From a virus, in the IMG/VR virus record IMGVR_UViG_3300020201_000015, positions 25,370-89,369 of that record: a stretch of 64,000 bases of DNA; one strand, 5' to 3'. A program made the translations under genes and the position numbers. Below are positions 1 through 64,000 of this stretch, in pieces (the stretch's first letter is position 1; every line of letters begins with the position of its first letter). The notes below the pieces were generated by a model. The model saw nothing but the letters and a program-made list of their open reading frames with translations. It made no database searches and was not told the DNA's origin.

Positions 1-2
1 GG

Positions 3-374
3 TCACGACCCGTCGCTCCACAGCAGCGGCTCGTCTGCCCTGACGTCATCGTCCTGGCGTCTCAGCAACACGATGCGCCCGGTGTAGCGGCTCAGCAGAG
101 TGACCGAAGTCCAGTCCTTCGGTACGCCTCGCACGGTGATGCACGTAGACGTGCCGCGCAGCCCTTCGTCGAGGTGGAGAGCCTCATCGGAAGCGTCGAC
201 GTAGAAGTCCCGCTCGTCGCTGAAGGACTTCGATCCCTCGGCGGTGAAGTCCGCATGCTTGGTGTGGAAGTCCATCTCGATGTGGACGTGGTCTTCGGTG
301 GCGCGCACGAGCCAGATCGAAGCCACACGGACCTCGCCGGGGATGACGGTGACAGCGACGACGGGGACGGTCAC
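3..374 (-). CDS. hypothetical protein
   Basis: GTG start overlaps the upstream TGA (GTGA coupling); open frame to the stop at 3. Confidence 0.55.
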   Translation of the reverse strand: MTVPVVAVTVIPGEVRVASIWLVRATEDHVHIEMDFHTKHADFTAEGSKSFSDERDFYVDASDEALHLDEGLRGTSTCITVRGVPKDWTSVTLLSRYTGRIVLLRRQDDDVRADEPLLWSDGS

Positions 375-916
375 GACGCCACCCGCCTCTCCACCAGAGC
401 CGTCGCAGCGCCGTCGATGATCGCGCCCGTCCGCAGGTACGTCGGCTTCCCGTCTCGCATCAGCCCCAGCCTTTCCATCGCCACCCGTGACGCCGCCAGC
501 AGTGTCCCGCGTTCGCGCATCGACATGTCGAGCCACTCCTGTTGGCCGGCGACTCCATACCCGGCCATGTGACTGGTCCAGTCGAGTCGCAGTCGCCGGC
601 AGGCTTCCCGCTCAAGTGCCAGCATGTCGTCCTCGGCGTGACTCTGCGGCTGGTAGCCAGTCTCCCGCCAGACGACCACGTGCATCATCTCGTGGATCAG
701 GTGCGAAGCCTCGAGCGTCGACTGCGCCTCGTCGGCCCAGAGGATGCTCCCGTTGTCGCGGCGGATGCCGGCCATGTCCTGCGGAGCCACGTGGTAGGTC
801 TCCTTGGGCATGTACCCGCGGCGCAAGATGCCGCTGAACGGCACGTCGAGGTCGACGGCGACGCCCCATCGCTCGCACTCACGGAGCGCGCGGAGGAAAG
901 AAGGGTGAACGGTCAT
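371..916 (-). CDS. putative zinc metallopeptidase-like protein (HExxH)
   Basis: Starts MTVHPSF at an ATGA overlap; contains LIHEMMH and a downstream ALEREAC. Confidence 0.5.
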   Translation of the reverse strand: MTVHPSFLRALRECERWGVAVDLDVPFSGILRRGYMPKETYHVAPQDMAGIRRDNGSILWADEAQSTLEASHLIHEMMHVVVWRETGYQPQSHAEDDMLALEREACRRLRLDWTSHMAGYGVAGQQEWLDMSMRERGTLLAASRVAMERLGLMRDGKPTYLRTGAIIDGAATALVERRVAS

Positions 917-1504
917 GCTGACTCCATCGTGGTGCGGGCCCATTGCAGGAGCTCGGTCATCGCGAGCGCCCCGCACGCCGGGACGACGGCGTTTCCGAGG
1001 CCCTTGAGCCTGGATCTGTCGCCTCTGACTCCGTCGGAGATGCGGAGCCCCGACGTCGGCGGCGCTGATAGCGAGGGCGCGGGTTCGGTAGCCAAGAGCA
1101 TGCAGGTCTGACCGCACCTCGCACAGCCATCGCTTGGCGCCGCTGGCGACGTTTTCGACGATGGCGGCTGCGGGCCGCAGCTCGTCGACGATCCGGCGGT
1201 ACTCGTACCAGAGTCCGGACCGGGTTCCGACGGCGATGCCGGCGCCTCGTCCAGCCGCGCTGACGTCCTGGCAGGGAAAGCCTCCGACGATGAGATCCAC
1301 GGAAGCAAGAGTTGCTGAGCCAGCATGACGCACGTCCTCCACGGAGCGGTCTACCTCGGGCCAATGCCGAGCTAGGACCTGGCGACAGAAGCCGTCGACC
1401 TCGACCTGCCAGAGCGCCTGAGATGCGACGCCGGCGCGCGCGCACGCCACCTCGACGCCGAGGTCGAGCCCACCGATACCACTGAAAAGCGAACCGATCC
1501 TCAC
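913..1504 (-). pseudogene. C5 cytosine DNA methyltransferase, internally deleted and frameshifted
   Basis: Motifs SLFSGIGG, GGFPCQD, IVENV and GAPHLRR are in one frame; motif X LKGLGNAVVP follows at once in another frame; the target-recognition region is missing. Confidence 0.8.
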
Positions 1505-2370
1505 GTCGCCACCTCCATAGCCGCGTCGCGCGCAACGGGCTGGCGCTTGGCTGACCGGAGCGTCATGCCGCCGGCGATCTCGTTCAGTCGCTTCAAGAGG
1601 TCGAGTCGCTTCACCTCGAGATGAAGATTCCCGTTCTTGTACGCCTTGAACCGGAACCAAGTCGTCTCGCCGCGGTAGCCCGTCGCCTTCGACGCTTCGA
1701 TCGCGCCGTGCAGTTCCGACCAGTGGGACTTGGCGATCGAGCCCTGGCCGTCGAGCGCCTGGAAGACACGCTCCACCGAGATGGCGTGCTGCTCGTAGTA
1801 GGACGACAGACGCAGTCCGTAGCAGCCCATCTCTACCCAGTGGACGATGACCTTGGGCGGGATCTCCTCCTGGCTGTTCGTCTTGTACTCGGCCATGCGA
1901 CCTCGCGGCCGGAGGTGCTCGAACGCTTCCTTGACGCTCTCCTCAAGGATCTCTGGCATTCGGTCGAGAAAGCCTTGAGCGAAGTCGCCGACGCTCTCCT
2001 CGGTGATGGCGGGGAGGTTGCCCTTGTCGAGCATCGCGCCGATCTCCTTCCAGCGCTCGCCGCTCACGATGCGCCGCAACTCCAGGCGGTGAACGATCGC
2101 GCGCCAGGCTTGGCGCTTCAGCAGGTTGACCGCCTCCTCTGGCTGGTCGAAGCATGAGCTGTACCTGCCGCGCGATGCGTCGATCCGGAAGTTCGCGTGG
2201 TCGTGCTTGCCGATTTGGTAGACCTCGTTGAGCTTCGCTTCGGCTGACACGAGCGCCGAGAAGGCTCCGCGGATCGTGGCTTCGGCTTCGCAGTACGCGG
2301 CGATCATCGCCGGCAGCGTCGCGAAGCGCGCGAGCCCAGCCTGGTTGTTGGCGTTGCGGTAGTCGCTCAC
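1501..2370 (-). CDS. DUF4942-like protein
   Basis: C-terminal GETTWFRFKAYKNGNLHL...LLKRLNEI signature; GTG start at 2370. Confidence 0.65.
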   Translation of the reverse strand: MSDYRNANNQAGLARFATLPAMIAAYCEAEATIRGAFSALVSAEAKLNEVYQIGKHDHANFRIDASRGRYSSCFDQPEEAVNLLKRQAWRAIVHRLELRRIVSGERWKEIGAMLDKGNLPAITEESVGDFAQGFLDRMPEILEESVKEAFEHLRPRGRMAEYKTNSQEEIPPKVIVHWVEMGCYGLRLSSYYEQHAISVERVFQALDGQGSIAKSHWSELHGAIEASKATGYRGETTWFRFKAYKNGNLHLEVKRLDLLKRLNEIAGGMTLRSAKRQPVARDAAMEVAT

Positions 2371-3011
2371 AGGCAGTCCCCCAGGTGGCCGAACGCCCGA
2401 ACAAACGCGGCCCGCGACACGCCGAGTCCCACGACGGCGTTGGCGTGCGCCGGCGAGTCGCCTTCGACGATGTCTTCCGGGCGCGCCAGCAGCAGGCCGT
2501 CCAGCTTCGTCTGTAGCTGTGCTCGGCGCTTCACGTCCTTCGTGGTGTTGCCGGTGATCTTGGCGAGCAGCTTCTGCGTCGAGACAATCGCGTCCGCTGC
2601 CGTGCGCAGGAACGGGATGCGGCGCTTCGGCACGCAGACGCGGTAGTGCAGCATCGAATGGCAGCTGTGCGCCTTGGCCCACAGTTGCGACTGCTGGATC
2701 TGCTCGAGCGAGTAGGCGATGTAGACGGCGGCCGTCACGTCGCCGGCTGCAAACGCCTTCGACAAGCGTACCCACCACGCCTCGGGCGGGCTTGGCGGAT
2801 TGACGAAGAGCCTGCCAGACCACGGCGACATGAGGCCGTCAGGGAACGAGTAGAACGAGGTCGCTTGCACGATGCCGTTCGCGGACGCGTCGCTCGCCGG
2901 GTCGAGGTCGATGCCGCCCATGAGGTCGCGGGCCGGCTCGACGTAGCTGGCGGGGGTGTACCAGGCCGACGAGTCGACGGAGTGCAGCGCGGGGGCCACG
3001 GCGGCCATCAC
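2367..3011 (-). CDS. phage Dam-type DNA N6-adenine methyltransferase-like protein
   Basis: WYTP, IDLDPAS, DGLMSPWSGRLFVNPP motifs (NPPS instead of NPPY). Confidence 0.7.
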   Translation of the reverse strand: MMAAVAPALHSVDSSAWYTPASYVEPARDLMGGIDLDPASDASANGIVQATSFYSFPDGLMSPWSGRLFVNPPSPPEAWWVRLSKAFAAGDVTAAVYIAYSLEQIQQSQLWAKAHSCHSMLHYRVCVPKRRIPFLRTAADAIVSTQKLLAKITGNTTKDVKRRAQLQTKLDGLLLARPEDIVEGDSPAHANAVVGLGVSRAAFVRAFGHLGDCL

Positions 3012-3256
3012 GCCACCTCCAGCTTCGCAGCCGCTTCCAGCAATGCTGCCGCGCGCGACCGCAGCGCCGGTATCACCAGCCGCTCGGCCTCGCTCCGCGC
3101 AGCATCGGCGTCGGTCGCCGCCAAGATAAGCTCGTCAATGCCAACCGCCTCCGACTCCAAGACCCACTGCCCCGGCTCCTCCCACACGTCCACGATGACC
3201 AAGCCCGCGCTCGCGCGAAAGCCGTCGCCTCGATACGGCTGCCAATTGAAAGCCAT
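3008..3256 (-). CDS. hypothetical protein (paralog of 9000-9248)
   Basis: MAFNWQPYRGDGFRASAG resembles MFDWRPAQDGFLASAG. Confidence 0.55.
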   Translation of the reverse strand: MAFNWQPYRGDGFRASAGLVIVDVWEEPGQWVLESEAVGIDELILAATDADAARSEAERLVIPALRSRAAALLEAAAKLEVA

Positions 3257-3615
3257 CACGCCACCGCCTTGCGCGCCACGCGCAGCAGCACCAGGTAGCC
3301 GATCAGGTCGAGCGCCACATCCTCGCCGGCGACCGAGCCGCGAGCCAGCCGAGAAAGCTTGTCGTCGATGCGGACGAGGATCTGCTCTTCGGGTGACGAC
3401 CGGCTGAAGACGCGGATGGGGTCGAGCGCGCTGTTGCCATAGGACGCGTTCTTCTCCAGGAGCATCGTCGCGATCGTCATGCACTCGCTCACGATGGCGT
3501 GACGCGTCGGGTCCTTGTCGGACAGCGCCTCGACGATGCTGTGGGCCAGGTCGAGCGTGCCGTCGTTGTCGAGGCCCCGCACGGCTTCCACGGTTGACTT
3601 GTAGCTGTCGGTCAC
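3256..3615 (-). CDS. nucleotide modification-associated (Nmad1/DUF1599-like) protein
   Basis: LLEKNASYGNSA, VRIDDKLSR and EDVALDLIGY motifs. Confidence 0.7.
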   Translation of the reverse strand: MTDSYKSTVEAVRGLDNDGTLDLAHSIVEALSDKDPTRHAIVSECMTIATMLLEKNASYGNSALDPIRVFSRSSPEEQILVRIDDKLSRLARGSVAGEDVALDLIGYLVLLRVARKAVA

Positions 3616-3899
3616 GTCTCCCCCATCCCTTCTGAGAACTTGCGCATCGCGCGGTTCGTGATCTTCTTGACGACGGAGTCGGTCACGCCGAGCCGCCTAC
3701 CCATCTCGACGAAGGTCATCTCGCCGAGTGCCAGACCACGGCGCGCCTCCGCCAGTTCGATCATGCAGCAGCCGTCTGCGTTCTCGTTCGCCTCCAACCG
3801 TTGCGGGCATTCCGTCCGGCAGTGGGTCGGGTAGGAGCACGGCAACATCGCAGCGAAGCGGTCGGCCAGCTCGATCCACGCGGCAGACGTGGCCTTCAT
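3612..3899 (-). CDS. Cys-rich protein with sigma70 region-4-like HTH
   Basis: MTFVEMGRRLGVTDSVVKKITNRAMRK. Confidence 0.55.
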   Translation of the reverse strand: MKATSAAWIELADRFAAMLPCSYPTHCRTECPQRLEANENADGCCMIELAEARRGLALGEMTFVEMGRRLGVTDSVVKKITNRAMRKFSEGMGET

Positions 3900-4366
3900 T
3901 CCCCGAGCCTCGCGAGCTTGGCGCGCGGGACCATCTTGGCGATTGCCGCGGCGAGGATCTGCCGCACGCGCTCCTTGGAGAGGCCGAGGATGTCGGCGAT
4001 CTGCTGGTTTTCGAGGCCGTCGGGGTAGGCGAACGTGATCGCCCATAGGCATGCCGGCGCGTTGTTTCTGTCGCGCATCTTGCACTGGTCGTCGCACTCG
4101 TGGCCTGGTCGAGCTGACCACCGCGGGTCGGACAGCACGAGGGCCGTGCGGTTAGCCAGTCGCTCTTGCTCGCGGCACGAATTGCAGCGGAGCCGCATGC
4201 CTACCTTGACCGCCCGTTGCATCACGCGCGCGGCCTTGGTGACCTCGGCGCCGCATTCGCATCGGCAGAGCCACAGGCGACCATCGGCACCGTTGGAGCC
4301 GACCTTGCGGATTGCGGTCAGGTGCCCGAAGCGCGCGCCGGCGACGATGTTGATGGCCGTGCTCAT
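3896..4366 (-). CDS. Zn-binding protein with sigma70 region-4 HTH
   Basis: FGHLTAI..WLCRCECG N-terminus; IADILGLSKERVRQI HTH. Confidence 0.65.
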   Translation of the reverse strand: MSTAINIVAGARFGHLTAIRKVGSNGADGRLWLCRCECGAEVTKAARVMQRAVKVGMRLRCNSCREQERLANRTALVLSDPRWSARPGHECDDQCKMRDRNNAPACLWAITFAYPDGLENQQIADILGLSKERVRQILAAAIAKMVPRAKLARLGE

Positions 4367-4903
4367 GGCGCCGCCTTCGATGGCTTGCCACGGCGATAGA
4401 CCGCGAGCGATCCGGGGTGTGCATACCTGGCCGCTTCAGCCTCCGCGAACGTGGCGAACTCGTGCGCGTCCCGGCGCGTGGCGTAAGCCCCGCCGCGCCT
4501 GTCGAGGTAGTAGTCGCCGCCGTCTTTGCTGTCGCAGACCTTGCACGAGCATCGGACTACCCAGCACCGAGGACTGGTGACCCTGTGCTTCTTCACGACG
4601 CCCTGCTGACGCCGCGTCTTCGCGCCGCGCTGATCTGATTGCCGCGACGGTACGCCTCGACCAGCGAGCCGGGTCGCAGCGGGGGCCGGGTCACACCAGC
4701 GGCCGCGTCGTTGATTGAATCGGCCGCGCAGACCTCGGCGCGCGCCTGCGTGTTGGTCGCCAGCGTGCGGCCGTGACGGGCGATGACGCTGCCCGGACCG
4801 AGCGCCCGAGACGCGGCAAGCGCCTTGAGGAAGCACTCGCAGACGGCACTCGCCGCCGTCACGCACTCGTCGCACGAGTAGGTCTTGCTGCTGCCCTTGT
4901 TCG

Positions 4904-5257
4904 TCAGGATGTACATCGGGAACCCTCCCCCATCGCGTCCAACCGCCGCGCCTGGAACGACTCCAGGTGCGGCCGCATCGCCTCGGTCACCGCGTCGCAC
5001 TCGACGATGGTCTCGGCCAGATCGCCGACGGTCCAGCAGGCCCGCCCGCGCTCGGCCACGACGAAGACCCGAGCCATCTCGGCGCACGCCGCGCAGGAGT
5101 CCCACGACGACCACGCCCCGTCGTAGAGCGACGTGGCGTGCTCGTACCGCTCGCCGACCGCGATGCCCGCGCGACACTCGACGCAATGGTGCGGCACGCG
5201 CGCGCGGCGCATCGTCGACGACGAGACCGCCGGCACGTCGAAGTCGGCATTGCACAT
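4904..5257 (-). CDS. phage Zn-finger hypothetical protein
   Basis: HHCVECR...IAVGERYE...CAAC; part of a translationally coupled run of small ORFs at 4363-5684. Confidence 0.55.
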   Translation of the reverse strand: MCNADFDVPAVSSSTMRRARVPHHCVECRAGIAVGERYEHATSLYDGAWSSWDSCAACAEMARVFVVAERGRACWTVGDLAETIVECDAVTEAMRPHLESFQARRLDAMGEGSRCTS

Positions 5258-5651
5258 CAGTCCACCTTCTCACGGTGCAGCTCGACGCCGTTGCGGACGA
5301 CGGTGGATCCGGCGCCGTAGACGTCCCGGGAAAACCGGCAGGCGTCGGCGAGGCACAGGCAGGCAGGCTCCGCGACAGCTTTCGACGCGCAGCCATCGCA
5401 GCCGAACGCCGCTGTGAGCTGGCGGCGACCGGTGCCCAGGGTGACCTGGTAGGCCGACGAGTTGGCGAGGTAGTGCGAGCGGTGGCTCACGGGACCTCGT
5501 TCAAGTCGGCGGCGACCATCCATGCGCCGGGTATCAGCTCGAGCGAGTAGGGCAGCCGGTACGGCGCCGGCAGGTCGGTCACCATGTGCGGGATGGCTGC
5601 GTCGGCGTCGCGGATCGCGGGGCCGGGGGCGCCGGTCATGGCGTAGGAGGC

Positions 5652-5685
5652 GCTGGGGATGCGGCGGCGGGATGTTCTGGTCATG
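5652..5685. repeat. ~34 bp direct repeat flanking the RNA ligase gene, copy 1
   Basis: gctggggatgcggcggcgggatgttctggtcatg. Confidence 0.85.
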
Positions 5686-6694
5686 AGACGTCTTTCGTTT
5701 TGCGGGTGAGATAGCCCTCGCCAACGTGCTTGAGCACGACGCGCGAGTCGGGCAGCCGCGCGTGGAAGCGCTCGCGCTCCGGGCGCACCACGAAGCCTTC
5801 GCGCACGTGTGATCCGCCGAGAACGGCATGACCCTCTGCGAGCGCGAGGCAGTCGAGCGACCAGGGGCCCCGATAGAGGGTGGGCGGCGTTGAGAGACCC
5901 AGCCGATCCGCTAGCCCGAACACGTCGACCGCGTCGAGCCATCGTCTGGCCAGGGCGTCGTACGCGTCGAAGATAACGAGCGCGGGGGTAGCCGCGCCAT
6001 ATGCCAGGTCCTGGATCTTGGCCCCGTAGATCTCGCCGTAGATGACGATGCCAGGCTCGGCAGCTAGGCGCTCGGCGAGTCCGAGAGATCGCGCCAACTT
6101 CGACCACGTCGACTCGCCATCCCGTTCCTTGACGACCGTGCGGGACCCGACCCATAGGCCCGCGTCCACGCCATCTGGCCAGAAACAGAACCGCGCGTTA
6201 CTGCCGTGGATCTTCTCGGTGATGATGACCGGCTCGCCCACATCAAGCGCGCGAGGGTGACGCCGATAGCCCTCGACGTCGGTGAACTTGGGGAAGCGAA
6301 ACGTCGTCGGCCCCGGCACCGTCGGTTCGCGCGGCGCGTTGGGCCCATGGCCAGGTTCCGGCGGCTCGTACTTGGTCAGACCGTAGCTGTCGACGACGCT
6401 CTCGCCCTCCACAAGAGAAGCCGGCGCATCGACGAGCAGCCCCATCGAGAACACTCCGCGCAGTCGCTTGGCCTTGAGGCGTCTGCGGTCGGCCGGCTGA
6501 AGGAATCCGAAGCACTGCAGATCGGGGAGCGTCGAGTCGACGGGGATGTAGGCGACCAGATCGCCGGCCTTGTACTGGCCCTTGCGGATGATGACAGGTG
6601 TCGTGCCGTAGACGATCGCGATCTCCAACGAGTCGGCGTTGTCGTGAGTGCGCACCTCGGTGATGCGCACGACCTCGGGATGCCAGTCGCTCAT
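5681..6694 (-). CDS. ATP-dependent RNA ligase, DRB0094 family
   Basis: N-terminal HDNADSLE..GDLVAYIPVDS; nucleotidyltransferase motifs TEKIHGSN, IYGEIYG, IFDA, EGFVV, LKHVG. Confidence 0.85.
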   Translation of the reverse strand: MSDWHPEVVRITEVRTHDNADSLEIAIVYGTTPVIIRKGQYKAGDLVAYIPVDSTLPDLQCFGFLQPADRRRLKAKRLRGVFSMGLLVDAPASLVEGESVVDSYGLTKYEPPEPGHGPNAPREPTVPGPTTFRFPKFTDVEGYRRHPRALDVGEPVIITEKIHGSNARFCFWPDGVDAGLWVGSRTVVKERDGESTWSKLARSLGLAERLAAEPGIVIYGEIYGAKIQDLAYGAATPALVIFDAYDALARRWLDAVDVFGLADRLGLSTPPTLYRGPWSLDCLALAEGHAVLGGSHVREGFVVRPERERFHARLPDSRVVLKHVGEGYLTRKTKDVS

Positions 6695-6719
6695 GAGGAG
6701 GCGCTCGCGCTGAACGGTT

Positions 6720-6754
6720 GCTGGGGGATGCGGCGGCGGGATGATCTGGTCATG
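6720..6754. repeat. ~34 bp direct repeat flanking the RNA ligase gene, copy 2
   Basis: gctgggggatgcggcggcgggatgatctggtcatg. Confidence 0.85.
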
Positions 6755-6829
6755 GGTTTTCCTTCGCAGATGCCGTGGTGGCCCAGAGCACTGCGCGCCG
6801 GCAGATGCCGGCGCGCAGTGCTCATGAGG

Positions 6830-7618
6830 TCAGGCCGCGATCGGCTCCTCCGTGAACTTCCCCGGAGGAGGGAGAAGGTTGCGCTTCCGGCGCTCGTTGT
6901 AGATCTCGCGAATAGCAAGGCAGGACGCCAGCCTTGTCTTGCAGTCGAGCTGGGCCATCGCGCACCGGATGCGCGCCATGACTCGGCTAGGCGCGTACGA
7001 CCTCAGCTTGGACGCAAGCTCGGTGCGTGAGACGTCCGGATACTCGGACAGGAAGAACGACACGGCGCGGATGATCTGCTTCTCGAAGCTCGCCGGCTCA
7101 CCGTCGGCCCAATCCTTGATGACCTCCAGCGTCTCGCGCAGGTTGCCGCGGTGGTACACGCAGTCGAGCGCCTGCACAGCACAGATGGCATTCTTTGCCG
7201 ATGTCTTCTGGAACTTGAGAGCCAAGCTGGTCAGGACGACCACGATGGCCACGGCAACAGGCTCTCCAGAGACCAGCCGAGCGCGGAACTTGTCGTAGGC
7301 GCGCACCGCACTGCGGCCGCTGTTGAGGCGGAGAAACATCTCCGCTTCCTCTTGAATGCTCAGGCCGTCGTAGACCTCGCACATGAAGGCGGTGTTGCCG
7401 AGCCCGGCGATGATTGCAGCGCCGAACCTGTGCTGACCGTCCAGCCGCACCATGCGGCCGTCTTCGCGACGAGAGATGACCGGTACGCCGATCAGTGAAA
7501 GGTCAAACGCCTCGGCCATGGCCGCGCTTCTGGGCTCGTCAAACTCTCGCTGATACCGCTCGTCGACCGACGTATCGCAGGGCTTGACCTTGATGAACTG
7601 GGACTTGTTCTTCTTCAT
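6830..7618 (-). CDS. ParB/Srx-like DGQHR-motif protein (DUF6551-like)
   Basis: VDERYQR and LDGQHR motifs, EEAEMFLRLN. Confidence 0.7.
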   Translation of the reverse strand: MKKNKSQFIKVKPCDTSVDERYQREFDEPRSAAMAEAFDLSLIGVPVISRREDGRMVRLDGQHRFGAAIIAGLGNTAFMCEVYDGLSIQEEAEMFLRLNSGRSAVRAYDKFRARLVSGEPVAVAIVVVLTSLALKFQKTSAKNAICAVQALDCVYHRGNLRETLEVIKDWADGEPASFEKQIIRAVSFFLSEYPDVSRTELASKLRSYAPSRVMARIRCAMAQLDCKTRLASCLAIREIYNERRKRNLLPPPGKFTEEPIAA

Positions 7619-7624
7619 GTTCCG

Positions 7625-8626
7625 TTACTCCTGATTGGCTTCTTTATTCAGCCGTTGGGAGAATGTGCGCACAGCGCGCACAAGTTCTTGTAGCCGCGTC
7701 GTGAGGTCGAGCCTCTGCTCGTCGCTGGCTGTCGACCATTGCGTTTTGAACGCGCTGGTCATCATCTGGAATGACTCGGTGGACTCTGTCGCAAAGTCGA
7801 GCGGACCTTGAAGCGGCGAGACTTGCAGAAGGCCAAGCCGCCTCTTGGCGTAGTGAACCTGATTCGACGGCACGCCGAGCTGACGAGCGATGTCGCTGGC
7901 CGGATGTCCCTCCTTCGTCAGCTTCACGACCTTGGCGTCGAACTCTATGTCTTCGGGCGACTGCTTCGTCGGCCGCGTTACCTGCGGCGAGGAAGGCGGC
8001 GGCGCAACCGGCGACTTGGTCGGCTTGACCTTGTCGCGTGGCTCCTCGACTCCAGCCGCGCGCTTGGCTTCGGCGACCGTCTTGAACTCGCCAGCGAGCG
8101 CGCGAGCGTAGACCTCGGGCGAGGCCGCGAGGACCTTGCCCATCGAGTAGGTGGCATCGCGGCCCGCTCCAACGGCATCGGCCGCCTGCGCGACTGCGCG
8201 GGAGATGCGCGGGTTCGAGGTGGTGGCAGAGCGGGTTGTACTGGACACGTACAACCCGCTCTTGTCGCCGCCACCCGCGGCCATCCTCGCCTTCGCCTCC
8301 GCTCGAAACCCGTCCAGGATGGCGGGCGACTGCGCAAGAGCGGCAAGCTGCACCGGCGTCATGTGCCGTCGGTGCTGGTTCGCTGAGAGCACGAAGGCTG
8401 TCGGCGAGTCGCAATCGGATAGCGTGCGCAGCTTGGGCGACACGCCCGCGATGCCGCATGCGGCGAAGCGATTGCGACCGTCCAGCAGAAGGCCGTCGAA
8501 GATGACGATCGGCTCATTCTGCCCGTGAGCCTTGATGTCGGCAGCGAGGGCAGCAAGCTTCGCGTCGTCCATCATCGGGAACGCGAGCGCAGCCGGATGC
8601 GCCTCCAATGGAGCCGAAACCGTCAC
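7625..8626 (-). CDS. ParB N-terminal domain protein with C-terminal HTH
   Basis: HPAALAFPMM, DIKAHGQNEPI, LLDGRNR, NQHRRHMT; ASDIARQLGV HTH. Confidence 0.75.
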   Translation of the reverse strand: MTVSAPLEAHPAALAFPMMDDAKLAALAADIKAHGQNEPIVIFDGLLLDGRNRFAACGIAGVSPKLRTLSDCDSPTAFVLSANQHRRHMTPVQLAALAQSPAILDGFRAEAKARMAAGGGDKSGLYVSSTTRSATTSNPRISRAVAQAADAVGAGRDATYSMGKVLAASPEVYARALAGEFKTVAEAKRAAGVEEPRDKVKPTKSPVAPPPSSPQVTRPTKQSPEDIEFDAKVVKLTKEGHPASDIARQLGVPSNQVHYAKRRLGLLQVSPLQGPLDFATESTESFQMMTSAFKTQWSTASDEQRLDLTTRLQELVRAVRTFSQRLNKEANQE

Positions 8627-9003
8627 TTGCCCACCTGCTCGGCCTGAACAGGCGCCCGACGACAATCGTCTTCGGCCTGCGCGCCCGGGGAGTGTTTTTC
8701 AATAATGGTCATTGCTAGCCTCGTTGGAATGTCACCGCAGCTGTCGCGCAGCTCAGCAGCCTCGCGCGAGACCTGGAAGTTGCGCAGGCGCAGGTGCTGG
8801 TTGTCGGCGCGCAAGGCGACCACCTCGTCGCGCAGGTCGGCGAGCTCGCGGCGCGCATCGTCGCGGGCGGCGCACGCGGCGATGAGGGCCCGGCCTGTCT
8901 GGTGGCGGGCGACATCCAACACGGCGACGCGCTCGCGAGCCGACCAGACGAGCATGCCGAGGGCTACGACCGCGACAGCTAGGAGGACGATTGCGACGAT
9001 CAT
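8623..9003 (-). CDS. membrane-anchored coiled-coil protein
   Basis: N-terminal hydrophobic helix followed by a heptad-like region. Confidence 0.55.
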   Translation of the reverse strand: MIVAIVLLAVAVVALGMLVWSARERVAVLDVARHQTGRALIAACAARDDARRELADLRDEVVALRADNQHLRLRNFQVSREAAELRDSCGDIPTRLAMTIIEKHSPGAQAEDDCRRAPVQAEQVGK

Positions 9004-9248
9004 GGCTGACCTGCTTCGAGCTTGGCCAAGGATCGGAGCATCTCGTCGGCGTACAGTCGGATGAGAAACGGGACGCTGCGCTCAGCCGCAGCCTTCGCCA
9101 TCTCCGGGTCCTGCGTGTCGAGTCGATCTGTGATGCCGGCCGCGTTGCAGCTCATCGTGTAGCCGATCGGGTTCTTCGTCAGATTCACGCGGATGGGCCC
9201 AGCGGACGCGAGAAAGCCATCTTGGGCAGGACGCCAGTCGAACATCAC
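9000..9248 (-). CDS. hypothetical protein
   Basis: Coupled ORF; paralog of 3008-3256. Confidence 0.55.
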   Translation of the reverse strand: MMFDWRPAQDGFLASAGPIRVNLTKNPIGYTMSCNAAGITDRLDTQDPEMAKAAAERSVPFLIRLYADEMLRSLAKLEAGQP

Positions 9249-9970
9249 GCCACCCTTCCGCCCTTGAAGAGCTTCAGTTGACCATTGCGCTCGGCGCGCT
9301 TCGCGGCGGCGAGAAGGCGCTCCTCACGGGGCGACAGGAGACTGTGATGGTTGTTCTCGATCGCCTCGAGCGACTCGATCGTCTTGGCCAGCAGGTGCAT
9401 CGACACGGCCCACGGCGTGGACGCAGTGCGAATCTTGCGGACGTAGCCGATGACCTTCGCCTTCGAGTAGCCGCGGGCGTCGCAGACTCGGCGGATCGCC
9501 TGGCGAAGCTCGGCCATTGCGGCAGGGTCGTCGCCTATGCGCGCGGACGAGACGATGGTCTCGTCGAGTTGGGGTCGCTGGGCGCGGACGGCTTCGAGTT
9601 CGCCGCGGCGAAGCGACAGGAACAGCTTGATGAGCGAGACGCGCAAGGCGCTCGCTTGCGCGGTGCGCATCAGTGCCACGAGGTTGTAGGCCTGACCCTC
9701 GTTGAGCATGGGCTCCACGATGATGTCCTCGCGGAACTTGGTGGACCCCGGGATTTCGGTGCGCGATACCGTCTCGCGCACGCTAATCGCGCCGTGCGAC
9801 TCCAGTTCCGCGCGGTTGCGGTCGATGAGCGGCTTGACGTCGCGCGCGCGAAGCATGCCGCCGCGAGTCGCCACCTGGAAGGCGCCAATGCGGCGCTCGC
9901 TGTCGATGGTCTCAACGGTCCAGCCGTCGACCCGAACGATCTCCGCCCCGCCATTGCCGGCGGCGGTCAT
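9245..9970 (-). CDS. Rha-like phage regulatory/antirepressor protein
   Basis: LNEGQAYNLVALMRTAQASALRVSLIKLF resembles the Rha-family core; lies downstream of the XRE gene. Confidence 0.5.
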   Translation of the reverse strand: MTAAGNGGAEIVRVDGWTVETIDSERRIGAFQVATRGGMLRARDVKPLIDRNRAELESHGAISVRETVSRTEIPGSTKFREDIIVEPMLNEGQAYNLVALMRTAQASALRVSLIKLFLSLRRGELEAVRAQRPQLDETIVSSARIGDDPAAMAELRQAIRRVCDARGYSKAKVIGYVRKIRTASTPWAVSMHLLAKTIESLEAIENNHHSLLSPREERLLAAAKRAERNGQLKLFKGGRVA

Positions 9971-10278
9971 GCGACCTCGCTGGGATTGGTCCCGGACTTG
10001 GCGACGGCCCATCGTTCCTTTGCCTGCGTGATCGTAGGCTCAGCGAGCGAAGCGACCGCGTCGACGGCCAGGTCCCCGGCGATGTATGAGTCGAGCAGCG
10101 CCGTCGGGATGCCGATGCCCTTCGCGAACCGCAACCGAGCATCGTGCCCGCTCAGGCGGCGCCGCCCCCTTTCAAGGTGCACCACGTCCACCCGCGTGGA
10201 CTGGATCAGCAGTCCCAGCTCCTCCTGTGTGAGCTTCAGCTGCTTGCGCAGCGCCCGGATTCGATCGGCGAGTTCCAT
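9967..10278 (-). CDS. XRE-family HTH regulator (Cro/CI-like)
   Basis: LADRIRALRKQLKLTQEELG...VHLERG. Confidence 0.85.
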   Translation of the reverse strand: MELADRIRALRKQLKLTQEELGLLIQSTRVDVVHLERGRRRLSGHDARLRFAKGIGIPTALLDSYIAGDLAVDAVASLAEPTITQAKERWAVAKSGTNPSEVA

Positions 10279-10286
10279 CGACGATC

Positions 10287-10324
10287 ACGATGCGCCTTCG
10301 CGCCACACGTGTCAAGCGCGCACG
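10287..10324 (-). promoter_or_regulatory. leftward sigma70-type promoter with operator-like repeat
   Basis: TTGACA (10315-10310), N17, CATCGT (10292-10287), 8 nt before the XRE ATG, so near-leaderless. Confidence 0.65.
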
Positions 10325-10966
10325 TCATCGATCGCAACAAAACCCGTTCGGGACGGCGGTGTCGCGGCAGTTCGCCGGCGTGACTTCGTAGTCGTAGCAC
10401 TGCATCGGCGTCTCAATGGAGCAGTCGCACGACGGGTAGGTGTTGCCGCTGAGCGGGGCGCAGTCTGACTCGCAGCACCACGTAGGCCAGCCGTTCCCGT
10501 TGACCTGGACGCCCTCGAAGCAGTCGACGTACGGCGCGTCGAGGCAGGAATACGCGTACCGATCGGGGTCGCCGCACAGCGATGCACCGGCCTTGGCGGA
10601 GTCGGAAAACAGGACGCACACCTGAGCGGCCGCGCACTCGGCGACGATGCCGCCCGACGTCGACGATGCCGCGCTTGACGCAGTAGCCGCCGCGCTGGGG
10701 GCTGAGGCCGAACTGGACACCGAAGCCGTGGCGTCGTTCCCGCCAGACCCGACGACGTGCCCGGATGCAGACGATGAGACGGAGTCGGCGGTCGTGCCGC
10801 CTCCGCCCTCGCCCAGTCCGCCATCGCCTCCGGCAGACGCAGCCGCATCGTCTCCAGATCCGGATCCACCATGGCCGAACGCAAACGGCGCCGCCGGGTC
10901 ATTGTTGATGCAAGCGACGAGGAGAAAGGCGACGATGGGGAGGGCGGGCGAATGGATGTGGCGCAT
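10325..10966 (-). CDS. Cys-rich lipoprotein (myxobacterial style)
   Basis: Lipobox FLLVAC, Gly/Ser/Ala linker, Cys-rich C-terminal domain. Confidence 0.7.
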   Translation of the reverse strand: MRHIHSPALPIVAFLLVACINNDPAAPFAFGHGGSGSGDDAAASAGGDGGLGEGGGGTTADSVSSSASGHVVGSGGNDATASVSSSASAPSAAATASSAASSTSGGIVAECAAAQVCVLFSDSAKAGASLCGDPDRYAYSCLDAPYVDCFEGVQVNGNGWPTWCCESDCAPLSGNTYPSCDCSIETPMQCYDYEVTPANCRDTAVPNGFCCDR

Positions 10967-11041
10967 GGAAACAGGGTACGGCCGGCTCGTGGCTTTCTAG
11001 CTCCGCGAACACGAAAGGAGCGCGCCTCGGTCGATATTACG

Positions 11042-11079
11042 CGTGCGCCCTTGACACGTGTGCCGGTCGCACGCACTGT
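11042..11079 (+). promoter_or_regulatory. rightward sigma70-type promoter with operator-like repeat
   Basis: TTGACA (11051-56), N17, CACTGT (11074-79); 11042-11062 is a 20/21 inverted copy of 10304-10324. Confidence 0.6.
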
Positions 11080-11157
11080 CCCCTCGTGCTCAACAACACC
11101 ACCCCCGCAGCCGCCGCCCCGCCTAGCCGCCTTATTTGGGGCACCTGCAAATAGTTC

Positions 11158-11231
11158 TTGCACTGGGCACGTACCGGGTGCATACTCCTCTTGCCACCGA
11201 GAGACACGGACCCCCAAAGGACACCGACCCC
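11158..11231 (+). promoter_or_regulatory. repeated early promoter + leader, copy 1
   Basis: TTGCAC-N17-CATACT-cctcttgccaccgagagacacggaccc..aagga..ATG. Confidence 0.8.
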
Positions 11232-11519
11232 ATGACCACCTCGAAGATCGTCACCTTCACCCAGGCCGCCGCTATCCGCGCCATTCGCCTCCGTCGGGCT
11301 CGTCTGCTTGCGAGGGTCGACGCCGCTCACGTCGATCGCAACATTGAGATCGTAGTCTTCGGCGTACGCGCCGTCGTCGACATCGGCGTCGACACGATCC
11401 GGGTCTGGGACGCCGTCGCCGAGGACTACGTCCTCGACATCTCCGGGGCGGTCAGCGCCTGGGCGCGACCGCGCATCCTCGAAGCGGCGCGCCGAGAAGC
11501 GGCGCGCCGAGCCTCCTGA
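11232..11519 (+). CDS. hypothetical early protein
   Basis: ATG follows the promoter and an AAGGA ribosome-binding site. Confidence 0.65.
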   Translation: MTTSKIVTFTQAAAIRAIRLRRARLLARVDAAHVDRNIEIVVFGVRAVVDIGVDTIRVWDAVAEDYVLDISGAVSAWARPRILEAARREAARRAS

Positions 11520-11668
11520 GCCTCGTGAGCGCCCGTCGCGACGCCGTGGCCACCGTGCGCGGGGTCACGTGGACGCCACCTCCCGCGCCGGTGGCGCTGC
11601 CGCGGTATCCCGCAGCCCCGCCATCTGACGACCGACCCACCTGCCGCCCACCCATCAGGAGCATCGCA

Positions 11669-12196
11669 ATGACCACCGACGCCGACCTCGCCATCGCTTG
11701 GAGCACACTGTCGACGACGCTCCGCGCCTGGCGCCGCGAGCAGATCCTTGAGGCGGCTGTCGCCTTCGTCAACGCCGACCCGGCGACTGCGCTGCATGCC
11801 GTCGACATGGGCGACATGATGATGGCGGACGAACTCGCCGGCGAGCTACTCGGCGGCTACCCCGACCGCGCCACGCGGCACGCCATCGGGGCCGCCGTGC
11901 GCTACGAGGCCCGGCGACAGGCCGAGGTGGCACTCGCCGACGACGAGCACCCGCTTGCGTGGGGCATGGCTCACCGGGCGCTCGAGCGGGCGATCGCAAC
12001 CGACGACGAGGCGATCGCGACATGCGACGAGTGCCATGGCGCCGCGAAGGGGTGCGGCTGCTACGGCGGCCTGATGACGGACGAGGTGACGGCGCTGGCG
12101 CTACGCCTCCGCGACGCCGCCATTGCGGCTGCGTGGTCGGCGCAGACCGACGAGACCGGAGCCGCGAAGACGGCAGAGAGCGAGGCTGCAGCGTGA
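11669..12196 (+). CDS. hypothetical protein (CxxC motif)
   Basis: AGGAG before ATG 11669; first of a coupled series (12193, 12513, 12839, 13027, 13296). Confidence 0.6.
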   Translation: MTTDADLAIAWSTLSTTLRAWRREQILEAAVAFVNADPATALHAVDMGDMMMADELAGELLGGYPDRATRHAIGAAVRYEARRQAEVALADDEHPLAWGMAHRALERAIATDDEAIATCDECHGAAKGCGCYGGLMTDEVTALALRLRDAAIAAAWSAQTDETGAAKTAESEAAA

Positions 12197-13507
12197 GTGA
12201 CTACGATTACCGCTACCGCGGAGGCGCCACGTTGGGCGTCATCGATCGGCTGACTGCCGATCTCAACGACGCGAGGCGCGAGGTCGCTCGCCTGCGCCGC
12301 ATCATCGAAGACCCCGACATCATGGATCGCGCGGACCGGTCCTACTCGCGCTTCTATGGCGAGGCTGTCGATCTGCGCAAGGCGGCGAGCGACGTCCGTC
12401 GCTCGGACACGCTCGAAGCCTATCGACTCCTGCGCCTCTCCCGCCGATACCAGCGCGCAGCGGATCGGTGCGAGCGTATCGCAACCGGAGAGCCCGCGTT
12501 CCAGGTGTCGACGTGACTGCGCCGATCGGGCGGAGCATCGAGGAAACGCGCGACGCGTTCGTCGCCGAGACCAAGGTCAAGATCGATAACGTCACGATCT
12601 GCGCGGGCGCAGATGGCGTAGACGTCCAATTCCGCATCTGCGATGCGGACAAGGTCGCGCGCATTCTCGAGGGACTCGAGGCCGTCATCGAGCAGGCTGG
12701 CGGGCTGGACGACGCGACGACCGCCAGGGCTTGGCTCGCGAATGCCAGAAGCGGACGCGGACGCGTGGTGTCGCTTGAGGAGCGACTGCTGCGCAGCGTG
12801 GCGATCTTCGATGCGGCAGCGAGCGACAAGGAGGGAACATGAATCACCACCACATACAAGACCAGCGGCAGCGTGCCAGGGGCCTTCAGTACGCGGTCCG
12901 CCAGCTGACCTATTGCGTCGGCCTGCTGAAGCGCCGGCGCGACCTGGCGCAAGTCGACCTCGACGAAATGGCCGCGAGGCTCAACGAGGCCAACGACGAC
13001 CTTAGGGCGATCGAGGAGGGACGATCATGAGTGGAGTTCACGTAGGCGTACTGCGCCTGGATCAGGCCGACAGCGTCGAGCAGTGGGAGGCGCAGTTGGT
13101 CGCGGCGAAGGGCGGCGCGCTTGTGACCGCCGAGCAACGTGGCCGGCTGCAATCGCTCATCAGCGCCGCGTGTGCCGCGTCTCGGGCGCAGGGCGCGGCG
13201 TGGGTCGCCGAGGCATCTGGCATCGAGGTACGCAGGGCCGATGCGGCTGCGCTCGATGCCTACGCAGCGGTGCTGCTCGCGATCGAGGCTCTGCCGTGAC
13301 GGCCGCGCAGCGATGGGGCCCCACGCTGGCCGGCGACTTGATGGTCGGCAGCAGAATGATCGGAGCAAACTGTCGCATCGTCCGGGTGACCGGCATCACG
13401 TGGCATGGTTGCCACGTCCGGCTAGTCATGGACTACCGAGGTGTCGCCTCGGAGACGATGCACGAGTCCGATGAGGTTTGGGCAACCTTGTCCGAGGAGA
13501 CGGGAAC

Positions 13508-13813
13508 ATGAGCAACGCGATCACAGCGGCACGAGAGCCGCTCACGGACGGAGGCGAGGTACTGCGTCGTGCGCTCGAAGACTCTGCGGCGCTGCGAAGG
13601 CTCATGGCCAAGTGGCAGGTGACCATCACGCTCGGCGGCAAGCTACGCGGCAAGCGCGGGCCGGCTTGGACGCCCGAGGCGTTCTGCGACCTGGCGATTG
13701 CGGCAATCGATCGGCAGATCGCAGCAGGGTCGAGGCTCGTTCACATGACGTGGGGCCGCGCAGGCGAGGCGACCGTGTGGGAGCCGGTCGAGGACAGCGA
13801 CGGCGACGAGTGA
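13508..13813 (+). CDS. hypothetical protein containing a truncated TPExFRDLAIAAIERQIAAG module
   Basis: TPEAFCDLAIAAIDRQIAAGSRLVHMTWG in its C-terminal half. Confidence 0.55.
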   Translation: MSNAITAAREPLTDGGEVLRRALEDSAALRRLMAKWQVTITLGGKLRGKRGPAWTPEAFCDLAIAAIDRQIAAGSRLVHMTWGRAGEATVWEPVEDSDGDE

Positions 13814-13878
13814 CGGGCGCTGATCGCCTACGACGCGCGTCGTGGGCGATAGGGACCCAATCACTGGAGACTGACATC

Positions 13879-14853
13879 ATGGCATTCACGTTCAAGCGGG
13901 CCACGAAGGCCCAGGCAAAGCTGCGCCTCGCCGTCATCGGACCGAGCGGTGCGGGCAAGACATACTCCGCGTTGGCGATTGCGACGCACCTCGGGGAGCG
14001 CGTCGCCGTCATCGACACGGAGCGCGGCTCGGCGTCCAAGTACGCAGACAAGTTCGGCTTCGACGTGCTCGAGCTCGAGACGTTCGAGCCTGCGTCGTAC
14101 GTGGATGCCATCCACGCCGCCGAAGAGGCCGGGTTCGACGTCATCGTCATCGACTCGCTTTCCCACGCGTGGATGGGCAAGGGCGGCGCACTCGAGATGG
14201 TCGACAACGCGCAGCGCCGGCAGCGCACCCCGAACAGCTTCACCGCGTGGCGCGACGTCACGCCCGAGCACAACAAGCTCGTGGAGGCGATCGTTACCTG
14301 CCGCGCGCACATCGTCGTGACGATGCGCGCAAAGACCGAGTACGTCCAAGAGAAGGACGAGCGCGGCAAGACGACCATTCGCAAGATCGGGCTGGCTCCC
14401 GTCCAGCGAGACGGCCTCGAGTACGAGTTCGACGTGGTCTGTGACATCGACCTCGACAACGTCCTGGTGGTAAGCAAGACGCGCTGCACGGAGATGGCCG
14501 AGCGCACCTTCAAGAAGCCTGGCAAGGACGTGGCCGACGTGCTGCGTGCGTGGCTGTCAGACGGCACGGCGCCCGTCGAGCGAGCCAGGCCGCCGGCTGA
14601 GCGCCCCGCGCCGGTGGCAGAGATCGAGCGCCGCCATGACCCGGCCACCATGCCAGAGACTGGGCCGACGCCGATGTTCATCGCGATCGGCACGCAGATC
14701 GAGCAGGCCGAGCACGAGGAGGAGGTCGACGCGCTGATGAACGAGGCGCGCGAAGCCTTCCGGGGCCACCTGATGACCAAGGACCAGGGCAAGACGCTCG
14801 GGGACGTCGCGACCCGCCGCAAGGCCGCACTGCGCGGCGAGGCTGCGGCGTGA
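13879..14853 (+). CDS. AAA_24/Sak4-like P-loop ATPase (recombination)
   Basis: GPSGAGKT, VIDTERGS, IDSLSHAW, GLEYEFD; lies near the nuclease and SSB genes. Confidence 0.85.
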   Translation: MAFTFKRATKAQAKLRLAVIGPSGAGKTYSALAIATHLGERVAVIDTERGSASKYADKFGFDVLELETFEPASYVDAIHAAEEAGFDVIVIDSLSHAWMGKGGALEMVDNAQRRQRTPNSFTAWRDVTPEHNKLVEAIVTCRAHIVVTMRAKTEYVQEKDERGKTTIRKIGLAPVQRDGLEYEFDVVCDIDLDNVLVVSKTRCTEMAERTFKKPGKDVADVLRAWLSDGTAPVERARPPAERPAPVAEIERRHDPATMPETGPTPMFIAIGTQIEQAEHEEEVDALMNEAREAFRGHLMTKDQGKTLGDVATRRKAALRGEAAA

Positions 14854-15248
14854 CGCCCGAGCAGTTTCGTGACTTGGCGATTGCGGCAATCGAGCGGCAG
14901 ATCGCCGCGGGGATTGGTCTCATCCGGCGAGACTGGGGCACCATCTTGAACGACGACGCATCGCTACCAGTGCTGTCATGTGGCTGCGCGGTCACCCTGA
15001 CCGTGCAGGACACCGACCCAGCGGCAGCGCGATCGCTCGTGCTAACCGAAGGCGATAGCTCCGTCGTCGCAGCCGGCGCGCTCGGCCTGACACCAGGTCA
15101 GGTGGATCTTTTCATCATCGGCTTCGAGGCATTTGGCCAAGAAGCATTTGGTTCAGCCGACGACGACCCGTGCCTTCACGCCAACGCGTGGCGCAAAGCC
15201 GGCGCGGTCGTCGCCAAGCGGTTCGCTGCTCAGTTGAGCGAGCCATGA
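14850..15248 (+). CDS. paralog family protein (TPEQFRDLAIAAIERQIAAG, CGCA)
   Basis: Shared N-terminus, CGCA and F..GF motifs. Confidence 0.7.
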   Translation: MTPEQFRDLAIAAIERQIAAGIGLIRRDWGTILNDDASLPVLSCGCAVTLTVQDTDPAAARSLVLTEGDSSVVAAGALGLTPGQVDLFIIGFEAFGQEAFGSADDDPCLHANAWRKAGAVVAKRFAAQLSEP

Positions 15249-15601
15249 CGCCCGAGGCGTTTCGGGACGTCGCCATCGCCGCAATCGAGCGGCAGATCGC
15301 GGCAGGGTCGAGGCTCATTCACATGGCGTGGGGCCGCGCAGGTGACCCAGGTTGCCCGGTGGAGTGCGGGTGCGCGCTGACGCTGGTCGCGCAGGACATG
15401 GATCCGGATCGGGCGCGCGCGATGGTCGCCGGCACGTTGTCGGACTGCGCGGTCATCCAGCTATCAGCGGATGCCATTGGCCTGTCGTGGGACCAGGCGA
15501 ATTGTTTTATGGATGGGTTTGATAACGACGCGTACCCAAACATGGGCGTATGGTACGCGGCAGGCGTCGCCATTGCCTGGCGGTTCAAGGGTGCGTCATG
15601 A
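15245..15601 (+). CDS. paralog family protein
   Basis: Same motifs as 14850-15248. Confidence 0.7.
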   Translation: MTPEAFRDVAIAAIERQIAAGSRLIHMAWGRAGDPGCPVECGCALTLVAQDMDPDRARAMVAGTLSDCAVIQLSADAIGLSWDQANCFMDGFDNDAYPNMGVWYAAGVAIAWRFKGAS

Positions 15602-16005
15602 CGCCCGAGCAGTTTCGTGACTTGGCGATTGCGGCAATCGAGCGGCAGATCGCAGCAGGCGTGCAGCTCGTCTGGCATCACTGGGGCGTCACCGACGTCG
15701 ACGGCGCCTCGCTGACGTGCGGGTGCGCGATCACCTTGGCCGTTCAGGAAGCAGACCCAGCTGCGGCGCTGGTGGTGGCACTGAGCAGCAGCTCGCCAGA
15801 ACAGCGGTTCGCCGCCGCGGCTACGGCGCTCGGGCTGACGCCAGAGCAGGTCGAGCTTTTCGTCGGCGGTTTCGACGACCCGACCGCCTTCGGCGAGCCG
15901 TCTGATGACCCGTGGTTCCTCGCCGGCGCCGCCGTGGCGGCGCGCTTCGCTCCTGTGGCGACCATCGAGTCTCTCGTGCTCGGGACCATGCAGGCATTGC
16001 CATGA
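15598..16005 (+). CDS. paralog family protein
   Basis: 15599-15653 is identical to 14851-14905. Confidence 0.7.
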   Translation: MTPEQFRDLAIAAIERQIAAGVQLVWHHWGVTDVDGASLTCGCAITLAVQEADPAAALVVALSSSSPEQRFAAAATALGLTPEQVELFVGGFDDPTAFGEPSDDPWFLAGAAVAARFAPVATIESLVLGTMQALP

Positions 16006-17270
16006 CATCGTCCATCATGAACATCCGCCTCCCCAGCGCGAGTAAGGTCAGCCTCGCGATGCGGTGCGCGTACAGCTTCTCACGACACGCGCCACGCATG
16101 CCGTGGGAACCTTCGTCGCCCGCCGCAGAGCACGGCGTGGCGGTGCATTCGCTCGGCGAGGCAATCGTCGAGGCGGTCGTCGAGGGCATCGTCGAGGGCA
16201 TCGTCCAGGCGATGACGGAAGCGATCGTCGATGGCGTCATCGAGTGCTCGCCCGAGGTAGAGCCCTACCGCGACCCGCTTACCGAGGCCATCGCGATGCT
16301 GCGCGCCGAAGGCTGGGTCCTGGCGGCAGAAGTGCCGATGGCGTACTGGCCAGCTACCGGCTCCGCTCGCGCGCTCAAGAAGGGCGGCGGTCATCGGGCG
16401 TACGCCGACGTGAAGTCCCACGAGATGTCGGGGACGGCGGACATCGTCGGGGTGAAGCCGGGGCGGGTCATCGTCGTCGACATCAAGACCGGTCGCAGCG
16501 CACGGTCGCACTCGGCGCTTGAGACCGATCAACTGCGCATGCTGGCCGTTGGGTTCGCGGCCATCTACGGCGCCACATCTGTCGAGGTCGCATTGCTCCA
16601 CGTCGAGCCGGGCGACTACTACCTCGACCGCGGCGAGCTCTACGCGTGGGACCTGGAGGAGACGGCTGACTCGCTGCGCGCGCTGGCCGAGATGGCTGAC
16701 CCTGTGCCGACGCCAGGCATGCACTGCACCACGATGTGGTGCCCCATCCGCGCGGTGTGCCCGGCGACTCTCGTAGCAGTCCAGCGAATCGACGCGGAGG
16801 TAGCGCGCGCGTTCCCGGGCGCGATGACCACGGTCGACAGCGACGACAAGGCCCGTGCGGCTCGCGTCGCGTTGCTGCTCTACGACGAGCGGGCGGACGC
16901 GCTCAAGGCATCGCTTGACGAGTACATCCGGCACCGCGGCGCGGTCGACATGGGCGACGGCACATCGTACGGGCTGACCGTCCAAGAGCGAGAGCGAGTC
17001 ACGCTCGACGCCAGCGCCGTGCAGACGTTGGTCGACCACGGCGCACTCGAGGCGGTCGAGTACCGCACAAGCAAAGAGGCCATCAAGCGCTCGCTCGCGG
17101 CCCGGTATCCAGGCCGTGGTAAGTCGATCAAGCGGTTCCGCGACCTGCTCGATGCGCTTCGGGCGGCTGGTCACGTGAGGACCAGCGCGTTCGAGCGCTT
17201 CGACAGCATCAAGAACAACAGCAAGCAGAGCGACAGCTACGACAGCAACGAAGAGGAGAACGCGGCATGA
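16002..17270 (+). CDS. PD-(D/E)xK exonuclease (RecB/Cas4-like phage recombination nuclease)
   Basis: HGVAVH, GTADIV, VVDIKTG, QLRML, C-terminal CxxxxCxxxxxC. Confidence 0.75.
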   Translation: MTSSIMNIRLPSASKVSLAMRCAYSFSRHAPRMPWEPSSPAAEHGVAVHSLGEAIVEAVVEGIVEGIVQAMTEAIVDGVIECSPEVEPYRDPLTEAIAMLRAEGWVLAAEVPMAYWPATGSARALKKGGGHRAYADVKSHEMSGTADIVGVKPGRVIVVDIKTGRSARSHSALETDQLRMLAVGFAAIYGATSVEVALLHVEPGDYYLDRGELYAWDLEETADSLRALAEMADPVPTPGMHCTTMWCPIRAVCPATLVAVQRIDAEVARAFPGAMTTVDSDDKARAARVALLLYDERADALKASLDEYIRHRGAVDMGDGTSYGLTVQERERVTLDASAVQTLVDHGALEAVEYRTSKEAIKRSLAARYPGRGKSIKRFRDLLDALRAAGHVRTSAFERFDSIKNNSKQSDSYDSNEEENAA

Positions 17271-17710
17271 TCAGCGCAACGGTAGCGGGACGGATTGCAA
17301 GGGACGCAGAGCTGAAGATGGCGGGCCAGACGCAGATCTGCGAGTTCAGCGTGCCGCACCAAGACAAGCGGGACGGCCCCACGACCTGGGTACGATGCAC
17401 GATCTTCGGCGAGCGCGGCGCAAAGCTAGTGCAGTACCTGACCAAGGGCACCAGCGTCGCGGTGAGTGGCAGGCTCACGGTGCGGGAGTACGAGGGCGCC
17501 AAGGGTAAGGGCGTTAGCGTCGAGTTGAAGGCCGACGACGTGGCTCTACTCGGCGGCGGCACTCGCGCAGATGGCGCGGCGACCGGCGGTGGCGACAACG
17601 GCGCATCCCGCTACGGGACGAGCGGCCACGGTGCCAGCGCGAAGCATACCGGCTCGCAAGGAAAGTCGGACGACTTCGGCTACGGCGGCAACGACGACAT
17701 CCCCTTCTGA
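17267..17710 (+). CDS. ssb: single-stranded DNA-binding protein
   Basis: OB-fold pattern, YLTKGTSVAVSGRL, acidic tail ending DDIPF. Confidence 0.92.
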   Translation: MISATVAGRIARDAELKMAGQTQICEFSVPHQDKRDGPTTWVRCTIFGERGAKLVQYLTKGTSVAVSGRLTVREYEGAKGKGVSVELKADDVALLGGGTRADGAATGGGDNGASRYGTSGHGASAKHTGSQGKSDDFGYGGNDDIPF

Positions 17711-17776
17711 CTCTCCGCCACCTGTTCCAGCCCGCCCGGCAGCCGCAAGGCCCCGGGCTTGGGCCGTTGAGGCATC

Positions 17777-18106
17777 ATGACCCAGGCCAAGATCGAGTTT
17801 CAGTGCCCCAAGTGCGGCGCGTCTACGGAGGTTTGCAGCAAAGACTGCGAGCGCCGCCGCGGCACCTGCCCAGGGTTCGTCTGCGAATGCGACGACTACG
17901 ACAGCGGCCCCCATCGCGGCCCCGATCACGGCGAGTCGTTTGCCAACGCATGCTCGTGCGCCTGCTGCGGCTGCTGCGGCTGGTCGGGGACGTTCCCGCA
18001 GAAGCCGAAGGGGTTACAGGCATGGGAGAAGAAGGCGCTGGAGGCCGGGTGGTGCCCGCCGGACCTGCGGGCCAAGGAACTGGGGATGAAAGGTGGCGAC
18101 TCGTGA
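17777..18106 (+). CDS. Cys-rich Zn-binding protein
   Basis: CPKCG, CECD, CACCGCCG. Confidence 0.55.
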   Translation: MTQAKIEFQCPKCGASTEVCSKDCERRRGTCPGFVCECDDYDSGPHRGPDHGESFANACSCACCGCCGWSGTFPQKPKGLQAWEKKALEAGWCPPDLRAKELGMKGGDS

Positions 18107-18492
18107 CTGCAACCGAAGACATTCGCGCCCTACCGTTGTCCGTCGACGTGGAACTCGTGTTCGAGATTGAGCCGGCGACACACGCCAACGAGCCGAACGA
18201 ACTGCGGCAGCAGTTGGCTAAGGCGCGAGCGCAGCGCGATGCCGTGGTGCATGCGGTAGGCGCAGGGTCGGTAGATCCTGACGTAGTAGCAGAGGCCATA
18301 GGCGTGTTGCGGTCGATGCGCGCAGCGAAAGAGAAGGCCGACGCTGATCGTGACGAGGCGCGTAGGCAACTCGCGATCGTCGAGGTCGAGCGCGACGAGG
18401 CGCTGGCGAAGCTCGATGCGGCGCGAGCGATGGTGCGACTGACCCTCGCGGACGCAGTCGACTACGTGGCCGAGTGCGACCTCGTGCCATGA
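18103..18492 (+). CDS. coiled-coil hypothetical protein
   Basis: Coupled ORF with xRDEA repeats. Confidence 0.5.
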   Translation: MTATEDIRALPLSVDVELVFEIEPATHANEPNELRQQLAKARAQRDAVVHAVGAGSVDPDVVAEAIGVLRSMRAAKEKADADRDEARRQLAIVEVERDEALAKLDAARAMVRLTLADAVDYVAECDLVP

Positions 18493-19541
18493 CTGACGAA
18501 CTAACCGTCGACGAGCGCGCCATCGCGCTCCTGCGCAGAGAGAACGTGGCGCTTGGCGCGATGCTGAGCATGCGCGAGGACGAGCGCGACCATGCCATCC
18601 GCCAGCGCGAGTCGACGATCGAGAGCGGAATCGTGCGGCACCTCAAGCTGCGCATCGAACGTGACGAGGCCCGCGCATCACGCGGCGAGGCCGAGGCCAC
18701 CATCGCCGAGCTGCGCCGCGAGCGCGACGGTTGGGAGCTGGGCGCCGCCGAGCGCGCCCGCGACGACGCGGCTATCCTCGAGGGGCGGCAACACCAGCTG
18801 AAGGCCATGTGCCGCGAGCGCGACGAGGCCCGTAGCGAGCGCGACTCGGCGCAGTCGAGCGAGTGCGAGGTCAGAGATCTGCGCGGCAAGCTGGCCGCCG
18901 TCGTCGCCGAACTCGGGGACATCGCGACCCGCCGCAAGGCAGCACTGCGCGGCGAGGATGCGGCGCGCGCCGACATGGCAGTCGCGTTAGCTGGCGTCGT
19001 CGCCGAGCGAGACGCGGCGCTACTCAAGCTCGTGCTCGCCGAGTCCACCATCGAGGGTGGTCGCGCCGCCGCCGCAGAAGAGCGCCGGCGCCTGTCCGAT
19101 GTGGCAGACGTCTGTACCGAGCAGGTGCTGCTCGCCGATGCCACCATCGACGAGTTGCGCCGCGAGCGCGACGAGGCGCAGGCGAAGCTCGAAGCGGTGC
19201 GGGCGCGTGTGCAGAGCGCCGGAGCGCTCTGGGTCACGTACGAGGTCGCCGACAGGGAGACCGCCGCCGAAGTGGCGGCCGCCTACGCGCTAGCCGAGGC
19301 CTTCGGCGCGATGAGCGGCGAACTGCTCGGCGCTCATGCGGAGCCGCGAGCACATGTCGACGCGATAGCGGCAGGACCGCCTCCGATCTCGGCGAGCTGG
19401 GAAGGCCGCATCCGGAAGCTGGAGGCGGCAGAGCGACAGCGCGCCTGCGCCGACGACGGCCACGCCAGCCACCGCTGGGAGCAGGACCCGAGCACCGGCT
19501 GGCTCCTGTGCCTCCGATGCGGAGAAGAGAAAAGTCCATGA
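18489..19541 (+). CDS. long coiled-coil protein with ERD repeats
   Basis: Repeated ERD(E)AR and TIxELRRERD units; C-terminal CLRC. Confidence 0.6.
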   Translation: MTDELTVDERAIALLRRENVALGAMLSMREDERDHAIRQRESTIESGIVRHLKLRIERDEARASRGEAEATIAELRRERDGWELGAAERARDDAAILEGRQHQLKAMCRERDEARSERDSAQSSECEVRDLRGKLAAVVAELGDIATRRKAALRGEDAARADMAVALAGVVAERDAALLKLVLAESTIEGGRAAAAEERRRLSDVADVCTEQVLLADATIDELRRERDEAQAKLEAVRARVQSAGALWVTYEVADRETAAEVAAAYALAEAFGAMSGELLGAHAEPRAHVDAIAAGPPPISASWEGRIRKLEAAERQRACADDGHASHRWEQDPSTGWLLCLRCGEEKSP

Positions 19542-20131
19542 AAACCAGGCCGATCTTGTTCAGCGGACCGATGGTTCGAGCTTTGTTGGCAGGGTCGAAG
19601 ACCCAGACGCGCCGGCTCGTGAAGGCGCGCGCAGCCCCATACGGCGCAGCTGGCGACCGCCTCTACGTGCGCGAGACCTGGTGCGAATGGGCCAGTCGCG
19701 AAGCGCGGTACCGCGCCGACTTTAAGCCTCGCTATGGCGCGCACGAACGCGACATGCCCGGCATGATCGAGCGGGTCGAGCAATGGAAGCCGTCGATCTT
19801 CATGCCGCGGTGGGCATCGCGCATCCTCCTCGATGTCACGTCGGTGCGAGTCGAGAAGCTGCAAGCAATCACCGAGGAGGACGCGCGCGCAGAGGGCCTC
19901 ACGAGGCTCAGCAAGGACGGCGGAAGGACCTGGAAGTGGGGCCTCGCAGACCGAGACGGCTTGCCCGGTACCGACGACGACGGCATGGAGTGGCAGGACT
20001 GGGACGTCGATGCGCGACGCCCTTATGCCAAGCTCTGGGATCGGATCAACGGCGACCGCGCGCCGTGGGAGTCCGACCCGATGGTCTGGGTCATCGGCTT
20101 TCGGCGGGCCGAAGCGAAGGAGGCGAAGTGA
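19538..20131 (+). CDS. ASCH/PUA-like phage protein
   Basis: RPILFSGPMVRALLAGSKTQTRR, GDRLYVRETW, WKPSIFMPRWASR, DPMVWVIGF. Confidence 0.8.
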   Translation: MKTRPILFSGPMVRALLAGSKTQTRRLVKARAAPYGAAGDRLYVRETWCEWASREARYRADFKPRYGAHERDMPGMIERVEQWKPSIFMPRWASRILLDVTSVRVEKLQAITEEDARAEGLTRLSKDGGRTWKWGLADRDGLPGTDDDGMEWQDWDVDARRPYAKLWDRINGDRAPWESDPMVWVIGFRRAEAKEAK

Positions 20132-21168
20132 TGGACTACGACGATCACGAGCAGTACTCGCCGAGGTACGCCTCGGACCAGGCCTACTGGCGAGGCGTGA
20201 AGGCCACTCAGTTCCTTCATCTGGCAGCTGGCTCACCGCTCCCGCATGACGCCGAGGGCGGCGACATCCCGCCCAAGGCGCAGCCCGGTAGCAGCTGCGC
20301 ATCGTGCGGCGCGGTCGCCATGTATCGCCTCGACCAGTCGATATCTGACAACTTCACCACGATGAAGAACAACTCCAGGGCATGGCCAGTGGGCGGCGAC
20401 TCGATCTGCGCAGCGTGCCTTTGGTGCTGCCGCTCGCTCGCGCTTCGATGCGGGCTGTTCTTCGCTCGCCTACCCGACGATCGTGGGCGCGGTGGGATCT
20501 GGTTCACGCCCGTCCGTCCGCTACCAGGATGGGAGAATCCGAAACCCGGCGCCACGGAAACGTGGCCCGTCATGGGTCGCCCGGACCCGCTCGCGGCGCT
20601 GCTCGCCCCGCCTCCGGCCCCGTTCGTTGCAGGGTTCCCTCTCTATGGCATCGACCACGGCGGAGAGGCGAACAGCCAGCGCGTGGTGTGGCAGTGGACC
20701 AACGAGGACGGGACGCAGCGGAGGCACGTGCCGGGCATGTCCGAGAAGATGAAGCTCCAAAAGGACGGCACGAAGAAGCTCGAGACCGTCGGGCCGCTCA
20801 TCAAGATCCAGAGCAAGCACACCGCGCTCTACTGCCGCATCTCCGGGTCCTCGGAGCGCTACCACCTTCAGGTCGACGACGCCCTCGATGTGATGGTCGA
20901 CGTCCCGCTGTGGCGCTCGCTCCTGTCGTTTGCCGAGCCTCTGCTGGATGACCTTCGCGGCGCCGGCGTCGGCGCGCAGGACGCCCGCGCATCTCTCGTG
21001 TCGCTCAAGCCTCCGGCGGGCGCGCCGATATCTCTCTTGTCGACTTGGAGCGCGCGCGTAGCGCCATTCGTTAGGCACGCGTCCGCTTCGTGGTGGAGTC
21101 GCGTGTTCGTCGCACTGATGCCGATGCCTGATCTCGTGATCCAACCCAAGAAAGACCGTGCAACATGA
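20131..21168 (+). CDS. csf1: type IV CRISPR large subunit Csf1 (Cas8-like)
   Basis: CASC..SDNFTT..ICAAC Zn finger, PPPAPF, QSKH; directly upstream of csf2. Confidence 0.7.
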   Translation: MDYDDHEQYSPRYASDQAYWRGVKATQFLHLAAGSPLPHDAEGGDIPPKAQPGSSCASCGAVAMYRLDQSISDNFTTMKNNSRAWPVGGDSICAACLWCCRSLALRCGLFFARLPDDRGRGGIWFTPVRPLPGWENPKPGATETWPVMGRPDPLAALLAPPPAPFVAGFPLYGIDHGGEANSQRVVWQWTNEDGTQRRHVPGMSEKMKLQKDGTKKLETVGPLIKIQSKHTALYCRISGSSERYHLQVDDALDVMVDVPLWRSLLSFAEPLLDDLRGAGVGAQDARASLVSLKPPAGAPISLLSTWSARVAPFVRHASASWWSRVFVALMPMPDLVIQPKKDRAT

Positions 21169-22673
21169 CCACCGTTCGGGATATCGAGATCGCCCGCGCC
21201 CGCGCTAGCTACCTGTTCCGCGCGTTCTGGAAGCGCATCGAGTGGGAGTCTCTCGGGAAGGACCGTCGACGAGGTATCACCAAGGAGGCGCAGGAGGCGC
21301 TGTGGCCGATCGCGCTCTCGTCGCGGTCGACGCTCGAGGTGTGCCGCGCCTTCGCGACGCGCTTCGAGGTCCAGCTGTCAGGTACCGAGTACGACGCGCC
21401 TCCGTACGCTTGGATTCACAAGAGTTTCATCGCCGATGGCACGCCAAGTGAAGCGCGGGCGAACATGCCGCCGGACCACGTCGCTGTGCGATGGGACTTC
21501 CTCGCGCGCACGATTGACTTCGCCGCGCTGCGGCTCGTCGTGCATGAGAACCCGGCGCTGATCATCACGTTCGCCGCGATGGATCCGATCGACGGCGAGG
21601 CAGATCTGTTTCCACTGCCCGATGACGAGGGTGCGGACGGCGCGCACTGGGCCGCGCCGCTCCCCGAGCGGATGATCTCGCCGCGCGTGTTCCGCGCCTG
21701 CTGGACCACGCTCTCGCCGATGTTTCATGGCGCCGACGAGAAGAGCGGCAACGTGCTCACGTTCCGCCGCGAGAAGCGCGTGGACCCGCACACTGGGGCG
21801 ATCGATCTCGTGCCGTTCATCTCTGGCAACGCGTTCCGCGGGCAGCTTCGCGACCGGCTCTTCGGTCGGATGCTGATGTTGCTCGGGATGAAGCCGACCG
21901 ACCTGCCGCCGGCGCGAGCGCATGCGCTCTTCTCCGGCGGCGCGATCGACGCAGGCGCAGATGGCGGCAAGGCAGACGTGACGGCTCGTCGCGCAGCCAG
22001 GTCGCTCGCCCCGGCGTGGGATCTCATCGCTGGATGCATCGACCAGCAGATCATGGAGGGCGTGCTGCGCGTCCACGACGCACACCTTGTCTGCCGCGAG
22101 AACGCATGGCTACTCCACGCGATGCTGTCTCCGACGCTGCCAGACGGCTCTTCGATGCCGCTCGACACCTTCCGCGCCGCGCTCAAGCCGGCTGACGACC
22201 TGACGCAATTGCGGCTCGGGACTCGTCACGCCCACCGCGACTTCGACGCCGCCGACGGCATCCAGATGTTGTGGAACACGGAGGGCATCCTGCCGGGGTC
22301 GCAGATGGTCCACTCGCTTCAGGTACACGGCATGGCTGGTGTTTCCGAGCTGACTCTGTCGTGCCTCGCTGACGTGCTCGCGGACTTTCGCGATGACGCC
22401 TTCGTCGGCGCGCAGACGGCCAGAGGGTACGGGCGGATCGCGTTCGACCCGTATCGATCGCTCGATGTCGAACTGCCTTCGCCAGACGTCTACAGGCAAT
22501 TCCTGCTGGAGAAGGCAGACGAGATCAAGGCTTGGCTCATGGGCGGCAATGGCGGGACACAGGTCGTCGCGGCGGGCGCGTCGACCGGGAGGCGCAGCAA
22601 GAAGAGCGCGGTCGAGGTCGTCACGGATTCGATCGTCACAGAGTCCGCCTCGCTGCAAGGCGGGCTGTTCTGA
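21165..22673 (+). CDS. csf2: type IV Cas7-family backbone Csf2 with an N-terminal small-subunit-like domain
   Basis: TTLSPMFHG, VPFISGNAFRGQLRD, LFSGG, G-rich loop VGAQTARGYG. Confidence 0.85.
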   Translation: MTTVRDIEIARARASYLFRAFWKRIEWESLGKDRRRGITKEAQEALWPIALSSRSTLEVCRAFATRFEVQLSGTEYDAPPYAWIHKSFIADGTPSEARANMPPDHVAVRWDFLARTIDFAALRLVVHENPALIITFAAMDPIDGEADLFPLPDDEGADGAHWAAPLPERMISPRVFRACWTTLSPMFHGADEKSGNVLTFRREKRVDPHTGAIDLVPFISGNAFRGQLRDRLFGRMLMLLGMKPTDLPPARAHALFSGGAIDAGADGGKADVTARRAARSLAPAWDLIAGCIDQQIMEGVLRVHDAHLVCRENAWLLHAMLSPTLPDGSSMPLDTFRAALKPADDLTQLRLGTRHAHRDFDAADGIQMLWNTEGILPGSQMVHSLQVHGMAGVSELTLSCLADVLADFRDDAFVGAQTARGYGRIAFDPYRSLDVELPSPDVYRQFLLEKADEIKAWLMGGNGGTQVVAAGASTGRRSKKSAVEVVTDSIVTESASLQGGLF

Positions 22674-23437
22674 TGTCCTGGCTCCGGCACAACCTGGGGT
22701 GGCTCCAACGCGCCGGCGAGCGATGGGGCTGCGCCCACGCGGAGCCGCTGCGCTTGCGGGCGTGGATGGCTTCTCCGGTCATCTGGGACGCGTACGATGG
22801 GCTGCGACTTGAGGGCGCTCTTCAGTACGCGGTAGTCGCGCTCGAGTCTGGCAGCGTGCCTAGCGACGTCTTCGCCGATGCGCCGCGGGACATCGCCGTC
22901 GACATCCCGATCCCGATCGTCGACGTGGAGATAGGCGGGAGGCGGATCGCGTGCGCCTCGGTCGCCTTGGCTCCGCCATGCGCCATCGAGACGGTGCGAT
23001 TCATCCGCCGGCGAGCGCGAGTCGAGGCGCTTGCTGTCGGCAAGGTGCTGATCTCGGGCGGTCCGTACAAGTCGACGAACATCCCCAAGGCGACGGTGAC
23101 GACGCCGTGGGTCGACTTCTTCGTGCGCGGAGATCGGGCTCGCCTGGCGACGCTGCTCAAGGACGTCTCCTCGCTGTCCGCCTCTCGCGCAGGTGGGCTC
23201 GGCGTCGTGCTCGGGTGGCAGATCGACGATGACCCGGACGACCGGTCTTTGGTCTACCGCGACGCGCCGCAGCGCACGCTTCCGCTGGTCTCGGACGGCG
23301 GCGAGTGGGACCTGCAACGGTTCGACCCGACGACATACGAGATCCGCGAGGCGACGACGCGGGCGCCGTACTGGCATCAGCGGAGCAGGGCGGAGTGCCT
23401 GACGCCTGTGCCCCGCAGAGAGGCGGCGGCAGCGTGA
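22673..23437 (+). CDS. csf3: type IV Cas5-family Csf3
   Basis: PLRLRAWMASPV..LEGAL, GPYKS, FFVRGD, RAGGLGVV, C-terminal RAPYW. Confidence 0.8.
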   Translation: MSWLRHNLGWLQRAGERWGCAHAEPLRLRAWMASPVIWDAYDGLRLEGALQYAVVALESGSVPSDVFADAPRDIAVDIPIPIVDVEIGGRRIACASVALAPPCAIETVRFIRRRARVEALAVGKVLISGGPYKSTNIPKATVTTPWVDFFVRGDRARLATLLKDVSSLSASRAGGLGVVLGWQIDDDPDDRSLVYRDAPQRTLPLVSDGGEWDLQRFDPTTYEIREATTRAPYWHQRSRAECLTPVPRREAAAA

Positions 23438-24189
23438 CGGGTGCCTTCGACCTCCGTGAGCTGCCGTCCTTCGCGTCGGATCCGTGGTTCGCTCCGCCTC
23501 CCGCGTTCGACTCGTGGATGCCTGGCGGGGCATGTGAGCTGCGCATGTCGCAGTCGGCAACGCTGACCCAGGTGCATGGCGCAGTGTCCGCTGTGCTCGG
23601 GGACAGCGGAGTCGACCACGGCCGGCGGTTCTCTCCGTTTGCGCTCGACGTCGACGGTCTCCGGAGGGTGAGGCTGATTCTACACACCGAAGAGGCCGCG
23701 GCGGTCATCGCGCACGGACGGTTTCAGACCATGGTAGGCGACCGGCGGGCGACTCTGAGCGTAGGGCCACTGCAACGCATCCGGGCGCCAGTGGTCCATG
23801 GACTCGGGCCGCGCAGGGTCAGAGTCGAAGCGCTCACGCCGGTGCTGATCCGGCATCGCGTGACCGACGAAACGAGGCCGAGCGGCAAGGTCACGCTGAC
23901 CTATCGGAGCGGCCACACCGACCAGATCGCGAATGCGGTTGGTGTGCAATTTTGCGAGCGCCTCGGGCTCCCATACGTCGAGTTGCTCCGAATGGAACAC
24001 GTCGACTCGAGCACGTCACCTGCGGTGGTGAACCTCGGGCGCAAGATCAAAGGAATAGCCGGATGGGTCGGAACGGTCGACCTGCGTACGAACGGGGTCG
24101 GCGAGTGGCTGCTGCGCGCGGCCGAGATCATGGGGCTCGGCGGACGGACCGCCTACGGCCTTGGCAGGGTGAGGGTCACGCGATGCTAG
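23434..24189 (+). CDS. cas6: Cas6-family RAMP endoribonuclease
   Basis: LTPVLIR, GWVG, terminal GLGGRTAYGLGRV (GxGxxxxxGxG loop). Confidence 0.8.
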   Translation: MTGAFDLRELPSFASDPWFAPPPAFDSWMPGGACELRMSQSATLTQVHGAVSAVLGDSGVDHGRRFSPFALDVDGLRRVRLILHTEEAAAVIAHGRFQTMVGDRRATLSVGPLQRIRAPVVHGLGPRRVRVEALTPVLIRHRVTDETRPSGKVTLTYRSGHTDQIANAVGVQFCERLGLPYVELLRMEHVDSSTSPAVVNLGRKIKGIAGWVGTVDLRTNGVGEWLLRAAEIMGLGGRTAYGLGRVRVTRC

Positions 24190-24479
24190 CTGACGCCGTC
24201 GTGAACGTGATGTGCCACTGCGGGTCAGCTGTCGCCCGTGGCCGACAGCTCTACTGCTCCGCTCGCTGCGCCGAGGTCGCATGGGTCGAGAAAACCACCG
24301 ATCGAGTCGTCGCCGCCAACCGCGCCCGCATCGCTGCCCGTCAGGGCCCGTGTCGCGTGTGCCAGAGTCCGATCGCAGGCTACCGCTGGCGCGAGACGTG
24401 CTCGCGCAAGTGCTACAGGCGGCTCTTCGTTTACCGGCAATGGAAGGAGTGGCCGACGTCTCAAGATCGCTTGCGCTAG
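24183..24479 (+). CDS. small Zn-finger protein
   Basis: Two CxC/CxxC..CSxxC units (YCSARC, TCSRKC). Confidence 0.6.
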   Translation: MLADAVVNVMCHCGSAVARGRQLYCSARCAEVAWVEKTTDRVVAANRARIAARQGPCRVCQSPIAGYRWRETCSRKCYRRLFVYRQWKEWPTSQDRLR

Positions 24480-24500
24480 CGGTATCCTAGCGCGTACAGT
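24471..24500 (+). promoter_or_regulatory. putative promoter with overlapping palindrome
   Basis: TTGCGC-N18-TACAGT; GCGCTAG-N7-CTAGCGC inverted repeat at 24473-24493. Confidence 0.4.
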
Positions 24501-24576
24501 CCTGATCGACTGAAGCGGCGGCGCGGTGCTGATACACCCGCCGCCATGGCCAGACCCTCTTCCAAGGATCCGACTC

Positions 24577-25179
24577 GTGAGTCATAGCACCAGTTACCGA
24601 GTGCAAGTCGGCGACATACAGAACGGCTCCCCGATCGACTTGCTCATGCGCGGCGAGAAGGCCGACATCGTCTACTCGGACCCGCCATGGGGACAGGGGA
24701 ACCTGACCTACTGGCGGACCCACAACGGAGAGCGCGAGCGAGTCTCATGGGTCGACTTCATTGGCACGTTTTGCGCTGCCGTTGTCGCTCACGCGAAGCC
24801 CGGCGCCCACGTGTTCGTGGAGATGGGCGAGCGATGGGTCGACGAGATGGCAGCGATATTTGAGGCGCTAGGCCTGCCAGAGTCTCAGCGCTGGCGATGC
24901 TTCTACAGCAATCCGAAGTTGCCCAACGTCCTGTGGTACTCGGGACCAGGCACCACTGCCAATCCGTCTGGCATGAGCGGGGTGGCGATGACGGCTCACG
25001 TGCTGCGCTCGGTCGCAACAGTCGGCGCTCTCGTGCTCGATCCGTGTTGCGGCAAGGGCATGACCGGCCGCACCGCGATGCGCCTCGGGATGCGCTTCGC
25101 TGGCAACGAGCTAAACCCGAAGCGACTCGCCGTGACCCAGTCGTGGTGCGAGCGCTACGTGGCGGGCAAGACGCGATGA
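24577..25179 (+). CDS. amino (N4/N6) DNA methyltransferase-like protein
   Basis: ADIVYSDPPW (motif IV) precedes VLDPCCGKG (motif I); compact. Confidence 0.75.
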   Translation: MSHSTSYRVQVGDIQNGSPIDLLMRGEKADIVYSDPPWGQGNLTYWRTHNGERERVSWVDFIGTFCAAVVAHAKPGAHVFVEMGERWVDEMAAIFEALGLPESQRWRCFYSNPKLPNVLWYSGPGTTANPSGMSGVAMTAHVLRSVATVGALVLDPCCGKGMTGRTAMRLGMRFAGNELNPKRLAVTQSWCERYVAGKTR

Positions 25180-26048
25180 TCCGCGTCGGCTGCGACGCAC
25201 CTTCCAAGCTTACAACGGTTGCGTCGACCATCGCCAGCACGGGCGCACGCAAGGTGGTAGCGATCTCGCCAGCCAGGTTCCGCCTTGAGCTACCCGACTG
25301 CGGGGCCCTGGTCGAGCACATCGAATGGGCCGAGGTCATACAGTACAAGCACTTCTACCGCCTCGTGCAAGAGACCGACTCGTCGACCCTAGTCGTCGTC
25401 AACGAGTGCCTGCGAACGCAGAGCAGGCACGACCTGACGTACAACTGCATCCGTCACTTCCTCAACCAGACGCCGCACCAGGTCATCTTCCAGCGGTTCC
25501 CGATCATCGACTCTCTCGACGATCTCATGACGCTGGTCGACTTCGACACGCGCAGTAGGTGGAAGCGCGAGCCATTCGACCGCGCGATGCTCGCGGACAT
25601 CGACATCGCGGTGGAGCGGCGCGACGTCACGCTAAGTGCCGTGGACGTCGAGACCGACGAGGCTACGCGCGTCGCCTACGGGCGCGAGAAGCGCCGACTG
25701 CTTGACGGCATCGGCCTCAAGGACCCGCACACGATCCCTCGCAACCTGCACCTGATGGCTGGCAAGTCGAAGATGGCAGTGGCCGCCGCCGACCAGCTCT
25801 ACGTCGGCCGCAACGCCCGCCTTGGCATTCGCGGGCTCGAGACATATCGCGACGTCGCCACGACAGAGCCGCGGGACGTCTTCGAGTTCTGTCACAACGT
25901 GATCGACTTCTCTGACTTTCTCGCCGTCACCGGGCAGAGCGTCGTTCGCGCGCTCGTCTCCGATCTTCGAGTTGATCGCTGGTACTTCGACCGCTTCACC
26001 GCTTGGGCACGGAGGGTCAGCGATGCCTACTCAGCGATACTCGGGTGA
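25176..26048 (+). CDS. hypothetical protein, possibly a degenerate helicase fold
   Basis: Coupled between the MTase and the IbrA-like gene; LVVVNEC weakly resembles a Walker B. Confidence 0.55.
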   Translation: MIRVGCDAPSKLTTVASTIASTGARKVVAISPARFRLELPDCGALVEHIEWAEVIQYKHFYRLVQETDSSTLVVVNECLRTQSRHDLTYNCIRHFLNQTPHQVIFQRFPIIDSLDDLMTLVDFDTRSRWKREPFDRAMLADIDIAVERRDVTLSAVDVETDEATRVAYGREKRRLLDGIGLKDPHTIPRNLHLMAGKSKMAVAAADQLYVGRNARLGIRGLETYRDVATTEPRDVFEFCHNVIDFSDFLAVTGQSVVRALVSDLRVDRWYFDRFTAWARRVSDAYSAILG

Positions 26049-27150
26049 GACCGTTCTTGAGGCCGCGCGTAGACGCATGGCGTTCGTGTTCGACTCCTTC
26101 CAGGAGATCATCGTTTCGATCAGCGGCGGGAAGGACTCCACCGTCCTCGCTCACCTCGCTCTCGTAGAGGCGCATCGCCGAGGGCGGCGCGTCGGGATGT
26201 TCTTCCTGGACGAGGAGGTCATGTACCAGGAGAGCGTCGAGCAAGTCGACTACCTGATGTCGCTCTACCCGGAGAACACCAAGCGCATGTGGCTCCAGGT
26301 GCCTTTCCGCCTGACCAACGCGACGTCCGTGGAGGCCGGTCAGCTCGACTGCTGGGCGCCGGGCGAACACAAGGTGTGGATGCGCCCGAAGCGGGCCGAC
26401 GCGGTCAAGGCGAAGCCTTGGGACATCGCCACCGAGACCGTAGCGTGCGCGGCTAAGGGATTCGGCTTCTACGACGCCATCGCCAACTTCGAGCGGACCC
26501 ACCACGGAGCCGCGTTTCTCGTTGGGCTGCGCGCGGCTGGCGAGTCGCCCAACCGGTGGCGCGCCGTCGTGAAGAACCCGATCGACGTCGCCGGCAAGTC
26601 GGTCTTCTGGGGCACCAAGAAGCGCGACAATTCCGTTCTCTACCCGGTCTTTGACTGGAACCACCACGACGTGTGGCGGTACATCCACGACGAGAAGATC
26701 CGCTACTCCAAGGTGTACGACTGGCAGTTTCGCAAGGGCTACGCGCTCAACCAGATGCGCGTGTCGTCGCTTATTCACGAGCGCGCCTTCAAGTCGATCT
26801 GCGACTTGCCAGAGTTCGAGCCCAAGACGTTCGAGCGGCTCAGTCGACGGATCAAGGGCATCTCCATGGCCCAAGAGACCGGCAAGAGCGCCAAGATGTT
26901 CGCCTGTCGGAAGCTGCCGAAGAACTTCCGATCGTGGCGAACCTACCGCGACTTTCTGTTTGCTACGCACTCGGACCAGGCGCGGCGGCCCATCTTCGAG
27001 CGGCGCTTCGCGAAGCAGCTCGACAACGAACACGTGGCCCGGCAGCAATGCCGGCAGCTCATCCTGAACGACTACGAGAACAACCTTCCCGTCGACAACA
27101 AGCCAGACCCGCGAGACGAGACGATCCGCTACTACGAGGAGGTCCTGTGA
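26023..27150 (+). CDS. IbrA-like PAPS-reductase-family protein
   Basis: PP-loop SISGGKDS, FLDEE, LVGLRA.ES.NR, YPVFDW, MRVSS; adjacent to a ParB-like partner. Confidence 0.8.
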   Translation: MPTQRYSGETVLEAARRRMAFVFDSFQEIIVSISGGKDSTVLAHLALVEAHRRGRRVGMFFLDEEVMYQESVEQVDYLMSLYPENTKRMWLQVPFRLTNATSVEAGQLDCWAPGEHKVWMRPKRADAVKAKPWDIATETVACAAKGFGFYDAIANFERTHHGAAFLVGLRAAGESPNRWRAVVKNPIDVAGKSVFWGTKKRDNSVLYPVFDWNHHDVWRYIHDEKIRYSKVYDWQFRKGYALNQMRVSSLIHERAFKSICDLPEFEPKTFERLSRRIKGISMAQETGKSAKMFACRKLPKNFRSWRTYRDFLFATHSDQARRPIFERRFAKQLDNEHVARQQCRQLILNDYENNLPVDNKPDPRDETIRYYEEVL

Positions 27151-27773
27151 CGAAACGACGAGAAGCGTCCGTGCTGAGAATCGACACCGCAGAACAGGGA
27201 CTCGCCGCAGTGGCATCGCGGTCCGTGGAGTACGTCACGGCCGCATCCGGGAAGCGCGTCCCTGTGCCATGCATGTCGACGTGGCTGGTGAGCCCGGCGA
27301 TGGTGGTGGCCAATGGGTACAACCCGAACCACGTACCAGAGGAGAAGATGAAGCTGCTTCGGCAGAGCATCCTCGATAACGGGTTTTGCTTCCCCATCGT
27401 CACGATATGGGACGCCGAGCAGGAAAAGTTCATCATCGTCGACGGCTTCCACCGAAGTCTCGTCGCGAGCGGCGAGTGGCTCGGGCTCGACTACGTGCCG
27501 ATCGTGGTGCTCGACCACGGGCCGCGGCAGCGCATGGCGGCCACGGTGCAATTCAACAAGGCGCGGGGCGTCCACCAGGTGGACCTCGACGCCGAGGTGA
27601 TTCGCGCGCTCATCGAGCAGGGCATGTCCGAAGACGAGATCTCGACCCATCTTGGAATCGATCTGGAGACCATCCATCGGTACAAGCAGGTGACTGGCGT
27701 GGCCGCGCTGTTCGCCAAGGCCGACTACTCGCGAGCATGGGAGATGGTCGACGATGACGTCGTCAGCCCGTGA
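27147..27773 (+). CDS. IbrB-like ParB/sulfiredoxin-domain protein
   Basis: ANGYNPNHV, SILDNGF..PIV, IVDGFHR, TVQFNKARG, C-terminal HTH. Confidence 0.85.
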   Translation: MTKRREASVLRIDTAEQGLAAVASRSVEYVTAASGKRVPVPCMSTWLVSPAMVVANGYNPNHVPEEKMKLLRQSILDNGFCFPIVTIWDAEQEKFIIVDGFHRSLVASGEWLGLDYVPIVVLDHGPRQRMAATVQFNKARGVHQVDLDAEVIRALIEQGMSEDEISTHLGIDLETIHRYKQVTGVAALFAKADYSRAWEMVDDDVVSP

Positions 27774-28578
27774 GCCGCGACTATCCGCGGACGACGTCCG
27801 GGCGTGGGACATCTGGCGCAGGGCTGCGCTGGTCCACGCTCGGTCGCAGCGACACCTGCGCGCTGTTGACAAGGCTCGGCGCATCGTCGCCGACGGGCTC
27901 GAGAAGGCTCCGCGTGCGGCGCTGATGTGGAGCGGAGGCAAGGACTCCACCGCGATGACGCACTTGGTTTGCGTCGACATGGGCGCCGGCGTCGACGTGA
28001 TCAGCGAGAAGGACGACCTCGACTACCCAGGCGAGGTCGAGTACGTGACGGCGCTTGCGGAAGCCTGGGGCTGCAAGCTTCGTATCGTCACGCCAGGGCA
28101 GTCGCCGGTGGCTTGGATGGATGCGCACGCGCACGAGCTTGACGCTGGCGACGACATCCACTCGCGCGCGGCCGGGCTTAGCAAGGCGTGCTTCTATGCG
28201 CTAGTCGAGGCCGCTACGACGTCGTACGACGGCATCTTGCTAGGGCTCCGGCAGGAGGAGAGCCACGGCCGACGGATGAACGCCGCGACGCACGGGGCGT
28301 GCTACCGGCGCAAGTCTGGGCAGTGGACGATCGCGCCGCTCACCTACTGGAGCGGACTCGACGTGTTCGCGTACCTTCTCTCGCGCGACATCGATCCACT
28401 GCACGTCTACCGATGCATCGCGTTCATGCACGCGCGCGAGCCATGGCGACTGCGCAAGTCGTGGTGGATACCAGGCGCGAGCTCGCGGCACGGAGGGACA
28501 GCCTGGCTCCGCCACTACTACCCGACCCTGTTTCGCCGCCTGCTCCAGTGGATCCCATCTGAGCGGTCGTTTACCTAG
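27754..28578 (+). CDS. CysH-like PAPS-reductase-family protein (type IV-B associated type)
   Basis: WSGGKDS, LGLRQEESHGR, PLTYWSGLDVFAYL, WLRHYYP. Confidence 0.8.
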   Translation: MTSSAREPRLSADDVRAWDIWRRAALVHARSQRHLRAVDKARRIVADGLEKAPRAALMWSGGKDSTAMTHLVCVDMGAGVDVISEKDDLDYPGEVEYVTALAEAWGCKLRIVTPGQSPVAWMDAHAHELDAGDDIHSRAAGLSKACFYALVEAATTSYDGILLGLRQEESHGRRMNAATHGACYRRKSGQWTIAPLTYWSGLDVFAYLLSRDIDPLHVYRCIAFMHAREPWRLRKSWWIPGASSRHGGTAWLRHYYPTLFRRLLQWIPSERSFT

Positions 28579-28626
28579 CCTTTCCGAGGCCTTGCGGGCG
28601 AGTCGAGGAAAGATCGTCGAAACACC

Positions 28627-28698
28627 TTGCACGGGGTACGTGCCGGGTGCATACTCCTCTTGCCACCGAGACACGGACCCCCCGAAAGGACCCCGACC
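28627..28698 (+). promoter_or_regulatory. repeated early promoter + leader, copy 2
   Basis: TTGCAC-N17-CATACT-cctcttgccaccgagacacggaccc..aaggaccccgacc-ATG. Confidence 0.8.
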
Positions 28699-29141
28699 AT
28701 GAAGACCAAGGTAACCATCTCACAACGCGCCGACATCGAGGCCGCTCGCGTCTCGTCGACAGACGCCACGTTTGTGGCCGTGTGCGAGGCCGCGCTAGGC
28801 GGCCCGATGGCGCCCAACCCGATGGGGGCAGGCAAGGTCGGAGCAAAGGGCGCGATCGCGTACCTGCGATCCATTAGGGTGATCGAGGTGGCGTCGTGAG
28901 CGAGTACACTTTTGGTCTACGTGGCGCGACTGAGACGCGCGATCTTTGCCGCCCCAAAAACCGGGCAAAGATCCGCAGGATTGAAACGCTGCACGGCGTC
29001 ACCTGGACGTCGTACGAAGGACCGGAGAAGCGCCTCAGGTCCTGGTTCTCCGGGCCGAACAAGGGGGAGCCGTTCGACCGCTCGCTCGCGGCTGACGTGC
29101 TAGCCAGCATGGTGGCCGCAGGTCTCGACTCCACGACCTGA

Positions 29142-29233
29142 GCCTCGACCCTCCGTGTCTGCCTGCCTCCACGAGGCTGGCGGACGCGGGCGCTGAGCCC
29201 GACCTGACACGGACCTAACAAGGACCCCGACCC
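29142..29233 (+). repeat. structured intergenic repeat, copy A
   Basis: CGTGTCTGCC-T-GCCTC-cac-GAGGC-T-GGCGGACGCG hairpin plus GGGC-gctga-GCCC hairpin. Confidence 0.8.
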
Positions 29234-29776
29234 ATGACCACATCGAAGACCGCCGCCGCCGCCAACACCCTCGCACTCGTGGCGCATGCGCGCCGCGTCG
29301 CCAGTATCGGATCGATGATCCGGATGACGGCTAAGCGCTGCGCCCAGGAGGCTCAGTGGGCGCTCGGCAGGGGCGACATCTACGCCTATCACACGCTGCT
29401 CGATGCGGAGACCGCGATTCGCACTCCCCTGCGCATGGTGTTCTTGCAGCCGAGGCCCGCGCCGATCGCGGCGCCGGTCAAGAAGGCCGCGATGAGCGAT
29501 GCCGCTGCACTCGCGGCTGCCGTGGCGGCCGCCGAGGCGATGCCGGAGGAGCGGGAGCGCGTCGCTGTCGACGCGGCCGCCGAGCCGATGGTCCGCCGGA
29601 TCATCGAGGCGGCGGCGCTGACGAGCGCGGTGTGGTGGCCCGAGAGCGAAGAAGAGGACGGCGCCCGCACGGTGGAGCTCGACCTCATTCAGGCGCGCCG
29701 CCTGACCCACGCACTCGGTGCCGCAGGCGTCTCCTACTCCTACAGCGAGGGCATGTAGAAAGATCTGCGATAGTTC

Positions 29777-29845
29777 TTGCACTGGGTACGCGCCCGGTGC
29801 ATACTCCTCTTGCCACCTGACACGGACCACGAAGGACCCCGACCC
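29777..29845 (+). promoter_or_regulatory. repeated early promoter + leader, copy 3
   Basis: TTGCAC-N17-CATACT-cctcttgccacctgacacggacc..aaggaccccgaccc-ATG. Confidence 0.8.
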
Positions 29846-30312
29846 ATGAACGCAATGATCGCACTCGCAAAAATCTCCGACATGCACATCCGGGCGCTGC
29901 ACGCCGACGCGGTGCACGGCAGGGCTGCGACCCTCGCACTGGTGGGGCCCGACTCAGGGCCCGAAGCGGACGTCTGGTACGAAGCCGCTTGCGCCGTAGT
30001 GAAGGTCTACAGCGCGGAAATCTTCCGGCGCCATATCGTCCGCGCGGAAGCCGCGGTGGCGACGTGACCGCCGTCGCCACGCACACCGCAGAAGACTGGG
30101 TATCGTCGATCGTCCCGATCTGTTGGGTCAATGGTGAGGCGCACTCGACTCGGCAAGTCGACGCTGGTCGCGAGGTCTACGTGGCGGTCCTTCGTGGTGC
30201 CAGCACGCGACCGTCTTACGCCTTCTCGCGGCGCGACCTGGCCCAAACCATGCTTGGAACTTGGGCCGGCGATGTGCTGAGCGTCACCCTGCGCTCGGAT
30301 GTGGCGGCCTGA

Positions 30313-30407
30313 GGCCTCGCCTTCCGTGTCTGCCTGCCTCCTCGGAGTCTGGTAGACGCGGGCGCCGAGCCCGACAGACACGGACCCAACCAAGGACCAC
30401 CGACCCC
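30313..30407 (+). repeat. structured intergenic repeat, copy B
   Basis: Same two hairpins as copy A with different loops. Confidence 0.8.
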
Positions 30408-32057
30408 ATGACCATCTCGACTGCCGCAGCCCTCATCGCCCGATCCATCTCGCACACGGAGATCGCGTCCGCTACCTGGTCGACGGAACTCGCAGCCGCA
30501 CTCGACATCGAGTGCGACGACGGCGTCGACGCCAGCGACACCGTCACGGAGTACTGGGGCGTGACGCTCGACGGCGACGAGTGGCGCGTCCACCTGACCG
30601 GCGCGCGCTCGGTCGAGGTGGCGTCGTGAGCGCGGCGCTCGTCGCCTCGGTCGACGCGATCGCGGACAGGCGCGTCGAGGCCCTCACGGCAGCCCTCCAG
30701 CGCCTCGGCTGGAAGTGCCAGCAGGCAGACCTCGACCTCGCCGCGAGGACGGCGAGGATTGCCTTCAAGCACCACACGGGCAGGGTCGTCACCCTGGATG
30801 CTGACGGGCTGGGGCGCGTCTCGCTGACGCGGGAGCAGCACTCGTCGTGCCCCGTGCTGGTGGGTCGCCGTGGCGACCGGCAGAGGGCAGAGCGTCACGT
30901 CGTCGAGTTCATCGGACGCACGCGGCACAGCGGCATCCGCTCCGCCATGCGGAGCCTGGCCGACTACCTGGCCGACAACTCCGGCTGCGACCGTGCCCTG
31001 GCGCGCGCGCCGCTGGCGGGGTTGCTCTCGTCCGAGGTGTCGTCGTGACCGCCGGCGACCGCATCGAGGTCGACGTCTACTTGCACCTGTGCCCCAGGCA
31101 CGAGGGCGCCGGGTGGTGCCCCGAGTACGATGACTGTCAGAACGCTCCGGGCATCTGGGGCACAGACTACCCCGAGCGGAGCTGCGAGGGCGGCGCTCCC
31201 CACCTCGGGGTGCTTCTCGAGGTCGGAGCGGGCCCGACTGCCGGCCGCGTCCGCATCCAGCTTGACGGCGACGCGCAGCCAGAATGGCGCGACATCGAGC
31301 GCGTCTACCCGGCCCAGGCGGCGTCGTGAGCGCCGCGGACGACGCGTCGGAGCGCGTGCGCGCCATGATGGCCCAGGGGACGCCGTACGTGTGGACGGTC
31401 GAGGAGGCGCTGGCGCGACACGCCGAGAACTACGGCTACGAGTCGGATTGGCCCCACTGCGAAGTGTACGAGGACCGCGGGCACCTACTCGCGGAGGTGT
31501 ACCGCATCGGCGCCGTGAGCGCCCAGCTGGAGGCGCTGGTCCGAGCTGCGCTGCTCGCGTCGAGGAACCAGGGGGAGACATGGGGGAGCCGCGGCGGCAG
31601 CAGCTACTACAGCACCGAGGAGGACGTCGCGGTGGTGGATGCAGAGGCGAAGGCCGCCGCTGAGAAGGTCATGCGCGCGATCGCGAGCATCTCGTGAGCG
31701 CCAAGAAGTGCGGCGCGTTCTACGCCGACGCCGACGACGTGAGCGGGCCGTGCGCCCGAGCGTCTGGACACGACGGCAATCACGAGGACCTCCGCGGCGA
31801 CGCCTGGGCGCAGGAGCGGACCGCGACGGCTCCGCCTGCCGTCAGCCCTGCCGAGGCGAAGGGCCGGTGCAAGTCATGAGCGGCGAGCGCGAGCAGCACT
31901 CGGCGGACTGGCAGCGCTTCATCTCTCGCCGCGAGAGCATGGTCGCAGCCGAGCAGTGGGAGGTGTGGAGCGACGGCATGCTTCAGGACAGCTGGCGCAC
32001 GCGGTATCTCGCCCGCCTGCACATGCACTGGATCAAGCTAGCAGCGGGGGTGGCGTC

Positions 32058-32247
32058 GTGAGCGGCAAGGTCGCAGACGACACGTCGCAGCGCTCGCGTT
32101 CGCGCGGGTCGTACCGCTACACGCTCACCACCGACGTGGTCGAGTGGGTACGCGCAGAGGCGGCGCGCCGCCAGGTGTCGGCAAGCGAGGTGGTACAGGA
32201 TGCGCTTGCGGAGGCGCGAGATCGGCTTATTCGAGGGGGGGGGGTAA
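32058..32247 (+). CDS. ribbon-helix-helix protein; end uncertain because of a G10 tract
   Basis: SYRYTLTTDVVEWVRAEAARRQVSASEVVQDAL; as sequenced the frame stays open to 32654. Confidence 0.6.
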
Positions 32248-32257
32248 CAAACAGTTC

Positions 32258-32336
32258 TTGCATGGGGCACGTACCGGGTGCATACTCCTCTTGCCACCGA
32301 GAGACACGGACCCGGACCCCAAAGGACCCCGACCTC
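32258..32336 (+). promoter_or_regulatory. repeated early promoter + leader, copy 4
   Basis: TTGCAT-N17-CATACT-cctcttgccaccgagagacacggaccc..aaggaccccgacc. Confidence 0.8.
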
Positions 32337-32654
32337 ATGAAGACGACGACGACCCACACGATCACCGAGCTTGGCGACTACGGCGCCCGCGTGCACCGCG
32401 GTACGTTCGAGGTCTTCTGCGCCGCCGGCACCAGGCGCGCGGGTGGGGAGTGGGCGATCGTGTCCCGAGACGGGGAGACCAATACGGAGCCGACGGCGTC
32501 CGTCACGGACGGGCCGAAGGGGCCCATCCCCGGGCCCGTGCTCGCTTCTATCCGCGCGGCTCTCGTAGACCTTCCGCGCTCTGAGCATGAGGAGCGAGAG
32601 CGGATGCGACCACTGGTCATCGAAGCCATGTGGAAGCGCCGCGCGGCAGCCTGA

Positions 32655-32739
32655 GGCCTCGCCTTCCGTGTCCGCCCGCCTCATCGGAGGCTGGTAGACG
32701 CGGGCGCTGAGCCCGACCCCCGAAGAAGGACTGACCCCC
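32655..32739 (+). repeat. structured intergenic repeat, copy C
   Basis: Same two hairpins; lacks the downstream GACACGGA. Confidence 0.8.
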
Positions 32740-34077
32740 ATGAAGACCGCGACTGCCGCCATCTCGAGCCCAGACCCCGCCACGGAGACCGTGGACCTGC
32801 GAGCTGAGGCGGTGCCGATTGCCACCCTCGTGCACGGCGACGAGCACGCACAGGTCCAGCGCGGCTACGTCTACCGGTGCAGCGCGGAGAGCGCTGATGC
32901 GAGCGAAGGCGTCGGGTATTTCGGGGACGATTCCCCCCCGTGCGCGGCAGAGTACCTGTGCTGCGCAGACGCGAGCGAGGGCACCTACCTGGTGATCTCG
33001 ACCGAGGCATCTGCCGATGACATCCACGTCGTGGACGGTTGGAATCTCGAACCGGCCGAAGATCTCGAGGTCGGCGAGGTCTTCGACGACGGGGTCTGGG
33101 TCGTCGTCGTCGTCAAGGCCCGGGGCCACCTCTGCACCGTCGCGGGGTCGCTGTGACCGCCCCCGTCGCCGAGCGCCACGACTGGGCGACCGACATGGGC
33201 CTGAGCGCCGAGGACATCGAGCCTCTCACGACCGCGCACCTGTCGGCCGCGGAGATATGGCTCGCGTCTGCGTCGGAGCGGCTCCCTCCCTTCTCGGCGG
33301 TCCGCTACCGCGGTCCGACCGTTGGCTGGTCGCCTCACTCTGGACTGGTCGGGCGCGTCGACACCGGGCCCGTGCTCCTGCCGTGCGGGAACCCGGGCGA
33401 GCACAAACGCGAGCGCCCCATGGCCCTCGTCCGGTTCGCCGACGACCTCGGGGGTATCTACTGCGAGACGGACCGACTCGACGCCCTGGTGTCGGGCGCG
33501 CGCGTCTCGCGCGACATTGCCGACGGAGACGTCCAGCGTGGGCAACTCGTCACGGGGAACGTCGTGGCTCGCAAGCTCTACGGCTGCGGAGATCTCGAGC
33601 TTCACGCGCTCGTTTCGTGGGATGACGTCGAGACCTTGGGCGACGCACTCGACGGGGCGAGAGCATGGGAGCCGCTGCGGTTGCTGGCGTTCGAGGGGCG
33701 CTCATGAGCCTCGAATGCATCGACGGGCCCGATGGATGCCGGGGCGCCGTGCAGGCCAGATGGCCGGGGTACGGGTCGGGCGCTTTCGTCCGATGCGAGC
33801 GCCACGGGGATGCACGCGTCGAGCGGGAGCAAGAGAACAGGCGCAAGTACTTCGGCCCCCAACCTTCTGACTTTTCGCCCGACGACGCGGGCGAGACTTG
33901 GAGCGAGTAGATGGATCCCACTGAAAACTGGAAACGGCAGGCTCTCGCCGCGGCGCAGATCGTCGCTCTCATCGATGCCGAAGGCGACCAGGGCGAGATC
34001 GCAGATCTCGCCAGCAGCCGTCAGCCGGCGCACCTGGCGACATCGACCGCGAGCCGCCCGCTGGCCGAGGTGTCGCA

Positions 34078-34449
34078 GTGACGCCCGTGGCGTTCCGCGA
34101 TCTGGCGATCGTCGCAATCGAGCGGCAGATCGCCGCAGGGTCGAGGCTCGTGTGGGATCGCTGGGGACTGCTCGGCGACGACGGCGCCCCGCTGTCGTGC
34201 GGATGCGCCGTCGCCCTGGTCATCCAGGACGCCGACCCCGCAGCGGCGCGAGAGGTCGTGCGAGATAGCTCATCCTTGGATGCCGACGATGTCCGAGTCG
34301 CCGCGGCCCACGCACTTGGGCTGACGCCGAAACAGGTCGACCAGTTCATCGCCGGGTTCGACGGGCGCGGCGAATGCACCAGCTCATGGCACCTCGCCGG
34401 CATGGCCGTCGCGCATCGGTTCGCCTCTGTCCTGCTGGTGTCGCAGTGA
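34078..34449 (+). CDS. paralog family protein (fifth copy)
   Basis: TPVAFRDLAIVAIERQIAAG, CGCA, FIAGFD. Confidence 0.7.
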   Translation: MTPVAFRDLAIVAIERQIAAGSRLVWDRWGLLGDDGAPLSCGCAVALVIQDADPAAAREVVRDSSSLDADDVRVAAAHALGLTPKQVDQFIAGFDGRGECTSSWHLAGMAVAHRFASVLLVSQ

Positions 34450-34643
34450 ACCGCGCCACCACTACGGAGCACGCGCGGACCAAGCCACGGGTGACCATCG
34501 TCCTGGCGCCCGACGTCCACGCGACCGGCAAGCGCCTTGCCGCGACCGATGGCAGGTCGCTCTCGTCGCTCATCGAGCGGCTCATCCTCGCGGCCGCGGA
34601 CGCATCCAAGCCGGTCAAGGTGCCCCGTCCGCGCGGCAAATGA
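34446..34643 (+). CDS. Arc/CopG-like ribbon-helix-helix regulator
   Basis: KPRVTIVLAPDVHATGKRLAATDGRSLSSLIERLI. Confidence 0.75.
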   Translation: MNRATTTEHARTKPRVTIVLAPDVHATGKRLAATDGRSLSSLIERLILAAADASKPVKVPRPRGK

Positions 34644-34855
34644 TGGCCCGTTGGAAGTGCCCCCACTGTGGTACCGAAGGATGGGATAACGGACCCCGCC
34701 CCGCCCATATGCAAGACCCTAGGAGAGACCACGATCGCCCTTCAGGGGGAAAGTGCAAAAAGAGCGAAGTCCAAAAACCTGCTGTCGATCCACAAATGTA
34801 TGTGTCCGAGTATGTCCCTTTTTGGTGCAACCCCCTTCCCAAGCCCCTTGCCTAG
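34640..34855 (+). CDS. small hypothetical protein, lower GC
   Basis: ATGA-coupled; CPHC motif. Confidence 0.45.
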   Translation: MMARWKCPHCGTEGWDNGPRPAHMQDPRRDHDRPSGGKCKKSEVQKPAVDPQMYVSEYVPFWCNPLPKPLA

Positions 34856-34907
34856 ACCTCCGCCCGAATGCTCTACTAACTAGGCCCCATGCTCTAGGAG
34901 GTGGCCC

Positions 34908-35141
34908 TTGCAATCTTACGGATGGGGCGGCAGTCGGAGCCGCCCCGAAGGGTTTGCAGACGGTGACAACCCGTCCGCCGCTACGGTGGAGCGGCGCAGG
35001 AAAGCCGACATCGGCTTTCTAGCTTGGGTCCGCGAGGCGACGCCGGCTGACCTGGAGGCATCTCTACCTGCGATGAGGGGCTGGAAGAGGGTAGCCGTGG
35101 AGCGCCGGCTCAAGGCTATGGCAGCGCGGCCGCCAGCGTAG
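34908..35141 (+). CDS. small hypothetical protein
   Basis: AGGAGGT at 34896-34902 before a TTG start. Confidence 0.5.
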   Translation: MQSYGWGGSRSRPEGFADGDNPSAATVERRRKADIGFLAWVREATPADLEASLPAMRGWKRVAVERRLKAMAARPPA

Positions 35142-35610
35142 GGAGCCACCCGCTCACGTCGGGCTCGTCGCACTCGGCCGACTCCGCGCGCGCGTCGCAC
35201 GCAGCGCCGAGCACGATGCGCGCCTCGGTGGGTCGCAGGTCAGCCAGCGGGCCCGATCACCAGTCGCAGCGGTCTCGCCCGCAGTCCCAGCAGCGCCGCC
35301 GGTAGGCGTCGTGGTAGCTCCGCGCCACGCCTACGCCACGCCCCGGGCCATCTCCGCTTCGCGCCGCTCGACGCCGCGCCGCAACCGGTGCCGATACTCG
35401 CCGTCGGTCTCGACGTCGCGGCGAGCGGCGTCGACGCCGAGTGCCGCCGCCAGCCTGGCCAGCGCGCCGAGCTCGACGACCTGCAAGTCACCGCCTCGCA
35501 GACGGATCGTTAGCGCCGACTGGTCGCCGAGCGGGCGGGTCGGCTTGCTGCGGCGGATGCGGTTGGATGCGCTGGGCATGACGTAAGCTGTGGACGATGC
35601 GCAGCCGCCG

Positions 35611-37104
35611 TCAAGACGCCAGTACAGCAGCCCCGTTGGCTGCCGTATGCGACCCGGAGATAGCGATCTCCGCCGATGTTCTCACGTCAGGCCCGATCAG
35701 GAAGGCCCCTGTGGCCGGGGTGCCGACGGCTGGGGGTAGCGCGACTGAGTAGACGAATCGAGCGCCGGCGTCGAGCCGCACCCCGATATTCGCAGGGTCC
35801 CCCCAAACACGCCCGAGGACGACGTCGACGGTGCCGAGTTGCTGGACGTCGATCGCTACGCTCGATCCCTTGATAGGCAACCCCAGCGTACACGTTGGAT
35901 TGAATACCAAGTCCGCGCGATTCCCCCCGTAGCCGGTAGTCCCAACCAGAATCCCCGTCCCTGAAACGAACGTGTCCGACAATCCCAACTGTCCCCATAG
36001 TACTTGAGGGATATCGGTTAGAAGACAGCCGTAAAGGTCAACCTTGCCCTCCGTGACACGTAGCCGGCTAAGATGGCAAGCGAACAGCACAGGCGACGAT
36101 CCAACGACGATGTCAAGCCCGTGTATAATGCAACCAGAGAACCCGCCGTAGGTCATGAGTGTGCGCACCCCGTGCGACCCCCCCGGGTTGCCAAACCTGA
36201 CATCTGCCCACGTTTGCCCGTTTCCTTCGAGAGACTGGTAGCCGCTGGCGCCGATGCGCGGCACGTCATAGATCGTGAACGTGTCGCCGTTCGCAGGGTT
36301 CCCCCACTCTGCTACGTAGACGTCGATCGTAGATGCAGCCGGAGAGAACACGATGCGGCCGGCCCCAAGGTGCTCAACGATCAAGAAGATGTGGCCTGCG
36401 AAGGTGCCGCTCGTGAGAATGCACAGCTTGCCGACGTGTGAGGCGTCTACTCCCGCCACTGTCATTTCTCCGAACGTGCCCACTGCCCACGGCTGAATAG
36501 CCGTCACTACCCGATCTGCGAGAATTGTCGTCTTGCGACCCCGGAATAGAAGCGAGGCGGAAAGGGTCGTCGCGCTAGTTTTCCAAGTCATCGCATCTGG
36601 CACGTCGCCTATTATGTTGATCGTGACAGCCACGCGGGCGACCCCGCCAGTGCGAGCGAGCATGCTGGTCGGCGTGGTTACGCGAGCCTCGGTCGTGCCG
36701 TCCGCCAATGGGTCGCCGGCACCAGATACGTACCACACCGCCTGATTCTGCGCAGCGAGGCTCGGCGCGTCGATGTCCGCGACGGTCGCCGAGTCCACGA
36801 TCCGCACGGCGGCCTGCACGATGAACACGCGAGACGTCGACGCAAGGTCAACGAGCGCGCCCGCGTTGCTGCTCGAGTAGACCTCGGCACGCGAGAGGGT
36901 GGATGGCGCGGTGAAGAGACCTCGGCCGACCTCCCACGCGTTGTTGGCAGCCTTGATGCGGTAGGCCACCTCGTCGCCGCTGGCCAGGTCGCCGTCTGTC
37001 ACGGCCGCAGCGAACGACCTCGACCCAACGACGGCGCCGGAGAGGGAGAGCGAGCCCGTGCCTAGCGTGGCGCACGATTCCTGGACGTTGTCGGCGTACT
37101 TCAT
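35611..37104 (-). CDS. tail fibre/receptor-binding-like protein
   Basis: N-terminal YADNVQES..GTGSLSLSGA..WEVGRG module seen in phage tail proteins; beta-rich, lower-GC C-terminus. Confidence 0.6.
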   Translation of the reverse strand: MKYADNVQESCATLGTGSLSLSGAVVGSRSFAAAVTDGDLASGDEVAYRIKAANNAWEVGRGLFTAPSTLSRAEVYSSSNAGALVDLASTSRVFIVQAAVRIVDSATVADIDAPSLAAQNQAVWYVSGAGDPLADGTTEARVTTPTSMLARTGGVARVAVTINIIGDVPDAMTWKTSATTLSASLLFRGRKTTILADRVVTAIQPWAVGTFGEMTVAGVDASHVGKLCILTSGTFAGHIFLIVEHLGAGRIVFSPAASTIDVYVAEWGNPANGDTFTIYDVPRIGASGYQSLEGNGQTWADVRFGNPGGSHGVRTLMTYGGFSGCIIHGLDIVVGSSPVLFACHLSRLRVTEGKVDLYGCLLTDIPQVLWGQLGLSDTFVSGTGILVGTTGYGGNRADLVFNPTCTLGLPIKGSSVAIDVQQLGTVDVVLGRVWGDPANIGVRLDAGARFVYSVALPPAVGTPATGAFLIGPDVRTSAEIAISGSHTAANGAAVLAS

Positions 37105-37391
37105 GGCGTTGCAAATCCTGACCCGCTGACGTTGGCGCTTGCTTCGACCGCTGCCACGACTGCACCTGTGCCAACCCAGCGAAAGCGCCAGTTGCCGGCC
37201 GCGACGTACGCCACGTCGACGTAGTAGTCGCCCGCGCTAGTGCGCACGATCTCTGCGTCGACGCCGTAAAGATACGATGTCTCCGTGCCGTTGGGCTGCC
37301 TGAACCTGAAGGCGATCGTGGTCGGGTCCGTTGCTACTCCGACAACGCGAAACTCCACGCTCGCCCGTACCGAACTGCCAAGGATGCTCAT
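37101..37391 (-). CDS. virion-associated beta-rich protein
   Basis: TDPTT..G.YYVD..GNWRFRW pattern; structural context. Confidence 0.5.
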   Translation of the reverse strand: MSILGSSVRASVEFRVVGVATDPTTIAFRFRQPNGTETSYLYGVDAEIVRTSAGDYYVDVAYVAAGNWRFRWVGTGAVVAAVEASANVSGSGFATP

Positions 37392-37781
37392 CCGCAAATC
37401 TCCAGAGTCATGGTGGCAACGTGTCGGCTAGAAAGGGCAATGTAGCATGAGTCGACCTCTTGAAGATCGAGGCTGGCCACCTGGCGGCCAAGCAGAGACA
37501 TGGCGGCGACGTAGTGCTTCACGAACGCCGCGTGCGCGCAGCCAACGACGTAGCCAGGTTCTTCGTCCAGCGACGCGATGGGCGACCCGGCGATAGGACT
37601 GCCGCCGATGGTCATCCGCAGGCCCTCATGCTCATCGTCGCCGTGTGCCGCTCGACGATCATCGAGTGCGCGCAGCCTACGACGAACGCAGGTGCTGGCG
37701 TGGCTACCGTGCCGATGCCGAGCATGGCGAGCAGCCGCCGGCCGAAGCCTATCCCTTGGACAGCTAGCGCGCGCGGGTCGA

Positions 37782-38873
37782 TCACGGGATCCTCGTCACG
37801 GTGATGGTGCCCGCCGCGTCGACGACGGTCTGATCGATCTCCGACCCGTCGGCCGGTACGCGCCGCGTTGTGTTGGTGACCACCAGCGGCAGCGTCGGAT
37901 CAAGGCCGAGGATGCGATACATCTCGAGCAGCATCGTCGACTGCGTCGGGGACAGGCCGCCCGAGCCTGCCGTGTTGAGCGCCCCGCCCATCGTGCCGGC
38001 GGCGGCGAACGACGCGGCGAGCGCGTTCCAGACCGACGCGGCGACGTTGCTCGTCGTCAGCAACTCGCCCTCTCCGGTGATTGCCGCGGAGAGCGACCCG
38101 ATGGCCCTGGCCGAGCCCGTCAGCGTCGTGCTGCCCGTGAGGATGGCAACCGCCGACGCGAGCGCGCCAAGGGCCCCAGCAAGGTCGCCGGAGCCCGATA
38201 GCGAGGCCGACAGGACGAGAGCTCCCACGACGCTGGCGGACAGGTCCCCAGACCCAGCGAGGGCGGCTTGCGCCTGCACGACGAGCCCCATCGCGCCGGT
38301 GAGGTCGCCCGCTCCCGAGAGAGCCGCCACAGCGAACACCACGAGCCCCATCGCGCCAGTGATGTTGCCCGCCCCGACCATGGCCGAGGCTACGACCCCG
38401 ATCCCGACGATGGGCGCCGCGATGTCGGTGGAGCCTGACAGCGCCGCAGCCGCCGACGCGATGGCGGTGGCCGCTGCCGTGAGGTCGCCAGCGCCGAGCA
38501 GGGCCGCCGCAAGCGCAGCCTTCGCTGTCACGCTCGCCACAAGGTCGCCCGCTCCCGTGATCCCAGCCGCGCCGTAGAGACCGCCTGCGAGATTGGCCGC
38601 GACGATGTTGCCGTTGCCGTCGACCTCGCCACGACAGGAGATCCCGCCAGCCTTGGGCGACATGACCCACGCGCCGGGGTGCCTGTAGCCGCTCGGGATG
38701 CTGTCGCGGTTGGCGATGCTCACGCCGGCCACGACCGTCGCCTCCCCGGCCCACAGGTTGCGCGACGCCCCAGGCTTGTTCCACGCCGCGCGGTTGATGA
38801 CGAGCGAGTTCGCTGCGCCCATCTGCCGCATCGGGTTGGTGCTCAGACGCACGCCGTTGCCGACGAGGGCCAT
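37782..38873 (-). CDS. putative virion protein with Gly/Ala repeats
   Basis: Repeated ALxGxGDLxA units; starts MALVGNG. Confidence 0.55.
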   Translation of the reverse strand: MALVGNGVRLSTNPMRQMGAANSLVINRAAWNKPGASRNLWAGEATVVAGVSIANRDSIPSGYRHPGAWVMSPKAGGISCRGEVDGNGNIVAANLAGGLYGAAGITGAGDLVASVTAKAALAAALLGAGDLTAAATAIASAAAALSGSTDIAAPIVGIGVVASAMVGAGNITGAMGLVVFAVAALSGAGDLTGAMGLVVQAQAALAGSGDLSASVVGALVLSASLSGSGDLAGALGALASAVAILTGSTTLTGSARAIGSLSAAITGEGELLTTSNVAASVWNALAASFAAAGTMGGALNTAGSGGLSPTQSTMLLEMYRILGLDPTLPLVVTNTTRRVPADGSEIDQTVVDAAGTITVTRIP

Positions 38874-40036
38874 CAGCCCCAGCCGAAGTCGAGCGCCGAG
38901 GTGAACGGGGAGTTGATCGTGGTCACGCCGGTGCCGAAGAGCAGCCATTGCAAGCACGCGCCGTCCTGCACTTGAGGCATGCTCGGGAGTTGGTTGACCA
39001 GATCGCGCTCTGACCACACGCCAGTCGCAGAGATCGCGATGTCGAGCAGCGGCCGCGCGATGCACAGCGCCACGGCACCAAGGCCACCGTAAGCGGTGCC
39101 GCCGGACCAGGTGAAGGAGTTGATCCGAGCGATGCCCGTGTCGGCCGCCTGTCGCGGCAGGAAGGCGCCGTAGCGACCTGCGGCGTTGCCGCTGTGGAGG
39201 ATACGAGTCGCGTACGCGTCCGCCGTCGCCGCCATGGTCGGCGAGCCCTGGAAGACGCGCGTACCATCGCCGGCCGTGTCTGTCGGCGAGTCGTACGCGC
39301 TCGCCGACAGGTTGGGACCGCCGGCAGTGGGCTGCGTCCGTGAGACGAAGAACGCCTCGCACCCGAGGCCGTTGTCATACCTTGGCATCTGGATCATCAT
39401 CGCGTGCGTTCCGGTACCGGCGTTGGTGAACGCGATGACCGTCCCGGCGATGGCATTCGCGAGGCTGGTGGCGACGTTGCTCGTCGTCGCCGTCACGGCG
39501 ACAAGCCAGTAGTCCGTCGCAAGCGCGAGGCCAGTTGGTAGCGTGACCGTCGTGGTGAACCTGACCTTGGTCAGTGTCGAGAAGTCGTTGGTGCTCGTCA
39601 GCAGCAGGCCGCCGGACGACGAAGCCGTCACGGCGTTGCTGTTGATCAGCACCCTCGACGTGACGCCGGTAACGTTCGTCGTCGAAAGCCGGTAGTAGCC
39701 CTGCAAGTCGACAAGCTTCGCCTGCCACGGTCCGCCCGCGGCGGCGATGATCGATGCGCCGACGTTGAGGATGTGCTTGGTGTCGGCGGGCCCGACAACT
39801 CCCGCGTGCTGCGGACCGATGACGACGGAGCCGTCTCCGCTCGTCTCGGCGCAGTTCTGCCAGACGAGGTCAGTGCCAGGGAAGAGGCCCTGGTTCGGAA
39901 ACCCGAGTAGCCCCGTGAGCATGTGCCAGCTGCCAGCCGTATACGCGGGCGTCGTGGACTTGAACATGTCGACGCGACGAAACTTACCGTTGACCGTGAT
40001 CTCGTTGATCAGGTCGTCTTGCGAGGTGAATCCCAT
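38873..40036 (-). CDS. putative virion/tail protein
   Basis: Thr/Gly-rich; resembles 40044-40892. Confidence 0.55.
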   Translation of the reverse strand: MGFTSQDDLINEITVNGKFRRVDMFKSTTPAYTAGSWHMLTGLLGFPNQGLFPGTDLVWQNCAETSGDGSVVIGPQHAGVVGPADTKHILNVGASIIAAAGGPWQAKLVDLQGYYRLSTTNVTGVTSRVLINSNAVTASSSGGLLLTSTNDFSTLTKVRFTTTVTLPTGLALATDYWLVAVTATTSNVATSLANAIAGTVIAFTNAGTGTHAMMIQMPRYDNGLGCEAFFVSRTQPTAGGPNLSASAYDSPTDTAGDGTRVFQGSPTMAATADAYATRILHSGNAAGRYGAFLPRQAADTGIARINSFTWSGGTAYGGLGAVALCIARPLLDIAISATGVWSERDLVNQLPSMPQVQDGACLQWLLFGTGVTTINSPFTSALDFGWG

Positions 40037-40043
40037 TGCGTCC

Positions 40044-40892
40044 TCAGTTCCAGGCGAAGTCTAGGCGACCCGTCAACGTGCCAGCGGCAACGCTTCCGGC
40101 GCAGTTCACGATCATGTGCAGATAGGCGCCGTCGAAGATTCTCGGCGCTCCCGCGATAGCCGTGACGCACGAGCGCTCGGCGGGCGTGTTCACCTCGAGT
40201 ACGGCATGGTCCGCGATGGGCTGCACGAGCACGAGAGTTCCTAGCCCGCCGTTCGGCACGACGTTGGTCCACGACACGATCGAACGCACTCCACTGTCGC
40301 CGCTGGCCAGCGCGAGGAATGGGCCCGCGCCCTGCGTTCCTGGCTGGCTCGTGACGATGGATCCGATCGTCGTCGATACCGGGCCGCACGACTGCGTTGG
40401 AGCGGTCTTCGTCACGCCGTCCTGGTTGACGTAGTTGAACGAGAACGAGCCGCCTCCGACCGTAGGCTGAGCGGCGACCAGCATCGGCAGCACGCCGACG
40501 CCGTCCGCGTAACGCGGCAGAGTGACAGCGTTGGTCATCGTCTGCGGGTCCGCGTCGTCGAGATCGACGAAGGGGTAGTACAGAACGTAGTCCAGCAGCT
40601 TGTACCGACCCACGAGCGCAGCCGTCGGCGTGACCAGCATGATCTCAGCGAGGTGCGTCGTGAACGGCGCACGATTGCCGCCGTGGTAGATGCCGTCGTA
40701 CTGGTCGAGCACCGCGGCCGTGATCGGGCTCGTCGCGAAGTAGTTCGGCCTCGGGTTTCCAGCCGCGCCGCTCAGGTCGACCCACTGGCCAGCCGTGGAC
40801 GCGTTGGACGGCACCTTGCGGAGCGAGCTCGTGGACGTCTGCCCGTTGTTCAGCGCATCGACGTACGCCTTGATGTTGCGGAAGCCAGGCAT
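40044..40892 (-). CDS. putative virion/tail protein
   Basis: Shares PRYxxGxG and xDGAxL..LDFxW with its neighbour. Confidence 0.55.
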   Translation of the reverse strand: MPGFRNIKAYVDALNNGQTSTSSLRKVPSNASTAGQWVDLSGAAGNPRPNYFATSPITAAVLDQYDGIYHGGNRAPFTTHLAEIMLVTPTAALVGRYKLLDYVLYYPFVDLDDADPQTMTNAVTLPRYADGVGVLPMLVAAQPTVGGGSFSFNYVNQDGVTKTAPTQSCGPVSTTIGSIVTSQPGTQGAGPFLALASGDSGVRSIVSWTNVVPNGGLGTLVLVQPIADHAVLEVNTPAERSCVTAIAGAPRIFDGAYLHMIVNCAGSVAAGTLTGRLDFAWN

Positions 40893-41149
40893 CAGCCAGC
40901 CTCCGTTGCCATGGTGACGTCAGCTGTGCAGCTGCACGCGCGAAAGATGCGCCCGGCGTAGAGGATCACGCCGAGCCCGCACCCGGAGCACGAGTGCATC
41001 GCGGGGCCCGTGTCCGCGTTGCACGAGCCCCGGCCGCGAGCGTGTCCAGAGATGCTTGCCAGCACCGCAACGTCACCGCAATCGCACGCGCGAGACACCA
41101 CGTCGCCATCGACTGAAACGGGGCCGCCGCATTTGGAGCAGGTGAACAT
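40892..41149 (-). CDS. small Cys-rich protein with two CSxCG..RACxC units
   Basis: Coupled ORF with an internal duplication. Confidence 0.5.
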   Translation of the reverse strand: MFTCSKCGGPVSVDGDVVSRACDCGDVAVLASISGHARGRGSCNADTGPAMHSCSGCGLGVILYAGRIFRACSCTADVTMATEAG

Positions 41150-41152
41150 CGA

Positions 41153-41563
41153 TCACGTCTCAGAGGCAGAGAGTGCCGAGATCGCGAACTGCGGCTGGAT
41201 CAAGTTCGACACGGTGAGCGGCGCGGTCAGCGACCCCGAGTAGATGATCTGCCCGGTGCCGCTGATGAGCGTACCAAGGGTGACGTGAGTGATGACGTTC
41301 GACCCGCCAGTACACTGCGGCAGCTGGACCAGCGCCGCGTTGCTTGCGGCGTTGACGACCACGTTCCACCCGGCCACCGACCGAAGCACTGCGACCCTAG
41401 CATAACTGGTGTACGTGGCCTCGCTGGTGGTCTGCGACCCACCGATGCCCGGGTCTGCCGTGTGCAGTGCCACGAACAGGTTGGCGATCGCGTTCCAGCT
41501 GAGGGTGGTGCCGTTGAAGGTGAGGAGGAGGAAGTCGTTACGGGCTGCGGTGCTCTTGGGCAT
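41153..41563 (-). CDS. phage tail-associated protein
   Basis: VALHTADPG..EATYTSYARVAV motif common in phage tail modules. Confidence 0.65.
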   Translation of the reverse strand: MPKSTAARNDFLLLTFNGTTLSWNAIANLFVALHTADPGIGGSQTTSEATYTSYARVAVLRSVAGWNVVVNAASNAALVQLPQCTGGSNVITHVTLGTLISGTGQIIYSGSLTAPLTVSNLIQPQFAISALSASET

Positions 41564-41905
41564 TGTGTCCTCTTGGTGTGTCGAGTCAGGCTCTGCCTTC
41601 GCGGCGGATTCGCGCAGCCTCGGCGCATAGCTTGGAGAAGCGCGACAGGTCGCGAGACCGGTCGTCGAAGTCGAGTATCTGCGGCTGGATCTCACGGCCC
41701 ACCAAGGTCGGCGCGACCCACCGCTCGAAGCGAAGCGCCATCCCGCGCGCGTCCTCGGCTAGGTCCGACTCGCCCGCCGACTGGAACAGCGACGCCAGCA
41801 ACAGGGCCTCGATGCGGTTGCGCTCGGCGACGTCGAACGACGCCGAGGTCTTGCGCGTGACCGGCGTCTTCTCGTCATCGCGTAGCGGCGGCTTGCTGGT
41901 CATCT

Positions 41906-42451
41906 CTACACCTCGACCCATCCGCGCAGCTCAAGGTCGGCCATCGAGTGCATGACCTCGACGACCGAGTTGTTGACGTTGCCGTCGATGGTCGCGTAGG
42001 TCGACCCGCCAATCCACGACACGCGACCGACATGCCCCGTGCCGCCACGCAAAGGGTCACCAGCGCCGCGCGTCCAGATGGCAAGCCACCCTAGCTCGGG
42101 TCGGTCGGTCGGGCCGCGCCAGAAGCCGCGGGCCTTGGAGTCGCTGACGATCTCGTGGACGGCAGCGCGGAAGCCGTGCGGCGCGCGCTCGACGTCGTCG
42201 GTGTCCGCGCACAGCATCGACACCGCCATGCAGTGCGACGCGAAGGCCGCGCACCATGCCGTGTCGTCATCGCGCAAGCCGAGCGCGACGCCGGTCAGAT
42301 CGAGGATGCCTGCGCCGGCCGTGCCTCCGCGACGGCAGGATACCAGATACGCCGAGACCTGCGGATCGATGCCGCGGCCAGGTACTTCGCGGACGCGGCG
42401 CATCAGGTGGTCGCGCGCCACGTCGAGCGAGCGTTGTCCTAGGCTGCTCAT
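41906..42451 (-). CDS. CHAP-domain peptidoglycan hydrolase
   Basis: AWCAAFAS, GHVG and TIDGN catalytic pattern. Confidence 0.75.
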   Translation of the reverse strand: MSSLGQRSLDVARDHLMRRVREVPGRGIDPQVSAYLVSCRRGGTAGAGILDLTGVALGLRDDDTAWCAAFASHCMAVSMLCADTDDVERAPHGFRAAVHEIVSDSKARGFWRGPTDRPELGWLAIWTRGAGDPLRGGTGHVGRVSWIGGSTYATIDGNVNNSVVEVMHSMADLELRGWVEV

Positions 42452-43014
42452 GCGCCCGCCGACCATCGCGGCATCGCCTTGCGGAACGCCTCGAAGCGCA
42501 GCGACAGGCCGCGGGCGTAGGCGCTCGGGTCTGCCGAGTAGTACAGGTGACCCACGCTGTCGCCTAGCGCCAGGCCGTACTCGTACGAGCGGCCGGCGAC
42601 GAGGTGAGGATAGGCGTCGGCAAAGCGGCGACGGATCAGATCCAGGTGCTCCGCAGCAGCATCGTCAAGCGACGCGAAGGCGCGAAAGCAAGTCTGCAAC
42701 TCGGCTCGCGTGGCGTTCGCCGCGGTGATGAGCGGCTGCCTGTCGAGCGGGGGCGCCGGGTAGTTGACGCGCTTCCAGCTCTCCATCTCGCGCGTGCCGT
42801 AGAAGGTCCAATCGTAGTCGCCACTCGGGCGCGTCTTGGCCCCGGCGATCGAGAAGTTGCGCACTGACTGACCCGAAGTCGTCTCGATGTCGACCTGGCT
42901 GACGGCTACCAGCAGGGCCTCGGGCGACAGTCTCGGGTCGGCGCGACGAAACGCGTTGAAGGCCGCGTTCATCGAGCAAGGCGTGCGCATCGGAGCGCGG
43001 TATACGCCTGTCAC
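42448..43014 (-). CDS. glucosaminidase/muramidase-like (GH73/FlgJ-like) endolysin
   Basis: QxxIET, FRAFASLDD, YYSADPSAYA. Confidence 0.6.
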   Translation of the reverse strand: MTGVYRAPMRTPCSMNAAFNAFRRADPRLSPEALLVAVSQVDIETTSGQSVRNFSIAGAKTRPSGDYDWTFYGTREMESWKRVNYPAPPLDRQPLITAANATRAELQTCFRAFASLDDAAAEHLDLIRRRFADAYPHLVAGRSYEYGLALGDSVGHLYYSADPSAYARGLSLRFEAFRKAMPRWSAGA

Positions 43015-43607
43015 GTGGTCACCGGGTCGCGCTCGAGTACGCCGGTCTGGCTGTAGTCGACGTATTGGCGGCTGTCGTGACGCTCCGACCCGGGTCCACC
43101 AGGCTGCACAGGTACGCCTTTATCGTTAAACCAGCCACCGTTGCGGCCCTTGCCCGGAGTGCGCGGCTTCGTCCATTCCTTGCAGCGAACACCAGGTTGT
43201 GTCCACTGCTTGCCGATGTTCGCGACGACCTTGCCGCCCTCCCAACCAGCGGCGCCGAGTTGGCTCCACACGCGGCGGTCATGCACGTCGCAGAATCCCT
43301 TGCCCATCATCAGCTTCGTGTCCGCCAGGGTGTGCACGAGCTGCACCGGTTGCAGGCGCAGACCGACAGCCCAGCACGCCTTGAGTGTCGTCATGGTCGG
43401 CAGTCGCGCGCCTTCGCGCAGCGCCACGACTTCGAGTTGGTCGCTCGACAGCCGCGCGAACGTGATCCACGGCTGCCCGACGAATCCTCGCCCGTCGATC
43501 AGAGGGATCGCCGTGACCTCGACATCGCCCACGCGGACCCACCCGGAGGTGTGAACGATGGCGTGCGCGACCGGGGTGCGGAAGACGTCGATGGGTCCGA
43601 GTGTCAT
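43011..43607 (-). CDS. hypothetical protein in the lysis region
   Basis: Coupled ORF ending H..YVDYSQ. Confidence 0.55.
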   Translation of the reverse strand: MTLGPIDVFRTPVAHAIVHTSGWVRVGDVEVTAIPLIDGRGFVGQPWITFARLSSDQLEVVALREGARLPTMTTLKACWAVGLRLQPVQLVHTLADTKLMMGKGFCDVHDRRVWSQLGAAGWEGGKVVANIGKQWTQPGVRCKEWTKPRTPGKGRNGGWFNDKGVPVQPGGPGSERHDSRQYVDYSQTGVLERDPVTT

Positions 43608-44531
43608 AGATGACGGTCCTTGAACGACCCGTGCGTCGTCTTGAGCACGCCATGCGGCGGCGCCGGCAAACACTGCGGGCCGCATCGCGTGACGAAGTGC
43701 TCTGTCTTTGGAATGGCCACGAACACGCCGCAGCCGGCGCACGGGTTCTCGTTCGATAGCGCCGGCGGCGCGTCGTCGTCATCGTCGCTTGGTACGAGCC
43801 CGGACAGCCCGGGGATCATGCCGAATGCGTAGCCAGACGCGACCATCAGTTGATGCTCGACGCGTCGACCACATCCTCGACGTCGCGAGGCTGGTCCATG
43901 ATCTCCTCTACGACTTCGATCACGTCGCTGGCCCGTTGCTGCACGCGGACAGCCGCGCTGTCGATGACGTTTGCGACGGCGGAGGCGGTCTCGGGAAACA
44001 TGTCCCGAAGGTCGGTGAGAATGGCGCGCAGGATCATCGCTTCAGAACCTCGTCGGAGTCGGACTTGGCGTTGGCCGTCGCGCTCTGGCGACCACGATCG
44101 ATGCGCAGCAGGAGCAGCGTCAGGACCCACAGCGTGGACGGCGACTGCTGAGCGGCGTCGAGTAGCTCTGCGCGGGTGTACGTCACTGCCGTCGTCTCGA
44201 CTGCCGCTCGGCGCGCCACATCCAGCAGACGACGAGCAGGCCGACGACAAGCAGCGCGACGGTGTGCTCGTCGATGAACCTCACCGCTTGCTGGCTCGGA
44301 CGCGGTCCTTGGCGTTCTGCTCCGCGTCGCGAAACTCGCGCGCGATGTCGGGCAGGTCGGCAGGCTTCAGTTTGACGTCAGCCGGGCACGACGAGACGCT
44401 ACAGCCCCCAGCGACCAGCGCGCGCGCGATGCCCGTGGCGATGCCGATGACGAGCCCCGGCACGCCCGGGACGAGCGTCGCTGCGATGCTGCCAGCCTGG
44501 AGGAGGATCTGATCCCATTCGACCGACTTGC

Positions 44532-44924
44532 TCATTTGGCACCCTGGATCTCTTGCAGCGCGGTGGCCCACTCGGCGGCGGCCTTGCTCAGCTCGACGTA
44601 GGCCCCTACCAGATCGCAGTCGCGCGAAGCCTTGGAGACGCCCACGCACTGCGCCGCGTCGGTGGCTTCGATGATCGCCATGATGGTCTGGCGCGAGCGT
44701 CGCAAGCCGTTGTAGACGCGCACGGCGTTGCGGCAGCCGCGCGCGTTGACGGCGTCGATAGCCGCCTGCGTCGTCGCCTTATCCATCGGCTCGACGCACA
44801 CGTCACGCAGCACCTCGGCGCCGGCGATGCCCACGCCGTGCGTCACGTACACGGCCTCCTTCGCGGGAGCCGTGGAGCCGCAGCCTGATAGAGCCAGCAC
44901 CGCCAGTACGATTCGGAACATCAT
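44532..44924 (-). CDS. lipoprotein, possible spanin
   Basis: Lipobox LALSGC, helical body, next to lysis genes. Confidence 0.55.
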   Translation of the reverse strand: MMFRIVLAVLALSGCGSTAPAKEAVYVTHGVGIAGAEVLRDVCVEPMDKATTQAAIDAVNARGCRNAVRVYNGLRRSRQTIMAIIEATDAAQCVGVSKASRDCDLVGAYVELSKAAAEWATALQEIQGAK

Positions 44925-45096
44925 GCCGCTCTCCTAGCACCAAGTGCCGCACAGGCCGGGCACCTGACCACCGGCCGCTCGCCACGTTCGACCTTCCAAC
45001 CATGCTTTGCGAGGTCGCGCAGCAGCGAGCCGATAGACTGGCCGGCATGCGGTCGCACTGCCTCGCGGCAGCCTTCGCACCTGACTTGCTTGTCGC

Positions 45097-45438
45097 TCAA
45101 GGCTTGGCCTTTCGTCCCGCGGCCGGCGGAGGAGGCGGATAGTGCTTGGACGACTCGCGCGCGATTGCCTTGTCGACTCGCTGGAAGCGCAGCTCGACCA
45201 CCTCGGGCGGGACGGGGAGCTTGCGCGACTCGAGTGCCCGTGAGAACAAGATCGCCAGGAGGCGCTTCAGGTCGAAGCCGAGCGCCCGGCCGACCGCAAG
45301 GGCCACGGGGTAGCGCTTGGCCAGCCAGCCGTCGGCGAAGCTCGCAAGCCCCGAGAGCGCCGGCCACACCACGGCGACCGCGAACACGCCCGCGAGTTCG
45401 GGGTGAGCTTCGAGCCAGGCAAGAATTGCGTCGTACAT
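45097..45438 (-). CDS. putative holin/membrane protein
   Basis: Hydrophobic helix and basic C-terminus in the lysis cluster. Confidence 0.45.
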   Translation of the reverse strand: MYDAILAWLEAHPELAGVFAVAVVWPALSGLASFADGWLAKRYPVALAVGRALGFDLKRLLAILFSRALESRKLPVPPEVVELRFQRVDKAIARESSKHYPPPPPAAGRKAKP

Positions 45439-45800
45439 CAGATGCTCCTCGGTGTGCGCAGTGCCAGTAGGAAGCCCGCCCGGTCGAGGCTCCCGCATCG
45501 CTCGATAGCCTCTGCGACCGCGCAGATCTCCGGGCCGAGGGCGGCCACGAGCCGGCTGGCGCGCTCGGTCCAGTGGACCATCTGCGCCGGGTCTGCCTGG
45601 AAGCGCTCGGTCACCGTGTGCGCGTGCGCCGCGGCGTCCTCGTGATGGCCGTCTGCCATAGGCCCAGCGAGGTGGCTGACGGGTAGGCTGTCGCAGCCGC
45701 GCCAATGTCGGACCTCGCACTCTTGCGACGACACGCGCTCGACGCGCGCCCCCAGCGCGTGAGCGACGACGGCGTGCCCGGCCTCGTGGAGCGCGCCCAT
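45438..45800 (-). CDS. small HEAGH metallopeptidase-like (M41/M50-like) protein
   Basis: ALHEAGHAVVA, LAGPMA. Confidence 0.55.
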   Translation of the reverse strand: MGALHEAGHAVVAHALGARVERVSSQECEVRHWRGCDSLPVSHLAGPMADGHHEDAAAHAHTVTERFQADPAQMVHWTERASRLVAALGPEICAVAEAIERCGSLDRAGFLLALRTPRSI

Positions 45801-46378
45801 CAGGACCTCCGGAATCGGCCGAAGGCCAAGACACCGAGCAGCAGGACAACGGCGATGCCGGCGCCTGTCGGGCCGATCTCCCGCAGCAGGGACAGCGTCT
45901 CGGAAGGCTTGGCGGCGAGGCCAGCCACGACCGCGGCGAGGCTGAGCGCGCCGGCTGTCTTTGTGGCGCCGGCGTTGCCCGCGCGGCGCCCGACCTCGGC
46001 CACGATGGGGGCGAGCATCTCTCGGACCAGCGCGGCCTCGAGCTCGCGCGCGACCCGCTCCCGCTCCACCGTCTCCGACAGGTCGAGGTCTGAGGCCATC
46101 GCCTCCCGGGCGCCCGACTCCGCGCGCGTGGCCAGCGCCAGCGCCTCGATCACGCCGGCTTCGATTCGCTCCAGCCGCTCGGTGTGGTCGGCGACGGCGA
46201 CCGCTACGGCCGCGACAGCGTCAGCCGTGGCCGACGTGGCCGAGGCATGCGCCAGGGCCAGCGCGGAGAGGGCGTCCACGTCGTGCGCGATGCGCCCGAG
46301 CTTGGCGTCAGGCCCTACGTCGCGGCGGTCCACGAAGTCGGAGAGCTTGTGCAAAGTGCCGTTGCCAGTGGGCGCCAT
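45800..46378 (-). CDS. membrane protein
   Basis: Coiled region and C-terminal transmembrane helices. Confidence 0.5.
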   Translation of the reverse strand: MAPTGNGTLHKLSDFVDRRDVGPDAKLGRIAHDVDALSALALAHASATSATADAVAAVAVAVADHTERLERIEAGVIEALALATRAESGAREAMASDLDLSETVERERVARELEAALVREMLAPIVAEVGRRAGNAGATKTAGALSLAAVVAGLAAKPSETLSLLREIGPTGAGIAVVLLLGVLAFGRFRRS

Positions 46379-46812
46379 CAGACGCGCGCCTCGGGCTCAG
46401 CGGCGACGGCGACCGCTGCATCGGCGGTAGCAGCCTCGGCTCGGTCAGCCTCGGTCGCGAGGCCGAAGCGCTCGCGCCATTCCCGGCTATTCGATGCGGC
46501 GTGCTCTTCGACGCGCGCGCGCGCGCCCTTCGGCGGAGGCGCTTCCTCGGGCGGGAGCAGGGCAAAAAGCGTGGTCCCGCAACCGAACATCGTCGCCCAA
46601 TCGGTGGCATCTTCGGGCGAGAACGCCAGCCCTTCCTCGCCTGCCCTAAGTACAGCCGCAGCATGCGGCAACCAAAGCTCCGCGGCCGGAAGGCCGTCCA
46701 CGATGCGCGGCCGAAAGGCGTATTCGTACGCGCTCACGCCCGGCGGCAGTAGCCCCGTGCCGTCAGGTGCTACCGCATCCGCCCGCTCGCGTTCGATGTA
46801 ATAGTAATTCAC
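46378..46812 (-). CDS. hypothetical protein downstream of the tail fibre
   Basis: GTGA-coupled ORF. Confidence 0.45.
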   Translation of the reverse strand: MNYYYIERERADAVAPDGTGLLPPGVSAYEYAFRPRIVDGLPAAELWLPHAAAVLRAGEEGLAFSPEDATDWATMFGCGTTLFALLPPEEAPPPKGARARVEEHAASNSREWRERFGLATEADRAEAATADAAVAVAAEPEARV

Positions 46813-48998
46813 AGGCTCACCCTTGCAATTCCGCGGAGACCGCACTTGATTCCGCCACCATTGCCCACCGAAATCGTTATCACTAGCCCCGCGTCCGAGC
46901 GGGTAATATCCGTGTCAATCACGGCAATCGTACCTTTCGGAGGGCTTTCCACCCTTGTCAAGTTGCGGCTATTGACCGTGGTCGCATCGGCCGTCCAATC
47001 AAATGCAACCTCGAATTGCTTGTCATTCGCAAACCCGTTGCTGGCTGCCATCGAGCCAACGAAGCGACCTGACGAATTGGCAGGCACCGTAAGGATAAAC
47101 ACCGCGAGAATGGTTGCATCGGGTGGCGTAACCGTCGGAGGGTGACGCATGATTTGGGCGATTGGCGACCCGATGTTTACGGTATCGCTCAGCAGCTCGA
47201 CCAACGTGGCCGTGACCCTGACGCGGTCTGCACTATTATGTTGCAGTGCCAGCGATGCGGCGGGCGGGACGTTGAGCTTGCAGCCTCCCCCAGGGTCAGA
47301 TAAGAACGCCAACCCTGCATTCGCGTCGTAGAGAAGGACGCAATTTGTGCCGTTGGCATCCGCGACCAGGCGGAGATGAGCTAACCCGATCTGCGCGCCG
47401 GAGGTGTTGCCGGCGCGTATGTCGATGCCGAAATTGCAATCGATCGTCATGGCCCCGGTGCCATTGATATCGACGAGGCCGCCGTTCAGCTCGATCTCGG
47501 TCGTAGAACCAAGAGTCAGCTTCGTGTTTGCCGTGACCACCGTGCTCGTCGCGGTGCATGCGTACGTCCCCACGTAGACATCGCTGCAAGCGGCGTTATC
47601 CCATAGCGAAGTGAATGCGAGGTTGTCATCTACGTCGTAACAGCGGAGCCTGCCATTGACACCGCTGGCGTCGATCCTAGCTCGCGCGCCGTTCGCAATA
47701 ATGTCAATTCCGTCCGCGCCTAGCGCTACTTCCTTGTCATTACCATCCGCGCGAAGGCGCGTCAGACCGGTGTTGCTCGTGATAATTGCGCCGGCAAGGC
47801 CCTCGCAATTCAACGTCGTTTGGGCGATGAAACCAATTGAGTTGTCGGCCGCCGCGTTGATCGCGCCGGGTGTGGTGATTGCGACGGTATTCCCGGCAGT
47901 GTCGACGGTCGTGGTGCCGGTGGTGATACTCGACCCGCCTCCGCCCGCGCCCGGAAGCCACACGTCCCACACCCCCGCGGTCGTGCAGCGAAGCAGGCAG
48001 GATTGCAGCCCGTTCGTCAGGCTAACCGCCAGGGCCAGCGAGTCGCCGCCAGCCGCTGCAATGGCAGCCGTGCCGCTCGCTGTAGGCCGGAAGAATTGCG
48101 CCTCGGCGCCAAATACAGCCGCGGGCAGAGTGATCGTCGTCACGGCTGAGCCGACGCGGTGGTACCTGTTCAGGGTCGCCGTGGACGACGCCGCGGTCAG
48201 CTCGACGATGGCGACGCATTGGGCGAGCGTGCCAAGCGTGACCTCCGTGCCTGCTGTCAGAATCGCACTCGGAACGCCGATGTTGACATTAGTCGCACGC
48301 AAACCGATATTGGCAGTTGGACCGGTCCCACCACCGATATTGATTGCCGCGGCGATTTCGCCGTCGCCGTCGCTCGTTCCGATGTTGACCGAGCCCGCCG
48401 TGGTGACGCCTAACCTCAAGTCCGAGTCTGCAAATAGCGTCGTGCGCCCCGCGCTCTCCATGTAGAGGTCGGAGACCGACAGGAAGGTCAGGTCACCCGG
48501 GCCCGTGATGCTGACGTTATTCGTGATGTTGGCGGGGATAACGCCGGCCGCTGCGTCAGCAAGAACGCGGACGCTGCTGTCAAACGAGCGAAGCCATCGC
48601 CTGTTGGCGCCACCGAACTGCGCGCCCTCGCGGATGCCGATTGAACTCACTCCAGTTGGAGAAAGCGCCGATAGCATCGTGCTCTCGTCAACGAACTTGC
48701 CGGCGACCACGACGCGCGGCGCGTACTTGCCCCATGGGGATACCGTGAAGGTGGGCGGGTCGTCGTTCCCGAGGACGTAGAACGAACCGTCGCCGTTACT
48801 GGTCCAGCCGGATGGCGTTGCGTAGTCGTGGGCGACTCGAAGCTCCCATCGCGTGGGCTCGAGTCCCGCCGCGTTGCCCCATCCTGCCTTGTTCGTGGCG
48901 GACAGCTGGATCACGGAACCAACGGCGCACGCGACACCGCCTTGCAGCGGCGCGCCGCCGCCTACGGAAACTGTCAGCGAAACAACAGGATCTGCCAT
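46809..48998 (-). CDS. tail fibre/spike-like protein
   Basis: 729 aa, Gly/Thr/Asn-rich beta repeats, downstream of baseplate genes, lower-GC distal part. Confidence 0.65.
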   Translation of the reverse strand: MADPVVSLTVSVGGGAPLQGGVACAVGSVIQLSATNKAGWGNAAGLEPTRWELRVAHDYATPSGWTSNGDGSFYVLGNDDPPTFTVSPWGKYAPRVVVAGKFVDESTMLSALSPTGVSSIGIREGAQFGGANRRWLRSFDSSVRVLADAAAGVIPANITNNVSITGPGDLTFLSVSDLYMESAGRTTLFADSDLRLGVTTAGSVNIGTSDGDGEIAAAINIGGGTGPTANIGLRATNVNIGVPSAILTAGTEVTLGTLAQCVAIVELTAASSTATLNRYHRVGSAVTTITLPAAVFGAEAQFFRPTASGTAAIAAAGGDSLALAVSLTNGLQSCLLRCTTAGVWDVWLPGAGGGGSSITTGTTTVDTAGNTVAITTPGAINAAADNSIGFIAQTTLNCEGLAGAIITSNTGLTRLRADGNDKEVALGADGIDIIANGARARIDASGVNGRLRCYDVDDNLAFTSLWDNAACSDVYVGTYACTATSTVVTANTKLTLGSTTEIELNGGLVDINGTGAMTIDCNFGIDIRAGNTSGAQIGLAHLRLVADANGTNCVLLYDANAGLAFLSDPGGGCKLNVPPAASLALQHNSADRVRVTATLVELLSDTVNIGSPIAQIMRHPPTVTPPDATILAVFILTVPANSSGRFVGSMAASNGFANDKQFEVAFDWTADATTVNSRNLTRVESPPKGTIAVIDTDITRSDAGLVITISVGNGGGIKCGLRGIARVSL

Positions 48999-49006
48999 TC
49001 GAACCC

Positions 49007-49780
49007 CTAAGTCTGGAACTCGTCGTGCGCCGTCTGCGTGACGGTCGTTCGGACGGATGAGATGTACAGGTCCGGCATAGCACCGATGCCGTATTCACCT
49101 TCGATGACGGCCCACCAAAGCTGGGTCCCGTCGAACGTCGGCGACGTGAACGTCGTCACCACGACGTCGTGCATGGCTCGATACGCGAGCATCGTGGCAC
49201 TGGGGTCGACAGAGGCCGTGCCGGCAGTAGCAGTTCCGTTGTCGCCACTGCCTCGACGCAGCGTCAGCTGCGGCATCGTCTGCGGGAGCGCGTCGTCGAA
49301 AGCATGCGCGCGACTCGCCGACAGAGTGATCGCGAGCTTGGTGATTACACACCCGACAGGCAACGGCAGTGGCACCCATCTGCGAGGCGTCGACGTCGGG
49401 GCCACATCAGCGATCGTCTGCACGAGGGCGGGCTGCTCTCGGCCAGTGAATACCGGATTGAGCAACCCGAGATCGATATCTCGGACTGCGAAGCCATACC
49501 CGGCGCTGGCGATGACGGAGTGCTCGCGCTCCACAGAATAACTGCCGTAGTTCACGCGCTGAGCGCTTGCTAGCTGCACGCCCATGACTTGGTCGAAGTG
49601 GCTCGGCCCTGTGATCTCGAGGCCTTGCGCGCCACCGATCTCGATCGACGAAGACGGCGCCCAAGCTCCACCGCGCTTCGAAAGAGCCTGGCTTTGCAGG
49701 TTGTCGAGCGCGCCCAACTCGTTCCAGAGCAAGGTGCCCGTCCAGGCGCCAGGCGCCCGCACTCTGTTGTTGTGGGCCAT
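49007..49780 (-). CDS. tail/baseplate protein (paralog of 53218 and 53955)
   Basis: GGAWAPSSSIEIGG N-terminal motif. Confidence 0.55.
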   Translation of the reverse strand: MAHNNRVRAPGAWTGTLLWNELGALDNLQSQALSKRGGAWAPSSSIEIGGAQGLEITGPSHFDQVMGVQLASAQRVNYGSYSVEREHSVIASAGYGFAVRDIDLGLLNPVFTGREQPALVQTIADVAPTSTPRRWVPLPLPVGCVITKLAITLSASRAHAFDDALPQTMPQLTLRRGSGDNGTATAGTASVDPSATMLAYRAMHDVVVTTFTSPTFDGTQLWWAVIEGEYGIGAMPDLYISSVRTTVTQTAHDEFQT

Positions 49781-49782
49781 GG

Positions 49783-50745
49783 CTAGTAGCTAACCGTCCC
49801 GATCGTCTGCGCTCCGAGCGGCGACGACTCGATGGTGAAGACCCCAGTAGCGCCGGCGACGCCGCCAACGATGCTCCACGTTGCCGTTGCGCGCATGCAT
49901 CGAGCCATGAACTCGTTTACCTTGCGCACGGCTGACGCGTTGGCTGCGGCCGCTTGGCTGAGCACGACGAGCGTGTGCCGCTTCGAAGAAGCCTGAGCCG
50001 CGTACGGCTGCACGGCGCCAATGGCTCCCTCGGAGTGAGCTGTCTCGAAATAAACAGCCGTGAACGTAGGGACGCCGTCCGCGTCCGTACCAATGCCAGT
50101 GACGGTAACAATCTCTGCGATGCCGAGCGTCTCTGGCTCAAGCACGAAAGATTCGCCGACCGCTAGTAGCCCTGACGCTTCGTCGCCAGTGTCGAGCAAC
50201 GACTGGTAGCGAACTGGCCCAGACGTGTCAGGAAACACTGGCTCCAGTAGCTTGAGCACCTTCCTGGCAATGCTCGGCAGTCTCATCAGCATTGGCGGGT
50301 CTGCAATCATCGTCGGGAACAGCACGACGTTGGCGACAGCTGTAGGGATCGTCGCGAGAAAGTCGGCGCCTAGAAGCATGCGAAGATTCGTCTCTACCAT
50401 GAACCGAGACGGCGCCTTCGGCACCTGCCTTCGCACTGCGTAGGCGACGCGTCGATCGATCACGTTGTCAGCTGGCCCTGGAGCGATGCCGTACGCACGC
50501 TCGATAGGCGGCAACAAGACGTCGATGGTGGCAGGGAGCGCCTGCCCTGCGGCGTGCTCGGCGGCGTACTTGGTTCTTGCCAGCATCATCGCGTTGGCAA
50601 AGCACCACGCGTCTGCTCGGGTGCCAGGTGAGGTGTCGTAGGCCTTCTTGAGGCTGGTGACCGCCGACTTGTAAATCCGCTCCGCGTACGATGTGGCGCC
50701 CGAGCATCCCCACATGCCCAAAGGGGTGAATGCGGAGAGCGACAT
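49783..50745 (-). CDS. baseplate wedge protein (Mu gp48-like)
   Basis: LLPPIERAYGI pattern; lies after baseplate J. Confidence 0.5.
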   Translation of the reverse strand: MSLSAFTPLGMWGCSGATSYAERIYKSAVTSLKKAYDTSPGTRADAWCFANAMMLARTKYAAEHAAGQALPATIDVLLPPIERAYGIAPGPADNVIDRRVAYAVRRQVPKAPSRFMVETNLRMLLGADFLATIPTAVANVVLFPTMIADPPMLMRLPSIARKVLKLLEPVFPDTSGPVRYQSLLDTGDEASGLLAVGESFVLEPETLGIAEIVTVTGIGTDADGVPTFTAVYFETAHSEGAIGAVQPYAAQASSKRHTLVVLSQAAAANASAVRKVNEFMARCMRATATWSIVGGVAGATGVFTIESSPLGAQTIGTVSY

Positions 50746-51263
50746 CAGTGGATGGCGATCGTGAAGCGCATGTCAGCCGCCACACCGTCGTCCAAAGTCC
50801 TGATGCGCACGCTTGTCACTGTCGGCGTTGACAGCTCGGCCGCGAGCACTCCGCTAAGCGCGCCCTTGTGGATCGAGATCATCGGATCGCACTCGACTGG
50901 CGGCAGTTTGCCCGCAGCCCATGTGATCGTCGTGTCGCCAGCGCCGTTGTCCGTCAGCGCAAAGTCACCAGGGACAAGTAGCTCGCTCATGGCGGTTAGC
51001 TTGGCGATGGACGGCGTACCGGCAGAGAAGGAGATGGTCATGCGAGCGGACGGGATCATCCTGCCCATGGCTGCGACCTGGGTTTGCAGCTGATTCAGCA
51101 GGTCGCCATAGGGGTACTTGGTCCCATCCTTGGGAGGCGGATAGTCGACGTCGTCTGCGAATCTAGCGCCGCCAACGTCCTCCACGGACGGGCGCGCAGC
51201 CGCGGACGTAACTACGCTTTCCACAATGACCGGGTCGAATGTAAAACGCGCTGCTGCGGCCAT
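50745..51263 (-). CDS. tail-associated hypothetical protein
   Basis: Coupled ORF in the baseplate cluster. Confidence 0.5.
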   Translation of the reverse strand: MAAAARFTFDPVIVESVVTSAAARPSVEDVGGARFADDVDYPPPKDGTKYPYGDLLNQLQTQVAAMGRMIPSARMTISFSAGTPSIAKLTAMSELLVPGDFALTDNGAGDTTITWAAGKLPPVECDPMISIHKGALSGVLAAELSTPTVTSVRIRTLDDGVAADMRFTIAIH

Positions 51264-52759
51264 TATGCCCCCGAGAACATCGACAGGTCGGAAAGCCTGT
51301 GCAGGTAGGAGAGCGTTCCTGTGGCCCCGATGGTGGTCGGGAATGGCAGGATCGGCAACAAGACCTCGACGTCTGAAACGATGGTTTCCAGCGCGAATAT
51401 CTCGTCGAGCATGCGGTTGGTGATGACGCTAGGCCACGACATTGGCGAGATCGGGTGGCGTTGCTCGCGACCGTTGGGGTCGTTCAGCGAGATGCGCTGC
51501 TCGCCCGGGCCCTGCTTGGCCATGTAGGCCAGCACCAGTGGCGAGATCTCGTTTGCGGAGTCGGCCCACGGCGACACGCGCTGCCCGTTGGCCGGCACGT
51601 AGACGGCGTCCGATGTGGGCGACGATGCGTCAAGCGTGAGGTCCCAGGAAAATACACCAAAGGCGACGACTCCGACGATGCGCTTGGCCACCATCGACAT
51701 CGTCGTCTTGTTCCACAGCGCGATCGTCTTGCCCACTGTTGGCGCGATGACGGCGCCGACTCGGGTCACTCGAAACGTCGTAGCTGTGATGGCTACGGCG
51801 TTGCTAACGGTTACCACGGCCGCGGCGCTTGGCGGCCATGGCGCGGAGTCGACCCAACCAGGCGCCGACCCTGCCCATTGGATGCGCAGCGTCACTGAGA
51901 CGTCGTGGTACGCGATGGACCCGAAGAGCGCGCCGTCGTCGATGGGCATCCCGTCGTCGTCCATGACCTTCGCCTCGATAACAGAAATCTGCGCGCCGTT
52001 TGGGTCGCGCGCGCCGCCAAGCGTGGACGGCTTGACTGTGAAAGCGACACCCACGGTGCCTGGACCAGCGACAGCTGGATAGACGAACGCCTTCTCGACG
52101 TTGACCGTGATGACGCTTTCGACAGCCTTCGCGTAGTGGGCCCAGTTCGCCGCCGCAGCAGGATTGGCTCGCGCGCTCTTGATTCGAGCGAGATAGGTAC
52201 CATCGTCCTCCTTGGGGCCGCCGCCTTGGATGCCGTCGCCGACGACGGTAACGGTCGAGCCGAGCCCAACTGGCGGGTTGGTGAATTGAAGCACGGCGCC
52301 AATGGGCAGATTGACTCCAGCGCCGGTGGAAATCGATGCGATCGCAAAGACAAGGTCCGTGCTGGTCAGGCTCTTGGTCACGAGCGCCTGGTATTTGGCG
52401 CGGGTCGCCAGATACTGGATCTCTGCGCCTTGGAGCACCGTGCCGCCGCCCACCGAAGCCGTCGCGCTGACGTAGCCCTGTGCCGTCGACTCTGGCAAGC
52501 GCGGCAGGCCGTCGGCTTCTCCGATGGCGTCCAGTTGCTCGCCCACCGAGTTGTCAATGTCGACGACTGAGCCGATGAGCTTGACGTCGTAGTAGACCGG
52601 CATCGCCATGTCGGCGGCCGCGCTCGCGTCAATCCACGGCTGCGTGCCTTGCGACACGTCTGCCTCGGGAAGGCGGAACTTGTAGTCGACCAGCCACTCG
52701 TTGCGGATCGTGTCCCGGCTCTTTGCGACGAACTTGCCGGCGAATTTGTCGACGGGCAT
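51263..52759 (-). CDS. baseplate J-like protein (Mu gp47)
   Basis: GEQLDAIG..GLPRL, GGGPKEDD..LARI, AFVYP..GPGTVGV. Confidence 0.85.
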   Translation of the reverse strand: MPVDKFAGKFVAKSRDTIRNEWLVDYKFRLPEADVSQGTQPWIDASAAADMAMPVYYDVKLIGSVVDIDNSVGEQLDAIGEADGLPRLPESTAQGYVSATASVGGGTVLQGAEIQYLATRAKYQALVTKSLTSTDLVFAIASISTGAGVNLPIGAVLQFTNPPVGLGSTVTVVGDGIQGGGPKEDDGTYLARIKSARANPAAAANWAHYAKAVESVITVNVEKAFVYPAVAGPGTVGVAFTVKPSTLGGARDPNGAQISVIEAKVMDDDGMPIDDGALFGSIAYHDVSVTLRIQWAGSAPGWVDSAPWPPSAAAVVTVSNAVAITATTFRVTRVGAVIAPTVGKTIALWNKTTMSMVAKRIVGVVAFGVFSWDLTLDASSPTSDAVYVPANGQRVSPWADSANEISPLVLAYMAKQGPGEQRISLNDPNGREQRHPISPMSWPSVITNRMLDEIFALETIVSDVEVLLPILPFPTTIGATGTLSYLHRLSDLSMFSGA

Positions 52760-52762
52760 GAT

Positions 52763-53221
52763 CTACCTGTTGGTGACCGAGCGGCGACGCTGGTCGCGCG
52801 AACCCGGTAGTCTGTTGTTGAAGTAGGAGACCGACACGAAGAGGCCGCCGCCAAGTGACGTGTCGTGATCGATGGCTTCGATGGTGACATCGCCTCGGGC
52901 CACGAGACTGGCCGTGGCACGTCGGACAGAGTCGCTCACTCGCGCGCCGAGTCGTTGCGGTTCGAGGTACTCGTTGCCCACCAGATCGTTGCCGACGTCT
53001 GGCGCAGATCCAACGGTGCCGAGCCCGACCATCAGCGCTATCTGCATGGCGGAGTCGACTGGATGGATCGCGACATGGCGACCGTCATCGTCGAGCGGGA
53101 AGTCTCGCGTCGAGCCGTCGAAGAATATGCCCGCAGCGCGTCGCAGTGCCACCTCTACGGGCGGCACGAGGTCGTCGGCGCCAGCGAGCCCTTCGCCGGC
53201 CAGGAGGTCCGTAATGCTCAC
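52763..53221 (-). CDS. baseplate wedge subunit (gp25/GPW/gp46-like)
   Basis: Size, position upstream of baseplate J, PDVGN motif. Confidence 0.55.
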   Translation of the reverse strand: MSITDLLAGEGLAGADDLVPPVEVALRRAAGIFFDGSTRDFPLDDDGRHVAIHPVDSAMQIALMVGLGTVGSAPDVGNDLVGNEYLEPQRLGARVSDSVRRATASLVARGDVTIEAIDHDTSLGGGLFVSVSYFNNRLPGSRDQRRRSVTNR

Positions 53222-53955
53222 AGGAGCCACTCGTCGTGCGTGCTCATGTCGACCGTCGCGCGCACCGACACGACGCGGAGCGAGTTGAGCGAGTTGACTC
53301 CGCTTTCGCCTTCAATGTGTGCCCAGAATCGCCTGTTTGCGGTGACAGCGTGCGAGCCAGCCCGGGTGACGTGGTGCCAGTCCTGATAGATCGCAGTGCT
53401 CGCCGACGAGTCAGTCGTCGTCGACGCAATAGCCGGCGTGATGCTGTCCGTGGTGTTGTTGATGGCGATGGAGATCTTTGGCATCGACGCCGGCAGCGCC
53501 GCGTGCGCCGCAGCCCCGCTAAGGGTCATGCGCAGCTCCGTTAGCGTAGACCCAAGAGGTAGAGACATCGGGATCCACAACTTGATCTGCGTCGTCGTCA
53601 ACTGCCGCCAATGCGGCCGCCAGTTCGACGTAGTTTGGAGCAGCCAGTCGTCTGGATCTTCTGGTGTGCCGCGCTCCACGTGACCAAACCTGGACAGTGT
53701 CCTGACGACCATGCTGAGAGGCGTGGCGGGAGTCAGCGTCATGCGTCGCACGTCGCTCGCGCGGAATGGCGCCGTGACCACGATGCCAGCGCCTCCGATT
53801 GCGATCTGCGTCTCAGCGGAGAAGGTCTCGCCGTCGTCGCCGTTGACGCCGGCGGCCGCGTTGCCGTCGAACGCTTCGGCTTCCCATGGCTCGACAGGAG
53901 TTGAGTTGCGCCAGAAGTCGTCCGGGCCTGGGTGGCGGATCCTGGGGTGGTGCAT
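53218..53955 (-). CDS. tail protein paralog
   Basis: NGDDG..IAIGGAG; C-terminus resembles 49007-49780 (HDEW/HDEF). Confidence 0.55.
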   Translation of the reverse strand: MHHPRIRHPGPDDFWRNSTPVEPWEAEAFDGNAAAGVNGDDGETFSAETQIAIGGAGIVVTAPFRASDVRRMTLTPATPLSMVVRTLSRFGHVERGTPEDPDDWLLQTTSNWRPHWRQLTTTQIKLWIPMSLPLGSTLTELRMTLSGAAAHAALPASMPKISIAINNTTDSITPAIASTTTDSSASTAIYQDWHHVTRAGSHAVTANRRFWAHIEGESGVNSLNSLRVVSVRATVDMSTHDEWLL

Positions 53956-54767
53956 CAGGTCAGGTGCGGGTCGAGAATGGTGACGAAGCCGGCGACGATG
54001 CAGCACTTCATCATTTGGCCGATGTGGGCGGTGATGTCGTCGGCGCCGCCTGCTGTGATGCCGTCCTCGGCGTGGATACGCATCGCGTAGCGGTAGTTAG
54101 CAGCATCCGTGACCACTGGCGCGACGGGGGTCACCACGACGTCGTGCGAGGCTATGTAAGCGGCATCCGTCGTGAATACGTCACGGGTCGAGGCAAGCAC
54201 TTCTGGCGCTGGCACAAGCAAGTTTCGCGGCATCCGGATCAACTCCACGAGCGAGCATTGGTCGGGCGGGTTCAGGTGAGTGACGCCGACGATCACTCCG
54301 AGGGTGACAGTGAGTGTCGAGATTACGAGGCCGCGCGGGACGGGGAACTCGAACACGAGCGGAGACCCAACCTTCATGCTGACCCAAACCGGCCGCACCC
54401 CAGGTTCGTCGGCGGTAAGAACCCATCCCGACGTGTCGGCGGGGTTGGGGAACGGACGCGATACGCCGTAGTGGTCGGGGATGAGCCTGGAGATGGCCTT
54501 GCCTGGCGCTTGCCAGGTGACAGTTGCGCCGTTGGTGAGGGTCAACGACTGCACGTTTTGCAGGTCGGCATTGCGCGCGATGCGCATGCCAGCGCCGCCG
54601 ACAACGAGGCGGGCCGTAGGGTTCCACCCGCCACCGGTGCCGGTGTTGCCGCCCGTGTCGCCGTTGATGGTCTTCTCAAGGTTCGAGTCGATGGTCTCGA
54701 GTTCGGCCGTGAGGAACGCCGAGCCGCGGAGGTAGCGGACGGCTCGGCCGCGAACGTGGGCGGGCAT
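53955..54767 (-). CDS. tail protein paralog
   Basis: INGDTGG..GGWNP..VVGGAG. Confidence 0.55.
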   Translation of the reverse strand: MPAHVRGRAVRYLRGSAFLTAELETIDSNLEKTINGDTGGNTGTGGGWNPTARLVVGGAGMRIARNADLQNVQSLTLTNGATVTWQAPGKAISRLIPDHYGVSRPFPNPADTSGWVLTADEPGVRPVWVSMKVGSPLVFEFPVPRGLVISTLTVTLGVIVGVTHLNPPDQCSLVELIRMPRNLLVPAPEVLASTRDVFTTDAAYIASHDVVVTPVAPVVTDAANYRYAMRIHAEDGITAGGADDITAHIGQMMKCCIVAGFVTILDPHLT

Positions 54768-54787
54768 CTAGGTGGCCTTTGCTGAGG

Positions 54788-55099
54788 TCAGAACGGACAT
54801 GTCAGCGACGGCAGCGTCGGGATCGAGGGCAATGAGAATCCTGGCAGTCCAGGTATCGCCAGCGAGATCTCTACGCTTGGAACAGGGAAACCTGGCACCG
54901 AAGGCAGAGCAGGTAGCGTCGGGATCGACGGCAGAGAGAAGCCTGGGATGCCCGGGATCGACAGCGAGATCTCGACCGACGGCACAGGGAATCCGGGCAC
55001 GCTCGGCAACGACGGGATCGACGGGATCGAAGGCAGAGAGAAGCCTGGGATGCCTGGGATCGCGATCGACAGCGTCGGGACGGTGAACCCGCACCCCAT
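54788..55099 (-). CDS. Pro-rich tandem-repeat protein
   Basis: 33-aa unit IPGIPGFSLPSIP..LPSVPGFPVPSVEISL repeated about 2.7 times. Confidence 0.6.
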   Translation of the reverse strand: MGCGFTVPTLSIAIPGIPGFSLPSIPSIPSLPSVPGFPVPSVEISLSIPGIPGFSLPSIPTLPALPSVPGFPVPSVEISLAIPGLPGFSLPSIPTLPSLTCPF

Positions 55100-55878
55100 C
55101 AGGATGCCGCAACCTTCGTTGTGATGCCGGCTGCCGCTGCCCCGCAGGCCGCAGCAGCCGTCGTGCATGCTGTTACGGTTGCTGGGATGGCGATGACCGG
55201 CGGAAGCGTAGAGAGGGCCGTAAACGCCGCTGCCATGGCACCCATAGCGGCCGCGTAGGGGATTCCCAGCGGCAACGGCTGCGCGCCTACGACGTCACCC
55301 AACACCGCGCCGCCGGCGAGGCTCAGCAGCCCCGAGATGGTGACCCCGTCGTTCTTGATCTGGACGAAGTTTGACGCGGTCTCCGCGTTGATCAGCACCG
55401 AGCCGTCAGGCAGGCACGCGATGCCGCCGCCCTTGAGGTGGCGGACCTGGATCTGCTCTTCGCCGTCGACTCCGGACATGGCGATGACCTGGCTCTTGTC
55501 CGTGCCGATAGGCTGGCGGAGCATCACGTTCTTGGCTTCCTCGTCGAGTAGCAGCCATGGGCCGGCGGAGTAGAGAACGGTCGCGCCCTTGGCGATCTCG
55601 GGGACCAACTTCACCAGTCGCGCGTCCGTCGTCGGCATCGAGAAGCCGTCACCGCTGTCGCCGTCGAAAGCGAATAGGCAGCTTGCCCCCGCCACGGGCG
55701 TCTTCGTCACCGGGTCGGTTGTCGGGTCCAGCGGACGCGACAGAATGCCAAGCGGCTGCACGGACGGCAGGCTTGCGCCGCTCTGTTGCGACTCGCCGTA
55801 GCGGTCCACTGCGACCTGGAGAACGCCGTCCACGAACTCGGAGAAGGCGGCGATCGAAAGATCGAGGTCGAAGCTCAT
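55099..55878 (-). CDS. baseplate spike (Mu gp45/gpV-like)
   Basis: QPLGILSRP and GATVLYS; downstream of the hub gene. Confidence 0.65.
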   Translation of the reverse strand: MSFDLDLSIAAFSEFVDGVLQVAVDRYGESQQSGASLPSVQPLGILSRPLDPTTDPVTKTPVAGASCLFAFDGDSGDGFSMPTTDARLVKLVPEIAKGATVLYSAGPWLLLDEEAKNVMLRQPIGTDKSQVIAMSGVDGEEQIQVRHLKGGGIACLPDGSVLINAETASNFVQIKNDGVTISGLLSLAGGAVLGDVVGAQPLPLGIPYAAAMGAMAAAFTALSTLPPVIAIPATVTACTTAAAACGAAAAGITTKVAAS

Positions 55879-57059
55879 TCGGGATCTCCACCGAAGACGA
55901 CGTCTTCGACTCGCATCAGCTGGATGGTCGTCGTGCGATGCGGATTGCGACGATGCGCGACCGCCTCAGCCCAGAACTTGCCGCTAATGCCGAACTCGTC
56001 GTCATCGACCTCGAACACCACGTCGGGCGCTGGGATCGACATCTCGCCGTTGTACAGGTTGGGCAACGCGTGCCCTGCGATCGTGTACGAGAGCGACCAT
56101 GCGCCGCGGCGCGCCTCGATGATCTTGCGACGAGCCAGGAACTCGGCCTGCTCGATGGTCTTGCTCTTTGGGTCGGAGATGCACAGCGGGCGGTCGAAGC
56201 CCCAGCCAACCATCTCCTGGTCCTCGTAGGATGCGAAGATCTTGGTGCGCGCATCGGCGGCGCCGCCGGCTCGCGAGTGAACTTCGCAGCGAGAGAATCG
56301 CGCGGTCGGCTCGTTCTTGTACTCGCCGTCGATGATGTTCGTCTTGCCGTTGCGCCGAAACAGCCGAAAGGTCGGCTGCTGCGCCGTGTTCGGCGTGGTC
56401 AGCATCACGGTCCCATCGCCAGCGGCCCACAGGAACAGGCCAGCGCGATCCATCTCTGGCTTGAGAAAGTCCGACAGCCAACGCTGACCCATCTTCAGCT
56501 GTAGTTTCTTCGACTGCGCAGCCTTGGACGCGAGCTTCAATTCGAATCCTAGCCCCCTGGCAATCACGCGCGCGAGCGCTACGGGCCCTGAGTCCTGCTC
56601 CACGGGCGCCTTCGTAATGGCCTTGCGGTTCGCCTCGTTGGAGAAGATGACCGTCGGCGCGCCGGAAAGGCCGTATGCCTCTGTCATGGCAGCGTTGACG
56701 AGGTCGAGAAACGACGCGTCCGAGAATCCCTGCTCGGTGCGCGCGAAGGCGTCGTTGAGCGTCGCTAGCGTATCGCGGCCGCGGACCGAGCAGCGATTGC
56801 CTCCCTCTCCCTTGCCGAGCGTGTAGCCGTCGCTGCGGCCCGAGAACTGGGCAGCGCCGCCGATGCGAAGCTCGAACGGCGTGCCTGGTACCCAAAGCTC
56901 CGCGAGCTCGCGGACGGGCACCGCTGCGCCGAGCGTCAGGCAGAACGCCGCAGGCTGTTGGAGGATGCCGAGAATGACCTCGTAGCTCTCCGAGTACAGG
57001 ATCGGGATACCGTCCGAGACCAACTCGATTCGGTTGGCTTCTTCGTCGAATCGCGCCAT
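55875..57059 (-). CDS. baseplate hub (Mu gp44/gpP-like)
   Basis: SVRGRD..L.D, GLFLWAAGDG, RFSRCEV. Confidence 0.75.
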   Translation of the reverse strand: MARFDEEANRIELVSDGIPILYSESYEVILGILQQPAAFCLTLGAAVPVRELAELWVPGTPFELRIGGAAQFSGRSDGYTLGKGEGGNRCSVRGRDTLATLNDAFARTEQGFSDASFLDLVNAAMTEAYGLSGAPTVIFSNEANRKAITKAPVEQDSGPVALARVIARGLGFELKLASKAAQSKKLQLKMGQRWLSDFLKPEMDRAGLFLWAAGDGTVMLTTPNTAQQPTFRLFRRNGKTNIIDGEYKNEPTARFSRCEVHSRAGGAADARTKIFASYEDQEMVGWGFDRPLCISDPKSKTIEQAEFLARRKIIEARRGAWSLSYTIAGHALPNLYNGEMSIPAPDVVFEVDDDEFGISGKFWAEAVAHRRNPHRTTTIQLMRVEDVVFGGDPE

Positions 57060-57946
57060 CAGACCCTGAGCGTCGTGCCCTCGGGGATTGCGAACGCGTC
57101 GTCGATGACGCTGCGATTCGACTGGAGAATGTCAACGGCGTGCGACGTGTCGCCGAACACGACGATGGACACCTCGGTGACCGACATCTCGGACGTCGTG
57201 ACGTACGACGTAGTCGGCGCGATGACCGCGGCGACCTTCTCGCCTGATGAGATCAACGTTGCGCCGAGGTCGCGAAGCGCGCGGCCTACGGCGAAGTTGT
57301 CCGGGTCGCCAAGTTCTGACGCCGATGCTTCGATCTGTTGAATCTTGCTGGTGACGCCAGCGATCTTCGCGCCGAGCTGGTCGCCCGCAAGCTCCACCTG
57401 ATCGAGCACGCCCTGCACCTCGTTCATGGCGCCTTCGATCGATTCGAAGAGGTCGGGCTCCTCCAACTCGAGCGGCGCGATGGCAGCCATGACAAGCTCG
57501 ATCTTGTTGAACAGCGACGAGGATGTCGTCTGAATCACGTCGTCGATGGAAAGCTCCTCCTCGGAGATCTCCAAGAACGACATCTTCATCCGGATGCCGT
57601 CCCGCATCCGAGTCGGGTCCGCCTGCTCGTCCCAATCGATGCAACGCGCATCGATGGTGCCGAGGTGCGGCACGACGAGCGGTCCGATCTCGCCCTTTTC
57701 GAACAGGATTCGGATCTGGTTGAGCGTGTCGGTGAAGGCGAGCGGCCCATGGACTGGGTCGTTGGCCGAAAAGACGGCGTCGTACTCCACGGTGTAGGAG
57801 CGGCGTCCGATGCCCTCGTCCTGCCCACCAGGCGAGCCGGGGTACTCGTGCAGGTGGTGCCGATAGCCGCCCTTGACGCTCCACCTCGTGACGGCGAACC
57901 CCAGCCCGGCGAATGAAGCCGGCTGAAGCTCGTCGAAGGGGCTCAA
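57059..57946 (-). CDS. Mu gpN-like DNA circularisation/tail protein
   Basis: ASFAGLGF, HLHEYPG, GRRS, GPLVVPHLG; follows the tape measure gene. Confidence 0.8.
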   Translation of the reverse strand: MSPFDELQPASFAGLGFAVTRWSVKGGYRHHLHEYPGSPGGQDEGIGRRSYTVEYDAVFSANDPVHGPLAFTDTLNQIRILFEKGEIGPLVVPHLGTIDARCIDWDEQADPTRMRDGIRMKMSFLEISEEELSIDDVIQTTSSSLFNKIELVMAAIAPLELEEPDLFESIEGAMNEVQGVLDQVELAGDQLGAKIAGVTSKIQQIEASASELGDPDNFAVGRALRDLGATLISSGEKVAAVIAPTTSYVTTSEMSVTEVSIVVFGDTSHAVDILQSNRSVIDDAFAIPEGTTLRV

Positions 57947-60294
57947 GGTCTGGCGATGCCTGGTGGCGGGGCGCCACGGCCAGCGGGATCTACGCCGGGC
58001 GTTGGCTGGTTGGTGACGGTCACGTTGATGTTGCCGCCCATCTTGGCGGTGAGGTTGTCAATGGCGGCCTGCACGGCTACCATCTGCGCTTCGAGTTCAG
58101 GCTGCCGAGCAACCTTTTCCTCTTGAGCGCTTTGCTCCTGAAGGCTCTGGCCAATTCTGCCGCCAGACGCCCAATTGCCGGCAGCGCTGGCATACCCACC
58201 ACCGAGATAGTCGAAGACCGACTGCTCCTGGCTTTTTGAATCGATGATCTCGGAGCCGAGACGCTGGACTGTGACCATGCCCTCTGCGAGCGCGCCTTCC
58301 TGCTCTGCTGCCGAACCGCCCATGCTCATGCGAAGTCGGCTGGCGGCATTGCTGCCCTCGTTGAGGGAGCCCTGTGTCGCGATGTACGCCTTGCGATCAG
58401 CCTCCTCGTCCATGCTGTCGAGCGCGGCGCCAGCGGCGAAGCCGACGAGGGCGGCGCCTGCCACGGGGAGGACCTTGCCGACTGCGCCAGCGCCGCCGGG
58501 AACCACGCCTGGGGCCACGCCAGCCCCGGCGCCGCCGCCAATCATCTTCTTCAGCAGCGAGGCCATGCCGCTAGAGATCGCCGTCTCAAGGCCCGCCTTT
58601 GCGATGCTGCCGACGATGGCCAGCGTGATCGCTTTGCCGGGGTTGTCGACGGCCCACGCGATAGCGTGGCTGAGCGCCTCGGCCAGCTTGATGAGGCCAG
58701 GAGCGGCGCGCTCAAGAGCCGGCGCAAGCTTCGCCTGCAAGCCGGCGGTGACGTCGTCCATGCGGTTGTTGAACTGCTGCGCCTTGGCGGACTGAGACTC
58801 CAGCGCCTTACCGAGCGACTCGCGGATCTCGCCCTCGCCCATGGCGACTTTCTTGAACTTGTCCAGCTCTTCGGTCACTGCCTTGAGGCCCGCCGATGTC
58901 GCCTCGGCCTCACTGCCACCGGCAGATCTCGAAGCATTGCGAGCGCGCCGAAACGTGTTCGCAGAGCCCTCGACAGCGCGCGCTCCAGAAGAGTTGTAGT
59001 AGAGCTTCTTGAAACGCTCTGGATCTCCGCCGGTCTTCGCAAGCGCATCCTTGAGGAGTTCTTCCGGGTTGCGGATCATCCCCGTATCTTGGTTTATGAC
59101 GTCGATGCCTTCTTTCTTGAAAGCTTCCATCCGAGCGGGGGTCCGGAACGTGTTGACCATCCCGGATACGCTTGATGCGGCGATGTTCGCCGTGGTCGCG
59201 CCGCCCTTTTGGCGGGCCAATTGAGCAAACGCGCCCATGAGCACGATGTTGTCTTCGGTCTTGCCGTCGAAGGCCGTAGCGGCAACGCTAACCTTCGCCA
59301 TCTGCGTAGCGAGATCCTTGAGTTCGACCGCGCCGAGCTTGCCCTGCCCAGCGATGGATCGCATGACCTGGCCGATTCGCTTGATCTTGTCCTCGCCCTT
59401 CATGTCGCCGAGCACGCTGGAAACGTCGCCAGCTGCTTCGACCATGTCGCCGAGGTCGGTACCAGTCGCGCGTGACAATGCGCCAAGTTCCTTCATGACG
59501 CCCATGCCCGTTTTCAGGTCGCCGGTCTTGCCTACGAATGCCTGAAGGCCTTCCATGGCCTCAGTGCGACTGAACGCGTTTGCGTCGGCCGACTCTTTTA
59601 CGTTCTTCTGGATGTCGGCCTGATCGACACGGATGCGCGAGGAGTCGCCTTCGGCCGCGTTCGGGTTGTAGCCCGAGTTGGACAGGTCGATCGCCCGCTT
59701 CTCCAACTCCACGTTGCGCGCGGCGGACGCGCCAATGTCGAGGTTGACGCCAGCGCCACGGGCCAGCTGCCCAGCGACGCCCATACCGAAGCGCGCTGTC
59801 TGCCCCAGGTTCGACACCGTGCGGCGACCGAACTCGCGAGCGAAGATGTTGCGATTGATCGTCGACTCGCGCTGGCTTGATGCCGCCTTGCGCTTGTCGG
59901 CACGCTCGCTCGCGGCGACGACGCGCATGACGTCTCGCTCTTCTGCGTCGTGAGCCTTCTTGGAGGCGCGCATCCGATCGTCAAAGCCGCGCATGTCGGC
60001 GCGGACGGACTTCTGCCGGCGCCTGTCAGCGTCAGCCGCTGCGCTCGCCTCGAGCCTGGCGATCTGCGCGTTGACGCGGGTGACCGAGCGCACTTGAGCC
60101 TGCGCGCGACGCTCTTCTGCCGCGGCCGATTGCGTCGCGCTACGTGCGGCATCCTGGCCCTGGGCCTTGCCAGAGCGGGCCATGGCTTCGCGCGCTTTGC
60201 CGCCCGCCTTGTTGGCGCGCTGCTCGACTTGATCGAAGCTCCGCGCGACCGATGAGTCGAGCGCTGCTCCGATCGTGATCCGGATCTGGGCGAT
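57943..60294 (-). CDS. tail tape measure protein (probable ATC start at 60294; first ATG at 60183)
   Basis: Long Ala/Gly-rich helical protein, GKLGAVELKDLATQM core, position between chaperones and gpN. Confidence 0.8.
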   Translation of the reverse strand: MAQIRITIGAALDSSVARSFDQVEQRANKAGGKAREAMARSGKAQGQDAARSATQSAAAEERRAQAQVRSVTRVNAQIARLEASAAADADRRRQKSVRADMRGFDDRMRASKKAHDAEERDVMRVVAASERADKRKAASSQRESTINRNIFAREFGRRTVSNLGQTARFGMGVAGQLARGAGVNLDIGASAARNVELEKRAIDLSNSGYNPNAAEGDSSRIRVDQADIQKNVKESADANAFSRTEAMEGLQAFVGKTGDLKTGMGVMKELGALSRATGTDLGDMVEAAGDVSSVLGDMKGEDKIKRIGQVMRSIAGQGKLGAVELKDLATQMAKVSVAATAFDGKTEDNIVLMGAFAQLARQKGGATTANIAASSVSGMVNTFRTPARMEAFKKEGIDVINQDTGMIRNPEELLKDALAKTGGDPERFKKLYYNSSGARAVEGSANTFRRARNASRSAGGSEAEATSAGLKAVTEELDKFKKVAMGEGEIRESLGKALESQSAKAQQFNNRMDDVTAGLQAKLAPALERAAPGLIKLAEALSHAIAWAVDNPGKAITLAIVGSIAKAGLETAISSGMASLLKKMIGGGAGAGVAPGVVPGGAGAVGKVLPVAGAALVGFAAGAALDSMDEEADRKAYIATQGSLNEGSNAASRLRMSMGGSAAEQEGALAEGMVTVQRLGSEIIDSKSQEQSVFDYLGGGYASAAGNWASGGRIGQSLQEQSAQEEKVARQPELEAQMVAVQAAIDNLTAKMGGNINVTVTNQPTPGVDPAGRGAPPPGIARP

Positions 60295-60302
60295 GGCGTG
60301 CC

Positions 60303-60920
60303 TCAGCCCTGCGCGCGCAGGTCGTCAAGAATGCGTGCCAGCAGCCGACGGTCGCCGTCGTGCAAGTGACCGATCGCGTCGGCATCAGCCAGACGGGTCG
60401 ACAGGTCGGATAGATCTTCGGGCGTCGCTAGCCGAAGGAGCGGGGAAAGCTGCTCGGTCAGTTCGGCGTAGCCCTGCCACAGACGCAGGATGCCCTTTTC
60501 TGTGAACGCCACGCCCACGAGGTCGGCGGCCATAGCCTTGAACCAGGAGCGGGTGACATCGTGAGGCTGGCACACGGCTTCCGCCATCACGCCGCGGACG
60601 ATCTGCCCGTTCCAGTGCTCCACGTACGACTCCGAGTTGCGCGACGCCTCTGGGTAGAAGCGGTCGGCGCTCACGGTCGCATTCGCGCGCGCCTTGTCGT
60701 GCGTCGACTCTGAGCATAGGCGCAAGCCAATGCGAACTGGCTCATTCGGCTTGCCAGCCCAGGACTGCGCGAATGCTGACGGCGGCAGCGTAACGACGAT
60801 CGGCGCGTCCTTGGCGCTCACGTGCGCCTCTGTTGGCACAGACGTGACGCCCTTGGCGGAGTCGAGCGCGCTACGGTGAGCGGCAGATATCGCCGGCCGC
60901 GGCCTCACTTGAGACGCCAT
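60303..60920 (-). CDS. tail assembly chaperone-like protein 2
   Basis: Position; resembles 60931-61524. Confidence 0.5.
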   Translation of the reverse strand: MASQVRPRPAISAAHRSALDSAKGVTSVPTEAHVSAKDAPIVVTLPPSAFAQSWAGKPNEPVRIGLRLCSESTHDKARANATVSADRFYPEASRNSESYVEHWNGQIVRGVMAEAVCQPHDVTRSWFKAMAADLVGVAFTEKGILRLWQGYAELTEQLSPLLRLATPEDLSDLSTRLADADAIGHLHDGDRRLLARILDDLRAQG

Positions 60921-60930
60921 TGCACCGACC

Positions 60931-61524
60931 TCACGAGGGGGTTGAGGTGCGGGAAGGTTCGCTCGAAGTGGTAGATGAGCCCGAGGTATAGAGCGACTTC
61001 AGCGCGTCCGAGCTCACAAGCAGGTCGACCAAAGTACGCACCCATTGCCTGCGCGCAACCGGCTGCCACAGCTCGAAAGGGAGTTCATGCCCCTCCGGGA
61101 CGAGCGCGGCTTCGAACACCTTTGAGACCGCTTCGTCGAGCGTCATCGTGCTCAGCCGCGGCGACACCTCGTCTTGCAACGAGGTCTGCCGATCGAAGAG
61201 CAGGAACACGCGCTCGCGGTCGAGCCCGTCTTTGACCTCTGCCACGCTGGCGAAATACGCCTCTTCGACGTCCTGCTTGTCCGGGTCGATCGCTGACTTG
61301 GCGACGATCTCGCAAGCGAGCGCGAAGTCGAACACGACGCTTCCGTGGTCCGCTGGGACACCGGCTGCCTTGGCGGCGGCAGACGCCGCTACCAGGCAAG
61401 CCTCGTGCTCCGCGCCATTGAGCACGCGCAGGTCACACGCCGCTTCCTTGCCATGAAGCGTGGTGAACCTGACGTCCTTGCGACGGGCGCGGGTGCCCTT
61501 GCAGATGGCGGCGAACTTCGACAT
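60931..61524 (-). CDS. tail assembly chaperone-like protein 1
   Basis: Directly after the tail tube; starts MSKFAAI. Confidence 0.55.
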   Translation of the reverse strand: MSKFAAICKGTRARRKDVRFTTLHGKEAACDLRVLNGAEHEACLVAASAAAKAAGVPADHGSVVFDFALACEIVAKSAIDPDKQDVEEAYFASVAEVKDGLDRERVFLLFDRQTSLQDEVSPRLSTMTLDEAVSKVFEAALVPEGHELPFELWQPVARRQWVRTLVDLLVSSDALKSLYTSGSSTTSSEPSRTSTPS

Positions 61525-61889
61525 CAGGTGGCTTCGGGACGGGCACCGCGGAAGGTGAACTGGCCTCTGAGTGAGCCGTTCGCCATCGTCGTATTGAGAA
61601 CGCCGGTGATGAAGCGCCCGTCGGCCTTGTAGATCTTGCCGCCGGCAAAGTAGCCGATGGATGCGTCGGTCTGTCCGAGCAGTGCGTCGATGGCGCCAGC
61701 GTCTTCGCCGGCCTCCGGGATGGCTTCGGTGAACTCGACCGAGCAGGTCACCTTGCCGTCGCTCTCGAAGATCGACTCGTCGGTGATGACCTGCTCGCCG
61801 TTGCCGTTGATGGTCAGCTGGGCCGACTCGGCATAGGCGACCTTGCGCGACCCGAGGTACACGGACGCGTGAATCATGCGATCGGCCAT
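61524..61889 (-). CDS. tail tube protein
   Basis: 121 aa beta-rich ORF after the sheath, ending FTFRG. Confidence 0.65.
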   Translation of the reverse strand: MADRMIHASVYLGSRKVAYAESAQLTINGNGEQVITDESIFESDGKVTCSVEFTEAIPEAGEDAGAIDALLGQTDASIGYFAGGKIYKADGRFITGVLNTTMANGSLRGQFTFRGARPEAT

Positions 61890-61904
61890 GTGGTCGTCGT
61901 CCCT

Positions 61905-61985
61905 TCGTGCTGGGCCTCCGTCCGCGCTCGCCAGATGCGAGCGGCGACGGGCGGCCGATGACTGTTTGGCGCGCTAACGCGCCGG
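61905..61985 (-). other. GC-rich intergenic stem-loops between sheath and tube
   Basis: GGCGCG-ctaa-CGCGCC and CGCTCGC-cagat-GCGAGCG. Confidence 0.45.
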
Positions 61986-61988
61986 GCT

Positions 61989-63494
61989 TCAGATCGTGTT
62001 GAGCTGGCGCGAGACGAAGCCGAGCTGGTGCTGCGTCGGGAGCGGGAAGATGTCCGAGGACGTCATGATCCGCTTGGCCGTGGCGTTCCACTCGCTGACG
62101 GGAGGGAACTGGCGCACCGCCGTGAGGATGCGCTCATCCTGCATGCGAATCAGCTCCTCGAAAACTCGCGAGTTCCAGTGGCGCGGGAAGCCGATGCCGG
62201 CGGGCGGCGTCGGGTCCCCGTCGGCGGGGTTGTCTTGCACGTACTCGTTGGCGACGAGGTACTCGGTGATCCAGATGAACTTCATCCGGTCGCGCCAGTA
62301 GTCAGCGGTCGTGGCCTGACCGACGTCGAGTGTCTTGTAGTCCGGCTCCGAGCCGTTGAGGCTGCGCGTGGTGATTGCGCGGATGGTCACGATCTCGCCG
62401 GCCTCGTTGGTCGTGCAGACCGAAACGCCGTTGTCGAGCGCCGCTTGCTGCACCGGAGTGCTGGGCCGCGACGCCGCGAGCGGGGCGCCCTTGCAGCCCG
62501 GGACAACGTGGCCGTCGAGGTTCCTGTTCGGGTTCGTCGCCTCCATCATGGCGCGGTAGGCCGCCCAAGATGCGGCGATCTCGCCGGCCGGAGTCTCGGC
62601 GTGTTGTGACCACTTCGCCTCGAAACGCTGGTCGTTCAAAGTCGTCTGCGCAAGCGACGTGGTCGCCGCGAGCGTGCCAGTGAAACCGACGACGCTGTGC
62701 TCGAGCCGGCCAACGAGCGGGCCAGCCTTGTCGTCGATCTGCGCCTCGATATCGAGGAGCGAAGCCGAGTCGTTCTGCGCCCACGCGATGCGGTCGAACT
62801 TGAGCGGGTGCAGCGTGGCCAGCATGAGCGCCAGCGGTTCTACGCCAGTTCCACCGGTGAAAGGCACCTGCACGTTTGCGAGGATAGGCGTGCCGCCAGC
62901 AATGGCGACGGTCATGCCAGACGGGCGCAGGACGCTGTCCTGTCGCAGGAAGAGCGCGTTGCCTCGGATGCCAGGGTTCTTGTGGGTCAGCGTCACGACG
63001 CCAGCCGTGTTTGCGGCAGTCACTGGCAACTGGAGGTTGGCGTTGACGACCGCAACGATCGCTTCGGCGGCAAGCGTCACAGTGACTGACGTGGTCGTGA
63101 AGTTGACCTCTACCAGGTCTCCGCCAACGTAGAAGTTGACAGTCCCGGCAAGCGCCCACGATCCAGCGATCGTGATGGTCGAGGTCGCCGCAGCAGCGCC
63201 CACCGCGGCCAGTGGGCAAGCGATGAAGTATCGCGGGCCGCGGGTTCTCATAGCCTTGCGCATCATCCGAGCGGCCTCGCCGCCGGAGCCCGCAACGGCA
63301 TCTGCCTCGTCGAGAGAGAAGACCTCTTTGACCTCCGAGTCGGGCACGATGGTGCCAAGGCTCGGATGCTTGAGCCCGACCACGAGCACCTTCATGGCGC
63401 CGGTCGCGAATGCGCTACGTCCGGCGCCGAAGACGGTCTGGCCGTAGAAGCCGGGCACCTTGTACGAGTCGGAGAATCCTTCGACAACAATCAT
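61989..63494 (-). CDS. contractile tail sheath protein (Mu gpL-like)
   Basis: KVPGFY, G.GGE.ARM, VVTLTHKNPG..GN, QAALDNGV, IRAITT. Confidence 0.88.
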   Translation of the reverse strand: MIVVEGFSDSYKVPGFYGQTVFGAGRSAFATGAMKVLVVGLKHPSLGTIVPDSEVKEVFSLDEADAVAGSGGEAARMMRKAMRTRGPRYFIACPLAAVGAAAATSTITIAGSWALAGTVNFYVGGDLVEVNFTTTSVTVTLAAEAIVAVVNANLQLPVTAANTAGVVTLTHKNPGIRGNALFLRQDSVLRPSGMTVAIAGGTPILANVQVPFTGGTGVEPLALMLATLHPLKFDRIAWAQNDSASLLDIEAQIDDKAGPLVGRLEHSVVGFTGTLAATTSLAQTTLNDQRFEAKWSQHAETPAGEIAASWAAYRAMMEATNPNRNLDGHVVPGCKGAPLAASRPSTPVQQAALDNGVSVCTTNEAGEIVTIRAITTRSLNGSEPDYKTLDVGQATTADYWRDRMKFIWITEYLVANEYVQDNPADGDPTPPAGIGFPRHWNSRVFEELIRMQDERILTAVRQFPPVSEWNATAKRIMTSSDIFPLPTQHQLGFVSRQLNTI

Positions 63495-63497
63495 GGC

Positions 63498-63956
63498 TCA
63501 GGACTCCTTCGACGTGTCGGGAGACGCAGCGGCGCGCCGCGCAGGGCTGGCGGCAACGACGCCAAAGGCGGCTACCTCGGAGTCGATCGCGAACTGCTGC
63601 GACCATTCTGATGTGTCGGCGTCGGTAATGCAGGTGCAGGTCTTCGAGACCCCCGAAAGCATCGGGCACTCGGCCTCATGCGCCTGCTCGGCGCGGTAGC
63701 TAGCCATCGCGGCGGCCCGCGCTGCGGCGAGCTTGGCCATCGGGACCTTGCCGTCGGTGACGATGAACAGGTCGGCGTCTCGGGCCAGCTGGCGATAGAA
63801 CGCCTCGAGCTGGCCAGTCGAGTCGACCACAACCAGATCGACGCCAAACTCGAAGCGGTACTCGCTGCGCGACTGCTGCGCGAGCGCGGGGCCCCGACCT
63901 CGCGTGTCATGGTCTAGCAAGACGCGAATCGCTCCGACGAAAGCTCGGTTCGGCAT
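63498..63956 (-). CDS. hypothetical structural-module protein
   Basis: ORF just upstream of the sheath, with AGGAG at its end serving as the sheath ribosome-binding site. Confidence 0.5.
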   Translation of the reverse strand: MPNRAFVGAIRVLLDHDTRGRGPALAQQSRSEYRFEFGVDLVVVDSTGQLEAFYRQLARDADLFIVTDGKVPMAKLAAARAAAMASYRAEQAHEAECPMLSGVSKTCTCITDADTSEWSQQFAIDSEVAAFGVVAASPARRAAASPDTSKES

Positions 63957-64000
63957 GATCGACGTCAGGCGAGGGGTCTCGCCAATCGGCGCAGCTGGAC

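Follow-up and report, generated by a model that had tools for sequence, protein, structure and literature searches.

A phage locus that is very probably a type IV-B CRISPR-Cas variant with Cas6 and an IbrAB-type cassette

The CRISPR-Cas system of type IV-B from Mycobacterium sp. JS623, which is located on a megaplasmid, comprises Csf1, Cas11, Csf2, Csf3 and a CysH-like gene, and is devoid of an array, adaptation genes, a helicase and a nuclease (PMC7937560). The chains of the structure 7JHY are Csf2 (300 aa) and Cas11 only, and the solved complex bound heterogeneous RNA (PMC7937560), which fits a scaffold rather than a specific guide. The enzyme CasCysH is described as a PP-loop protein of the SGGKDS type that lacks the catalytic cysteine of true CysH (PMC8175902), and the role of the CysH-like partner as well as where the RNA comes from are still listed as open for IV-B (PMC8175902, PMC12669027). 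Both an anti-CRISPR sponge and an RNA-guided modification are hypotheses already in print for this subtype (PMC8175902). Missing Cas6 is typical of IV-B and not strictly defining: 12 Cas6-bearing loci were counted as IV-B by Pinilla-Redondo et al., where IV-B in prophages is noted too (PMC7038947). Type IV-A systems have Cas6 (Csf5), DinG and an array.

Here, we describe a locus that is very probably a phage-borne variant of IV-B with Csf1, a predicted Cas11-Csf2 fusion, Csf3 and a CysH-like enzyme, to which Cas6 is a rare addition. The whole stretch of DNA that was analysed has 64,000 nucleotides (the window) and belongs to a phage record of 89,369 bp in total, which is argued to be complete by a 117-nt end repeat. 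The carrier is a tailed phage of the myovirus type with tail sheath, tape measure, baseplate, capsid, portal and terminase genes, so that the locus is indeed phage-encoded, as the first-pass annotation had claimed. The phage originates from a microbial mat. All ten genes proposed in the first-pass annotation for positions 20131-28578 of the plus strand were recovered by a GC3 frame plot and a listing of start codons; they form a translationally coupled run, a single operon in the early module of the phage, in which adjacent genes overlap by 1-26 nt with the sole exception of a 46-nt gap (24480-24525). In their order, and together with two neighbouring features, these are:

20131-21168, plus strand: csf1, Cas8-like large subunit, 345 aa (PADLOC typeIV_Cas8, E 9.7e-8, residues 46-171)
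21165-22673, plus strand: predicted cas11-csf2 fusion, 502 aa (PADLOC typeIV_Cas7, E 3.3e-43, residues 177-458 only)
22673-23437, plus strand: csf3 (Cas5), 254 aa (PADLOC typeIV_Cas5, E 2.6e-26)
23434-24189, plus strand: cas6, 251 aa (Pfam PF10040 CRISPR_Cas6, 25.4 bits, cut-off 25)
24183-24479, plus strand: small protein of 98 aa with two Zn-ribbons (each Cys4 motif has CxC or CxxC followed by CSxxC)
24526-25179, plus strand: amino (N6A/N4C-type) methyltransferase, 217 aa (PF01555 N6_N4_Mtase, 36.2 bits)
25176-26048, plus strand: conserved 290-aa protein, directly upstream of IbrA also in the related loci L002, L017 and L019
26023-27150, plus strand: IbrA-like PP-loop enzyme, 375 aa (PF01507 PAPS_reduct, 46.8 bits; PF11922 DUF3440, 29.6 bits)
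27147-27773, plus strand: IbrB-like protein of the ParB/Srx fold, 208 aa, HTH at the C-terminus (phrog_2159 ParB-like, E 3.6e-43)
27754-28578, plus strand: CysH-like (CasCysH-type) PP-loop enzyme, 274 aa (PF01507 PAPS_reduct, 43.3 bits)
28626-28698, plus strand: promoter-like repeat R1, start of the next transcription unit
16002-17270: PD-(D/E)XK exonuclease, part of an AAA_24/exonuclease/SSB recombination block

The R1 repeat at 28626 opens the next transcription unit and therefore delimits the operon at its 3' end. R1 is present in four copies (11148, 28626, 29770 and 32248), each with TTGCAC, 17 nt, CATACT and a leader common to all, and promoter-like repeats thus flank the stretch 11232-28578 on both sides. 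The first-pass annotation had stated that the 64 kb hold neither cas1/2 nor DinG, an array or a nuclease. This holds for cas1/2, DinG and the array, whereas the nuclease part has to be withdrawn due to the PD-(D/E)XK exonuclease, of which no counterpart adjoins the related loci. The search of the complete record yielded no array either, and no DEAD_2 (DinG), SF2 helicase (Helicase_C), Cas1 or Cas2 was found in its 89 kb, as is usual for IV-B, in which a helicase of the DinG or RecD type is not expected.

The four cas assignments of the first-pass annotation were upheld by profile and fold searches, Csf1 to Csf3 by PADLOC and Cas6 by Pfam and Foldseek. Since the NCBIfam Cas models score far under their cut-offs at this locus, among them TIGR03115 with only 13.7 bits for Csf2 and TIGR03116 with 28.2 bits for Csf3 (cut-off 140), the calls rest on PADLOC profiles, fold matches and synteny. 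The matched region of Csf1 includes a CxxC...CxxC pair, and csf1 homologs are found immediately 5' of csf2 in 12 related loci. The profile of the Csf2 core had its best match in the PDB with Csf2 of the IV-B complex (7jhy_e, E 1e-15), followed by Cas7c of IV-C (E 1.2e-6), and no IV-A Csf2 chain was matched at E<=1, with the IV-A1 entry 8rc3 being present in the fold library. In front of this Cas7 core, which spans residues 177-458, Csf2 has a Cas11-like helical domain (residues 1 to about 150) and a low-confidence linker (about 150-178). The AF2 model of the N-terminal domain reached a pLDDT of 89 and a pTM of 0.81, and VIA-align of the first 178 residues ranked the Cas11 chain 7jhy_h at the top (Z 8.7, rmsd 3.5, 110 of 143 residues aligned), the runner-up having a Z of 3.7. 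No match of this domain to Cas11 was obtained at the sequence level, and Foldseek returned nothing for it at E<=1e-3. According to the model, Csf2 carries the Cas11 small subunit as its N-terminal domain, and such a fusion would set the subunit ratio at 1:1 and make reconstitution simpler.

Cas6 is retained in the locus, as had been proposed. Its AF2 model (pLDDT 81.8) gave 35 Foldseek matches in the PDB at E<=1e-3, of which the best 20 are all Cas6 endoribonucleases, and the matches include 4c9d_A (E 2.8e-8), the type IV Cas6 6njy_A (E 6.2e-6) and chain 8rc3_M of the IV-A1 complex (E 7.2e-4). The protein has the double-RRM fold and the C-terminal glycine-rich loop of the family, the latter conserved as a GLGGRTAxGFGR-type loop, and H48 and H62, invariant in an alignment of 13 sequences, are candidates for the catalytic histidine. 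In the related locus L002 Cas6 has an in-frame N-terminal fusion to three Zn-ribbon Cys4 motifs like those of the adjacent 98-aa protein. Cas6 together with a fused or adjacent Zn-ribbon argues for the use of a specific RNA, at least in this clade. No Cas6 was seen in seven of the 16 close loci (group A), four of these seven being cut near the genes. With respect to an RNA substrate, neither an array or mini-array nor an Rfam family was found, and the fetched parts of 34 related loci contain no array or mini-array. Three conserved hairpin repeats are located 3' of the locus (29152, 30307, 32649), and among relatives no hairpin repeat tracks Cas6. As no source of guide RNA was found, the mechanism of the locus can only be inferred.

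Similar to the system of JS623, the phage locus combines Csf1, Cas11, Csf2, Csf3 and a CysH-like gene, and an array, adaptation genes, a helicase and an effector nuclease are missing from it as well. In contrast to JS623, Cas11 is predicted to be fused to Csf2, the locus has Cas6 and a Zn-ribbon protein in addition, csf3 and cysH are kept apart by the four genes of the IbrAB cassette, and a tailed phage genome of the lytic type takes the place of the megaplasmid. The canonical IV-B locus on plasmid pRHL3 of Rhodococcus jostii RHA1 (NC_008271.1) likewise has a PAPS-reductase-family gene adjoining csf1-like, csf2 and csf3-like genes, and the csf1, csf2, csf3 and CysH profiles all match it, its csf2 being annotated as RAMP. 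Unlike the phage fusion, pRHL3 has at the place of the fused Cas11 domain a separate gene of 144 aa directly 5' of, and overlapping, a csf2 of 283 aa, and the profile search detected no Cas6, IbrA or IbrB in that locus. The plasmid RHOApd of Rhodovastum atsumiense (NZ_OW485605.1) carries a IV-B core with a PAPS-reductase and, about 1.4 kb off, a DUF3440 (IbrA)/ParB-N (IbrB) cassette; here the cassette lies on the opposite strand in the order DUF3440-GNAT-x-ParB, with GNAT in place of the methyltransferase and the 290-aa protein, while cas11 is a gene of its own and Cas6 is lacking. An own RNase of the Cas6 family is what the phage locus shares with IV-A. However, membership in IV-A was rejected, as there is no DinG with its DEAD_2 and Helicase_C domains and no array, and a Cas11 domain is predicted. 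The first-pass annotation had concluded that the locus fits neither IV-A nor IV-B. This conclusion is not kept: the Csf2 core, the fused Cas11 and the CasCysH-type enzyme all point to IV-B, of which Cas6-bearing loci have already been counted (n=12; PMC7038947). Because of its Cas6, the locus is filed as a variant and not as a canonical member.

In the CysH-like enzyme the SGGKDS motif is conserved, and neither an invariant cysteine in an alignment of 21 homologs nor a C-terminal Cys motif is present. Among 35 loci, 29 have this gene next to csf genes, and the gap between csf3 and cysH is at most 72 nt in 18 of the 28 loci holding both. Complex folding of Csf3 with the CysH-like protein lends weak support to a contact between them, with a score of 0.40 compared to 0.01 for the best of three controls, agreement between runs in at least 70% of the contacts and a partner pLDDT of at least 88. 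Of 80 solved complexes 58 attained the mark applied here, as did two of 110 mismatched pairs, counts that are approximate since own alignments were used; at scores of 0.60 or lower the complexes that attained it were only seven of the 80, together with both passing mismatches.

Both Pfam domains of IbrA exceed their cut-offs, phrog_2302 matches it with E 2e-76, and its PP-loop is intact, with SGGKDS conserved in 12 sequences. The ibrB gene overlaps ibrA by 4 nt; IbrB has a conserved DGFHR motif and scores 20.8 bits against Pfam ParB_N, which is under the cut-off of 26.3. In the methyltransferase the motifs DPPW and DPCCGxG are conserved. The front part of phrog_498, a profile of 633 positions, is matched by IbrB and its middle part by the methyltransferase, and in locus L012 both proteins are fused. 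The 290-aa protein had no match in Pfam (even at E 10), NCBIfam, PADLOC or PHROG. In the ESM Atlas it resembles SNF2-rel_dom clusters in features (0.88-0.89) and structure (TM 0.64-0.67; low-confidence Atlas model, pLDDT 0.52), and it is possibly a degenerate SNF2 N-lobe. A SNF2 ATPase was rejected, as there is no GKT, NEC stands at the expected DExx site and the record holds no Helicase_C. Free-standing IbrA/IbrB pairs of Flavobacterium, Mycobacterium, Streptococcus and other phages also have a PAPS_reduct and DUF3440 protein beside a ParB-like protein, the IbrA of such phages being 33-36% identical to that of the operon over 92-98% of its length, whereas here the cassette is joined to cysH within a cas operon. 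A ParB-fold protein and an ATP pyrophosphatase of the PAPS-reductase fold that act on DNA are also combined in DndB and DndC of DNA phosphorothioation. The match of PADLOC DndC to IbrA (E 2.5e-4) is far too weak for family membership, and no equivalents of DndA, DndD or DndE are among the ten genes of the operon.

On balance, we lean towards the reading that the locus as a whole is a IV-B variant with Cas6/Zn-ribbon and IbrAB additions that acts as a modification platform. Two additions would have been made at the junction of csf3 and cysH, namely Cas6 with the Zn-ribbon as its partner, and the IbrAB-type cassette of methyltransferase, 290-aa protein, IbrA and IbrB. For the platform mechanism itself, which we put forward tentatively as one possibility, the Csf proteins would assemble on RNA like the solved IV-B complex, while Cas6 and the Zn-ribbon would select or trim the RNA that is bound. 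The complex would not cut a target and would rather be a nucleic-acid-binding platform for attached enzymes, with the CysH-like enzyme and IbrA activating a substrate through ATP-dependent adenylation and the ParB-like IbrB and the methyltransferase acting on DNA. The result may be covalent marking or silencing of phage, host or rival-element DNA early in infection. A more specific version, in which the locus writes a covalent mark on DNA under the guidance of RNA, and is thus a programmable epigenetic system of the phage instead of an immune nuclease, is markedly unlikely. Here, Cas6 and the Zn-ribbon would cut defined guides from ordinary non-array transcripts, with the three hairpin repeats as candidate source, and by means of these RNAs the Cas11-Csf2 filament would direct CysH, IbrA, IbrB and the methyltransferase towards DNA that matches them.

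It is rather unlikely that the cassette and the Csf genes are two independent modules in one early operon, with the cassette being an ordinary DNA-modification or anti-restriction unit of the phage that has no functional tie to Csf and adjoins cysH merely because accessory genes gather there. The pairing is recurrent: of 35 related loci, 14 hold IbrA (13 of 32 once three near-identical pairs are collapsed), whereas an IbrA relative occurs in 223 of 50,697 GenBank phage records (about 0.4%). The cassette abuts cysH, at a distance of at most 71 nt, in 10 of the 13 loci holding both, and in four loci (L017, L021, L028, L032) it is placed among the core cas genes, between csf1 or cysH and csf3. 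Moreover, a near-identical cassette was gained by Csf lineages that are only distantly related, as the window and L017 share 70% identity in IbrA and 60% in IbrB, but 28% in Csf2, and the GC of the IbrAB-bearing loci ranges from 0.40 to 0.75. The link to a modification cassette claimed in the first-pass annotation is thereby substantiated, and a standard array elsewhere together with cas and modification genes that do not co-occur in relatives, named there as speaking against it, is not what was found. In favor of independence, none of the 223 GenBank phages has a Csf2 match, which indicates that the cassette also works alone, and 21 of the 35 loci lack IbrA within the fetched DNA, so that the Csf/CysH core does not require the cassette. 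Its order and orientation vary as well, as seen in the opposite strand on the Rhodovastum plasmid, and the ParB-methyltransferase pairing of phrog_498 is a known free-standing phage family.

Two further explanations concern the RNA. The locus might be an anti-CRISPR device, in which Cas6 would cleave pre-crRNA of the host, or else crRNAs of the host or other guide RNAs would be absorbed by the filament of Csf proteins; their chemical inactivation by the CysH-like enzyme would then disarm the CRISPR-Cas of the host. The first-pass annotation had put forward such a device alongside RNA-guided modification. A phage Cas6 with invariant histidines and no own array would suit this idea, and a Myxococcota MAG that carries a related locus contains at least three Cas1 genes of full length, from which it follows that the likely hosts are CRISPR-rich. 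The idea is in print for IV-B, which correlates negatively with other CRISPR systems, and such a complex anti-CRISPR was judged unlikely by its own authors (PMC7038947). We consider it very unlikely, too, as it leaves IbrB, the methyltransferase and IbrA without a role, Cas6 is missing from the group A loci named above, with the reservation made for cut ones, and the phage Cas6 profile scores no better than E 1.3e-3 (21.5 bits) in the Myxococcota MAG, which indicates that the phage enzyme has not been copied from a host Cas6. Least probable is the scavenging of crRNAs, whether made from arrays of the host, from co-resident ones or from an array in an unsampled part of the phage population, with matching rival elements being silenced by binding in the manner of IV-A. 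IV-A acts through nuclease-free repression (PMC12669027), the IV-B locus of an archaeal virus contains a mini-array (PMC10848311), and here Cas6 and a complete Cascade-like set of subunits are at hand. However, crRNAs of type I-E that were co-expressed with the JS623 complex were ignored by it (PMC8175902), the record, although apparently complete, contains neither an array or mini-array nor a helicase, and the related loci yielded no array in their fetched parts.

In the literature search no published account of a IV-B/IbrAB pairing or of a Cas11-Csf2 fusion was found. With its ten intact genes in a compact 8.4 kb, the operon can be expressed and tested directly. IV-B is among the last CRISPR-Cas subtypes without a known function, and the locus offers a testable lead. 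The recurrent attachment to cysH of IbrA as a second PP-loop enzyme, of a DNA binder with ParB fold and of a methyltransferase, seen across unrelated hosts and Csf lineages, points to an output in the form of modified nucleic acids.

The locus at 20131-28578 on the plus strand is a phage variant of type IV-B in which Cas11 is fused to Csf2, Cas6 is accompanied by a Zn-ribbon protein and an IbrAB cassette adjoins cysH. The four cas genes named in the first-pass annotation were recovered by PADLOC profiles, which match Csf1 (E 9.7e-8), Csf2 (E 3.3e-43, residues 177-458 only), Csf3 (E 2.6e-26) and Cas6 (E 7.4e-8). NCBIfam Cas models score far under their cut-offs on the Cas proteins of the locus and Pfam CRISPR_Cas6 lies just above its own (25.4 bits, cut-off 25 bits), and therefore these proteins are diverged members. 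A Csf2 profile searched against the PDB found IV-B Csf2 (E 1e-15), then Cas7c of IV-C (E 1.2e-6) and no IV-A chain at E<=1, and single-sequence PDB searches with Csf1, Cas6 and CysH as queries gave nothing meaningful. CysH carries the motif SGGKDS and no conserved cysteine, in agreement with the account of CasCysH in a passage of PMC8175902. Cas1, Cas2, DEAD_2 and Helicase_C are all absent from the whole record. Based on the profile ranking of Csf2, the CysH features, the lack of these four families and the lack of an array, the locus is, judged from its sequence, IV-B in every respect but Cas6. The first-pass annotation had held that it fits neither IV-A nor IV-B; this can no longer be maintained, as a Cas11 fold is fused to Csf2, the Csf2 profile is nearest to IV-B and CysH is CasCysH-like. 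In a passage of Pinilla-Redondo et al. (PMC7038947), 12 Cas6-bearing exceptions are counted within IV-B and IV-B on prophages is noted, and a passage of PMC10848311 reports archaeal viruses with IV-B and cites type IV systems in lytic phages.

The Csf2 protein comprises 502 aa, compared with 300 aa in the solved IV-B complex 7JHY of Mycobacterium sp. JS623. A database search yielded 94 relatives, all named "hypothetical protein", of which ~90 are roughly 430-530 aa long and covered in the N-terminal part too. Residues 1-178 were modelled from 13 sequences (pLDDT 89, pTM 0.81), and in an exhaustive structural search the top match of this model was 7jhy_h (Z 8.7, rmsd 3.5 A, 110/143 residues aligned), followed by a second row with Z 3.7 and several lower rows representing small-subunit-like parts of other Cascades. 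Since 7JHY consists of six Csf2 chains (300 aa), five Cas11 chains, RNA and nothing else, chain h is Cas11. Foldseek returned no match at E<=1e-3 for the same model, and a profile of the N-terminal domain found no Cas11 in the PDB. Plasmids of Rhodococcus and Gordonia are the classical home of IV-B, and tblastn located the Cas7 core on 19 plasmids, mostly from these two genera, and never the N-terminal domain of Csf2 on those 19. On pRHL3 of Rhodococcus RHA1, a canonical plasmid locus, a separate 144-aa gene in the Cas11 position overlaps the start of a 283-aa csf2, whereas the window has one 502-aa fusion; such a separate, overlapping gene upstream of csf2 would be the arrangement giving rise to the fusion. 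The type IV Cas11 fold is called distinct from other small subunits in a passage by the authors of 7JHY (PMC7937560). The RNA of the JS623 complex is heterogeneous and 55-60 nt long. Among 1.84 billion proteins the profile of the N-terminal domain found 47 cluster representatives, 37 of which are at least 450 aa long with the domain at the N-terminus, and matches to the other ten, which are shorter, are mostly partial.

A model of Cas6 based on a 13-sequence alignment (pLDDT 81.8) has 35 PDB matches at E<=1e-3 in Foldseek, and the best 20 of the 35 are all Cas6 endoribonucleases. It matches Thermus thermophilus Cas6 (4c9d_A, 2.8e-8) and type IV Cas6 (6njy_A, 6.2e-6), with TM-scores of 0.41-0.48. 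Considering these fold matches and the invariant H48, H62 and glycine-rich loop, Cas6 looks enzymatically active, the histidines being judged by conservation. The protein that follows, of 98 aa, carries a pair of Cys4 ribbons (CxC or CxxC, then CSxxC). In L002, the closest relative, a single ORF of ~625 aa (12258-14132) has three Zn-ribbon motifs in frame ahead of Cas6, and this fusion ties the ribbon protein to Cas6. The same ORF has a ~200-aa extension of unknown fold behind the glycine-rich loop.

The first-pass annotation had described the locus as array-less, and this could be extended to the rest of the genome, as neither a CRISPR array nor a mini-array was found in the window or the whole 89-kb record by TRF, repeat search, k-mer scan and a mismatch-tolerant 24-mer scan at 45-110-nt spacings. 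The latter scan also detected no array in the fetched parts of 34 related loci, which reach up to 10 kb to each side. Three candidates in relatives were rejected: a repeat of L008 lies inside a coding ORF, the region 4650-5047 of L017 is a tandem repeat (period 60 nt, ~6.5 copies at 95-97% identity, 4.6 kb in front of csf2) and no CRISPR array because the whole unit repeats, and the 480-nt csf3-cas6 "gap" of L002, considered as an RNA source, codes for the Zn-ribbons fused to Cas6 and folds like shuffles (z 0.23). No Rfam family was found at gathering thresholds and no tRNA by ARAGORN. Between small genes just downstream of cysH, three copies of a conserved hairpin repeat are present:

29152-29204, hairpin repeat
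30307-30375, hairpin repeat
32649-32717, hairpin repeat

The element of ~60-110 nt consists of a long hairpin with imperfect pairing (-39 to -46 kcal/mol predicted per ~110-nt stretch) and a small GGGC...GCCC hairpin, and its copies are located upstream of ribosome-binding sites and start codons of small genes. They are probably terminator or leader elements, and a formal candidate for a Cas6 substrate; a counterpart was not found in the related loci. Dispersed repeats of the window type (R3 and the promoter-like R1) are not common to the relatives either. Comparable dispersed repeats occur in relatives both with and without Cas6 and are missing from three of seven related Cas6 loci (L002, L006, L010), which shows that they do not track Cas6.

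Among the enzymes of the cassette, IbrA has PAPS_reduct and DUF3440 both over their cut-offs and an SGGKDS PP-loop, IbrB belongs to a phage ParB-like family (E 3.6e-43) with a DGFHR motif, and the methyltransferase retains DPPW and DPCCGxG. IbrB matches the front part and the methyltransferase the middle part of a single PHROG family of 633 positions, and in L012, a related locus, both are joined in one ORF of 473 aa (11840-13261). Therefore, the ParB-like protein and the methyltransferase can be assumed to act jointly. The 290-aa protein gave no profile match. In the ESM Atlas its features (0.88-0.89) and structure (TM 0.64-0.67) resemble those of an SNF2 N-lobe, the underlying model being of low confidence; the would-be ATPase motifs are degenerate and a helicase C-lobe is absent from the phage, so that a putative SNF2 N-lobe-like fold is a lead only. 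In a second type of cassette, a gene of ~260 aa between ibrB and ibrA had no match in Pfam, PADLOC or PHROG.

To follow the cassette through related genomes, 34 loci (31 viral, 3 from MAGs) were compared with tblastn and profiles of the window proteins; the viral ones had been missed by a single-protein scan of viral contigs and were found by alignment-based scans. Group A (window, L002-L013, L033-L035) has the order csf1, long csf2, csf3, and group B (L014-L032), with a Csf2 25-30% identical to that of the window, has the order csf2, csf1, cysH, csf3, the gene after csf2 being csf1 in all four loci tested by PADLOC. The N-terminal extensions of group B Csf2 are not detected by the N-terminal domain profile, and the fusion is therefore not claimed for this group. 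With the window included, CysH is present in 29/35 loci, IbrA in 14/35 (13/32 with L003/L004, L014/L015 and L024/L025 collapsed), IbrB in 13/35, the methyltransferase in 8/35, the 290-aa protein in 4/35 and Cas6 in 8/35, all of group A; these are homology counts and not blind tests, since the profiles derive from the same loci, and the absences are upper bounds, since contig ends cut some loci. A ninth Cas6 locus beyond the 35, csf2-csf3-cas6-cysH, lies on a second contig of a Sorangium MAG (L040, 779-3505, minus strand), the MAG to which L035 also belongs, so that either the bin has two such modules or there are two phages. Among GenBank phage records in general, IbrA relatives are found in 223 of 50,697, and none of these 223 has a match to the window Csf2.

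The position of the cassette is a stronger argument for its link to the cas genes than the counts. csf3 and cysH are neighbours with a gap of <=72 nt in 18 of the 28 loci that have both, and in eight of the other ten the IbrAB cassette, with or without cas6, separates the two. The cassette lies <=71 nt from cysH in 10 of 13 loci with both and 0.4-1.4 kb away in the remaining three, and in four loci (L017, L021, L028, L032) it sits between core cas genes; the tie to a modification cassette, proposed from the window alone, thus recurs in related loci. The cassette proteins of L017 are more identical to those of the window (IbrA 70%, IbrB 60%, 290-aa protein 49%, methyltransferase 45%) than Csf2 (28%) and CysH (32%) are, which indicates that the cassette is mobile between Csf lineages. 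The GC content of IbrAB-bearing loci ranges from 0.40 to 0.75, and on a Rhodovastum plasmid a DUF3440-GNAT-x-ParB set lies 1.4 kb from an IV-B core, on the other strand. A complex fold of Csf3 with CysH scored 0.40, with 0.01 for the best of three controls, at least 70% of contacts agreeing between runs and a partner pLDDT of at least 88. This support is graded weak: the mark was reached by 58/80 solved complexes and 2/110 mismatched pairs, and scores <=0.60 by only 7 of those 80 and both mismatches that passed, counts that apply roughly, as custom alignments were used for Csf3-CysH.

The IMG/VR virus record of 89,369 bp, of which the window covers bases 25370-89369, is rated 94% complete by CheckV and has a GC content of 0.62-0.70. 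Tail sheath, tape measure and baseplate are encoded in the window, and major capsid protein, prohead protease, Mu-type portal, large terminase, DnaB and a MazG-like enzyme outside of it, which makes it a tailed phage genome. In the record, bases 17-133 are repeated identically at 89248-89364 (window 63879-63995). This terminal direct repeat of 117 nt, which touches neither end and was not counted as an end repeat by IMG/VR, speaks for a complete genome. A near-perfect palindrome of 58 nt opens the record. Tyrosine integrase and protelomerase families have no match in the whole record, and 17 kb of sequence gave no megablast match in GenBank phages. Since the relatives found in a species-level genome set were confined to a Myxococcota MAG (two contigs) and a Sorangium MAG (one contig), the host is likely myxobacterial. 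The public runs that contain the stretch date from 2018 and are metagenomes of microbial mats, and none of those listed is recorded as RNA. Six runs contain 0.90 or more of the sampled words, and of these, four carry a flag as possible source; they may stem from a single campaign.

A GC3 frame plot and a start-codon listing gave ten plus-strand genes within 20131-28578, with neighbours overlapping by 1-26 nt and a single exception, a gap of 46 nt. The locus is inside a long plus-strand block that starts at 11232 with AAA_24, PD-(D/E)XK exonuclease and SSB genes. The promoter-like repeat R1 is present in four copies, 89-95% identical:

11148-11229, R1, preceding the plus-strand block
28626-28698, R1, the next copy, directly after cysH
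29770-29817, R1
32248-32334, R1

Each is made up of TTGCAC, a 17-nt partly palindromic spacer and CATACT, followed by a leader common to the copies that includes GACACGGA and a ribosome-binding site. The copies appear to split the plus-strand early region into transcription units, and due to those before the block and directly after cysH the locus probably forms the end of a single early transcription unit. Upstream, a gene at 19538-20131 overlaps csf1 by one base and matches phrog_874 of unknown function (E 9e-57); a counterpart beside csf1 is absent from the related loci. Further repeats were noted in the record. Stretches of 55-96 nt, 85-100% identical (13669-13764, 14851-14905, 15246-15342, 15599-15660, 34079-34150), lie at the 5' ends of four small plus-strand genes (14850, 15245, 15598, 34078) and inside a fifth ORF (13478-13813), and mark a putative paralogous small-protein family with a common N-terminus. 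A tandem repeat at 54803-55062 (period 102 nt, 2.5 copies) is intergenic between two minus-strand tail-region genes, and outside the window two adjacent paralogous minus-strand genes of 119 aa each (record positions 19152-19867) form a 356-nt tandem duplication with 74% matches.

Publications already cover type IV-B and its CysH partner, its presence on phages and the rare loci with a Cas6. Literature linking IbrA/DUF3440 or IbrB to type IV systems, or describing a Cas11-Csf2 fusion, was not found among the papers covered by the search, most of them judged by title. How cassette and Csf genes relate can be read in several ways. That they are merely co-located is a reading to which we give a limited chance: IbrA is absent from 21/35 loci and the IbrAB cassette is common by itself, so that the link is not a necessary one, and the placement next to cysH and between cas genes speaks for the link. 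An anti-CRISPR RNA trap, which an apparently active Cas6 might serve, is improbable, as the phage Cas6 profile matches only weakly (E 1.3e-3) in a Myxococcota MAG with at least three full-length Cas1 genes. Slightly more doubtful still is guide scavenging, against which stands the lack of any array or mini-array in the phage and in the fetched parts of its relatives. Our tentative preference is for a platform that marks or silences nucleic acid. The Csf proteins would assemble on RNA without cutting, their partners would be two PP-loop adenylating enzymes, a ParB-fold DNA binder and a methyltransferase, and the phage may thereby mark or silence nucleic acid early in infection.
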